Positions 1 to 64,000 of a DNA stretch of 64,000 nucleotides are shown here, in pieces. Position numbers and translations under genes: made by a program. The notes beneath the pieces are model-generated. The model was given only the letters and a program-made list of their open reading frames with translations, did no database searches and was not told the DNA's origin. This stretch comes from Lingula anatina (lineage: Eukaryota; Animalia; Brachiopoda), in NCBI GenBank assembly GCA_051362555.1, contig CM120646.1, positions 22,568,001 to 22,632,000 of the forward strand. Direction: 5' to 3'. Positions within the stretch are counted from its first letter, which is position 1, and every line of letters begins with the position of its first letter.

Positions 1-77
1 ACGCTCGGTGGAGTCAGTCTCTGAAGCGTTGTCATGGACAGTCCGCGTGCATGCACAATGGTCACGCTATCGCAAGT
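1..77 (+). CDS. ZIP ectodomain exon, partial (..[19 protein letters not shown])
   Basis: Frame 3 is open up to a GTAGGC donor at 78; phase 0 matches the next exon. Confidence 0.55.
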
Positions 78-3000
78 GTAGGCCTACGAGTCTGAGGCTT
101 ACGTTTGGGTAACTAATGTTTTCAAGAAGATATATATATATATATATATTTTTTTTTTCTTCTGTTTACATGTGTTTCAAAATGCACTTTAATAGCTAAA
201 TGATAAAATTTAAAATAAAAGGAAATTAAATTTAAAATAAAATAAAACGAATTTGAATGAAATGAAATCAAAACAAAACAAATCAAAAATAAGATAAAAA
301 ATAATGAAATTAAAATAAGATAAAATAAGATCAACTAAAAAGTAAGATAAAATAAATTAAATAAAAAGTGTTTATTTTTTCACGTAACATAAACCCTGCA
401 TTTCTTTAGTCACCTTGTCAACCACTTATTTAAGAGTATATAACTTTTAAAACATTGGGTTCACTTTGTCTTGTTTTACTTGCGTTTGCTGTTATGAGCA
501 CTTTTGTTTTGCATCTTTATGGCGCGCGATAGATATGACGATGAAGTCAACGAAAAGTTATGTGAAAAGCAAATCCCCAAAAGTACCAGGTATTAGAAAT
601 TCTTAGGTATTGTAACACATATTTATGTGGACTACAAAATCAATGCATGAAAGCATTTTTGATTATACAAACGACTTAGTTGCGTTGCTTTAACAAAACC
701 GTAACAGAATCTGAAACTAGTTCAGAAAACCAAAATTGCAGAGAGAGTTTCTTCGTCTTGACTCTAGACGATTTTTGTTTTTTTTTTTTAAACAAGACCA
801 ATGATGAACAATTGTTCTATCTTAACTAGATACCCTCGGAAAGAACAGAGAAAAGGGCTAATGACGTTTTTATTTGTGAGCTGTGTCTTTTTCTTTAGTT
901 TGTTAGCATGCGTGGAGGGGGGGGGGGGGTGTCGAAGCAGATATTGATGGCCAACAGTTCTATTTAGAACTTTAAAGTCAAGCTGTTATTACCATGTCTG
1001 TTTATTTTTCATTACAAATGTGGTTTTCTTGTTCCAGATGGTCTTCATTTTTCTGAAGCACACTAGGATGTCACCTTAATTGGTTAATCAACCTGGTTAA
1101 TTGACCCCCCCCCCCAAAAAAAAAAAAAAAAAAAAAAAACGAAGAAACTGACTTCAGAATGCCATATAGCCGCTTAATGCAAAATTCTGTTTGTTGAGGG
1201 TAGGAAATACCTTTAGCATTCTGCGTAATTGACCTTTTTTTTTAGCATGATGCATTATTTGAGCCCAATAATATTCTGCGTGAAACGTACGTGATTCAGG
1301 AATTCTTAGTGATTGGTGATTGACCTGAATATATATCTTCGTGATTGGTGATTGAGCTGTTTTAATTCTTGGTGATTGTTGATTAAGGGGAGAGGGTATT
1401 CCCTACTCTCTCTATATATATATACAGATGATCGGAAAATAATTGGAATATATTCACCAAAAATAATTTCATTTTTTATCTAGTGTATGCCATTGACTAC
1501 AGTTTTCTCTGTGGTTGGTGGAAACATCAGCGTTGGTTTGAGCGAGGAGCAGTACAACCAGGCCAGCGTGCTCATACTTTACTTCCTCCATGGTCAGGAG
1601 AGTGGGGTGTGCAATTTGAATTCCACATTGCCATTCAGCTTCTTTGCAGATGCGTTTATGAAGGTATAATTGATTGTTACTAATGAAGAAATCATTTTGC
1701 TTGTTTCCAAGGAGTTAACCAATTTTATTAACTTTTTTTTTTTTTTTGAGATTTATATAATATAAAATGATAAAATTGACTGAAGTTTTGTGTTGGAGTG
1801 TAGTGATTCATACTCATTTACCAAACAAATTAATGTTATAAATGCCTTACTTTTCAAGTAAAAGTATAAGATCAAATAGTTGAGTGTTGATAGAAACCTT
1901 GTATATTTGAACATGAAATTTGTTAATATTTTTAAAGAGTAAAAGATAAAAATAAGTAAACATAGGTGATATTGTTTCTATTTAGTATGTGTTATGCATT
2001 TAACTTAATCATAGATTTTGTGGAAATGATTGACTGGTCTATCACAGAAAGACTGTTTCTTAACACCGTTGTGATGTTATATAACACATTTTCAGTTTCT
2101 GACCAGTCCACATGGCTCCACTCCAACCAATTACAGTACCCTTCATCAGTGGGAACATTACCTAGAAGATGTCAACAAAACCTACACACCTAACACAGAC
2201 CAGGGTGCTGCGGTAATCTGGGAAATTAATAATAAAAGTGTTGTCTTATGCATGTCAATGAAATGACTTCTAAGTTCATTTGATTTCTGAAGCTTTTGTT
2301 TTTCTGACTGTGATTCACAAATCAGAAAATATTGTTTAATACATTGTGATGATGATGATTTTGTCCTCAGTTCGTAAAAGTCAATAAATGTTGTAGTACT
2401 GTATGGGCATGTCATCATTCCAATGTATGCAGAGCTATCTGCTCCCTGGAGCTAGAAGCATCTACAGACAATTTGAATCTGCCAAAAATAAATAAATAAA
2501 TAATAATACAAAAGAAAAAAAGAAAAAAAGCTGGGAAAATTATGAACAGCACTAAGGCCCAGTTAACTTGACACTGTAGTGTATAAGAACCAGACTGTAC
2601 GGTAGACATAAAATCATATGTGTTTGTTCCCATTCCTAGGGGTGCGTGAGTGCGGAAGTGCTGTACCAACAGTCTGGGCTCAGTCTTACGGCAGGCGCCA
2701 GTGAAGAACAGTCTGAACACATGGCAGCACTGCTGGTGTATTACTTAGTTAAAGGTGAGTGTGTGGTGATATGACTAACCTGGGCCTTGGACATATTCAG
2801 GTGTGGATCCAGAGATCTTTTCTGACAGTCTTCCAAATTATCTTTGTTTATCCATCCTCCATTTTTTTACCGTCTTCCGGCAGCAAAAAAATTAGACACA
2901 CGTCAGTGTAAAATTGAAAATCTGACCGTCTCAACTCACCCCTGAGTTTGTGATGATATGACTCACCAAGGCCGTGGACATATTTGATATGTATAATGAG

Positions 3001-6000
3001 TCCATGTTATAGCAAAGGACTGTACACATTAGCCAAATAGTGTGTTTTTTTAAGAGGAATGTTAGAGGAACATGTATACTCTGTGTTTGAAAATGTCTTA
3101 AACTAACATTTTCTATATCTACTTGTGCATATCCTGCAGAGCTAAGTATTTTAACAAGTACCCCTCAAATTATTTACAGTACATCATACATGATGTCCTT
3201 ATTATAGGAAGACGTGGCAGTCTAAACGACTTTCCAGTCATTGGAAACTTACTTATTTAATATTGAGAAATGGTTTAAAACTTTGAATCCAAGTGCAGGA
3301 ATGTGTTGAGCAATGTAAGGAGGACAAAATTGTATTTATAATACTGTTAGGAGTGAATAAACAGTATTATAATACTGTTAGGAGTGAATAAACAGTTTTC
3401 ACTATGTGTAATAATTTAAGTCAGAAACTTTTAAGTGAAGGAAGTCAGTAGGATGCGCAACACGGGGAAGATAATGAGAATAAGGCAGCAAGGTTTAACA
3501 GCTTAAAATAATGTAATGAAAAATTCATTGAAAATGAAGATGTAATTATTAAAGGTAAGAATGCTACGGTAAAGTCTTGAAAATTTCGTCGTTCTTGAAA
3601 ATTTCGTCGGCAGACGATTTTCCGCCGACGTAATTTTTTTCCCTTTGAAAACTTCGTCGACCTTGAAAATGAGGTACTCGATAATTTTTGAAAAGTTCGT
3701 CACCAAATATGGCCGCGTTGTCCAGCTCAAACATGAAGGTAATGCGTCAGTTGATTCAAGACAATGATACGATCAGGATATCATTGCCGATAACACTCTC
3801 AATGGGAGATAGGAACAATAGTGCGCCCCTGCGAGCGGTTACTCATATAGATGGTTTAGATGTGAATTCCCGTTCTCAATTGCGGGAACGTCGGCCTTTT
3901 GTCTTTAGTTGCATTACTATTACCTGGCTTAAGGTGCGTTATCAAGCCGGCAAATAGAAGTCACAGGCCGCGGCTTTGTCATTTGTAACGCCGTTATTGT
4001 TATCGGCGGCTGTCCTAAATGAGGAAGACACAATGAAAAAATCAAGATATTATCTCGAAGGGAAATGTACCCGTCACTTCTATTCATGTCCATGTTCAAT
4101 TTAGGACCATTTAATGATTACCTGACTCGTACATGGAGATCGTTCGCAATGCGAATGGGACGAGATGGCAATTTTCATATCTTCAGCGGAGAATCGTTCT
4201 CGTAATATCGTCAACAGATCGTTCGCAATCCAAACGAGACGAGAAGATAATTTTCATATTTGTAGCGGACTCCGTTCGCATAAGATCATCAGCGGGAGAT
4301 CGTTTGCGATTCGAGAGAGACGAAAAGGCAATCTTCATATCTTCAGCTGGAGATCGTTCACGATGTAAGCGAGAATAAAATGCACTTCTCATATTTGTTC
4401 AAGGGAACTTCGTTCGTGGAAGATCGTCAGCAGGAGATCATTATTTTAACCCCCCCTCCCCCTTTGAATTTTATAAATAATATATATTTTTCATTTTATC
4501 TTTAACCCCCCCCCTTCCCCCGCTCACGGCATATCTTCAGCGGAGAATCGTTCGCGTAATATCATCAAGACTTTGTTCGCGTAAGATCGTCAGAGGGAGA
4601 TCGTTCGCGATCCGAGCGAGACGAAAAGGCAATTTTCATATCATCATCGGGAGATCGTTCGCGATGTAAGCAAGAATGAAATGCAATTTTCATATTAGTT
4701 CAAGGGATTTAGGGAACTTTATTCGCGGAAGATCGTCAGCGGGAGATTATTTAACCCCCCCCCCCCCCTCATTTTATCTTTAACCCCCCCTTCCACCGCT
4801 CGCGGCATATCTTCAGCGGAGAATCGTTCGCGTAATATCGTCAAGACTTTGTTCGCGTAAGATCGTCAGAGGGAGATCGTTCGCGATCCGAGCGAGACGA
4901 AAAGGCAATTTTCATATCATCATCGGGAGATCGTTCGCGATGTAAGCAAGAATGAAATGCAATTTTCATATTAGTTCAAGGGATTTAGGGAACTTTGTTC
5001 GCGGAAGATCGTCAGCGGGAGATTATTTAACCCCCCCCCCCTCATTTGATCTTTAATCCGCCCCCCTTCCCCCGCTCACGGCATATCTTCGGCGGAGAAT
5101 CGTTTGCGTACTATCCTCAGGACTTTGTTCGCGTAAGATCATATCAGAGGGAGATCGTTCGCGATCCGAGCGAGACGAAAAGGCAATTTTCATATCATCA
5201 TTGGGAGATCGTCCGCGATGTAAGCAAGAATGAAATGCAATTTTCATATTAGTCCAAGGAATTTAGGGAACTTCGTTCGCGGAAGATCGTCAGCGGGAGA
5301 TCGTTCGCGATCATTGCTAGACGAAAAGGCAATTTTCACATCTTCATCGGGAGATTGTTCGCGATGTAAGCAATAAAAAAATGCAGTTTTCATATTAGTT
5401 CAAGGAACTTAAATTGCGGAAGATCGTCAACGGGAGATCATTATTTTAACTCCCTGTAAATTTTTAGGAAGTTACAGATGATAACTTTAGAAGGCCTGAC
5501 ACTCAATCCTGGGAAAAGCCCTGCATGCAACAAACCTTCCCAAGTGTGTAATTTTTTTAAACATGTCGCGTCCAGGTTATGATGCAAGGTTGCAATTAGG
5601 CTTATCTTGATCCTTCTCCTCTATCAGGAGGTATGTTTCTTACCGAGAAAATAATTCTCAACGTGTTTTCGGGTACAGTAAGTTAAATATAACTTAATCG
5701 AGATGCACTAATAAATAGATTATTATTTACCACCAGAAAATGACTTAGGAAGTAGTAAAAAATATCCCACCATATAGGAGGGTCAAAGATAACAGTCACT
5801 AAGGATAAAAGCCCAAAGGCCGGATTTTTGAAAATTTCGTCATGCGGGGAGAGGTAATTTTGAAAAATTAGTCGGATTTACACAATTAAAAATATTAATT
5901 AATTTTTAAGCGACGAAATTTTCAAGACTTTACCGTAATGCGCCCCACCAAAATAAACGCTGCTGGGTGCCACCGTGGGTGGTGGAAAAGAAAAAAGTGG

Positions 6001-9000
6001 AAAAGTAAAAAAGCAGCAGAAATGAGGATGTGACACGATTTACAGATGAATAATGAGAAGCATAAAAATTGGCAAGCTTACCTGATTTTACTTGTGTCAA
6101 ACATGTAAGAAAATTCACTTAAGAATTTCATCCCTGTCCATCAGCAAGGAAGAGACAGGATCTTGATGCCTGACCATGTGTTAACACAATAATAATTAAT
6201 TGGCAAGTCTTGCTTCTGATTGGTTGTGGGCCTTAAGTGTCCAAAGGTCTTCTACTGGTCATTGCTATATTTGCGAAGAGATGTGTAGAAGAAATACCCC
6301 ATAGACTCCCAAAAGTAAATCCTTTATTGTGAAATCAGTTATACAGTAATCTTGTATTTTTCTCAGTGAAAAATTCAGTTTGGTTGAAAATCCTTGATAA
6401 AAACCTATAATTCAATCAGTTAGTCAGTTATATATTTCCTCAGACCTAGTTGTTTAAAATATTATACATATCCCATATAAACCTTCTAGCTACCCACATT
6501 TCATTGAAATTATTTTTCAATGAATATCATGTTTTATTATGGTTCAAGAGGTAAAACAGGTAAAAGATTAATAAAAAAAATAAATAAGAACAGCAAACAG
6601 TTGTATATATACTTTAAAAAAGTTGAAAAGCATTACGTGAAATATTTCTGTGGGTTTTTGATGTACTTAGATGGTAAACTAAGAGGTAGCTTCCCTTCCA
6701 AAGGTCCCAGCTGAACATACTGTTTCTCCAGTTTGAAGATGGGGATTGTAAGCTTTCTTATAATACCAGCGCGACTGATTTGGTAGACATCTTTGTAGGG
6801 GTATTTCAACATGGCTGCTTGCTGGCTAAACCCACTTGGGCTATGGATTAGAATATCACATTTTGAAAGCATGAGGAAATCTGTTAAAGCTTTTTCCATG
6901 TCTCTGCATCCTGCTTTTGGCTCATCGACGTGACTCAGAGGACCTTCTATGTCCACCAATTGGTCAGGAAATAACATCTTGGCTGCTGTTCTTACATCTT
7001 CTGCATCAGTGGATACAAATAGTTTACTTTTTCCAACACGTTTGATGGTCTCTTGGAGAAATTTAAAAACGTTTTTCATTCCTGACACTTTAATGAATTC
7101 CAGACGAATCTGAGCACAGACAAGGGTAGAGTCATTTGAGGGTTTTAAAAGATGGTAATATTTTTGAAATTTCTTTTGGAATCGTTTGTTGGGACTGAAA
7201 AGCTCATGAAAGAGACGTCTGAACAGAGTGACATAATGGAAGTCCTCGATTGGCATGTTGAAGGCTTTTTCAATAGTTTTTGTGAAATTTTTGTTAAACC
7301 TTAAATAAGGTATGATATCGTCATTAGTGCGGAAAGTGATGATGTCTTCTGGAAAAGTCTCTGAGAGATTAGAACTCTGAAGAACCCAGTTCTGAAATGT
7401 TAATTTGAAACCAAAAAGCTTGATATCTCTGGTTGTAGCATGTTTTGCTGTTATGTCTTCTTTGTCCCATGGAGTTTTATTCCCATGAAAGAACTTTTTT
7501 AGGTTACAAGGAAAAGTATGTGAAATCCTGTATTCTCTCCCTGTTAAAATGGCAAATGCGTAGACTGAGATGATACCACGCAATCGATCTCCCCATCCCA
7601 TGCAGTGATGGTGACACTGCCAAATGGCATATTGACATTTTGTCTTTGAGCAGTCACGTCTTTTTACATCAAGCATAACATTACTTCCACTTCTACTTAT
7701 TTGAGTTTGACTTGAATGTCTCTTGTTGTCCTGTTTTAATGGGAAGGTGATCGTCTGCCGTATTATGGCGGTGGTGGTTTGGTGTTCGTCATGCTCGCTA
7801 TCACCTTGTTTTCCCTGCTTACTATTGAATGATGAGTTATCATCATAACGGCGATGTTTTGTATCCATTCTTTTCATCTGGATTTTCTTGATGATCTTCT
7901 TACCTGTTTTATCTTTGCCACTTTCACCCAACTTTTCCTGGCTGCCTTGGGTTGAAGGATCATTTTTCACATTCAACCTCCCCATACCAGTGGCATCACG
8001 CAGGCTGTTTTGGTTGCCAAGTAACTTGGTGCGTTTGCTAGCTGTGAGTGCTGCTTGAAAAGATAAGGGATTCCTTGTTGACAGAGACATGCCGCACAAG
8101 TAGCTGACATAGCTGGCGAGAATCCCAATGCAAGACAGAAATAAAAGGAAAAGAAAGCACTGCTTGTACTTCTGAATATGTCCCTTTTGCTGGACTTCTG
8201 ACATGATTCATCTGGTGAAAGCAACGACTGCTTCAGTTTTCTCTCCTACCAGCATTCCCATAAAATATGTCAGAACTATAATGTGAGATTGTGCATAATC
8301 TTTCCCTGTTTCTGAATAATTTTTAAAAGAATTAACATGCTTGCATGAAATATAACAGGTAATTTGTGATTTTCATACCATGGCCTATTGGGATTTTTAT
8401 TCCGTAGCTGGAAAAGGGAATGGATTACAGCTTTGCTAAGTTATTAGTAAGATTAAATGTGTACTCTGTTAACTGAAAAGTTAATTCTATGTCTGATGTC
8501 TTGAGTTGGTGTGGAAAAAGTATTTAATTCCCAGCCTGAAACAGGGTGATCTTATGGTGCCGGGGAGGGGTTGGGGTGGGGAGGGGTGGGGGTGGGGAGG
8601 GGTGGGGGTGGGGAGGGGTGGGGAGGGGTGGGGGTCGGGAGGGGTGGGGGTTGGGGGAGGGTGGAGGGTGCAGGAAGGAATGCATTTTTTCCAGTGTATT
8701 TTAAAAGTGAAGTTTTAACCTTGGTTAGTTTTAGCAACACACTTCAGCAGATTTGTCAATATTGTTTGGTACTAGTATGTGTTCACAGTATTGACATGCA
8801 CACTTACACACATGCTTTACATACATTCACTTATGCATACATACATTCCAACTTGGCTGCATACGTAATGCTTGTCATATACAGTATCAGCCACCATAAA
8901 TTGCTCCAACACATATATTACAACAACCACATTAAATCCATCACATATATTACAACAACCACATTAAATCCAGCACTGAAATACAACAACCACAATGAAA

Positions 9001-11810
9001 ACTAACCTGGCACATAAATGCAGCAAGCACATGAAAAGAAAAATAATCTAACCATGGAATGACACAAAACATCTAATGAGGAAATCCATTCACCTTTAGT
9101 GATAATTTGATGATAATTTTGGTGATTGCTTATTTGTTTCACTTTCAATTGTCAGTTGAAAATGATAAGTTTAAGGGGGGATAAATGTATAATTAGGAGG
9201 CAGTTTTATAATAGTGAAATGTCCCATTTAAAATGTATAAAATCAGCGCATCTCCTGACTCATCTAAAAAATTAAGAAAATATGAAAAAAAAAAACTAAA
9301 AAAAAAACAAAAAAACAAACAGTTATAAATGCTTGGATGCTGATCTCTAGAGTCTACATACTATTGAAAACAACATGTCTGGGCTGGAATAATTCAAAGA
9401 GTTTAGCAGCACTATGTGAAATATTTTTGGGGATTTTTGATGTACCTAGATGGTAAACTAGGAGGCTGCTCCCCTCCAAGAGGTCCCAACTCTTCATATA
9501 GATTCTCTAGTCTAAAGATGGGAATTGTTAGCTTCGTAATAACACCAGCGTAGTTGATTTGGTAGACATCTTTGTAGGGGTATTTCAACATGGCCGCTTG
9601 CTGGCCAAACCCACTTGGGCTATGGATTAAAATGTCACATTTTGAAAGCATGAGGAAATCTGTTAAAGCTTTTTCCATGTCTCTGCATCCTGATCCTGGC
9701 TTATCAACGTGACCAAGAGGACCTTCTATGTCCACCAATTGGTCAGGAAATAATGTCTTGGCTGCTGATCTTACATTCTCTGCATCAGTGGATACAAGTA
9801 GTTTACATTTTCCAACACGTTTGATGGTCTCTTGGAGAAATTTAAAAACGTTTTTCATTCCTGACACTTTAATGAATTGTAGACGAATCTGAGCACAGAC
9901 AAGGGTAGAGTCATTTGAGGGTTTTAAAAGCTGGTAATATTTTTGAAATTTCTCTTCAAATTGTTTGTTGGGATTAAAAAGCTCATGAAAGAGACGTCTG
10001 AACAGTGTAACATAATGGAAGTCATCAATCGGCATGCTGAAGGCTTTTTCAATAGTTTTTGTGAAATTTTTGTTAAACCTTAAATAAGGTATGATATCGT
10101 CATTAGTGCGGAAAGTGATGATGTCTTCTGGAAAAGTCTCTGAGAGGTTAGAACTCTGAAGAACCCAGCTCCCAAATGTTGGAAGGAAACCAAAAAGTTT
10201 GATATTTCTTTTGGTTGCATGTTCTGCTGTTATTACTTTTTCGTCCCATGGAGTTTTATTTCCATGAAAGAACTCTTTTAGGTTACAAGGAAAAGTATGT
10301 GAAATCCTGTATTCTCTCCCTGTTAAAATGGCAAATGCGTAGACTGAGATAATGCCACGCAATCGATCTCCCCATCCCATGCAGTGATGTTGACACTGCC
10401 AAATGGCATATTGACATTTTGTCTTTGAGCAGTCACGTCTTCTCACATCAAGTGTAAAATTTCTTCCACTTCTACCTATTTGAGTTTGGTTTGCTTGTCT
10501 CTTGTTTTCCTGTTTTGATATGAAGGCAGTTGTCTGTTGTATTTTGGCAGTAGTAGTTTGGTGTCCATCATGTCCTTTAGCACTCTTAGTTTCTGGGCGA
10601 GCTTCGAATGATGAATTATCATGGCCCTCTCCTGTTTCCATTCTTTTCATCTGCATTTTCTCACTGCGTTTCATGCTCTTTTCTTCCCTGCCATTTTCAT
10701 CCAGTTTGTCCAGGCTATCTTTGTTTAAAGTATCTTTTTTTATATTAAAACTTCCAGTATCTTTAGCTTTCATCTCCAATTTCGTATTACTTTTCAGGCT
10801 GTTTTCTTCCTTGCCACTTTCACCCAACTTTTCCTGGCTACCTTGGGTTGAAATATTGTTTTTCACCTTCAAACTCCCTGTACTGGTAGCTCCAGTTGGG
10901 TCAATTTTACTGCTGGTTAGCACCGTGTGTTTCCTTGTTGTGAATGCTGCGTGGAAAGAAAATGGATTTGTTGTTGACGGAGACAAGTAGCACAAGTAGC
11001 TGACGTAACTGGCGAGAATTCCAATGCATGACAGAAATAAAAGGAAAAGAAAGCACTGCTTGTAGCCCTGAATTCGGCCTGTTTGCTCTGTTTCCGACAT
11101 GATTCATCTGAGGACTGCAGCCTTTCCTTCTTCATGAATTAATCCTCTGCTTCAGTTTCATATTTGTACCAGCATATCCATAGAGTTATTACGAAAAAAA
11201 AATTCTGATTGTGGTTAAACCATACCTTTTTCTGCTCTATTATTTATTTGGCAAGCATGAAACTATATGCCACATACTTTCCTGTGGTATTCAGAACAGA
11301 GCATTGTTGGTGTTTCATGCTGTGGCTAGAAAACTTAAGATGATCGATTGCAATATGTTATACATACTGTTGGTGGGATTATAAAATATTATATAATTAT
11401 GTATATGTTCCCCAGTTGACTTTCTTGACCATGCCTGGGAGGGGAGCTGGGGGGGAGCTAGGGGAAGGAATACATTTGTCCACTGTATCAATGTTTTAAC
11501 TTTGATTTTAATAGCACCAAACTTCAGCAGTTCTATCAACATTATTTTAGTGGTATATGTATGTGCACACACACACACACACACACACATGCCTGAATAC
11601 ATTCCAACTTGGCTGCATATTACATATTGTATCAGTTCAACCACAATAGAAAGTTACCCATCACATACAATACACAACCATAATGAGAACTTACCCATCA
11701 CATAATATACAACAACCACAGTGTTAAGTTACTCATCACAAATAATACAACAATCACAAATAAATAAGTTCAACAATTGTATTGTGTCAGTTAAAATTTA
11801 TTCATCATAT

Positions 11811-11870
<60 letters not shown>

Positions 11871-14800
11871 ACAATTAAGTTACCCATCACATATTATACA
11901 ACATCCACAATGAATTTATGTAGACCATCATTTACCATATATATATATATATATTTACCATATATTTACCATATATCATTAACCATATATATATAGGTAC
12001 CAGGAAGCACCACCCACTTCTTCCCCTGCCTCTGTGCTGTGTCCTGGCTTAAAGTCTAATAACATTTAATACCAGTTGTAGCAAATTACAGAAACACAAT
12101 AGAAAAGTGGCTAAGCTTGGCCGAAATGGCCACCCCCTTTGCAATCAGCTCTATTGTGTTCCACATAATGGTGTGTATGAGTGAGTATATAATAATTTCT
12201 TACACAAAGGTTGGTGATTTCTAAAGAGATATCTGTTTACCTCGGAACTCTTCAGAGCTCTTAGAACTCTGGAGAATCCATCTCCCAAATGGAAGGAAAC
12301 CAAAAAGTTTGATATTTCTTTTGGTTGCATGTTCTGCTGCTATTAATTTTTCATCCCACAAAGTTTTATTTCCATGAAAGAACTCTTTTAGGTTACAAGG
12401 AAAAGTATGTGAAATCCTGTATTCTCTCCCTGTTAAAATGGCAAATGCATAGATGTCACGCAATTGATCTCTTTTTTTTTGCTTCTGAATATATATATAT
12501 ATTTATTTTATATGCTTGCATGAACATGTAAAACAGATGTACAGAATCTATAGCTATATTCAGACCATGGCCTGTTGGGGTTTTCATTCTGTAGCTGTAA
12601 AAGAGGATGGTATACAATTTGTTAAGTTGTTGGTTAGATTAAATATAAATCTGTCAATTTGCAAAATTAATTCTATATCTTATGTCCTGAGTTGGTGTTG
12701 ACAAAGTATTTAATTCACGTCCTGATCCAGGGTGTTCTTACGGTACCTGGGGGTGGGGTGGGGGAGTTGTAAGGGAGGGGTACGGGAATGTTGGGAGAGG
12801 GTGGAGGTTAGTGAAAGGAATGCATTTTTTTCAGTGTATTTTAAAATTAAACTCTGAACCTTGGTTATTTTAGCAACACACTTCAGCAGATTTGTCAATA
12901 TTGTTTTGTATATTTAAGGTTAGAGGTATATGTATAAGTGCGTACATACATGTACATACGCTCTACATACATTCACTTATGCATACATATACATTCCAAC
13001 TTGGCTGCATACGTAATGCATGTCCCATACAGTACATCAACCACCATAAATAACTCCAATACATATATTGCAACAACCATATTAAATCCATCACATATAT
13101 TACAACAACCATATTAAATCCATCACATATATTACAACAAGCACATTAAATCCATCACATATATTACAACAACCATATTAAATCCATCACATATATTACA
13201 ACAACCACAATGAAAAGTTATCCACCACATGTAATGCAGCAAGCACATGAAAAGAAAAATAATCTAACCATGGAATGACACAAAACATCTAGTGATGAAG
13301 TTTGTTCACCTTTGGTGATAACTTGATGATAATTTTGGTGTATATCAGAACCTTAAATTGATTTGCATTATTCCGCTACTTCAGTTTGTTGCTTTCACCT
13401 CTATGAAATTTTGCTTCCAATGGAATGAACAAGAGGTGTGATTGCTTATTTGTTTCACTTTCAATTGTCAGTTGAAAATGATAAGTTTAAGGGGGGATAA
13501 ATGTATAATTAGGAGGCAGTTTTATAATAGTGAAATGTCCCATTAAAAATGTATTAAATCAGCGCACCTCCTGGCTCATCTAAAAAATTAAGAAAATATG
13601 AAAATCAAACAAACAAACAAAAAAACTGTTATAAATGCTTGGATGCTGCACACTAGAATCTACATACTATTGAAAACAACATGTCTGGGCTGGAATAATT
13701 CAAAGAGTTGAACAGCACTATGTGAAATATTTCTGGGGATTTTTGATGTACCTAGATGGTAAACTAGGAGGCTGCTCCCCTCCAAGAGGTCCCAACTCTT
13801 CATATAGATTCTCTAGTTTAAAGATGGGAATTGTAAGGTTCGTAATAACACCAGCGTAGTTGATTTGGTAGACATCTTTGTAGGGGTATTTCAACATGGC
13901 TGCTTGCTGGCCAAACCCACTTGGGCTATGGATTAAAATATCACATTTTGAAAGCATGAGGAAATCTGTTAGAGCTTTTTCCATGTCTCTGCATCCTGAT
14001 CCTGGCTTATCAACGTGACCAAGAGGACCTTCAATGTCCACCAGTTGTTCAGGAAATAACGTCTTGGCTGCTGATCTTACATTCTCTGCATCAGTGGATA
14101 CAAGTAGTTTACTTTTTCCAACACGTTTGATGGTCTCTTGGAGAAATTTAAAAACGTTTTTCATTCCTGACACTTTAATGAATTGTAGACGAATCTGAGC
14201 ACAGACAAGGGTAGAGTCATTTGAGGGTTTTAAAAGCTGGTAATATTTTTGAAATTTCTCTTCAAATTGTTTGTTGGGACTGAAAAGCTCATGAAAGAGA
14301 CGTCTGAACAGTGTAACATAATGGAAGTCATCAATCGGCATGCTGAAGGCTTTTTCAATAGTTTTTGTGAAATTTTTGTTAAACCTTAAATAAGGTATGA
14401 TATCGTTATTAGTGCGGAAAGTGATGATGTCTTCTGGAAAAGTCTCTGAGAGGTTAGAACTCTGAAGAACCCAGCTCCCAAATGTTGGAAGGAAACCAAA
14501 AAGTTTGATATTTCTTTTGGTTGCATGTTCTGCTGTTATTACTTTTTCGTCCCACAGAGTTTTATTTCCATGAAAGAACTCTTTTAGGTTACAAGGAAAA
14601 GTATGTGCAATCCTGTATTCTCTCCCTGTTAAAATGGCAAACGCGTAGACTGAGATAATGCCACGCAATCGATCTCCCCATCCCATGCAGTGATGGTGAC
14701 ACTGCCAAATGACATATTGACATTTTGTCTTTGAGCAGTCACGTCTTTTCACATCAAGTGTAAAATTTCTTCCACTTCTACCTATTTGAGTTTGGTTTGC

Positions 14801-17800
14801 TTGTCTCTTGTTGTCCTGTTTTGATATGAAGGCAGTTGTCTGTTGTATTTTGGCAGTAGTAGTTTGGTTTCCATCATGTCCTTTAGCACCCTGGGTTTCC
14901 TGGTGAGCTTCGAATGATGAATTATCATGGCCCTCTCCTGTTTCACTTTTTTTCGTCTGCATTTTCTTACTGCTTTCTGTGCTCTTTTCTTCCCTGCCAT
15001 TTTCATCCGGTTTGTCCAGGCTATCTTTGTTTAAAGGATTCATTTTTATATTAAAACTTCCAGTATCTTTAGCTCTCATCTCCAATTTCTTATTACTCTT
15101 CAAGTTCTTTTCCTCCTCACCACTTTTACCCAACTTTTCCTGACTACCTTGGGTTGAAATATTGTCTTTCACCTTCAAACTCCCTGTACTGGTAGCTCCA
15201 GTTGGGTCAATTTTACTGCTGGTTAGCACCGTGTGTTTCCTTGTTGTGAATGCTGCGTGGAAAGACAATGGATTTGTTGTTGACTGAGACAAGTAGCCGA
15301 CATAGCTGGTGAGAATTCCAATGCATGACAGAAATAAAAGGAAAAGAAAGCACTTCTTGTAGCCCTGAATTCGGCCTGTTTGCTCCTTTTCCAACATGAT
15401 TCATCTGAGGACTGCAGCCGTTTCTTCTTCAGGAATAAATCATTTGCTTCATTTTCGTACTTGTACCAGCATATCCATAGAGTTATCACGAAGAAAAAGT
15501 CTGATTGTAGTTATAAACAGTACCCTTTTTCTGCTCTATTATTTATTTGACAATTATGTAACAATATGCCACATACATTGTACTTCCCTGTGATATTAAG
15601 GCTTCGTTCACATGCAATGTCTATTTTCTAAATTCTATTTTCTATTTGCGGCATGTCTTATGATCACAGTCTGTGCACTGAATATCCCGCTGCGTAATTA
15701 CTGGCAGCGCGAGCCAGTTACTATAAGTTACTATAAGTAACTGGCTCGCGCTGCCAGTAATTACGCGGCGGGATAGCGCGAATAGAAAATAGAATTTAGA
15801 AAATAGACATTGCATGTGAACGAAGCCTTAATGTTTCCCTTCACATACATTATACAACAACTACAATGAACAGGTTCCCTTCACATATATTATACAACAA
15901 CCACAAATTTATGTAGCCCATCATATACAGTACAACAACCACAATAAAAAGTTTTATCTACTTCATACAATATACAACAACCACAATAGAAAGTTATCCA
16001 TCATATAATTGTATACAATACAACCACCACAATACATACCAAGGCGGACATAGTGCTATCCTGCGACGGCAGGAAGCCGTGTGCTGGAGATATATACATA
16101 TACTAACCTTGGAGCAAGTTGTGTTCCATTTAATTAAATGTAAGGTACCAGGAAGCACCACCCACTTCTTCCCCTGCCTCTGTGCTGTGTCCTGTGTCCT
16201 GGCTTAAAGTCTAATAACAGCCTATTTAATACCAGTTGTAGCAAATTACAGAAACACAATAGAAAAGTGGCTAAGCTTGGCCGAAATGGCCACCCCCTTT
16301 GCAATCAGCTCTATTGTGTTCCACATAATGGTGTGTATGAGTGAGTATATAATAATTTCTTACACAAAGGTTGGTGATTTCTAAAGAGATATCTGTTTAC
16401 CTCAGGTCAGATTTTTCTATTATTTAAGTTGCTTACCACCAAACTTGAGGCATTTTAAGGACAGGATTGTAAATGACAACTTGGGCTGCGTGTATGTGAC
16501 TTGTAGATAGATGTTTTAGAGAAAAAAGACTGCTACACAGATCTGTTATAGTAGAAAATTTACATGTGAGGTTGTTTGTCAAACCTCAAAAATATTTTTA
16601 CATAGAACTTTTCATTTAAGGACAATGGTAGCATGTAGATGGACTCATGGCCTCAGTGGATATATGTGTAAACAAAGGAAAGTTGTTTTGAAAACTTAGA
16701 AGTATAATACCCACTGGTCATTTTAGGGAGGGCAGCTGAGACATTATATGATCAGTACAGTACTATTCGTATTCGTTAAATCTGGAAAATACAGACAAGA
16801 TATCAGTTTCTAAAAAGAAAAAGAAATAAAGGAGGAAAAATATTAGGAAAAGGCACCAAAAATCAATTCTTTAAGACAAAAAATTCACCTGTGGAGGATT
16901 CCTGTTTGTATAAAGTCTGGTTAAAGGCAACAGCAGGCTGTGCAGCAGGATACAAAACATAGAAGTCTTGTTAGGATTACCTAAGAGAAGTTTTGTCAAG
17001 GCAAAGAGTATGTACACTAGAGCAAGGTGCCAGCAAACTATATAAGTAAGTGTCATGCAAGGTAATATACACACAAAAAAACACCTCTTTTTCCTCAATT
17101 GTCTGTATGCTGGTGATTTAGTGTAGCCACTCGACTGGCAATTCACAGGAAGGCAGATACAATCCTAATTGCTTTTATCTCACGACAAATCTCAGACTTC
17201 TGGGGTAGATCGTTGCTGGGCTGACTCAGTAAGAAGTCTCTGTTTATATCTGATGGTATATTTGTGAGAGAGCAGACGCACTGGTGGACACTTGTTTGGC
17301 TGCAGCAGGCACAGAAGTTGACCAGTAGTGGACAGCACTTGCTGTGACTGGATTTAAGGCAGACTGACCTGCTACTGACCATATACCGCTGACCTGAGAG
17401 TGGACATCTGGACACAGAGAGAGAGGACAGAGTCAAGGTGCTGTAACAAGGGGATCAGCACACCTGTAACTGAGCCATTCACTTTCCATACGTGTACAAG
17501 GAACTTTTACTTGGCTGGTTCTCTGTAGTTGTCATCACTTGTGGGACTTCACACACGCTGTGTCTTTGGGTTGCCTGTTAAGAGGTCTCGGTGGCAGGCT
17601 CCTTTGTTTATTACACCTGTGTGTTTTTCCCCAGAGCAATAAGTTCCTTTGATATGGCTGTGGCAACAAAGAAAGCAGTGATGGCATTTTTGATGCTTAT
17701 GTTTGTTGCAGGTAGGTGGTGTTAAGATTTGCACACGCACACACACACACATGCACATACAAAATTATGTGTACATGTAATAATTCTTTATGAAAGTAAA

Positions 17801-20397
17801 TGAAAGAAAGTTTAATGTTGTGGTCAGATATGATAAACTTTATCGGGAAGGAATCTATGGAAGGAATATAGGTACATACAGGTGCAGGCCTGAAGCCAGC
17901 AATTTTAAAAGAGAAGTTCTTTTTTTTTTCTGAAAAAAAAAGTGGACCCTGTGGGCCTTTTACCACAAAATCTTCGTGTACCTAGATCAAATTTTACCCA
18001 GAGTGGACATTCTCTCAGAAAATAGTGCAGCTATATCCCCTGATCCCCTGGGTATTACCTTGATTTGTCTTCCTTTTCTGTTGTTAAATTAAAATTCATA
18101 CATTTTGAAAGACATTTTATGGTTTAGGCCCAGCAGTGTTCAGCAATTTGACATTCCTCTCAGATACCTCATATACAGTATCATAATTATATCATTGTCT
18201 TCTTTAAGGATCATGATTTTAATGAAATTGCATGACAGGCTTTGGAATTTTAAGATTCTCCAGGATAAAAATACAGGTGGTTTCCTGGCCTTTATATATC
18301 TATATACTCTATAAGTGTGAGTATATCGCAGAACAGGGTAGGGAAATCGTTTTGTTTAATTTAAGGCTAAAGGCCATTCTATTTCCAAGTCCTATCCAAA
18401 TGAGTGTTATCCCCATGACCTGAGCCATCAGACTATGTCAGCATTCACATCGAGAAGAGCTGAGGTCTAGCAAGGCCGAGACCTAAATATGGCGGACATT
18501 GAGAGACTATTAAAGGATTCATTCATTCATTCAAAGGAGACTTTTAAAGGATTACGCCGTCTTCCTTTCATGTAGGTCCGCCATATTTAGGTCTCAGCCT
18601 TGCTAGACCTTGGCTCTTCTCGATGTGAAAGCTCTCTATAGCTGTTGTTCTATTGTGATGGTAGCAATTAAATCACAGTTTACTCTTCAAACCATCAGCG
18701 AAAATTTAAAAAAGGGAAAGAAAAGAAAGAAAAAAAGAAGGAAGACAATTCATTATAATTGTTTCCCTGAAGGTATTTTTTTGTGCTAGTTACTCAGAAC
18801 TGTGAATCACAGGGGCTGACGTCAGTGTGTTGACAAAGCATGATGCTTACACACAGTTTCTATAGTTCCTCTAAATGATTTCTCCTGTCAAGAAAAATAA
18901 GCCAACCATGGAATGATATATATACAGCATAGTGAAGGAGTTCTTCCACCTTTGGTGATAACTTGATGATAATTTTGGTCTTCATCAAAAACTTTAATGT
19001 ATTAGCTGAGGGCTATTTCAATTAAATATTTTATTAGCACCTTTGCCTATTATAATTTACATGTCATTGTAGCGAATGAATGAAATACATGGTGGTTTAT
19101 TAGTTTTGCTGTCAATGATCTGTTGCAAAAGTTTAACTAGGAAATAATTTCCAAAGTTCAGAGACAGAAAATAAATGTGGATACAAATGTCCCTTTAAAC
19201 TTTCATGAAATCGGTGCTTATCTTTCCAAAGTCATCTCTTTTCACACTGACACTGGTTAAATTTTTCTGTGCAGGCTCGTAGCCAGCAATTTCAAAAGAG
19301 GGGTTCTTTTTCTGAAAAAGTGGACCTTTATCATGAAACCTCAGTTTATACCTAGACAAAATTTTACCTTTTCACAACACCCCCCCCCCCCCCCCCCCCC
19401 AGTATATATTTGTATGTAGGAAAGGAATTTTATCTCTGTGGGTAAAGCATACGAATAAACTTGAATAATATATGACTGTGGTTCATATTTGGTTTACCCT
19501 GCGTTTATGTAAACCAGGTTTAATATGAACAATGTTGGTATTTTGATCCTTTTTTATCTGTGTTATGGCAGTATAATTACAATTCATAATGTATACAGCT
19601 CAGAGGGGCTCATAAAATCATATTTGAAATCTCTTTAGACATGCAACCTATTATGTTACGCACTCATGTAAGGTAAGTATACTGTGTACATGTATATAGA
19701 ACAACACAGACCATTGTTAATGAGTATGAGTAATTACTGTAGCCTACAGAATATTGTATGATACAATTCCGTGGAATACAATTTTCCAGAGGCTATCAGA
19801 TTTTGTAAAAAGGTAACAAAGATAGATACTAGTATCAAATAATTAAACTAAAATGGCTTTAGAATTAAGCGAGGGTGATGTACATTACTGATGGTTCCAT
19901 TGATGATGGAATTCACATGCATCCAGCTATTAGGGCTATACATATTTTTGAAAATAATTTATAATTATTAAGAATCTGAGGACTGGTTGACAGAAAATAA
20001 TGAATGTGTTACTCTTACTCAGATTTACTTGAATAATGGAATTCTTATCAGTGTGGACTCGTTAGTCTGATGTTACGCATTCAGATATATCAGATGCATA
20101 TGCACAGCCAAGCATGACTACTTGTTTTATGTAAATTGCTTTGAAGTTAAACATATTACACATAGAAGTTATATGTGATCAGAACTAAATACACTGAGCG
20201 TTATATATGTTAGAACACCTTGAAATACAATGAGCAGTGTTAAGAGTATATGTATGTAAAATGTATATATATAGGGTTGCAGCTAGCATATGAATTATTT
20301 GACTAACCAAGCGGAAGTACACAGATTAATAATTTATAATGTTTATTGCATGCCTTTAAAAACAAATTCCTCTCTCTCTCTTTCTCTCTCTCACACA

Positions 20398-20446
<49 letters not shown>

Positions 20447-22366
20447 TAAATAGGTTCAATACCTATATAGTACATATACATGGTATTGCTGGTTCACAGG
20501 TGTAAACTCCTGTCATATCAGTTCATGTCACTTGATATCACCTGTGGTTGACATAACTTTACACTTCTATAGAATATAAGGTGAAGTTAGTTCAAATTTA
20601 AGGCAGCATTGTGTGACCTGTAGTCTAGGTGTGGTCTGGGAGTGGGTGTGGTCTTATGTATACTGTACTCTTACAGTGATATGATAAACTTATGAAAAGT
20701 AAGGCCACATTCAGAACAGTGGACTTAATATTAGTTTGAGGGTCAAATATGCCGGACCCACTTGAATACTTACCTACGGGGAATCTATTCAGTGTCTATT
20801 AGCAGATAAGATGGCAAACTTTTTAGTGGGTCGCCATATTGGACCCGCGGACTAGTGAGTCCACTGTTCTGAATGCGACCTTATTCTATTTACTGAGTCA
20901 GAAGTTATCATTGACGATCTGGCTCAATTACGGGCATTTCTTTGGTCAGTGTGTATAATCTTTGGTCAGATTGTCATCAGTGCCGCATGGTCGGTAATGC
21001 TTCTATTAGTGCCAGCACGCGAGGTGGAGAAAGTTTTAATGTCAAAGTCAGCCACCATGCAGTTGACACGCTACGTACTATTATTCCACCCACAAATTAG
21101 AAAATTTGTTTTATGTTAAGTCTGATGGTATCAGTGGGTTATATACTCATAGAGAAACTTCTACATATATAGACAATCATCCAAATTTCAGACATGATTT
21201 TGCTTTTGCTCAGATCATTTAAAAACCTTTTAGAGTGTTTAGTTTTTTCACACCAAAGTAGACTGAGATGACACGAGTTTGTGACTCAGCTGATTTTGGT
21301 GATTTTGGAGAATAACACATACTTATAAGTAGTCACGGACCTAAGTTTGTACATTATCCTACAATCATGTAGCTCTTCTCTCTGTTGTTCAGCCATTTTG
21401 TTAAAAGGAGACCAATTAGATTAGTCTAAGACTGCCCTACAAATCTACACTATAAAGATACCAGCACTCATAACTATTACCTTAAAGGCATTCTTTTTAA
21501 AATCATTAGTAAGGAGTTTTTTCTTTTAATTTTTTTGGGGGGAGGGGAAAATTCAGTTTGATGGTATATGTTCTAACCATGGCCCTTACTAGTTTTTAAA
21601 AAGAATTTATTGACAAAAGCTTATAAAGAAGTGACACAGAAAAACAACACTTTCAAAGTACACAGAAGATGTTTGACTGGGATTGAAATACAGGGACTAC
21701 ATGAAACACATAGGGAATCCATTCTGTGTCACTTTGCTTTTTCTTTGATATGTTAAATTTGGTACATGCTTCAAATTATTATGTAAGTCTAATAGCTGTC
21801 TAAGCACAGACTGCTGTAGATCTCAGCTGAATAAAGTCTGCTTACTTGTGGGTTCTAAAAGGAATACATTGTATTTCATAATATTTTTTAAAAGATGCTT
21901 CATTTTCGACATTTTCTGGGGTCGTGTATTTAATTCATTTTGCTTTTCTCTTAAAAGAAAAGCTGCAGAAGCATATAAAATTCGATTCATTTTTTGCTTT
22001 GAAAAATGTGGCATATTTTTTTTTTCAAAGATCTGACATAGTATTGTTTCAGTAAGAATCAAAAGAAAGCAACACAGTCCCTACTGTTCCATGATTTATA
22101 GCAGTTGACATAAGTCATAGATCAGTGTAGAACACCTTACAAGCAGATACTTGCGTCATGCAATTCACACAACTGTCACCAGTTTGCTCTGGTTGGGGAT
22201 GGCACTCTAAGTCTCTTATACAGCTCTTATTATGTGGATTGAATATTGTGGATTTTGTGGATTTGAATGTATTTTTTTGAATGTTCATAATTTTTCTTAT
22301 AGTTCTGCTGACATTTTCACCCCATTTTTTACTGAGTAGACCTAATAAGAATCCACACACACGGAA

Positions 22367-22404
<38 letters not shown>

Positions 22405-25400
22405 GTTAACCACTCAGTATTTTAGCATGGATAAAATCATTTTTGAGAGGCAAATAATGCTTGTTTGAGAGAAAGATTTATGGTTACATTTAAGTATTAC
22501 ATGTTTACCAGTAGCATTACATGTATTAAACTATAATGCTACCACAGTAATGGGATATTTTGACACTGATAGGAAAGAACAAATATGTTGTTAGCTCTGT
22601 GCTGAGCAAACCATGAGAGCCAGTTTGAATGGCTGGTGGCAAGTTTTTTTCTAGTTTTGCAAAACAGCTAAGTCCTTTATAACAGTTTTTATGGATGGAC
22701 AACCTTCTGTAATGTTCTGTTATTGAGTCACAAATGTTATGTTACCTATAAATTATGTCAACATTAATAATCCAATGTCTTGTCTTATTTCAAGACTAGT
22801 AAAAATCTTGGGATTGACAGTATTGGAATATTTGAGTGTCTTGTGATAAGAGGAAAAAAAGATGTGTATTTTTTGAATGGATGAATCAGCACCTTAAGTA
22901 ATTAAATCAACCTAATAAGTAATTGTATGGACTGGTCTCTTAGCTCAGGACTGTTGTATATGCAGGAATTGTTTTAAAATCTCAATGAAATTCTTTAAGC
23001 TAAATCAGTAATAAAGAAGGCTTAAAACATGCTGTGTTTCATTTGATTTATGGCATTGCCAACTGAGGTATAATTATTTTGACAAAATTATCTTATGAAG
23101 ACTGTGATCTTTATGAAGGCTGTCATTAAAAAAAAAAGAGAGGCGGCTAGGTGAAAGAATGGTTCCTTATTACAAAATCATCAAATGAAAACTATTTTTT
23201 CTTATAAAAATTGTACCAACATGTCATAAATTTTGGTGAAATGCACTGCAGTTTGCACAGACATGTTTTTCTGATTTAATCAGGATATGATGATTTTTTT
23301 CTTGGTAGTTTTAAGAGACCAGCAGACCCCCTAGTCACAAAGCCATTGGGCCTTTCCTTCAATTATTTTACTTACAACCCAAAATCATATCTGATTTGGC
23401 AGGAGTCTGTCTGAAGGTGAACAATAGCCTGCCAAGAGACTACAATACCATGACAGGAAGTACAATACAGTGAAAAATGATGGAGCTTGGTGCCACTGTA
23501 CTTAATTCTACTTTTCTCTCTTAAATAACATGTTGTCAGTTGAGCTTTAAATTATATATGTCATAGTCACTGTATATCACTAAATAGTAAGGGGAGTGTT
23601 TACTTGTAAGTACTAGTACAGTATACAAGTGGCTCCTGTAGAGCTTTTGAAGCTGTGACAGTTATTATTCAATTATGGTAATTCTACTTATCAAATTTGA
23701 ACAGAATGAAGTAATATTATTCTGTTTTCCAAAGGAGGTGTCAGGTTATGAGTAAACGTTGATTCAAAGGTTGTGAAAAGCGGCTTGGCTATTTACCAGA
23801 AAGTACATTTTTTTGAGAAAAAAAGAGTAAATGATAAATTTGCAGGATATAAATGTGACTGTAGGGGATTTTCAAATGTTTGGAGAATATCCTCAGTGAC
23901 AAGACAGAGAAGGAAGCATTTTTTTCCTCTTTGTTGACAGGTACGCATGTCAAACAATCATAAAGAGGATCTGATTTTCGTGGAAGAAATGAAGGAACTT
24001 ATTAATAAAAACTTGTTGAAAATCGGAATTTTTAAAAAGTTCTTTGCAGTGAGAAAAAAAAAAACGAATGTAAATACTTGCTATGTTGCTAAAACAGTGG
24101 ACCCCTTTTTGCATGAAAAATTATTTTGCATATTCTTAGCAAATTAGAGAGATGGCAGTTCCTCAGTCCACTTGTACATTGAAATAATGCTGCCAAAATC
24201 TGAAGCCACATATCAGCTAAACTAAAAATCAGATTCAAATAATTTTTCGAGCTTCAGAACTGTAATTTAGATTTGATTTCTATACAGATGAGGAATTCAG
24301 TGAGAGATTTTATTGAGATACATGCTTTTGTCTATGTGTAAGAAGTAATGACAGCAAGATAGTACCCATGAATCTATCTGATAAGTTTGGTATAGTGTGC
24401 AAAAAGTTGGGCTTGAGTGAAAAAAAAATCCATGCACCTGTCTGAAAGTGTTGGAAAAGAGTGCAAAAAGTTCAGTTTGAGTGAAAAAATGAAGCAATCA
24501 CTGTCCCTCCCTTTCTCCCTATGTTCAAAGAGTTAGATAATATATTTGGTGTTGACTTAAGGCCATTTTTTGACAGATACCAGATTTTGCTTAAAGACCA
24601 AATTTCTAGCTGTAAACCCACATTGAGTTGGTAAAAAAATACCAAAACAGCTAGATGTCCTTTCTTCAGCAAAACTGAAGTTTCGGACATTAAGTCTCTT
24701 CATATCTGTGTTTCTCCTGAAATAACACTTGCATTTATAAATATTTCACAGAGACATAACTTCAAGTTCTGTTAGTGTTGGGATAAATTTGCAATAAAAG
24801 GGTCCTTCTATCACGATCAATATAGTTTCCCTTATTTACGAAAACTTATGTCGGTATACTACTTTAAAGCAAAAAAAAAAAAAAATTAATTAAGTTGTCC
24901 TCTGATGACTTGCAGATGTTTGTCTGATTTTGGATAGTGGTCATGTTAAGATAGTAATGTTGCGATAAAAAAAAAAACAAATATGTTTACTTGGGAACAT
25001 ATTTTTTATCATTAGAAACCCCAGATTTTATCAACATTTTCTTTGGTTTTCATTTTGGTAACATTTTGGAAATTAAACTGATGCAGTATTTTTACATGCT
25101 TCTTAGGACAAGAATGAGTCAATGTTTTGTAGAGCCAATGATGATAAAAGCTTGAGAAAGTATAGATATGAAAAGAAGCAATGAAATATTTTTTCTTTAA
25201 TGAAAAATTTCATTATATTTCACAGATCCAATGAGCTGAAAGTGTAATTTATATTCTTACACTGAGGTCAAAATGAAAAGCAGATGTGAACTCTAAATTC
25301 CAATTTAATTGTTTATTTAAATATAGTCACTATAATTAATTAATCATGTTATTGTACCACCAGCGCTGTGCTGCAGTTGCAACATAATAAAAGCAATTTT

Positions 25401-28400
25401 GGGTATATATTTTATGCATTATCATTATCATTATTATTATTGTTGTTATTCCAGGTTTTGCAATAAAAGCCCATTGTGAAGAGACTGCAGCAAACACAGT
25501 GGACAAGGCCCTGTTTATAGACTCTTTGTTTGAGGCCCTCAATGTCACTACAGAGAATGGTACTCTATCTGAGGAAGGTCAGTGAATTGAGAAATGTTTT
25601 TAAAGGATCTGAAATATTTCTATAAGATGGAAATGATTTTATTAGAAGAGCCTCTTATTGTTTAGGATTGGTCATGTTTTTATGGTTTGTGACCTGTGAG
25701 ATATTGTTTGAATTTGTAAGAAATAAATTTTTGCATGTTTTTAATACATTTTTGTATTAGAACCCCCCCCCCCCCAAAAAAAAAGTTTCTTTGGGTCTTG
25801 AACATTCAAAATTATGAAGCACTAAATGTTTATAAAAAGCTTTTGAAATGTGTTTTCAGCATTTGAAGCTCTCCTTACAAAGTTGAAAATCGGCGCTGTG
25901 AGTGGAGGAGAGACAGGTACCATTGTCGAAGGAGGTGGTGGTCACGATGGCCATGACCACCGCAGAAAGAAACGAGACACCCACAGCTCACTGGTGCAGA
26001 GAAAGAAGAGAGCAACTGGCGACCCTACGACTTCTCCCTCTGCCTCGGCCATGGAAGAAGATCACGAGCATGAGGCTGTTGAGAAAGTACGTAAAGGGTG
26101 TGGCCATCTTCATGCATTCATAAATTTTTTATTCACCTGTACATGTTGATTCCAAATATTTACAAACATTATTCCATAATTGTTGATAAAATGTTTAAAA
26201 TAGATTTATTCATTTTGAATGCATTCTCTGTGTTAAAAATTGAGATATTTGAAAAACAAGTTTATTAAATCAATGCAGGTGCCAGATGCTCTAAAACTAT
26301 TATAATAATGATAATGTTTATTGAGCACTTAATTTGTACAATCTACGAAGAGTAGTTTATAAACATTACATGTATACAGGAAATGAGTATAAAAAGGGGA
26401 TATTTTGATCTTGTTTCCAGTGTTTTAATGGCGAGGATCTTCTGACGGTGTTTGGGGTGGACCATGAGGCTGGAGTAACCAGAGCACAGTTTACTGACCT
26501 GTGTCCAGCATTAATACAGCAACAGATCACTGGGGCCTGCAGCGGGAGTCCTGCCAACACCACCAAGGCCAACACCAAGGCCTCCAGCACTGCAGAAAGT
26601 ATGCAGTGGTTGTTTTTTTAAATCATATTTATTGATTTAAGAAGCACATGTAATAATATATGCATACAAAAGTGGCAATTTGCTAGTAGCATTATATGCT
26701 CACTAAAAAAGGCAAAAAAAAAAATTGAACTATCTAACAATAATGGCTATCTGAGATACAGTTATGTTTTGAATTGATAAACCAAGGTTGTCATAGTAAT
26801 GTAACATGGCATTTCAGATGGTTGATGTTGATAATTGTATACTATACTATTATTTTTTCATTCCCACAATATACATGTACTTAATAAGTGTTGTATTTAA
26901 GGCCATTGAATATTTAAAAACTATTAGTTAAAACTATTGTAATGACTGTGTTGAAATCGGAATTCATTTGAATGTAGCTTTTGATAATTATTGAGACTTT
27001 CTATATTTACTAAAATCGTATTCCTCTAGCTTGTTAACAATTTCATGACATCCTCAAAATAAGCATGATGTATCAGGGTTATTTATTGATATTTTTCTAT
27101 TGTAAATGAATTTTTTCCCTAACTTTCAGTGTATGGGTACGGGAGTCTTGCAGTGTTCATCATTTCTCTCCTTGCTATTGGTGGAGTGTTCCTGATCCCG
27201 TGCATGGGGCATACAGCTTACCAGTATGTGATGGAGACATTCATAGCACTGGCTGTGGGGACCATGGCAGGAGATGCTTTACTCCATCTTATTCCACAGG
27301 TAAGTTTGAGATAATACAGTGTCATTGGAGCAGTATGTACCAGCTAGAACACCTCACCTCAGCAAACAGGTGTTCTAGATATGAATATTGGGGAGGGGAA
27401 GGGGCAGGGTAGTATTTGACATGGTATTTTACCAAAAAAGAAACAAAAAATTTAAACTGAAAAAAACATATATTGCCACAGTCACATAAGGTTTTTAGGT
27501 ATCAGACATGAGCTTTTTTCGCGGAAAAGCAAAATTCTTTATTTTTTAATTCGATTCTGATGGTTCCTGAGGTTCGTCAAGGTTAGGTGTTGGGCTCCAT
27601 GATATATGTTCAGAGTTTTTTGTTTTTTTTTTGAAACCTAGGCTCATGTCTGAGGTATGTATGTTGACAGGGAAGAAATTGTATTGTGATTGTGGTGACA
27701 ACTGGTGATCATTCCTGGAGCTGGTTTTCTCCAAAGATCTGGAGACCAAAGATTGACCTCATAGGAGCACTAGTCTAGTAACTTATAGACTTGAGGCTTT
27801 GTTGAGCATCAATTCTGAATAAATCTGCAGTAGTCCCCTGAAATAAAGTGACTTGATATAAAGTTTAATTGAGTGTCAAGGGTGAACTGCATGTTGATTT
27901 TATGTATTAGATATTCAGTGCATTGATAAGACCTTCACATTTTTAAACTACTTCCATGTGCTTTTCAATCCAATATTTACAAACAGATTTTGCTGAAAAA
28001 TATTAAGGGAGTTACGACCAGTCCTCTTCTTGTGATTAATCTGTTAAATTTTATTATTAATTTCCAATTCCTTCCAGTCACTGGGACTTCATGGACATGA
28101 TGCCGAGGCGGAGCAGGGTCACAACCACTCTGATATCAACAATATCACGGTCGACAATTATGTCTGGTACACATCCACGGTACTCCTAGGTAGGTGGCGT
28201 TACAAGATGTGTGCATGTGCGCGTGCTTGTTTACAGGGGAAGATCCAGGATTATTTGAAGGGGGGGGCGGGTGTCCAGGACGCCAAGCCTCGGAAGCAAA
28301 GCCAACCATCTCCCCCTTGGCGTGGGGTTTGGCGCCTGGTGAAAGGCATCAAAAATTTTGGGTGTTTTGGAGGGCAAATAGTGATCTTTGGTATGGTTTA

Positions 28401-31400
28401 GAACTATGATTCAGCTAGTCAAAATTCTAATTGCAAGAGGGGAATATTGGTGTGATATATTTTTCAGAAGCTGAATCTTGCCACTGTGCTTAGTCGTGTG
28501 TGTGTGTGTGTGTTATGCGTATTATGTGTATTAAGGATTGTGTATACTGTGTATGGTGGTCATTGTTGTAGAAACACCTGCATAGATGATTATACATGTA
28601 CTGTTATATAGTAGCACATTAAAAAAAAAAAAGACGTATGCAAGATGGCATTTTTCATAATTAGTACCACCAGCGTGTACGCTGGCGGTACTCATGGTTT
28701 TAGTCCCGACCCGTATCGTACGGCTCCGCCGGCTCCGCCGGCTCCGTGAGCTCCGCCGGCTCCGCAGGGTGGCGTGGGATACAAGTCACCGTTACCGCTT
28801 CTCCTCCTAGACCGCATGGACCTGTGTTCCCATCTCCTGGATTTAGGTCACATATAATCTCAACTTGAACCCCCTGGTTTTTTTGTCTTAGTTGGTGCAT
28901 GCGCTTGGGCGTGAGACTCGATGAAATGCACCCTTGTCAAATTTTTTGAAAATTCAATGCTATATATCTCCTAAACGGAAAGAATTATGGGAAAAATTAG
29001 TATAGAAGTCCGACCGAAAGTCATATATGAGGATTTCAAATTTGCTTTTGGATTTGACCTTTGACCTTTTTTCAAGGTCAAACAGGCCAAAATTTTCAAA
29101 AAAATGGGAATTTTTTGCAAAAAAACTTTTATTTGTGCCGAATTTCAGAAACTACAGCACTCATATTATAGTGAGGGGATGCAATTAGGGACTTCTTTCA
29201 TCTTTGGGAGTTTGAGGTCAATCGGTGCATTTTCACGGGAGAAACGGCCATAAGATGCGGAAACTGAAAACTCTCCCTAATTCTGGAACCGTAAATGCTA
29301 GATACCTCTTGTTTTTTGCATTATGTAGAGCTTGTCAAGTGCAATACTGGAGGTGGTGTCCATATTTTTGTTTGCGATACGGTTAAGGAGTTTCGCTATA
29401 TCAAAAAGCACAATTGAGCAATATTCAGTGGTGAAAATAAAATGTGAAATACTCCAAAAGTAGCGGAGATACACCCATAGTTACTATTGAACTTGAATAG
29501 GAAGTCATATACTGGCAATCTTACTGTGACCTTGAAATTGACCTTCGACCTACTTTTCACCATGAACTGAACTTTGCAATTTTTCCATCCCTTCTATCTC
29601 CAAAACTAGCAGAGATAAACTCATAGTTACTGTTGAACTTGAATAGGAAGTCATATACTGGCAATCTAACTGTGACCTTGAAATTGACCTTTGACCTACT
29701 TTTCACCATTAACTGAACTTTGCAATTTTTCCATCCCTTATATCACCAAAACTAGCAGAGATACACCCATAGTTACCATTGAACTTGAATAGGCAGTCAC
29801 ATACTGACAATCTAACTGTGACATTGAAATTGACCTATGACCTACTTTTCACCATGCACTGAATTTTGCAATTTTTCCATCCCTTTTTTCTCCAATACTG
29901 GCAGAAATACACCCATGGTTACTTTTGAACATGAATAGGAAGTCGTATGCTGGACATCTAACTGTCATATTTAAATTGACCTTTGACTTTTTTTTCACCA
30001 TGAACTGAACTTTGCAAATTTTCTATCCCTTATATTTCCAAATCTGGCAGAGATAGGCCTATTTTTTTCTTTCAATATTTTTGCAACACTGATAATGCAT
30101 TTTAAAGAAAACCAACAAGCCTATTGTCTTGAAAATCTGCTTGATCAGACGATTTTCATAAAATTGTGCTGTTTTTTTTTTTTTTTATTTTGGGTGAGGG
30201 GGCATATTTCTTGTCTTGTTTATTGCATTTTGAAGAGCTTGTCAAACACAACACTGGTAGTTGTTCCTGTTTGTTTTTGGTTTTCATACGAATGCGCTTA
30301 CTCCAGCTGGTGGTACAATATCCGGAGGCGGTATCGCCTCTCTGATCCTCTAGTTTTAAGAGTAAAATAAACAACATTGCTGTAACAATAGTAAATTATA
30401 CTTTTCTGAAGGTAGAACTCATGATCATTCCTTTGTGTAAGCTTACCAAGTGTTTTTCATGTTTTTTTTTTTTTTGTAATGTTACTCCACCGATGTACAA
30501 CAATTACCTTTAATAGGTTTTCAAATAATCAAAATTATCCATTTTATCTGTTTAACATTTATTTTGTTGTAGCTCTGTATGCATTCTTCCTGTTAGAGAC
30601 TGTGATGGGAATGCTTGGAGGAGGACATAATGTAAGCTGACTGTATTTGTAAAGTCATTTATCAGACAAAAGTCTGATATCAATCACACATGATATTACA
30701 TCTTGTAAAACTCCATGATGAGGGCTTTATCTTAAACGAAGTCTTGCTGAAAGCAATTAGCTGTGTCATGCTGTATTCCATGTGAAAACACATTTTTGTC
30801 CAGCTGTATGTGGCTCAACAAGCAATAGTGCATGGAAAACCCCTGCAAACCAGCTTGTTACCCATAATAATTACTAATAAATGGTTGCATGATGTTGCAT
30901 TGTTTGCCAAATATGCTATATATTCTCATAACTTTATATTTCTTAATTTAATTGTATATTGTCCAAGTATGAGCATACATGTAACTTATTGTATTTGTCA
31001 TTATATTAATGCAGATGCTTTTATTGATAATAGTTAAATTTCAAAGATGCATTTGTCTGAACTTGGCTAAATGTTTAATGTCTTACTGATGTTTAATTTC
31101 TAGCATTCACATATGGGACCAGATAAGGTGCGTTTTATAACCTTTTAACTCTGTTTTATTGTATAGCCCTACAATAATTGACTATTAAGTACATATGAAT
31201 CATGGTAAAAATCAGCCACACTCTTTGTCCTGTCCGTGGGAAGTTTTTAATTTAAAATATAATTTTCCATTGTTTAATAATACTTACTATTGCAGTATTT
31301 ATTGATAGATATATGAAATGGTGTTTATTTAAAAGATTAAAAATGTGACTATAGATACTATTATTGACTTATGTTGTTTTATTGTCTGCTTTTAAGCATA

Positions 31401-34400
31401 TTTCTTAGCTAGGTTGACAACAATGTAAATAAGCAGAAATGATTATTATTTAATACATTATTCATTACATAAATAAATTAAATACAATAGTGTTGTTTCT
31501 ATATTTTCAGAAACCAGAAATAGTCCACAAGGAACCAGTGGAAGCAGATTTTGCCCATACTGATGAAGTGATTCGCAGAAGTTTTCGTCGCAAGAAGAAC
31601 AAGGAATTGAAACAATCAACGTCTGTCATTGAATTTGCTGACAAAGAGGTAGAGTCTTTTTTTAGCCAAAACACATATTGAACTTTAAGTTGAGCAAATT
31701 TCTTTAAATTTTATGGACTTTTGTAGGGTTGAATAAAATTTTTATGGGCTCTGTTTTTTTTTTTTTTTTTTTTTTTTTTTTTGGGGGGGGGGGTCACCCT
31801 GTACAAGATATGACTCCATGAAAATAAATCAAATGATTTTAGAAAATTAACTGCATGATTTTAGAATATTAATGAATGATTTTAGATTAGAGTAAGAGTG
31901 ATGATAAGATTGCACAATGTTGTAAGCGCTGTTATAATATATCTTATTATCTGATGGAAAATTCAGACATGATTTTTGGGTTGTAAGAAAAACAAAGTAA
32001 GAAAGATGAAATGGTTTTTGGGCCTTAACACTGGGGTTCTGAGGCAGCTTTAGGCAAGAAACAGCCAAGAAAAATTCAGATTTTTATGATAAATTTGAAA
32101 GAAGTCATGTCTGAAAATTCATTTGAAAGATGTTCATTGTGTGTTTTTGCAAACAAAAATATTTTTCTTCTCATTTATGTGACAGGGTAAACTTAAGGTT
32201 CCATCAGTAAGAGTAAGTGACAGATGATTTTATCAAACGCTGAAGAATTCAGCTGACTGTGCTTTACTTGCTATGCACTTCTTCTAATGTTTGTATGGAT
32301 GCTTCAAACAAAGGGCTTGGTACTTTTCTTCAAGTTTACACATGGTCTATTTCTTCAGCACATAAAGAGATAAATGATGTTAAATATACATAGACCCTGG
32401 CAGTTTTTGAAAGAAAGTGCAATGATTTGCAAGACTAATTAAAAAGCTGTTGAATGCTGCTGACTGACAAACTAACATGGCAATCTAAAAATTAAAAAAA
32501 AAATTAATGCCTTCTTAATGCAGAATTTGTAATTAATTAACTAACTGATTTTATTTTGAGAATTCTTTTTGTTGCAAAAGACTAAATAATGTGCCAGGTA
32601 TAACCAAAGCTTAATTAATGTTTGACCCTGAATGTTATAACTTTCTTATTCAGTTGATATTCATTTTCTGTCATGTACAACATTTTCTGCTTTTTATTTC
32701 ATGTGTTTGCTTAAGGTTTGTTGAGCAATCTAAATGTTTTATTTTAAAAGTGATATTCATATATTCTACATGCCCTTGAATTTTAACCTGGATCCAGTGA
32801 GTAGAGTGTATGGATCACAAGCATATGACAGTTTAGAGATTTGCCATAAGTTTGGCCTACATTTTGACCACTTTTCTATCAATGGTGCAAAACATTTTAC
32901 AATATAGGGTTTAGAAATGTCAAACTATCATGGAATCACAATATATTTTTCGGTTATCATCAGAAAACAGTGTTTTCTATTGCACCAAGTACATGTACTT
33001 AAACAAAATTAAACTTTCTGACATTTTTTCTAGGGAATGACAAATTATAATGACAAACTCTGGAAATTCAGCTGTATGCACAGATTTTAGAAAATATAAT
33101 GGAACTGTATATTAGTTTTGATGGAAAAAACGATTTCCTTTGGAATAAACAGTATTTGTGTTTTAAAATACAGATCAGGAAGAAAATTTAATGAAGCTGA
33201 TGATGAATGACAAAAAATAAGTCTCACATAATACTTCATTACTATTCAGAATGTCATTTTACAATTTAATTATGTCACTCTGATTTCTCTCAGGTCACAG
33301 ACGAGAATGGTTTTGCTGACAAGATGGAGAATGGTGTAGAAAACGGACATGCTGTAAGTCTCCCAGATGTCAAGGTCACAACAGAGGAGCCAGAGGCGAC
33401 CAGTCCGCCCAGGAGGCTGAGCGTCACCAAGGAGATAGATGAGGAAGAGGAGGAGAATGTAGCCTGTTATAAAAGTAGGTCAAGGACACTGTTTTGAGTA
33501 GGTCAAGGTCACTGTTATATGAGTAGGTCAAGATTACAGTTGCTAACTACATGTACAAATATTTATCTGTTTGTATTTCTTCATTATTTTTTTATGTTCA
33601 AAGATAATGAATTGAATCTTTTTAAAGGCATTCTGTTGATGTACATGCCAGTTACTTACCACCATTTTAATCATGTGTTCACTCCAGGTTAATTTTGTTT
33701 TGTTACCTATTATGCTTATTCACCTCTCTTCCTTTAACATTTGATGCTTAGTTGTCAATGATAGCTTTTTATGGAATTTTGTGGAACATAAAATGGTGAT
33801 TTTTACTATCATTTTTCAGTGATATCATATCACGTTGGTTTTTGCACAATTATTTTCTATCAACCAATGTTTTACATGTTTTCTTTTGATTTTGTTGATT
33901 GGTTTACACATTTAACTACATTAAAAAGTATTAATTTTTAAAATGTATAAAAAATGTGTTGGTGTGCACAGAGGTTCAACTCAGTGAGCTTCCTTAAATA
34001 TAGGTTTGTATAACTGGATCATGTACTAGGGTTTTACTATATGATTATTTTTTAATTGTTATTCAATTTGTAGCATATCTATCCACCATGTTATGATTAT
34101 GATTGTAATATAAACCATCATGCTTTTCTTCAATGGCTTTGTTCCATATAGAAATCAAAACTGTTGTCTGGATGACATTGATTGGCGATACAATCCACAA
34201 TATGGCGGATGGCATGGCAGTGGGAGCCGCCTTTGCTGCCAGTGTAAGCTCTGGTATCGCTACGGCAATAGCAGTATTTTTTCACGAGCTTCCCCATGAA
34301 CTCGGTAGGTTGGAGACATTGGAAACAAGATGGCTGCTGGGTCTAGCCACCTGCATATACACATCACAACACCGGGAAGACCTTTCTAGGGACAATTATT

Positions 34401-37169
34401 ATTTCACTTTTTAGCTGCTACTCGTTCAGATTCAAGGGCTTTCCAGATGGTTGTTCTCATAATGTTCACAGAATGATGTTTTTCCTTGTTCTGAACCAAG
34501 AGAAAGGACCATCTGGAACAGCCTCTCCCATCCCTGGATAACCTGGTGACCTACTAACCTTGATGTTTGCTTATTTCCTTATTTCAGCTGATCATTTTGT
34601 TTTTAGTTATGCATACTGTACCGGGGACCACATGTACCTTTATAGGGAAACATTTCAAGTTTGGCGTGTCTTTGTCTTCTTTGTATTTTTCATCTCAGAA
34701 TTTCCCTCTCTGCATCCAAAATACCTGGCTTTGGTATAATATTTTATTTAGTGCTTATAGAGAATAAGTATTTAAGAGCCAAATGAATTTAAGAAGTTAT
34801 TGCCTCAAAATTATTAAATAAATAATGTGATTTAATACTCAAAATAAAGTCAAATTTTAACCAGTATATGTCTCAGGACAGTTCAGTATGTCTCAGGACA
34901 GTTCAAAATACATAGAACATCCCTAATATGACAAAGGAAGAATATTTGAAATGCTTCCCTACAGAAAATTAATTTGTAAGGTGTTGTAGGTAACTTCTTG
35001 CAATACCTGCACAACTCTTTTGACCATGCATGTTTACTGTATGTTTTGATTGAATTTTTTATTCATGATTTTTCTAACCTGCCAATCATACATCCCCTCC
35101 CCTCATCCACCTAAATCATTCTTGATGATGATTTCCTTTAGGTTATCCATCCCTTGGCGTAGTGGTCCTTTGTAGTAGTTAGAAATCTGACCTATTTTTT
35201 GTATGGAAATCTAGGTCATTGGGCTTGTAGATCATCCTGTTAGTTTTTTTGTTTGTCCATGTGTGTTTTAGGGTTGAAGCCCGTAGCATACATGACTCTC
35301 ATCGGAGATACTCTCCACAATACTGTAGATGGCATTGCCATCGGGGCTGCCTTTACGTCTGGTATCGCTTCTGGGATATCAACAGCCATCGCTGTGTTTT
35401 GTCATGAGTTGCCGCATGAGTTTGGTAAGAGGTTCACAAAGAGATATAGATGTAAAACTTAGTATTTCTGTTAGAGCATGTTTAATTTAGTTGATTAGTA
35501 TGTGTACTAAAAATAACCTTCACTTCCTTGAGTATTGCATGTTGATGCCCCCCCTGTAGAATTTTATTACCATTATTTAATTTAGAACTTGCATGATTTT
35601 ATACTCCCCAGTTGAAATTCTCAAAATGTTTTAATCCCTAGAGCATTTCTTAGTTTGTGTTCCTGTAGAAGTTAATCCTCACTATTATTTCTATCAAAAT
35701 AACAAATTAAATGATCCTTTTTCTTCCCTATTACCCTACAAACTTCATATATACAGATTTCTTACATATTTAAACTTGCACACCTTCATATTTTATCAGT
35801 CAAGTTGAACACCATTTTTTAAAATAATTTTATAGCCAAGAGATGTTTTCTTGTTAACTGTTCTGGAAGTGGACTACTACTGTCATACTGATTTCAAGTT
35901 TTTGCTGTGATTAATTTACTGTCTCTGTTAATTAACAAGATATCATTTACATTTTGTTACATGCACTCCATTATTATTTTTGTGGTTAGCTTATACATTT
36001 AATCAAACTATAAACTTAAGATTGTTTTTTTTATTTCCGGTTATTGTTTGTACACTTTTGTCTCACTTCCGTTGAATTTATTTTAAATCCATAAAAAATA
36101 ATACTCCTTAACACATAACACTTAGCACAATTACACATATTTTGAACTATGAAAATATGATTAAAATATGAAAGCTAAACAAGTTGTTAGGACATCTATG
36201 AATGTTATAAGAAATTGAAAATTTTCTGTATGCTTGTCCAATATAAATATTATCAACCTTAGCTGACATCTTGTTAACAAGTCGAAAAAAAAATTCAATT
36301 TTATTTTGATAAATGGAAATGCATGTCTATATAATTCTGGTCAATCTGTGGCAAATAAAATATATACCAGTAGTTAGAAATTAAGACCTGTCCTTAAGTA
36401 TAATGTTTTTTCTCACTTTAGGTGATTTTGCCATCCTCCTGACTGGGGGTTTCAACTTCAAGCAAGCAGTTCTGTGCAATTTTCTCTCAGCTCTGGCCTC
36501 TTTCATTGGCCTCTTTATCGGTATCGCCATAGCGATAGATGGTGCCACAAGATCTTGGATCTTTGCCATCACAGCCGGGATGTTCCTGTACATCTCCTTG
36601 GTTGACATGGTAATAGAAATTACTTCTTTTTTTTTTTTGCTTCTGTCAGTTGTTTGTTTATCAGATTTGATTAATTTATCTGTAGAACTATTCAATGGTG
36701 TATGTTATGCTACTGATTTGGTGGAACCTTTGTATTTTGTTCAATACCACCACAAATGTCAGTTATCAGGAAAAATAGAATCGGTAAATATTAGATCTAA
36801 GGAAAAGGTCGTCATCATGAAAGCATTCCTAACTTTGTGTTTTGCACAAGATGCATTGTGACATTTATAAATTAGCTTTTATTTAATGTGAGTAAATGCC
36901 CTGTATCCTCTGCATATTTCTGTCAGACCAACAGAAATCCCTGCAAAGAAATTTAAGCAGACTGAAATGATGACTCAGGCAAGACATAATCATGAACTGA
37001 AGCCTGTCTTTCAAATTATTTTTCTTTAATTTCCCAGCTTCCTGAACTGATCAACATGAAAGCCCCTGGCAACAAGTGCATCAGTTTCCTGCTGCAGAAC
37101 CTGGGGATTTTGTTTGGCTTTGGCACCATGCTCTGTCTCTCCGTCTTTGAAGACTACATACAAGTATAG
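1..37169 (+). CDS. SLC39A12: LIV-1 subfamily ZIP zinc/metal transporter (SLC39A12/ZIP4-like), 5'-partial, multi-exon: <1-77, 1484-1663, 2096-2212, 2640-2754, 25455-25577, 25860-26086, 26421-26598, 27130-27299, 28078-28189, 30573-30631, 31104-31127, 31511-31648, (32186-32212), 33294-33474, [34152-34304 or 35272-35424], 36422-36609, 37038-37169
   Basis: All exons have AG/GT boundaries with compatible phases and splice into one open frame. It contains CPALIQQ (PAL motif), [17 protein letters not shown] (TM2), a His-rich loop (HNHSH), GDTxHNxxDG (TM4), HELPHExGDF (TM5), [16 protein letters not shown] (TM7) and QNLGILFGF (TM8), ending at TAG 37167-37169. The repeated ectodomain modules resemble ZIP12/ZIP4; orthology is not certain. 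Confidence 0.9.
1484..1663 (+). CDS. ZIP ectodomain exon ([38 protein letters not shown])
   Basis: tag|TGT acceptor, AAG|gtataa donor, 180 nt; ZIP12-like helical module. Confidence 0.85.
2096..2212 (+). CDS. ZIP ectodomain exon ([39 protein letters not shown])
   Basis: ttcag| acceptor, |gtaatc donor, 117 nt, phase 0-0, open frame. Confidence 0.8.
2640..2754 (+). CDS. ZIP ectodomain exon ([38 protein letters not shown])
   Basis: cctag| acceptor, G|gtgagt donor, phase 0-1; second ectodomain module. Confidence 0.85.
2798..2944. mobile_element. Short dispersed MITE-like repeat (CAGG..CCTG ends); related copy at 51045-51212
   Basis: ggatccagagatc..tctgacagtcttccaaa..atccatcctcca..aaaatctgaccgtc..acccctg is shared with the 51045-51212 copy. 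Confidence 0.55.
3567..5935. mobile_element. Non-autonomous TIR DNA transposon with TA target duplication (Tc1/mariner-type ends) carrying an internal tandem array
   Basis: Perfect 25-bp TIR CGGTAAAGTCTTGAAAATTTCGTCG at 3567-3591 and its reverse complement at 5911-5935, TA on both sides, subterminal TTGAAAATTTCGTC repeats, no transposase ORF. Confidence 0.85.
4134..5450. repeat. ~275-bp tandem repeat (about 4.5 units) built from GGGAGATCGTTCGCGAT subrepeats
   Basis: Near-identical units at about 4491-4768, 4769-5041 and 5042-5300, with diverged or partial units on either side. Confidence 0.9.
6633..8204 (-). CDS. Type II membrane GT-B fucosyltransferase-like protein (NodZ/FUT8/GT23-GT37-like motifs), paralog 1, 523 aa, single coding exon
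   Basis: N-terminal TM ([21 protein letters not shown]), disordered stem, [15 protein letters not shown] (motif I), LFVSTD (motif II), [18 protein letters not shown] (motif III). Confidence 0.8.
   Translation of the reverse strand: MSEVQQKGHIQKYKQCFLFLLFLSCIGILASYVSYLCGMSLSTRNPLSFQAALTASKRTKLLGNQNSLRDATGMGRLNVKNDPSTQGSQEKLGESGKDKTGKKIIKKIQMKRMDTKHRRYDDNSSFNSKQGKQGDSEHDEHQTTTAIIRQTITFPLKQDNKRHSSQTQISRSGSNVMLDVKRRDCSKTKCQYAIWQCHHHCMGWGDRLRGIISVYAFAILTGREYRISHTFPCNLKKFFHGNKTPWDKEDITAKHATTRDIKLFGFKLTFQNWVLQSSNLSETFPEDIITFRTNDDIIPYLRFNKNFTKTIEKAFNMPIEDFHYVTLFRRLFHELFSPNKRFQKKFQKYYHLLKPSNDSTLVCAQIRLEFIKVSGMKNVFKFLQETIKRVGKSKLFVSTDAEDVRTAAKMLFPDQLVDIEGPLSHVDEPKAGCRDMEKALTDFLMLSKCDILIHSPSGFSQQAAMLKYPYKDVYQISRAGIIRKLTIPIFKLEKQYVQLGPLEGKLPLSLPSKYIKNPQKYFT
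8563..8670. repeat. G-rich (GGGGT/GGGGA)n tract
   Basis: About 18 runs of 3-5 G; potential G-quadruplex. Confidence 0.85.
9412..11100 (-). CDS. Type II membrane fucosyltransferase-like protein, paralog 2, 562 aa, single coding exon
   Basis: Same TM and motifs as paralog 1; intact ORF; catalytic domain nearly identical to paralog 3. Confidence 0.8.
   Translation of the reverse strand: MSETEQTGRIQGYKQCFLFLLFLSCIGILASYVSYLCYLSPSTTNPFSFHAAFTTRKHTVLTSSKIDPTGATSTGSLKVKNNISTQGSQEKLGESGKEENSLKSNTKLEMKAKDTGSFNIKKDTLNKDSLDKLDENGREEKSMKRSEKMQMKRMETGEGHDNSSFEARPETKSAKGHDGHQTTTAKIQQTTAFISKQENKRQANQTQIGRSGRNFTLDVRRRDCSKTKCQYAIWQCQHHCMGWGDRLRGIISVYAFAILTGREYRISHTFPCNLKEFFHGNKTPWDEKVITAEHATKRNIKLFGFLPTFGSWVLQSSNLSETFPEDIITFRTNDDIIPYLRFNKNFTKTIEKAFSMPIDDFHYVTLFRRLFHELFNPNKQFEEKFQKYYQLLKPSNDSTLVCAQIRLQFIKVSGMKNVFKFLQETIKRVGKCKLLVSTDAENVRSAAKTLFPDQLVDIEGPLGHVDKPGSGCRDMEKALTDFLMLSKCDILIHSPSGFGQQAAMLKYPYKDVYQINYAGVITKLTIPIFRLENLYEELGPLGGEQPPSLPSRYIKNPQKYFT
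11814..11866. repeat. (TA)n microsatellite
   Basis: Direct reading. Confidence 0.95.
12244..12464 (-). pseudogene. Internal fragment of a fourth fucosyltransferase-like paralog
   Basis: Encodes [41 protein letters not shown]. It has small in-frame deletions and no TM, start codon or C-terminal motifs. Confidence 0.85.
13071..13208. repeat. 32-bp minisatellite x ~4.3
   Basis: CAACAACCATATTAAATCCATCACATATATTA at 13071, 13103, 13135, 13167; about 2 copies in the paralogous block at 8921-8970. Confidence 0.9.
13718..15397 (-). CDS. Type II membrane fucosyltransferase-like protein, paralog 3, 559 aa, single coding exon
   Basis: Same TM and GWGDRLRG / CAQIR / VSTD / DFLMLSKCD motifs; intact ORF. 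Confidence 0.8.
   Translation of the reverse strand: MLEKEQTGRIQGYKKCFLFLLFLSCIGILTSYVGYLSQSTTNPLSFHAAFTTRKHTVLTSSKIDPTGATSTGSLKVKDNISTQGSQEKLGKSGEEEKNLKSNKKLEMRAKDTGSFNIKMNPLNKDSLDKPDENGREEKSTESSKKMQTKKSETGEGHDNSSFEAHQETQGAKGHDGNQTTTAKIQQTTAFISKQDNKRQANQTQIGRSGRNFTLDVKRRDCSKTKCQYVIWQCHHHCMGWGDRLRGIISVYAFAILTGREYRIAHTFPCNLKEFFHGNKTLWDEKVITAEHATKRNIKLFGFLPTFGSWVLQSSNLSETFPEDIITFRTNNDIIPYLRFNKNFTKTIEKAFSMPIDDFHYVTLFRRLFHELFSPNKQFEEKFQKYYQLLKPSNDSTLVCAQIRLQFIKVSGMKNVFKFLQETIKRVGKSKLLVSTDAENVRSAAKTLFPEQLVDIEGPLGHVDKPGSGCRDMEKALTDFLMLSKCDILIHSPSGFGQQAAMLKYPYKDVYQINYAGVITNLTIPIFKLENLYEELGPLGGEQPPSLPSRYIKNPQKYFT
15600..15827. mobile_element. Foldback MITE with ~47-bp TIRs and a nested ~39-bp inverted repeat
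   Basis: GGCTTCGTTCACATGCAATGTCTATTTTCTAAATTCTATTTTCTATT and its reverse complement at the ends, TTAA on both sides, inner inverted repeat 15683-15775. Confidence 0.9.
17879..17998. repeat. Dispersed repeat, second copy at about 19269-19368
   Basis: gtgcaggc..agccagcaattt..aaagag..gttcttttt..ctgaaaaa..gtggacc..tacctaga..aaattttacc is shared. Confidence 0.6.
18441..18632. mobile_element. Palindromic MITE (~57-bp imperfect TIRs); half-copy at about 46005-46100
   Basis: ttcacatcgagaagagc..ggtctagcaaggc..gagacctaaatatggcggac pairs with gtccgccatatttaggtctc..gccttgctagacc..gctcttctcgatgtgaa. Confidence 0.8.
20392..20441. repeat. (CA)n microsatellite preceded by (CT)n
   Basis: Direct reading. 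Confidence 0.9.
20702..20881. mobile_element. MITE with ~23-bp imperfect TIRs (AGGCCACATTCAGAACAGTGGACT)
   Basis: The right end agtccactgttctgaatgcgacct is the imperfect reverse complement; TA flanks; termini resemble those of the 15600 MITE. Confidence 0.7.
25455..25577 (+). CDS. ZIP exon ([41 protein letters not shown])
   Basis: ccag| acceptor, phase 1 matching the donor at 2755; G|gtcagt donor. Confidence 0.8.
25860..26086 (+). CDS. ZIP exon, His-rich linker with RRKKR and RKKR motifs
   Basis: ttcag| acceptor, AAA|gtacgt donor; [32 protein letters not shown]. Confidence 0.85.
26421..26598 (+). CDS. ZIP exon with PAL motif ([22 protein letters not shown])
   Basis: LIV-1 CPALLxQ signature; canonical splice sites. 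Confidence 0.92.
27130..27299 (+). CDS. ZIP exon TM1-TM2
   Basis: [31 protein letters not shown]; CAG|gtaagt donor. Confidence 0.95.
28078..28189 (+). CDS. ZIP exon ([29 protein letters not shown])
   Basis: ccag| acceptor, G|gtaggt donor; His-containing extracellular loop and start of TM3. Confidence 0.88.
28660..30356 (+). mobile_element. Non-autonomous Helentron-like (HINE/DINE-type) element with internal tandem array
   Basis: Subterminal inverted repeat GTACCACCAGC (28664-28674) with a local hairpin partner at 28681-28691 and GCTGGTGGTAC at 30306-30316. Also a GGCTCCGCC microrepeat, a TTTGACC..GGTCAAA palindrome, a 3' hairpin GAGGCG-GTAT-CGCCTC and a CTAGTTTT end. Confidence 0.75.
29460..30055. 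repeat. ~146-bp tandem repeat x ~4 inside the Helentron-like element
   Basis: Recurring GCAGAGATACACCCATAGTTACT..GAACTTGAATAGGAAGTC..TTGACC units. Confidence 0.9.
30573..30631 (+). CDS. ZIP exon TM3 ([20 protein letters not shown])
   Basis: gtag| acceptor, phase 1; AAT|gtaagc donor. Confidence 0.9.
31104..31127 (+). CDS. ZIP 24-nt micro-exon (HSHMGPDK)
   Basis: ttctag| acceptor, AAG|gtgcgt donor; completes the HNHSH motif. Confidence 0.75.
31511..31648 (+). CDS. ZIP cytoplasmic loop exon ([16 protein letters not shown])
   Basis: ttttcag| acceptor, GAG|gtagag donor, 138 nt, phase 0-0. Confidence 0.8.
32186..32212 (+). CDS. Candidate 27-nt micro-exon (GKLKVPSVR)
   Basis: Pyrimidine tract plus gacag| acceptor; |gtaagt donor; in frame. 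Confidence 0.5.
33294..33474 (+). CDS. ZIP cytoplasmic loop exon ([19 protein letters not shown])
   Basis: ctcag| acceptor, A|gtaggt donor, phase 0-1. Confidence 0.85.
34152..34304 (+). CDS. ZIP TM4-TM5 exon, variant A ([38 protein letters not shown])
   Basis: 153 nt, phase 1-1, atag| and |gtaggt sites. Confidence 0.88.
35272..35424 (+). CDS. ZIP TM4-TM5 exon, variant B ([38 protein letters not shown])
   Basis: 153 nt, phase 1-1, ttttag| and |gtaaga sites. Confidence 0.9.
36422..36609 (+). CDS. ZIP exon TM6-TM7 ([19 protein letters not shown])
   Basis: Canonical motif and splice sites. Confidence 0.95.
37038..37169 (+). CDS. ZIP last coding exon TM8 ([32 protein letters not shown])
   Basis: cccag| acceptor; TAG stop at 37167-37169. 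Confidence 0.93.
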   Translation, partial: LPELINMKAPGNKCISFLLQNLGILFGFGTMLCLSVFEDYIQV

Positions 37170-40100
37170 AGTACACAGGTAGATATGTTGAAAATTATTT
37201 CAATAATTAGATATTTTCAATACTATCTTCCAAATGCCCTGTTTCAGAACACTGATGTTGATTGCTTTATCCACTAAATAATATCTAGTATTGTTTTAGA
37301 AATAGTGATTACATTGTATTTGAGAAGTGTTTTATTTTAAGGTAATGTGAAATCACTCTAGGTGTAAGTAATATGCTTAAACTTATTAGTCTTTTGGCGG
37401 ACCCCCACCCCAACCCCACCTCAGCCTGCTCAGGCAAAGATTTTATTATTGATCATTTCAGTTTAAAATGTGTAATTTATTTGTGTGTTTACAGCTTGGC
37501 AGATATAACAGAATGGGGTAGTTTGCTGCTAATATGACACATATTGCCAGTTTGATGAAAATTATACTTCTTTATTTCAGAAAAATCTGCCTAAGAATGA
37601 TTTGCAATTTCAAGACAACACAGAAGAAAGTGGTTTTATTGAATGGAAAATAAGCAAGCAGATGCAATACTAAAATAAACTAAAATATGGATGATTTAAG
37701 AGGCATCAGTGTTAGAAGTGTCTGCAAATTAGATTATTTTTGAATGACATCGTGTTATGTGCCCATTTTAATGTTAAAACATTCCTTTGTTCAAAATACA
37801 TTGAAGTACATATTTTTTTGTGTTTGTTGCAATTGTTCTAAAATTCTTTGCAAACGTTTTCCATACACTGGATGTAAAAGTACTTAGGAATAAACCTCTG
37901 TCTAAGGATCAACTTCAATTCCTATCACATTGTAAGCACTATATTGTTTTGTAGTACTTAATGTAACATAATCATATTTTAAGTTAATTGACTAATGTGG
38001 TGTAAATATGTTGACAAAGGAGTAAAACAACCAAGCACTGCTTGGTTTTCACATAAATAGATAATTTATATATGTATGGTTGATTGCAGATTCCAATTTT
38101 CTGGGATTAAAATGTCATACAATTTGGTGATTGAACTTCAGCTATAAGGAGGGGGGGGGGTGTTTGCGTTGGTAGCTAGCACCTTATGCTTGGCTGTAGA
38201 CTCTAATTTAAAGAATAAGGTGAGATGCATTTAGTTCAAGCACTGTAACAAAGCAGGAGAGAAAGTCCAGTATTTCCAATTAGTAATTTCACCAGTTTCA
38301 AATGTCATTGAGCATATACATTGGGGTATATGCAGAAAGGATCCTCAAATTCTGTGATTGATGAAGAAGTTGTTGTTGACTGTGACGTGAAAAATTGACC
38401 GAGCTCCTACTTGCCATTTCCCATTGGGTTGCCTGTAATTTCTTGATGTCTCGTTTGCCAGCAAGCCGAGTCAGGTTCATGGTGCTCATGACATCATATG
38501 CCATATCCTTATACGTCAGCAAATAATGTACCAGATTGGGTTATAGTGATATCTTGCCAGAGATCCTGTAATCTAGACAATATTTTATTATATCAGTGAA
38601 GATACGATGTGTAAAGTGTGATTTGCATACATTTTTATCATCACTAGTTGCTTGGCAATAATCAGTATCTGTGTTATGAAATTTTAAGTATTGAAATCCA
38701 GCATATTGTTTTAAGACAATAGAAATATTTTTGTGGAAAATTTCACGGTTTTTAAACATGAATGTACACAGTGCTACTGTGCTGCATTTGTTTTGTGAGA
38801 TTTTTACTGGCATTTTTATAAACATTGAAATGTTTTGAGTATCCAAGATGGCCTGGTTAGTTTTTAACCTCTTCAGGCTCTGCAGTGGTTATGCTATAAT
38901 TATTGTTACAACTTTGTATGAGAAATATTAATGATTTTTTAATAATACACTTTAAAATGGAAACATTTTGAGAAATAAACATTTTGGTAAGTAAATTTTA
39001 AACTAAAAGGAGCATTGCAATATGTATAAAAGAGAGAGATATTCAGTTTCTTTTGGTTTACAGATATTTTAACATGTATCATTGTATGGAAGGATTTACA
39101 TGTTAGAACTGATGATGATTTTAACTTGGATTTCATATTGTTTCACAGTGTTGATAGGGTTGTGTGGAGGTATTAAGTGTCAGTGATTGTACCTTGCATT
39201 CCGTGTCTCATTTTATACACTAGTACAAACAATTAAGTACCAGCACATAAAGATGAACGATAATTACTTAATTAATTAAAACTAATTTGATATATACTGT
39301 TTTTCAAAAAAATGTTTTGGTAATATATGTACAAGGGGAGTGAAGTAGTCCAGTCTGTTCACTGGGCTGTTACTGTTACCATAGTGATGTAACCAGTTAC
39401 CATAGTGATATAACCAGTTACCAATGATCTGGCCATCAGAGGTTTAAATGGTCAATTCACTGAGCTGTGTAACCCTGTGGTAGTTAGTTACATCACTGAG
39501 GTAAACAGTCTTACCTTATTTGTAATGTTCTACAAGAGAAAGCATTGTTTAGACAACAATTCATATTTTCAAATGATCTGATAGTTTTTATGAACACATC
39601 TGAAACATTCCAATAAAGAAATCTCTTCTGGATATTTTATTGTAAATATTGAATTGTTCACTTAATTTTGTTAATTAGAAATAAAATCTTAGTTAGCAGC
39701 AAGAGCTGGTTACGATTTCTTGTCTCTGTTTAGGAATTTTGCTGTCTATATTACAACTTTACTGAGTATACAAATACGCTTCTATAAGTGCGTCTCATTA
39801 AATGCATTCCAGTACTGTTGCGTACCTACAAAATCTACTCACTGTTAGATATAGGCTACCTACATATACCAGTGTAAGCAAAGTTTTAAACTGACATTAA
39901 AGATTTTTTGTGTTAAAGATTTTTTTCAATACCACCCAATTAATTGTTCTCATTTTAGGTTGTTAGAAGAGAAACAAATGTAAAAATGCAGGGTTTGGAT
40001 TTTTGACCAAGGATATGGAAGGATATATAAATATCTAATGTGCTATACAATGAATATTTCAATATGAAATTCTAATAAAAAAAAGGTCAATAACAGACAA

Positions 40101-40386
40101 GAAATAAATAATGGGCAATAAATAATTTATTTAATTCTGTCAACAAAGAAAGACTACAACACATCACTTAAATGTGAATGCATTCTATGTACAGTCTACC
40201 TTAAATATATCCCCATACGTAATATGGTTGATAAGACAAGCTTTGGGTTGGAAAGAGATCAATACAATGGACAAAACAACACGAAGATCACAACAAAACC
40301 AAGCTATAAATTATCTAAAAACCTTAAATCCATTAAAATGTTTACTTTTTATAAGCAGACATTGTAGCAGAAGCGTTCTATTAAAA

Positions 40387-41310
40387 ATTGCTCTATTTCA
40401 ATGCAATGCTGAACTGATTTTTTTTGCTCTATTTCATTGCAATGCTAAACTGAATTTTTTGCTCTATTTCAATGCAATGCTGAACTGAATTTTTTTGCTC
40501 TATTTCAATGCAGTACTAAACTGATTTTTTTGCTCTATTTCATTGCAATGCTGAACTGAATTTTTTGCTCTATTTCAATGCAATGCTGAACTGAATTTTT
40601 TTTGCTCTATTTCAATGCAATGCTGAACTGAATTTTTTTGCTCTATTTCAATGCAATGCTGAACTGAATTTTTTTGCTCTATTTCAATGCAGTACTAAAC
40701 TGATTTTTTTGCTCTATTTCATTGCAATGCTGAATTGAATTTTTTGCTCTATTTCAATGCAATGCTGAACTGAATTTTTTGCTCTATTTCAATGCAATGC
40801 TGAACTGATTTTTTTGCTCTATTTCATTGCAATGCTAAACTGAATTTTTTGCTCTATTTCATTGCAATGCTGAACTGAATTTTTTGCTCTATTTCAATGC
40901 AATGCTGAACTGAATTTTTTTTTGCTCTATTTCAATGCAATGCTGAACTGAATTTTTTTGCTCTATTTCATTGCAATGCTAAACTGAATTTTTTGCTCTA
41001 TTTCATTGCAATGCTGAACTGAATTTTTTTTGCTCTATTTCAATGCAATGCTGAACTGAATTTTTTTGCTCTATTTCAATGCAATGCTGAACTGAATTTT
41101 TTGCTCTATTTCAATGCAATGCTGAACTGAATTTTTTTGCTCTATTTCAATGCAGTACTAAACTGATTTTTTTGCTCTATTTCATTGCAATGCTGAATTG
41201 AATTTTTTGCTCTTTTTCAATGCAATGCTGAACTGATTTTTTTGCTCTATTTCATTGCAATGCTAAACTGAATTTTTTGTTCTATTTCAATGCAATGCTA
41301 AACTGAATTT
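40387..41310. repeat. ~35-bp minisatellite (TTTTTTGCTCTATTTCAATGCAATGCTGAACTGAA), about 26 copies
   Basis: Direct reading; units vary mainly in poly-T length. Confidence 0.95.
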
Positions 41311-42835
41311 CAAATGTCTTTACAGAAATATGTCAATCACTTGTACATCAAAGCAGGACATTAAGAATTCTCTAATTCCTTGTGAAAAGTGACAATCCAT
41401 ATAGCTTGAATTTAATAATATTAAATTTATAACAAAATCAAATAAACGTGCAGCATGCATCCTTATATTATTTCAACCATATTTTCTGTAACACTATCAC
41501 TATTGCACAACACATTTGCATGGCAAATTATAAATTATAATACTAGTAGCTAATGCTAGTAGCTATCCCATTATTATTCCCAATTTACTTTTTACTTCAG
41601 ACACAACATATAACCGGGTGAACCTGGCCAGAGTTCAGTAAAGGAGTGAGGGGGGGGGGGGGGGGGGAGGGAAGAGAATCAGAGTTAAGTGCATTGAAAC
41701 TATGGAAATTATCATCCTCTAACACTTCCAGTAAACAGAAAAGGCATGCTGATTACAGGATATTCTCCTATATACGGTATGTAGAAATCCGGGGTATGGG
41801 GTTAACATATCTGGAGGTGACAGTGTCTGCAATTACTGGAAACGACTCGGCGTGCCTTTCTTGTTTTCATGAAAATGACCGATAAAAACAGGCTGATAAT
41901 GGAGGGTATTTTCCCATACACTGTGACACCCATGGAGCAGGGGAGCAGTTACTGTGCATGGTATCTCTGCACGCCAAACAATGATTTTTTAGGAATTTTT
42001 GAAGGGACAGAACACTGTCTAAATCAGCCTATTACTGTGAATACAAGATCAATATATAAAACAAACTTAAATAGCACCACAAGCACCATCATATCACTCA
42101 ATTGTAGAATAGCACTCTTTACTCTTTTTAAATTCTAAATGAAGTACCCACATTTCTCTACAGACACGTCTACAGCTATCATATTGTACACTGGTAAGTT
42201 TTATATGTTATTCAAATCCCTTTGTGCTTAAACTTGAAAGACTAAATGACACCAAACTTAAAAACAAACACCATGGACATACAAAGATAAGGCAAAAAGT
42301 GAAGTCCTTTAGTTATAATTTCCATTGCATACCTAGTATTGGTTTATAGAATCTAAGTTTATAAAATTGCAAACAGAGAGGCATGATTTTAAATGTTTGC
42401 CTCTTTGTGGCAAACAGTTTCAGGGGTTTGCATGAAAATGTATTGCTGCAAAGTACCTTACTGTTAAGTTTGCAGCAGGATTGCAACAAAATGTTCAGAT
42501 TCTTGCAAAATTGCAATAGACCTTGTTTGCATGGTAACATCCCTCTTGCAAATTTGCAGAAAGCCTTCTAGGGAAGATAATATTCTATAATTACTGATCT
42601 ATTTAGAACTTATTCAATAATTGTTATGGAAATATTGTACAGCAAGTTCATTTCCATTAGACCTTTACCACGAAACCTTCATGCACCTACCGGTAGATTA
42701 CATTTTGCCCAGAGCAAACTTTTTCACAGTTCGTACCCCCGGAATCCCCCCTACCTAACCTACCCTACTCCATTTTCAGAGTTTTGTTTACTACTCTCTT
42801 CTATTTTTCCTTTTGTTTCAAATCAATGTCTGGAC

Positions 42836-44428
42836 TCATATCTTTGTATCTTCAGTCTCTGGCGATATACTGTCATCATTCTGCGCCAATGTAGAATCGC
42901 AGTCATTTTCCTGATCCTCCCTGTCCGATTCTTCCTGATCACTCTTCCCCAACATTGGACTTTTCTGGAAGAACATCTCCAGTTTGCTCAGAGTTGACGG
43001 CAAGCTGTTGTAATGTTCATCAAGTTCCTGCAGTCCTCTCTCCTCCCGCGCCATTATGTCTTCAAATTCTAGTTCAATCTGGCTTGTATTTATCATACAC
43101 TTCTCAATGGCATCATCGTCCAGCGTGTAGGAGCAAACTGACCCCACACTCTCTGTGTCGGACCACTGATCCAAGCTCTGGTTTATCTTGCCAGAATTTG
43201 GCACTGATAAATACGACGATCTGTCATTTGGCTTACTGCCACCATTACTTGTGCCTTTTTTGCTTTGGACAGATATCAGCTCCACTTCTGAACTCCCCGA
43301 GAGAGGATCACTGCAGACGTGAAAGCCCGAATCTGATTGGCTGGTCTGAGTGTCACTTGCAGAGTCAGCACCCGTTTTTGGAGTCACAGTTTCTGAGGCA
43401 CCATTTCTGGCTGCCTCAGGACTGCCAGCTTCCACATGAACTAAAGGGTTCCCGTTGGTGGACTGCACTAGTATTGTAGTCCCCTCTGATAGCTGTCTTT
43501 CTGGAGAATGCCTCCTTGGCAGCTGCCTGAACCTGGTGTCATCTTCCTCATAGCCTGTACCACTGAGATCTGGCTGGATATTGTAGACTTTTTCTGAATC
43601 ATCTGACAATTCACCGTGATTTGAGACTTGAGTTTTCTGTCTTTCAGTTTCCAAAACTAAATTGTCAGTCTGGTTAACGCCTGTTTGAGATATTGCATTT
43701 TGGTCATCGTATTTGGCACTGTGATTTGCACCCTCCGGGTCAGGTGACACAGAGTGGCCGGTATCTTTTGTATGAGACAGAGATGCTGTTTGGTTAGTCT
43801 GATTACTGGCAGGATGAGACGTGCTCACTGACTGGTTAGTTTTTGTCCCAGTGGCATTATCATTTGGAGGGCTAACTCTCTTTGAAACGTCTAGAGGAGC
43901 ACTGCTCCTCCTAGAGTCCTCTTTAAGGTCATCTTTAGGAGGACTAACCCGCTTTAAAAACAGACCAAAAAGACTTATTGACCTCTGCTTCCCATCTATT
44001 TTGGGTTTGGGGATATTTCCAATATCATAGTCTGCCATGCTATTCCTCATAGCATAGAGGTAAGACATTCTTTGCTTCTGACCTCGTCTGAAAGTTGCCA
44101 CCTCTGCGGGTGACTTTTGGGCGGTGTTATTTGAGTTTTTGTTGGAAGTAACAGAAGTGTCTTTCCTACTTCCAGCATCCCTCTCTGGAGAAATGCGTGA
44201 CTGTTTTTGTTCTTCAGCCTGATTAGATTCTGAGTCACAAACATCAGCGTCCCTTGGCTCTTGTTTATCTTCACCTGTATTTCCACCAGAGGGCTCTCTC
44301 CTGCAAGACGTTCCCCTTTTTGTATGAATCTCATTACTGATCTTCTCTAGGTTTGCAAGAGCCTCCTTGTAGATTTCCTTAGCAACCGTGACATCACTCT
44401 CTACCATAGCAACAGCATTCTTCCTCTC
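42836..44428 (-). CDS. SH3BP5-like terminal exon with a long disordered C-terminal tail
   Basis: Open frame of about 530 codons beginning ERKNAVAMVESD..LEKISNEIH. Confidence 0.9.
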   Translation of the reverse strand, partial: ERKNAVAMVESDVTVAKEIYKEALANLEKISNEIHTKRGTSCRREPSGGNTGEDKQEPRDADVCDSESNQAEEQKQSRISPERDAGSRKDTSVTSNKNSNNTAQKSPAEVATFRRGQKQRMSYLYAMRNSMADYDIGNIPKPKIDGKQRSISLFGLFLKRVSPPKDDLKEDSRRSSAPLDVSKRVSPPNDNATGTKTNQSVSTSHPASNQTNQTASLSHTKDTGHSVSPDPEGANHSAKYDDQNAISQTGVNQTDNLVLETERQKTQVSNHGELSDDSEKVYNIQPDLSGTGYEEDDTRFRQLPRRHSPERQLSEGTTILVQSTNGNPLVHVEAGSPEAARNGASETVTPKTGADSASDTQTSQSDSGFHVCSDPLSGSSEVELISVQSKKGTSNGGSKPNDRSSYLSVPNSGKINQSLDQWSDTESVGSVCSYTLDDDAIEKCMINTSQIELEFEDIMAREERGLQELDEHYNSLPSTLSKLEMFFQKSPMLGKSDQEESDREDQENDCDSTLAQNDDSISPETEDTKI

Positions 44429-47400
44429 CTGAAGAGAGATATAAAAATAATTTTATTGATCAGAATTAAATAAAATCAACTAAATTTTTTAGAAAAAGAT
44501 CAAATATTGTCATTCCATTTTGACACCCCATACTCCTGAAAAAACTCAGTTTAGGACAACTCAGTGTCTACAGTAAAAAAAATCTATTTAGGATTTATTT
44601 TTCTCTTTTTATGATTTTATCTGAATTGTTATGAAACAGAGATAAAGCTACAGTACCTCTAACTGGTGGTTCACTTCTGCCTTCATCTCAAAGTACGGCC
44701 TGGAAAGTAACAAATACATATCGTCATTCATTTAAAATCTCATCTAGCAAATACACACCATAAAACTAAAAAAAGTCATAAATTACTCAAGAGAAAACTG
44801 AAAACTCCCACAATATCCAACCAGAGGCAGTGACACATGACACTAATGGTTTATGAATAATTTCACCTTGGTTTTAAGTGTCGCTATAAGTACATATACA
44901 ATTATACAGATTCTATGACATACATTTATACAACATTCAAGAGCAGTGCTAACTGAACAGTCTGAAGAACAAAAGCAACAGTCAAGTTACCAAGTTAACT
45001 ATAAACCAACCACTGCACTTCTGTTGACTTGGGATAGTGATACATATCACAGCTAATAATTACTGCATATATTTTATCAATAATAACTTTCAAAACTGAT
45101 AAATAAACAGAATATACATCACTTTTATTAAAAAGGCCTAGTTAGTAGTAAATCACAAAGACGGTCGACCAATCCACCTCTATCATAATAATCATAAACC
45201 TCCAGTAATGGGGAGAAATATCAGATTTAAAGTGCAATCTCAATGTGATTCTCTTACTCTTCTTTCTTTTAAAGATTCAAAAATTTCCTAACAGCATTCA
45301 AGGCATGAAGTACAGGGACTCTGGGAAGATGGATGGTTGCAAAGTTGACCTAACTTTTTTTCTTTTTTTTTTTTTTTTTGGGGGGGGGGGTCAGAAAAGA
45401 TAATAATGGTAAGTAATACTAAAGGAATAAATTACGTAAAGTTTGTTTTTGTGACACATCTAGGATAACAAAGTAAATAAAGAGAACCCAAAGCCTACTA
45501 TCAATAATTTGGACAAGGCAGGGGAGAAAGAAATGACACAGTATTGGACGAGTAGTGATGGTTTTAATGTCTGCTTTAGAAAATTAACAAAAATATATAT
45601 AAAGCAGAGTAACCAGTGGAGAAGTTCTGGACAGGACTTACCACAGTGTCTTAAAGGTAGACGTATGCAATCACCATGGCTCTATTCCCATAGGTTTTAG
45701 ATCGATCTATCCCCGCGGGGGGGTCTCACTAGATTACTTTCAGGTAATCCGACTTAAATGTCCGTCCCGCCTACTACAAGCTGTAAGGAGGTAATTAACT
45801 TTCGTGTCCGCCCGGCTGACAGCTATTTAGCGTGAACCCCCAGGGAGTTAGGTCGATCTAAAGTAGGTCGATCTAATCTATGGAAATGGGGTGCAAAATA
45901 AGTTGAAGAGCATGAAGACTGCACCAACCATGTATGTCAGAGGAAAATAAATTAAGCCACAGTTTCCACAAGAACTCGAGTCTAAATTCAGGCTCAACTT
46001 TGAGACCATTAAAGGATTACGCGGCCTTCCTTTCATGTAGGTCTGCCATATTTAGGTCTGGGCCTTGCTAGACCTTGGCTCTTCTCAATGTGAATGCTCT
46101 CTTTAAAAGCAATATTTTAGTCAACTACAACAGCCACTAAAATTAAAGCCACAACTTCATAAGTATAAAAGCAAGCCATTGCATATCTTTTTGAAAATAA
46201 GCCTAACTATGTTCTTTTCTGAGTGACATACAACAAACTTATCCCAGCACAGAATTTCGTTTGGTGGCCTAAAGTCAAGACTGAATTTTGACCCAACTTT
46301 TTATGTGAAAGGATTCCTAGCTGTTAGGTGTGGTGTTACATTGATTACTTACATAAGAGTTATATGATGAAGATTGGCTATAGCACTCATTTGAAGCATA
46401 CTTCTCCTAGCTGACAGACTGGGAGAGAAGGAGAAGATTGTCAAATTATTAAGTACTAGTATTTGGACCAATAATGAAAATGACTAAACTTTGTTGTATT
46501 TAAAGTAAAGACAACATGTAAAGTCTACTGTACGTGCATTATTCATATTTCGAGGTAGAATCCTCGAGAACTGCATTTCAAGTCATATCTTTAAAATGGT
46601 TTTTAATAGAAAAGTTTTACTACAAAAATTAACTTTCAGCTTCTAGTGCTTGCCAAGCCAATGTGTTCAGATATTAGATTTTAATTATCACAGAAAATTA
46701 AATACAACATGATGTAAATAATTATAAAGGACCAATGTTAGTTGTGTTAATGAGTCAGAATCTACAGAAATAAGATGTTTTACCCATGCCCTTATTAGGA
46801 ATCACAGCATTTCAATCTACTAAAACAATTTTTTGGGCACCTAAGATATTTTCAATGTAATAACAGTTGTAAACATGGTATGTTCTAGTCATACAATAGT
46901 AATAAATCACAACAATTAATTCTGAAAAAAAAAAAAAAACCTTCGCCTACAAAACAAAGCTGGCATTACAGTACATGTATCAGCTTCTCAAAAGAGAAAT
47001 GTGCTTGAGATCGCCCACAGCCCTGTATTGTATAAGGTCATACAAATCGGTTCTTAATCCATCCATAACATACAACAAACTTTCTGAATGTCTACAAGGT
47101 GTACCAGTAGCTCCAGGCACTCACCTAGACTTATGTATGGCTCTCTTGAACTCCCTGTGTAACTCCTTCACCTGTCTCTCAGCCTCCTCGTACAGCTCCA
47201 TCTTCAACTTGTGAATGATCTCGCACTCCTTCATCTCCTTCTCTGCCTCGTTCTCCTGGAAATATGGCATATTTTATCATCAATAAATTTTATTATTTCT
47301 AATGAAAAGTTTAATTATGTTCCTTTATCTTTATGCAGCTGTACCCTCAGTTAATGGAGGATTTCATACTTCAATTCATTGTGCCCAGTTTTCCTTGAAA

Positions 47401-47451
<51 letters not shown>

Positions 47452-50400
47452 ACAAACAAACAGAAAAACAGACAGACAGACATACAAGTAAGTAAGTAAA
47501 TAAAAAGATGGAAGGATGGATAATGGATAGGTGAATGAATGTAATGCATAAAATCAAAAATATGATCATAAATACTCTCTACTGTCCCACACGTGAAAGA
47601 TATGCACATCTAATCCTGACCCACCTTCATGGTGGCATGGTTGAGCATCTCCTGCCACGCGGTATCAAACTGTTCTCCGCGGTCCATGTACGCTTCCTCT
47701 GCCAGGCAGACCATCTCCTTGGCGGCCGCCTGCGCACTGCACGCCTTCTCATAGCGGAATGCCGCCTCCTGGGACTCACTCTGAGCCTGCAGGAGAAATT
47801 AAATTTTTTCTCAATAATACTTTCAAATATCATACAGTATTTATATACTGGTAAAAGGTGCGCTTCGCAAGTTTTGTTGGCTATTTACCAAGCAAGCAAG
47901 AGCAAGCATGGGAAGTGAGTGCAGCAGAGAATCTCTTGTAAAAGGTGCAGAAATTAAGCACAGAATGTAATCTTGAACATGAAACCAACTATCTGTATGA
48001 CATTATCAAGTATAATATTATACAAAACTTTGGTAAATGGCAGCATGAATGGTTTTTATACTAGCCCTGTGCCTCCCTTTGGACGGAGATTCACCTTGAG
48101 TTAGTATCTAATGGCACACCCTGTAAGATCAACTTAAAGTTCTTTAATTAAGTGATCCCTGGTCCCCCTCACCTCCTTGGCTCTCAGCCTGGCTTCATAA
48201 TATGGTCTGGACCTCTCTATGCAGTGCCCCAGCTTCTTAGCAAGTTCATCCAGCTTGTGTGTGGATTCCTTGAGAGACTGGCGGAATGCATATCTTGCCT
48301 CCTGGGAAAATTATTTAGTGAGTGTGTTATTATCAACAGTATAAAATCAGCGTGTAATCAATGTAAAGTTTCAGTTCTGTTCAATTATTCTGTACTAAAC
48401 TGAAACCTCATTTTTATAGAACAGATCTTGATGAAGAAACTGAATTCAATATTTCATTTTTTTCTTCTAAATTATGCCTATAAAAATATAGCAAGTCAGC
48501 TGTATCAAATCATTTTAATCTTCAATGGTTTATAAAAAATGTAAGATACATTTCCTTTTTATAAGAAAATAAACACATAAATAGGAAGGTATATCAAAAC
48601 ATTCACAAAGCTGTAATTGAAAACCCTGCTTTAATGTACACTTATAGAAATTAAGTGCCACAAAACTTGCAGTTTCCAAAATGGGGGAAAATGCAAAAAT
48701 CAAACTATAGCCATGTATCTAACCAGTATTGCTATGCAGTCCTCATCAATAAATCATGACTTTGCTAATGTCTCAGTAAATGAAGCAAAAATCAAACACT
48801 TTTTATCTCAACGAAACCATAAATATACTCAAAGCATCTGTTTGCACTAAACAGTTCTCTTTCACTGTGGAGTAAAAAATCAATAACAATCTCCCCTCTC
48901 GTTATCTCTTTATAAAAAGCTGCTATGATTAAGCAGCCAAGTGCTGTATAAATCAATAAAACATTTTCCACCACAGGCCACTCATTGCATTTAACGCTTG
49001 AAAGTGCAAGTAAAAAAAATCCAGGAACTATCAATAATTATGGATTACGGATCGGTTCCCTTTCGGTCTGTGATGTATGCATACTAATATATGCTATCCA
49101 TTTGGAGATAAAAGTTACAGGATAAAAAGAGCTGGTAATGGAAAAATGTGATAATGGAAAAATGTAGATTTGCAAAATTTACAAGTCTGGAATGTCTCTA
49201 CTGTTTATCATTACCTGCATGGTCACCTCAGGTGCAGGGTTTTGTAGGGGAGGGGGGAGGTACACCAATAATTGCCTCCTCCAGATCAGCCAGTACTGAC
49301 ACACTCCTATACATAATATTGATCTCCATAACCACTGCTTATTAATAGCTACAATCAATCAATGCTACAACCAGATTTTTGTGGAAGGGGGGGGGATGCC
49401 CCTCACATTGGCCAACTGTGATGCACCTCTCAAAGCATTAAGTATGTACTCAGTATATGCACATTGCTGCATATGTGGTCCAGGACAAGAAACTTTCAAC
49501 TTTTAGGTGATGACATGACCCCTTTCTCCTGTGTCATTCAACAACTTTCTTAATCAAAAGTTGTCATAATGCATAAAATAAACTCTGACAAAATAAACTA
49601 GCTCTTTCTTGAACAATTAAGACATAAAACAGATCCCACTGTACCAGTGTTTATTTATCCCAAGAGCTTACAGTAGCTTTCAGCTTGAAATAGGACTTGA
49701 TAGCAAATTTAAAGCTCTTATTTCCTATGAGATCGATAATTAACTCAAGATCAGTGTCTCTGTGAAGTAATTAGGATATCAATTAATACAATCCTGAACA
49801 GAATACACAGACTTCATCAAAATATCTACATCAATATGGATTGCAGTATCATCTTAATGAACCCTTGATTGCAAACACCTTTGTCTTCATCACGTCTGTT
49901 ATCAGCAAAGTACCATTCATTCTACATATTCCCATCCCCAGTCCTTAATTTCCCATAAAATCAAAATCAAGTCATATTTATCGGATGATGAGTGCAAGTT
50001 ATTTAGATCTTATTAGGAGATCAATCTTCATTCCCATGTCCCCCAAGACTATATACATGTACACTCACTTCATACGTTTCCTAATAGCTTATTATCTTTG
50101 AAACACAGTATTGCCAAACTAGATTATATTCAGAATGTTAAAGTGCACTTATTTTAGGTGTTCTCAATGCTTTGTTTTTAGAGAATTATTTCAGCTTTTT
50201 TCTTTCTTTTTTTTAACATCTGCTCATACCTACATAGCAGTACACTGCTTACAACTAATTCCTCTTACTTTTTGAATAAGTTTTCACTTTTTTGTGGGGG
50301 AGACATTTTGTTGCTTTTTCTTCACTTAATCTGTCAATCTACCAGTGATGTTATGCAACCCCCCCCTCCTGCACAGAATCTACCCATCATTTACACTGCC

Positions 50401-53400
50401 AATGTTTTCATTATATCCATTTCCCAAGCTAAATATTTGATTTAGCTGAGTTGCCTAGAAACATTATTATTTTAGCTGAGAACAAGATACATTTACAAAG
50501 TGACTATCAAAACCTGAACCATGGGGTAGGATTCATAAGATAACTTAGGTGGAAAGATGGTCTCAAGTTAAAGACTGGAAATTCTAGTCTACTTTTGGCC
50601 AAGATAAAGTATTACAGTACATGCACAGTGAACAAATAATAGTCCACCTAGATAAGTCCTATTACATAAACATGGACTCAAGGTTTCTTTATTCAAATAA
50701 AGTGCAAAAAAGCAGACAATAACTTTCAATGCTTTTTAGAAAGTTAAAAACAACTTTCAACTTAGATTCTTCTGTGAAGATGGGATCTGGTTAATTTCAA
50801 CTGATGTGGAGAAAAAACTGGCATATAAAGAAAGGAGACTTGTCAGTGCATTTTTGGCCCTCTGGGTTGCAAAAAGAAGAAAAACAAGGCAGCAAAGCTG
50901 TCAAATGTACAGACAAAAAACAGAAAATAAAGATGCAAAATAGGTCATTTTGTCAATTTTGATGCAATAATAAATAATGCTTATAATAACACAGTCAGTT
51001 AACACTGATTTTTAATCATGCACAACAGGTAACATGGTCAATAACAGGAGCAGATCCAGAGATATTTTCTGACAGTATTCCAAAGTATCTTTGCTGATCC
51101 ATCCTCCACTTTTGATGGTCTTCCAACAGAAAAAAAATTGATACCAGTCAATGTAAACTTTAAAATCTGACCGTCATCTGAAAGACCCAGAAGACGGCCT
51201 CAATCCACCCCTGCAATAAGATTACAGTTTCTGGACCATGAGAGTTCAAATTCATATAATGAAAATCCCAATATTTGAGAAATGTTGACAGTGCATAAAA
51301 AAATATTACATATTGTTTAAAGACATAAAAACCTATGCAACTGCTTATGTGGAAATACAGAAAATCTGAAGAGCTTCAGGTGGATGGAAGTTGAAAATGC
51401 CAGTGTTTAGAAAAAAATTAAAAAGAAAACACAACAAAAAAAAAAAAAAAAAAAAAAAAAAAATTCCAATAAAGCTGCTATTCAAACTTTTAATCTTGCT
51501 GTATTAACATGATATGAATAATCCTAAATAATCCATAAATAATAGTGCTATGCTACATTTCTGTAAGTTTGAGAAGAGTAAGTGACTTGGTTTTCCTTTA
51601 ATGGTCACTATGGAGGCATTGTCTAAAATGGGGTTGTCTTCAATTTTGATGCAACATTACATAATGCTTAACAGCATAATGACCAATTTTTAATAATAAA
51701 ATAAAAGTATCATGGATATTCAGAAAATTTGATATAGAAAGGTCTTCAGGGCCATGGAAGTTCAGAGTCACAACTTCAAAATGCCAAAATGTACATAAGA
51801 GATAACTGTACTGAAATGAATTTCTTTCCACTTTCAACACTTTTTTTACATATATCAAAATAATCAATTTACTGTCGTTTTTAAATGATCAACTAAGAAT
51901 ATTGTTGACATAGGAAAAATATCAATAGAACAATTTTAAATGTCCAATTTGTTCCATTCTGAGATTCTGAACATGGTGAATGATTGAATCTGACAAACTG
52001 TAAAGATATGAGTTTATTTCCATTTTTGACACTTTATTACACAATGCACAATAACAGGTTACCATCATTTTTATATCATCAACTAACAATATTGTTAAGA
52101 TGCAGAAAATGTCAAAAGAACACCTTTACATTACTAATTAGGTCACAAATGAGATTGTTAACATGCCTAAGAATTAAATCCGAGGAAAAAGAGTTATATA
52201 CAAAAAAATACAGAAAATGCACAGCACTTCTGGTGGATGGGAGTTAAAAATCACATCTTGAAGATGCTAGTGTTTGGAAAATTATTTAAAAAAAAATTTA
52301 AATAAAACGTAAAAAATTCCAATAAAGCTGCTATTCAAACTTTTAATCTAGCTGTATTAACTTGATATTAATAACCCCACCAAGTTTGAGAAAAATAAAG
52401 CACTGTTATTCATCTATAGCATGTTGGCATAACACATTTTTTGTTGTAAATTTATTTGCAATGTTAAACACCATTTATCTGCATAATTATCACCAAATCC
52501 TAATTTTGTGACACAGTTAACAGAGCTAAAACTATGGGACTTTACAGGGAAATCTCAACGAGTGTTTTATGTAATCTCATTTAATGGCCAATTGAAAATT
52601 AATTACTAGGCAAGACTTTATAGACCTTAATTTAATTAGGGATCACCCAAGGGACAATTTCATACAGTACCATCATATAGCACAAAGGTGTTATAGGTGT
52701 TGCATACATGCTGAAAAAAGTAAAAAAAAAACAGCATAACTACCCTAAAAATGACCCGATCATGCTGATTTTCAAACTTGACCTGCGTATTATAAATATT
52801 CATTAGTTCTGCAAGTTTCAAGCCAAAAGGTAAAATGGTTTTCCACTTATCATGTTATCAGTGCTGCATATATGCTGAAAAAAGTGAAAAACAGCATAAC
52901 TTCCATAAAAATGACCCGATCATGCTGATTTTCGAACTTGACCTGCGTATTATGAATATTCAGCAGTTCTGTAAGTTTCAAGGCAAAATGTAAAATGGTT
53001 TTCCACTTATCGTGTTATTGGTGCTGCATATATGCTAAAAAAAGTGAAAAAAAACAGCATAACTACCCTAAAAATGACCCAATCATGCTGATTTTCAAAC
53101 TTGACCTGCGTATTATGAATATTCATTAGTTCTGCAAGTTTCAAGCCAAAAGGTAAAATGATTTTTCACTTATCATGTTATCAGTGTTGTATATATATGC
53201 TGAAAAAAGTGAAAAACAGCATAACTTCCATAAAAATGACCCGATCATGCTGATTTTCGAACTTGACCTGCGTATTATGAATATTCAGCAGTTCTGTAAG
53301 TTTCAAGGCAAAATGTAAAATGGTTTTCCACTTATCGTGTTATCGGTGCTGCATACATGCTGAAACAAGACAGCACTGTTCTGCAATGGGTTTACTTTTA

Positions 53401-56400
53401 TTTTTAAAACCCTTTTTTAACATAAAACAAAATAAACAGTTTACTACCATTTGTATATGATCAACTAAGAAAATTGATGAGATGGGAAAAATATCAATAG
53501 AACAGTGTTAAATGTCCAATTTCCTCCATTCTGAGATTCTGAAGATAGTAGATGATTGAATCTGACAAACTGCAATGATATGAGTTTATTTCCATTTTTG
53601 ACACTTTATAAAATAATACACAATAACAAGTTTACCATCATTTTTACATAATCAACTAACAATGTTATAAAGATGCAGGAAATGTCAAACAAACACTTTT
53701 ACATATCTTATTAGTTCAATAATGAGACTGTTAACATGCCTAACAATTGAATCTGAGGAAATGTGAAAAAACAGCATAACTTCTAAAATAATGGCCCGAT
53801 TATGCTGATTTTCACACTCATCCTATGTTTTAGTAAGATTGACCTTTCCTGTTAGTATAATGACAATTTCCACACATCTGTGTCTGTACATAAAAAAAGA
53901 CATTGCAAAAACATAAGTCACATCCATCTGATCATCAAATGTCAGCCATAGCTGTGACAAAAATTTTCAAAAGATGTCAAATCCCAACATCCTTCAAATT
54001 CATCACCAGTTGATGGGCTGTCATTGGTTTGGAACACTAACAGAATATACCTTGATATCTGAGAAAAACATGGCTGCTTAATTTTTTGTGAAAATCAATC
54101 TTTTTTCTACATAAGCAGACAATGTCACTTCATGTACTAGTAATGACAATTTGAATTCAAGGTTATTCTGGATAACAACAACAATAGCAATATCTCTGTG
54201 CAATGCCAAATTGCTATCCTATTTGGTCCTAACTACAATTCAGAAGTAAATGTGGATTATTATTATTATTATTTCAGCTTTATATATGTACAACAGATAA
54301 AAACAGCATGTTTTCTCCATGACGACATCTTTTATGTTATACACCAAAAAGGAGAATCTCCAAATGGTCATGACTATTCCACAGGAAATGATATATATAA
54401 GAAATACCCCACAGCTATCACTATTCAACAGGTGATGAGACAAGAGATAAAACCATACCAATAACACTAGGCTATATAATAATAATCACTGGGTTTTACA
54501 GGCAGCTTAACCTGACAGCAACTTATCACATTCATCAGTTGAAGTTTAAACACATACCTCTAGTTCTATGTCTAATCTGTTGATGTTGTCTGCTGCCTTG
54601 TTGAGTTTTTCAAGTTCAATCTGAAAATAAATAAAGTTTGATAACACACTGGCTATATATAACATATCTAACAGGAAAATATGAATCTCCTACATCAACC
54701 CTTCATTTAGATGATTTGTAGAAGATATTTCTCGAAGTGATTAATAATAATAAATTATAAGAAGAACCACGCAGTGCAAAAAGCTTAAGTATCAATATAG
54801 TAAAAACCCTAATAGGTATAACAGACATTAAATAATTATTTATATCTGTTATGATTTTTATTCTAGATACTAGTATATGTATCAGACATCACATTAATGT
54901 CATGGAAACTGGACAACACCAATGTAGGGCAATCCAAGTGGGACATCTAATGACATGAATTAAATTATATTTTGTATTACAAATTACATTCTGAATACAT
55001 TTCAATAAAGCTGTCTTCCCTTCTGAACCAAGTCCAAATCTGGCAATTAAGAACTAGTACAACCAAACATCCACTGCCACATAACACTTGGTTAATGAGC
55101 AGTTCAATCAACCTGACATTGCATACTAAGTGAAAATTACCAGAGAAACTCTCCATGTAATAGCTTAGTATGCAAATCACTAGACATGGAGTTTGTTCAT
55201 GGACCTAGCCCTCATTAATTACTGTGTACATGTGTCTGTATCCTGGTTCACAGACCAGTTTTATATCTTTGACTTTAATATATACTAAACAGCAGTCAAT
55301 GTGCATCAATATGGATTGTATTCAGTTATTAAAGGCTTTTTGTGAAAAAAAAAATGAATGTAAAAGTACCAGGTGGTCACCAAGAGCTGAGTCTAAATTG
55401 AAAATGACAGCATTCCTTTCTAGTAGCCTTAAACAACTTCTTTTGAAATATGTGTCATTCCACCATTTTTTATCCTCTTTAAACCTTTTTAGCATCTTTG
55501 TAATTGGTTAAAATTAAGAAAAGCAAACCATACTAATTGATTAGTTTATTTTCTCTTCTAACTTTACTGTACTAGCAGTGTAGAAAAGAGTGCACTGTGA
55601 CTCATATAAAGTGACAAATGTACACTACATATTTATTTATATCTATTTTTCATTAGATCTTATTAGTACTCCATTTTATTATTTTGTCTTTGCATAGTGC
55701 AAATTCTTGACATTTTGGACCTGGGACTACAGCCCTGTACATGTCACATTATATTTATTGCTCTATGTCAAAAAACATTACTGCCCTTCTTTAAAACTTC
55801 TCTTGTAAAATATTCCAAAAATTCCTCTTATTTTGTTCAATATAAAGAAAAAAAAGGTCAAAGTTTCACCAGCAACTGTTGGGATGGGCAGTTTTGTCAC
55901 ATGAGTGCACCTTAGACTTCCACCAGATGTTCAATCTAGGGTTGTTTGGAACCTGGCGAATGAAAAATGGGGGTCACTTCTCAGCTGACAGGTCTGAAAA
56001 TAGGGGGTATTTTTTATGACAGTGAATCACAGACCAGTATTCAATAGTGCTCACGAAAGAAAACCGTGTATACTCTCCATGTTTGAAAGTGTATAAATAA
56101 GCATAGTCTTGACTAAAAAATTTCCCTCTGTCTTTCAAAAATAAAATCTGTTGTAACAACACATATTATTGTATTCATTGTACTAGGTGTATTCCAAGTT
56201 ACTGACTCAGGCACATATCACTCTATACACTGCAAGTACAATTTCACTCAATTGACTAAAACAATGCCTCCAATAAAACTATAGATTATGTAATATTTAT
56301 GGTCAAATTGCTTTTTAAATAGAGAAGTGGTAAATCTTGTTTATATTCATTCCAAATAGACTGTGTTAGGATCATATGAAAGCTTTTAAACTAAAACTCA

Positions 56401-57533
56401 ATGTTCTGACTGGATAATGAGTCCTACATGTAGTTTAAAGGTATGATAATGGCAACATCCTGAAATTACAGCAATGTCCTAAAAAAAAAAAAATGAAAAA
56501 AGAAAGATTTTGCATTTGCTTCATTGGAACAAAGATAAGATATCCATCAAATAGATTTTTCTTATTTTTCAATTGAATGTGTCCCGCAAAATTCCAAATC
56601 TTGTTTATCCTGTAATCTGAATTGCATGTGATATGTGTTCAACTGTCAAGTTGCAGCACATAAAGTGTTCAAAGCAAGGTTATTAAAAGCTTGAACACCA
56701 TGTAATGTCTCCTGCTATCACTAAATTCAATTTCCTTGTTCACTTTTGTAAACCAAAAATCAAAAGATTACAATATACAGTAACAAATACCAGTTACTAA
56801 TTTTTTGATTGAGATATGTGACATGTTTTTAAAACATTAAAATAGTTTTATTTGAAAACAAACAAGATTTTTGTCTTCATTTTGTTTTAATTTGTTGGGT
56901 TTGGCTTTATATGAAAACCATGAAATTTGAAAGTAAAACATTTCAGAATTTAATTACTACACTACAGGAACAAAAACTTGTCAAAATACTGTATTTTTCA
57001 TATTATGTCAAAAGCAAACAATTTATCCAGCTGACAACTCTAAAAATAAAAAATGTACTTCGTCAGCAAAAACTTTCAAATGTCAGTTTCCCCATACAAG
57101 CAGAGATGATTCAATTACATTGTATAAAACTTGAACTTAAGAACTCGCAGAGCAGAAGTACTAACTTAGTGACTGGACGGGGTAGATCCGGGCTCGATAT
57201 ATTAGTGGTAGAGCACTTGCACTGAAGGCGAGCGTCTCGGGTTCGATCCCGCGTCTTGTCAGCTGTTTTCCCCCAAATCGGTACTCTTGTCACTACTTGT
57301 TCATGAAAATTTCCCTCTATCTAAAACTGGCCGTCTAAAACTAGCAGAACGGCATATGTCAAAGATGCATATGCAAAAACAAAATTGTGATTAACAATAT
57401 TTTGCCTTTTTACCTTTAGGAACAGAACATTTCTTTTATTTTAAGCGTCTCAAATTACCTGTATCCGCGGATCAAGCTCGTCGTCATCCAATACTTCATT
57501 TTCTTCAGCCACCTCAGATTCTTCCACCTCCAT
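42836..57533 (-). CDS. SH3BP5: SH3 domain-binding protein 5-like (SH3BP5/SH3BP5L/parcas family, Rab11 GEF); exons 57533-57459, 54620-54558, 48301-48173, 47786-47625, 47255-47125, (46418-46353), 44699-44657, 44428-42836
   Basis: Spliced translation gives LDPRIQ|IELEKLN..INRLDIELE|EAR..KLGHCIERSRPYYEAR..FDTAWQEMLNHATMK..KRAIHKSRPYFEMK..YKEALANLEKISNEIH, the SH3BP5 coiled-coil signature. All junctions are GT-AG with matching phase. Confidence 0.92.
45678..45892. mobile_element. Degenerate MITE-like palindromic element
   Basis: ctattcccatagg..tagatcgatcta versus taggtcgatctaatctatggaaatggg; GC-rich core. Confidence 0.5.
46353..46418 (-). CDS. SH3BP5-like candidate cassette exon, 66 nt (SLSARRSMLQMSAIANLHHITLM)
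   Basis: cttctccttctctcccag| acceptor, |gtaagt donor, symmetric phase 2, open frame. Confidence 0.7.
47398..47452. repeat. (TAAA)n microsatellite
   Basis: Direct reading. Confidence 0.95.
52698..53362. repeat. ~163-bp tandem repeat x 4 in ABAB higher-order arrangement, with flanking local duplications
   Basis: Units start at about 52698, 52861, 53021 and 53185; partial unit at 53762-53820; 51880-52190 resembles 53455-53760. Confidence 0.88.
57188..57262 (+). mobile_element. tRNA-derived SINE head or tRNA pseudogene
   Basis: A-box-like TAGTGGTAGAGC, anticodon-arm-like CTTGC-ACTGAAG-GCGAG, B box GGTTCGATCCC; acceptor stem does not pair well. Confidence 0.6.
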
Positions 57534-57883
57534 GATGGATTGGAAGTATCGTGACCTCTCGCGACCTCTCGCGTCCAAAAAGAAACTTCTCCATTTCTGG
57601 GACAATTACTTATGTAAACGCATTTTGTTTAATGTAATGACTTTTCTGTAGGTCGAATACCAAGTAATTTACCATTTAGACATTTGTGTACAACTTGTCT
57701 TCCTGATGAATTCCGTTTAATTAAGGTTACTAATTTCTCCGGTAGTCGGCGCTGTGCAGTTCCCGTCAGTCGCCGTCTAGGTGCAAGGTACGAGGAAGAA
57801 ACCACCTACTTTCAAAGTAGGAGTGACCGGAGTAAATTTAAGGAAAGCGAGAGTGACTTGTACCGTCCGTATTTCTTTACAAG
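57534..57883. promoter_or_regulatory. Probable bidirectional promoter and first (non-coding) exon of a divergent + strand transcript
   Basis: CpG-richer island next to the SH3BP5 ATG, a duplicated GACCTCTCGC motif, and a strong donor AAG|GTAAGT at 57883/57884. Confidence 0.5.
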
Positions 57884-60800
57884 GTAAGTGGATAGTGATG
57901 CAAAGTCGATGACATTTTTGCATTTCAGTGTCGTAGAGAAATTCGATTTAAATCTAGTCTAATTACTACAAAATGACAAGATATGGTTCTTGCCTTAGGC
58001 TTTGTTTTCTACATCGATGTAATTAGTTACTTAACAACGGGATAAGTATGAAAATATCACGTTAATTTTGTCACACGTAAGACATCAAAGCTGTTGCAAA
58101 TTAATTTTTAACTCTGAACCCTAGTAATTGGCCAGGATTGGGCACTTGACTTGCACTTGACCATAGCTGACACTGAAATATTTATGAAATGTCCTTGCAC
58201 AGCTAAAGAAGTTTGTTTTCTTGATGACCAGCTTCCATATCTAATCTGCATGGTCACAGAGCACATAGTGCAGTTAGTCCTTTGTATGAAGTGTAAAATT
58301 ATGGTTTGTGGACCCTTTGTTACATCAGTGTACAAGGTGATCAGGACGTGTGTTTGCAGCAGACTCAAGACGTGTGCAAACAAACATAGTTGTAACTCTC
58401 TTGACCCCTCCCCCTTGCTTGACCTCATTTCACTACTCACACATATGGGTCATAAAGTAGAACTATGTTTGAACAGCTTCAGTTAATTTTTAATTGAATA
58501 ATGGTTGTTAATCAATCAGAACAATTAACAATCATTTATCAACCAAAAAAGTGTATAATTTAATTACGATTAAATCCATCACTTATAGATGAAGGACTTT
58601 ATATAAGCTCTGGCTACTTGTATATGTATTAGATTTTCTTAGTACAACTAGCCCAAAAGTGCAATAGAAAATTGTGAAAGATGATAGAGATGTGAACCAA
58701 ATGGAACCCCTCGAGGCAAATCATTTTAAAATGCAGTGGAGTTACAGTTGAGAAAGTACTTTTAAAATAGCATGGTTTACCAACCACCGCTAATGTAAAG
58801 CTGGTACGTTTGTAACGAACTCTTGTATGCAACGAGGAAGATATGAAAATTCTAATCATGATTACATTGATGTTTTTTGTCAATTTGCGTCATGAAAAAC
58901 ATCAATTACCACTCCTCCACATTAAAGAAGACATCTAAATGTTATAAATTGTCCTTAGATGTAGAGCAGCAATATTGCCATGGAGAGCAAGTGAAGGGTG
59001 AGAATCCTCATATTTGGGTTATCAACGAAAGCCATGCAAAATTATAGAACCTATTAGTGTATTATAGGCCTTGTAGGTGAGGATAGGGAGGGGGGGGAGA
59101 AAGGTGAAAAAAAAAAGCTTTTTTTTGGAGGGGGGATATCCACTGTCAATCAAAATTTGCTCTAGGCTTTATGCCATTTTTCAAATTTTGCCCAATAAGG
59201 GAAAAAGGAATCCTCTTAAATTGAAATTGCTGGCCATGTCTGTAGTTAGCACTGAAAACTAGGATGTTCAAAATGCCATCCACACAGTAACACCATACCA
59301 GGGTATATGTGCTGTTTCATCTCTGTTAAGACTTGTCATGAAACCTGATGCCTCCGGGTCATTTACCTGCTCAGGTGTTCTGGGGTAAACATTCTTTTAA
59401 GACTTTGTAATAGATGGTGGTGAATTGACCTACATCAACCATGAGGTGAGGGTCCTATCCCCCTGGGGGCTGGATGGAACTTCCTTGCCAATGCAAATGT
59501 ATATTATTATCGAGAGTAGTCGATTTTTGTTCTGTCATCTGATGTAGTGGTTACAGGGTAGATATCATGTAAAGGGGTTTTTAGTTCAGCAAGTCCCTTG
59601 TTACAGAAGAAATGGTAATCAGATACCTGTCAGCACGATATTTTGTAATGAGTTGAAAAAAGAGAGCAAAAAAAAAAAAAAAGAGATTAAGCTTGCAGAG
59701 AGTTTCAACCTGTTTGTAAATGTCACCAAACCGTCTGTTCTTTCTTACTTCCTCGTTCCATGCCTGTTATTTTACTGATCACTACTAGGATAATTGAGAA
59801 TTCCTATAGAAGAATGCTTTACATAAACATTCTACCATTTTTGTCAGATATGGAAAGAATTTGCCATGCTTTCAAGTGAAAAACTTAAATAATTTCAAAC
59901 AAATATTGGCATCACTATGTAGCATATTAGATTTTTTGCCAAATTCAAAACTTTGATTCAGTTCAATTTGTCCAGTTGAGAAAATATTTTTTTCTTAAAT
60001 TGTCCAGATATTAGTTTGAAAAAAATTATAAAATAAAAAATATTTACCAAGGTTTATTTTAACACGTGAAACAGAATTATAGCACATAGCAAAGCTAGTT
60101 AGTAATGGTAGGGTGTGTTCCCACATTCAAATTTGTGGTTTTTGTGTGTTTATCTCTTCAGTGCATTGCTTTTAAAGTAAGAAGGGAACAAGGAAACCAT
60201 ATTAGCTAAAGTGTATGCCCTCTCATACAAATACATCGCTTATCTCAGTAATGGAGCTAAATGTGTTGAAAAATTAAACATTTTCAATGTACTCTTAACT
60301 TAGCCTTCACTTGCAATGATGTGGGATAGAATGCATAGTAACTAGTCCGTCTTTATGAAACTATTGTTTAATGAACAAAATCTGTCCCATAAACAAAACT
60401 ATTAAATGCTCTTTACAGGTTGCTAATCACCCATTCACCTTTCCTTAATTTTGTTTAATTGCCCATAAACATGTTCAATGTGTTGATCATGATGTTTGTA
60501 TTAAAAACGCACGCACGAAAAGTGTACTAGTAATTATATAAGCAGTTTGCACTTTTGTCATATTGAGGAGTGCAGCATTTCATTGCCATTTTCAGTCTTT
60601 ATTTTGAAATAATGATATAGGTATATAACTAGATTTCTAATTAATAATTTGTAGGTATACAAAGTTCTAGATTTCAATTAATCATTTATAGGTATATGAC
60701 TAGATTTCAAATTAATAATTTATAGGTGTATAACTAGATTTCAAATTGATAATTAATAATAATAGGCATATAACTAAAGTGTAGAGAGTAAAGTTGTCGG

Positions 60801-61116
60801 TATTGATTCAGATGAGATATATGGGTGTTTTATTAATGCCCCATACCCCCCCCCCCCCCCCCCCCCCCCCCCACATGGAGCTGCACTCCTACAGCACCTA
60901 TATTTTCTGACTTTCTTTTTTAGAAATGATCTGTCTTCATCCTTGATACATGTGGTCTGAACTCCTTATGTTACGCGTGGCTGGGCAGCCTTATGGTGTG
61001 ATATAAGACAAAGATAAGGCTCATATTTGAAGTTACTAATCCCAGTGGCACCCAAGAACACAAAACTTTTGCTGATTTTTTAGTACAACCAAACAGCATC
61101 AAGCAGATATAGTAGG

Positions 61117-61165
<49 letters not shown>

Positions 61166-64000
61166 CAATTTTGCACTTTAAAAAAGCTACAGTGAAAAGG
61201 TAGTGCGTCTCGTTTGAGATAGAGGATGTAACCCTTGACATATTTCACGTCTGTTTCATCGTATTGGTTTTAAAACCCCAGAATATTGACCATTATTTGA
61301 GGTACTACATGTAGTATGTTTACAACCATACATTGCCTGCATGGAATGGTGATGAATTCACACCCAAACTAACCTTAAAAAACTAAGAGACTTGTTCTGA
61401 TTGGACAGAGCAATCTCAATTAAACAAGACCAAATGGCAATGCTCTCTATCTTTAAAAAAGCATTTGAGAAAAAACTGATCTGTTTTGTTGTTTTTGGCT
61501 TGACCTTGACTTACTGTCTTACATCTGTGAAGAATTTTAACAGTTGTATAGCATGCAGTGAAATATTTGCAGCTCTATAAAAACTACTACACAGGAGAAA
61601 TTGTATAACATTTGAGATGTATTTATTTGATTAATGCTACCAACTCTGCTTAAATACTAGTACTTACTAGTATAGGTGCTAGAAAAACAGTATCTGTTTA
61701 TATTAATTTGTATATCCTATGATGAATTATTATCCATTAAAATAATTTTGAAATTTTTCAGGATTGAGGTTTAAGAATATATCTTGGCAATGCACAAGTA
61801 TTACAATTATCATCACAGTGACAATATCAAAAGTGATAGAATTTATATATTATATTATATTTCTGAATCTTAGTGTATGTTGAAGATAAATTCATGACAA
61901 CCGTTTTCATGGTTTTAGTTGCATGTGAATAGTTACTAAAGAAAATAATTTAGAAAAGAGAAGTGAAGAGCAAAAAAATATGTTGTGTCATTTTACATAT
62001 TTACATGAATTTACAGAAAAATCAAAATATATTTTCTAAAAAAGGGCTGCTGAAATAATGATAACACAACCCCATTAAAACATTCTCTTTATCGCAGTAG
62101 ACCACACATATTATCTGATAATGTTATCAAAAAGATTTCTCCCATTGAAAACTCAACATCTCCGAGGCATGTTCCAGTTATGATAATTGTCCTCAGAGAA
62201 CCAGGCAGTGCCAGGGTCTGGGACCCTGTTCCTCCTGGTACAGCGCCACCGTGGACGACATTTCAGGACAAAAAACAACTTATTTCACTTTAATATGGGG
62301 TTAAGTCCAGGACAGCAAGGCTAGGATTAAATTAACTTTAAAATGGTGCGTGTGTAAGGAAAGATAGGAGAACTGAATTGACAGGTTTCAGGAAGTAAAA
62401 TATATACAGACTTCAGTCTGTCTGTGGATGATACTCAGGTGAGGATTACCAGACAGGTATTTACATACACGAGTATGCACCACTGGGAGCAATACTTAGT
62501 CTATTTCTTTATTCATATACTTATTTATTCATAAATTTTTTGTGGTTATTAATAGGTCAAGTCAGTCTTGAGGGTAACTAGTGCAATATAGGATTACAAC
62601 CATGAATAATTATAGTTATTGTCTTTTATAGACTAATCTTTGTATGTTGCTGTTCTTTTTAGAAGCAGTTACTGTAAGGGATATTGTGTAGGAACCATTG
62701 CCCCATTCTGCAAAAATAAATCTAAAGAGATAAATAAAATAAACAGATAAGAATTTGAGTGGCCTGGAACATCACAGTTCAGGAGGCCATGGATATATGA
62801 AACAATGATGAAAGGCAATACCTGGGACATGTGGGCACTAGTTGTTACTGGGCATATTGTATATTATATTGTAAATCTCTTCATCATGTATATATGAAAA
62901 AAACTGTGTAACCCATTGGGACTTCAGGATGTGATGGAAAGACTGGGGAAGAAGTACGATCATCTTATTTCTCCACTGATTATTAGTTATCACATTTTAA
63001 GACCAACACACTCCATGTTAATACCAATTCCCTTTGCCCTATTGAGAGTTTGGGAAGGTTTTATATATATATAGTTGAGGAGGGTTCCTCTGCTTCCCAC
63101 TATAATTAAGTGTCTGCAGTGCCTGTCCCGCCATGACACTGTTTGCTCTAGGGTTTTACACTCCAGTATACCTACATGTACACACACTCAGAGTGCAGTT
63201 TTAGGGGACTGTCCCTGAGATCAAATTGAGGCTGGTTGGGGGGGGGGGGGGGGGGGGGGGTTTAGGAGGTGATGCCATTTGTGTGGTCAGACCATAGTGA
63301 GGAAAGTTATTGTTTATTCATTACAGGAAACAAAGGTTACTTAAGTTAAGGTGAAAGGATTTCCATAAATTATAACTCATTTAAGATAAATTGTATAATT
63401 GTTAATTATTGCTTCAGATATATAGATATTTATATATAGTTTTGACTCAAATGTGTCTTAAAACAAACTCACTAGTGAACAGAAGATATATCATATATTA
63501 ACCTCTTCAAACTAGGAAGTGTGGTTTGTCTGTTTATCTTTTATGAATATGTTACTAGAATAAACAATGCAGAATGTTTAAACTGCTTGCTCAGTGATTA
63601 TTACATTGAAGCAGGCTACTTGAGATAATGCTTGTTTACAAGACCAATATTTCTTGCTTGAAAACCAAGAGAGGTATTTGCCACAAATATTAGAAGGGCA
63701 TATTTTATAGTTTATCTCTAGCAAAGAGTGAGTACTACATATATATTTTTGTGCAGTATTTATAAAAAAAGCCTTAGTTTTAGAAGTCTGTACCCTGTAC
63801 TGGAGAGTCTCAAAGTTGGGTGGAGACGTAATTGTCAGTACTTATGAAGTTCAGGATGGATGAACACTTTTATGATTGTCTGATATAAAGTCACACATAT
63901 GATAACTTTAATAATGGTAGATATTATTATTCATTTTTGGCAAGTTATCAATGACCCTGAATGGAAATAGTGTGCAAGGAATCTATGGTGATATTGTGTC

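What the first reader, a model, noticed from the sequence alone, without database searches (positions are those of the whole stretch)
34152..35424. Duplicated, probably mutually exclusive exons swap the metal-transport site of a ZIP transporter
Seen: two homologous exons, each 153 nt and phase 1-1, with intact splice sites and no stops. Both encode TM4-TM5 but differ widely at the DNA level while conserving the ligands ([32 protein letters not shown]). Known: TM4-TM5 carry the binuclear metal site of ZIP transporters and the LIV-1 motif is CHExPHExGD. Exon A replaces that Cys with Phe and changes residues next to the ligands. Vertebrate ZIP14 has mutually exclusive exons, but as I recall in an earlier part of the protein. 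Inference: one gene makes two transporters with interchangeable pore modules, possibly differing in metal selectivity (Zn/Fe/Mn/Cd), kinetics or redox sensitivity. Including both exons would keep the frame but duplicate two TMs, so exclusion would need an active mechanism.
Basis: partly seen in the sequence, partly recalled or inferred. Interest (0 to 1): 0.88.

Follow-up and report, generated by a model that had tools for sequence, protein, structure and literature searches.

The report
Swappable metal-site exon in zinc transporter
A brachiopod zinc-transporter gene has two old, intact copies of the exon that builds its metal-binding site and its RNA nearly always uses one or the other, giving two proteins with identical metal-gripping residues that likely differ in uptake speed or affinity.

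Summary
Two homologous 153-nt exons (A 34152-34304, B 35272-35424) each encode TM4 and most of TM5 of a ZIP4/12-type transporter of the brachiopod Lingula anatina. RNA reads from 4 runs in 2 studies show all four exclusive junctions (A 38, B 141 reads), only 3 A>B reads (one run) and no listed skip of both. Synonymous sites are saturated (pS 0.86) while pN is 0.20, so the duplication is old and protein-constrained. RefSeq already annotates both isoforms automatically.

All six ligands and the ZIP8 selectivity positions that map into the exon are identical. Phe before HE occurs in 9 of 172 homologues. What changes is 17 non-ligand residues of the moving domain, most strikingly HN-MA-D versus HN-TV-D and F476 versus C476. 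Likely effect: tuning of rate or affinity, as in NKCC2 exon 4; untested. No such swap was seen in 21 clusters of related proteins. A's share did not differ between runs (p 0.42). The exclusion mechanism is unresolved; a strong stem-loop lies between the exons.

The parts
34152..34304 (+). Alternative exon A (minor, about 21% of junction reads); residues 433-483, TM4 and most of TM5; HN-MA-DG ... FFHELPHEL
35272..35424 (+). Alternative exon B (major, about 79%); same residues; HN-TV-DG ... FCHELPHEF
33294..33474 (+). Upstream common exon (end of the TM3-TM4 loop); its donor joins A or B
36422..36609 (+). Downstream common exon (starts in the GD of HExPHExGD); joined from A or B
34305..35271 (+). 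Intron between A and B (967 nt); rarely spliced as a unit (3 reads); no detectable similarity to the flanking introns
34370..34548 (+). Predicted extended RNA stem-loop (core 34435-34525), the best-folding of 199 intron windows; candidate splicing element, untested
   Evidence: z -3.6, 2 of 200 shuffles; z -5.3 from 25 shuffles
34552..34588 (+). TACTAAC branch-point-like motif followed by a pyrimidine tract and AG; no listed junction uses it; possible decoy acceptor
   Evidence: sequence; TACTAAC occurs 3 times on the + strand of the window
34867..34905 (+). Two identical 19-nt copies whose core could pair either upstream (33488-33498) or downstream (35856-35866); weak lead for competing pairing
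   Evidence: 38 of 400 and 20 of 400 shuffles do as well
33464..33541 (+). Three tandem copies of the upstream donor region (GTAGGTCA at 33475, 33498, 33523); listed junctions use only the first
17654..37169 (+). Host gene, start codon to stop: ZIP4/12-type (LIV-1) transporter of Lingula anatina, 589 aa (RefSeq XP_013379925.1 with A, XP_013379926.1 with B)

Best explanation
This Lingula ZIP4/12-type transporter gene holds two old, intact copies of its TM4-TM5 exon that are spliced in nearly always one at a time (A about one fifth, B about four fifths of junction reads), giving two proteins with the same six metal ligands that likely differ in transport rate or affinity through their non-ligand residues. 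Shown: duplication, exclusive splicing, protein-level constraint, identical ligands. Inferred: the duplication arose in the lineage leading to Lingula. The 17 changed residues lie in the mobile transport domain (TM1/4/5/6) of an elevator carrier. The key ones sit between and beside the ligands (450-451 MA versus TV, 476 F versus C, 483 L versus F), where they would shift ligand geometry or domain sliding and so change Km or Vmax for Zn, perhaps with a modest change of Zn/Cd preference. Double inclusion would keep the frame but add a second TM4-TM5 hairpin, so it would likely misfold. It is suppressed at the RNA level by a mechanism not resolved here, most plausibly RNA structure in the intron between the exons.
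For: Junction reads in 4 of 4 runs laid on the narrow region, from 2 studies. Both isoforms are in RefSeq, from a haplotype that differs from the window at 5 residues elsewhere but not in A or B. pS 0.86 versus pN 0.20, with pN below pS in all 5000 bootstraps; neutral change of only 0.25 per site keeps 16 near-invariant residues and an open frame in 17 of 200,000 simulations. A and B are sisters in a 51-column exon-only tree (SH-aLRT 94) and share rare T441 (0 of 171) and T446 (1 of 171). The model (pLDDT above 90 over 441-500) puts helices at 436-462 and 464-491, and its ten best PDB matches are BbZIP structures, though none reaches E 0.001. Each exon has family-atypical residues next to ligands. 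Non-ligand residues at the domain interface tune ZIP8 Zn/Cd selectivity (PMC10372143). Conservative differences in alternative NKCC2 exons set ion affinity (PMC7818487).
Against: No transport assay exists. Every experimentally defined selectivity position that maps into the exon is the same in A and B. Many of the 17 differences are at variable columns where both residues are common in the family. Purifying selection is expected for any included exon and does not show divergent function. A's share (15, 24, 23, 29%) does not differ significantly between runs (p 0.42). No relative shows the swap, and no second brachiopod sequence was recognised among the hits listed. Long-range RNA pairings are no better than shuffles. 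Side-chain orientation of the changed residues could not be read from the model.
Confidence: 0.55

Rival explanations
1. The two exons are functionally interchangeable. After duplication both stayed in use, each must make a working transporter and is therefore purified, and the 17 differences are tolerated drift or co-adapted packing changes.
For: All ligands and mapped selectivity positions are identical. Many differences fall at variable columns. The A:B ratio is flat across 4 runs. Both exons score similarly against the family profile (-87.7 and -91.2 bits).
Against: The minor exon survived long enough for synonymous sites to saturate and flanking introns to lose all similarity; a redundant minor exon would be expected to be lost (inference). 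Unusual residues sit right beside ligands in each exon.
Confidence: 0.27
2. The exons switch metal selectivity outright (for example a Zn-specific form versus a Cd/Mn/Fe-permissive form), under tissue or metal control.
For: The exon carries all six ligands and half of the transport domain. ZIP14 exon 4B versus 4A gives an eightfold difference in Cd affinity (PMC10761908). Residues away from the site can shift ZIP8 selectivity.
Against: The H/E switch at the E343/H536 position, the D/E position, and the shared TM2 His (H248, taken as the H379/Q180 equivalent from its motif position, not from an alignment with the human proteins) are the same in both isoforms. No ratio shift between runs.
Confidence: 0.12
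3. Exon A makes a weak or non-transporting subunit, or the A path serves to dampen expression (retained A-B intron, misfolded A+B product), so the pair regulates the amount of active transporter.
For: A is minor and lacks the Cys present in 158 of 172 homologues. In X1-X3 the A-B intron has read depth 1.6-4.1 while the intron after B has 0. 3 A>B reads exist.
Against: A keeps every ligand and has the commoner residues at 451 and 483. Phe476 occurs in intact-looking ZIP4 proteins of lungfish and elephant shrew and in locust ZIPs. X7 does not show the intron pattern.
Confidence: 0.05
4. An assembly artefact (two alleles placed in tandem) or a dead pseudo-exon.
For: The species is polymorphic (many read differences).
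Against: 36% nucleotide difference with saturated synonymous sites is far beyond allelic. Both exons are spliced to the same flanking exons and occasionally to each other. A second haplotype annotates both.
Confidence: 0.01

Closest known systems
NKCC2 (SLC12A1) alternative exons 4B/4A/4F
   Same: Tandem duplicated, homologous exons encoding a transmembrane segment of a carrier; conservative differences set ion affinity (PMC7818487, passages).
   Different: Different fold and ions. Three exons with segment-specific expression and measured kinetics. Here two exons carry all six listed ligands unchanged, with no functional data and no regulation shown.
Vertebrate ZIP14 (SLC39A14) mutually exclusive exons 4A/4B
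   Same: Same family (LIV-1 ZIP) and same splicing type; the isoforms differ eightfold in Cd affinity (PMC10761908 and PMC10470845, passages).
   Different: A different paralogue. That its exon 4 lies N-terminal of the TM4-TM5 site is recalled, not checked here. The Lingula pair is an independent duplication of the metal-site exon itself.
ZIP4/ZIP12 (SLC39A4/A12) group and the BbZIP binuclear site
   Same: PF02535 plus PF21116; groups with ZIP4/12-type proteins; ligand spacing identical to hZIP4; BbZIP is the top fold match.
   Different: No examined relative shows alternative TM4-TM5 segments. The Lingula protein shows no PF18292 hit, which many relatives carry.
Drosophila serpent exon 4 bidirectional RNA pairing
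   Same: Two exclusive exons. Here one inter-exon element could pair upstream or downstream, as described for srp (PMC4691838, abstract and headings).
   Different: In srp the pairings are supported by comparative genomics and experiment. Here they are at shuffle level singly and borderline jointly, with no covariation test possible.

Membership tests
ZIP (SLC39) transporter | Pfam Zip domain PF02535 above the curated cut-off | tested here: met
   234 and 235 bits versus cut-off 35.1 for isoforms A and B
ZIP (SLC39) transporter | Binuclear-site ligands on TM4 and TM5 at hZIP4 spacing (H507, N508, D511, H536, E537, H540) | tested here: met
   H448, N449, D452, H477, E478, H481 in both isoforms (numbering from PMC5573306)
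ZIP (SLC39) transporter | Divalent metal uptake | not testable with these tools
   needs a transport assay
LIV-1 subfamily | HExPHExGD motif in TM5 | tested here: met
   HELPHELGD (A) and HELPHEFGD (B)
LIV-1 subfamily | Cys preceding the motif (present in human members except ZIP7 and ZIP13) | tested here: inconclusive
   Met in B, not in A (Phe). The feature is not universal (10.1101/2025.08.09.669477); Phe in 9 of 172 homologous segments
ZIP4/ZIP12 group | Groups with ZIP4/12-type proteins apart from ZIP10-type ones, and has the PF21116 extracellular domain | tested here: met
   Quick tree only, 42 selected rows, midpoint root, split support 98, no ZIP5/6/7/8/13/14 vertebrate rows included; PF21116 49.9 bits
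Duplication-derived mutually exclusive exons | Adjacent, homologous, same length and phase | tested here: met
Duplication-derived mutually exclusive exons | Each exon joined to both flanks; double inclusion and double skipping rare | tested here: met
   16, 54, 22 and 87 reads for the four joints; 3 for A>B; skip not listed
Duplication-derived mutually exclusive exons | Tissue- or stage-regulated choice | tested here: inconclusive
   A share 15-29% in 4 runs, p 0.42; tissues coded and unknown; low counts
Exclusion by frameshift and decay | Double inclusion shifts the frame | tested here: not met
   153 nt is 51 codons; the A+B form is open
Exclusion by steric interference | Branch point within about 50 nt of the upstream donor (PMC5740500) | tested here: not met
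   The best motif (TACTAAC, 34552) is about 250 nt from A's donor and has 34 AGs before B's acceptor; the predicted stem-loop could shorten the distance to about 75 nt, untested
Exclusion by competing RNA pairings (Dscam/srp type) | Conserved, covarying docking-selector helices stronger than chance | tested here: inconclusive
   Best helices equal to shuffles; joint statistic 38 of 400 and 20 of 400; no second genome for covariation

The most novel reading that the evidence does not exclude
One ZIP gene encodes two transport-site modules with identical ligands but different metal preference (for example Zn-tight versus Cd/Mn/Fe-permissive, or high-affinity versus high-capacity). The difference is set purely by second-shell residues at 450-451 and 476, and the module is chosen by an RNA structure switch in response to tissue or metal status: a natural chimera that reveals a selectivity code outside the known filter.
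Probability: 0.15. Interest if true: 0.8.

Novelty: new variant of a known kind. Interest (0 to 1): 0.5.

Why it matters
How ZIP transporters with the same ligands differ in rate and metal preference is an open question, so far approached by engineered ZIP8/ZIP4 swaps. Here evolution supplies a pair identical at 572 of 589 residues that differ only in the helices carrying the metal site, with ligands fixed, so the role of second-shell and domain-interface residues can be tested directly with two cDNAs. It is also an independent origin of exclusive exons in the ZIP family, at the transport site. The interest is limited by three things: both isoforms are already in automatic annotation, the case is seen in one species, and no functional or regulatory difference is shown.

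Tried and rejected
No whole genome was held, so no orthologous exons, lineage dN/dS or covariation. The run search listed no indexed RNA holder ('no RNA holder listed'); raw-read runs of the same species label were laid instead. The first lay (25000-39500; X1, X4, X7, X8) was swamped by an intronic repeat and showed only B>next among the key joints; X4 barely covered the gene. X5, X6 and X9 were never laid, and X4 and X8 not on the narrow region.

A third, decayed exon copy suspected by eye at 34589-34733 was rejected: no profile hit; exon B against this intron gave a marginal DNA score (6 of 300 shuffles as good, one of six tests) at a different place. Intron similarity around A and B: none. 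Docking of the triple GTAGGTCA to TGACCTAC (34547) or TGACCTA (35188) looked attractive (-14.5 to -18.2 kcal/mol) but is below the shuffle mean for best helices. The whole A-B intron folds only at z -1.7.

The single-sequence structure was useless (pLDDT 41). The PDB sequence search found only the ZIP4 extracellular domain. The careful tree did not finish; the quick tree was used. One paper's 'Q322T' maps literally to residue 456, where A and B differ (V/I). But that column never holds Thr among 172 segments while 466 often does (48 of 115), so I read it as 332, which maps to S466 in both; this is my inference. PMC12753238 gave no hits for the Cys position; PMC3013455 was not held. Earlier findings: nothing.

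Full report
Observation. The window shows two 153-nt exons at 34152-34304 (A) and 35272-35424 (B), each with AG and GT ends, phase 1-1 and an open frame, 97 of 153 nt and 33 of 50 residues alike. A profile of 103 homologous segments finds these two places and nothing else in six frames of the window. Exon A is 100% identical to part of XP_013379925.1 of Lingula anatina. That cluster has three RefSeq members: X1 with A, X2 (XP_013379926.1) with B, and X3 with A but without a 9-residue exon. The RefSeq proteins differ from the window's translation at five residues elsewhere but not in A or B, so a second haplotype also has both exons intact.

Splicing. Nine runs were listed by species label; four (X1, X2, X3 of study P1 and X7 of P3) were laid on 33280-36640, reading 6-25% of each. 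Upstream>A: 2, 2, 7, 5 reads. Upstream>B: 22, 8, 17, 7. A>downstream: 8, 8, 3, 3. B>downstream: 35, 23, 16, 13. A>B: 0, 3, 0, 0. A skip of both exons was not listed (threshold 3 reads). A takes 38 of 179 junction reads (21%), with no significant difference between runs (p 0.42); 3 of 25 A-donor joints go to B (95% interval 3-31%). Counts are reads, so mates may count twice, and the tissues are unknown. The exons are thus mutually exclusive with a small leak. X8 showed 21 B>downstream reads in the wider lay, where the other key joints were not displayed, and X4 barely covered the gene.

Age and constraint. Between A and B pS is 0.86 (saturated; bootstrap 0.70-0.99) and pN 0.20 (0.13-0.28); 21 of the 33 codons with the same residue differ in DNA. 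Neutral change at 0.25 per site kept 16 near-invariant residues and an open frame in 17 of 200,000 simulations, and in none at 0.5 or more. The flanking introns share no similarity beyond shuffles. In an exon-only tree of 30 chosen rows and 51 columns A and B are sisters (SH-aLRT 94, not starred), and they share T441 (0 of 171 other segments) and T446 (1 of 171). Raw identity alone does not show this: A is 33 of 51 identical to B but up to 36 of 51 to other proteins. I infer an old duplication within the lineage leading to Lingula.

Relatives. A quick full-length tree of 42 chosen rows puts the gene among spiralian ZIP4/12-type proteins, beside nemertean and Owenia sequences (the careful search did not finish). 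Members of 21 clusters of related proteins were read (one cluster listed 15 of 24 members). None showed isoforms of one gene with a swapped TM4-TM5; differences were one to a few residues between species, paralogues or fragments. No protein among the 324 held has two TM5 motifs. No second brachiopod sequence was recognised among the 120 of 549 and 120 of 556 hits listed (best identity 63% over short stretches). This rests on annotated proteins only and is weak evidence of absence.

What the exon changes. An AlphaFold2 model from 113 sequences (mean pLDDT 73, above 90 over 441-500) has helices at 436-462 and 464-491, so the exon (433-483) is TM4 and most of TM5. Its ten best PDB matches are all BbZIP, with E 0.006-0.07, none under 0.001. 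TM4 and TM5 are half of the mobile transport domain TM1/4/5/6 (10.1101/2025.08.09.669477, passages). The hZIP4 ligands H507, N508, D511, H536, E537, H540 (PMC5573306, passages) map by constant offset to H448, N449, D452, H477, E478, H481, identical in A and B. The ZIP8 positions C310, E318, S325, E343 and N357 (PMC10372143, passages and sections 9 and 14; PMC12406047, abstract and section 6) map by offset to G444, D452, A459, H477 and T491, also identical. The one doubtful case ('Q322T') is discussed under Tried and rejected. So the ligand set is not swapped.

Of the 17 differences, many are at variable columns. The notable ones, among 172 distinct homologous segments: position 450 (family F 152, L 16; A has M, B has T, neither seen), 451 (A has Ala, 87; B has Val, 1), 454 (M 18, I 6), 476 (A has Phe, 9; B has Cys, 158) and 483 (L 130, F 15). 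Segments with insertions or no motif match were left out (4 of 119). Each exon therefore has atypical residues beside the ligands, and the major exon B is the odder one in TM4. The Cys is not among the ligands listed, and human ZIP7 and ZIP13 lack it.

Likely function. In ZIP8, two residues at the transport/scaffold interface, away from the site, together doubled Zn/Cd selectivity. In NKCC2, conservative differences in alternative transmembrane exons set ion affinity (PMC7818487, passages). ZIP14 exon 4B has eightfold higher Cd affinity than 4A (PMC10761908, passages; PMC10470845, passages). By analogy, and because a minor exon persisted to synonymous saturation, I put 0.55 on tuning of rate or affinity, 0.27 on functional equivalence, 0.12 on an outright selectivity switch, 0.05 on a regulatory or dampening role for A and 0.01 on artefact. 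None of this is measured.

How exclusion might work. A frameshift is ruled out. Classical steric interference needs a branch point within about 50 nt of the donor (PMC5740500, passages). The best motif, TACTAAC at 34552, is about 250 nt away and has 34 AGs before B's acceptor. A stem-loop at 34435-34525 is the best of 199 intron windows (z -5.3 with 25 shuffles; z -3.6 and 2 of 200 shuffles, window chosen after seeing it). It extends to 34370-34548 in prediction and has no other copy in the window. B's acceptor also lies in a predicted hairpin (35258-35294; z about -4.1). Long-range helices between the introns are no better than shuffles. One inter-exon element that could pair either upstream or downstream, as in Drosophila srp (PMC4691838, abstract and headings; PMC11802352, passages), reaches 38 of 400 and 20 of 400 shuffles. 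These are leads only.

Literature. Four searches (20 of 121, 20 of 1,308, 2 of 2 and 12 of 25 papers listed) showed no paper describing exclusive TM4-TM5 exons in a ZIP or this Lingula gene, judged from listings and abstract starts. Subscription papers and all supplements, including those of Lingula genome papers, were not seen and could mention it. Look-ups of earlier findings returned nothing.

Verdict. Real, expressed, old mutually exclusive exons covering the metal-site helices of a ZIP; a new variant of a known kind. The ligands are unchanged, both isoforms are already machine-annotated, and functional difference and regulation are unshown. Interest 0.5; the selectivity-switch reading has probability about 0.15 and would merit 0.8.

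Noticed in passing
window 32186-32212 (+): A 27-nt micro-exon (9 residues) in the TM3-TM4 loop of the same gene is alternatively skipped: loose ends give skip:include of 24:67, 20:64 and 12:38 in X1-X3; RefSeq X3 lacks it.
   Followed up: partly
window 31104-31127 (+): A 24-nt micro-exon encodes part of the His-containing stretch after TM3; junction reads support it.
   Followed up: partly
window 34410-35200: In X1-X3 the A-B intron has sense-strand depth of 1.6-4.1, with piles at 34523-34635 and 34975-35087, while the intron after B has none; X7 differs. It may reflect slow removal or retention of this intron; unexplained.
   Followed up: partly
window 34605: A>G in about half or more of the reads of X1-X3 (4 of 8, 4 of 6, 6 of 8) removes an intronic AG after a pyrimidine tract; allele or editing not distinguished.
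   Followed up: no
window 33474: An apparent A>C allele in X7 at the last base of the upstream exon would be silent with exon B (Arg) but change Lys to Gln with exon A. The listed variants inside A (34207) and B (35366) are both synonymous; 21 rows of the table were not shown.
   Followed up: partly
window 6633-8204, 9412-11100, 13718-15397 (-): Three tandem, uninterrupted ORFs of 523-562 aa with an N-terminal hydrophobic segment, a variable polar stem and a conserved C-terminal domain; one has a weak xyloglucan fucosyltransferase hit below cut-off (E 0.0037). A partial copy lies near 12.2-12.5 kb.
   Followed up: partly
window 42836-44407 (-): A long ORF whose first 34 residues match the end of the SH3BP5 domain, probably the last exon of an SH3BP5-like gene.
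   Followed up: no
window 28700-30400: A repeat element with tandem units of about 145 nt in the intron after 28189 attracts thousands of RNA reads of 90-95% identity, so the family is abundant in transcripts.
   Followed up: no
P0003 / P0010: The Lingula protein (589 aa) shows no hit to the N-terminal domain PF18292 that many ZIP4/12-type relatives of 650-800 aa carry.
   Followed up: no
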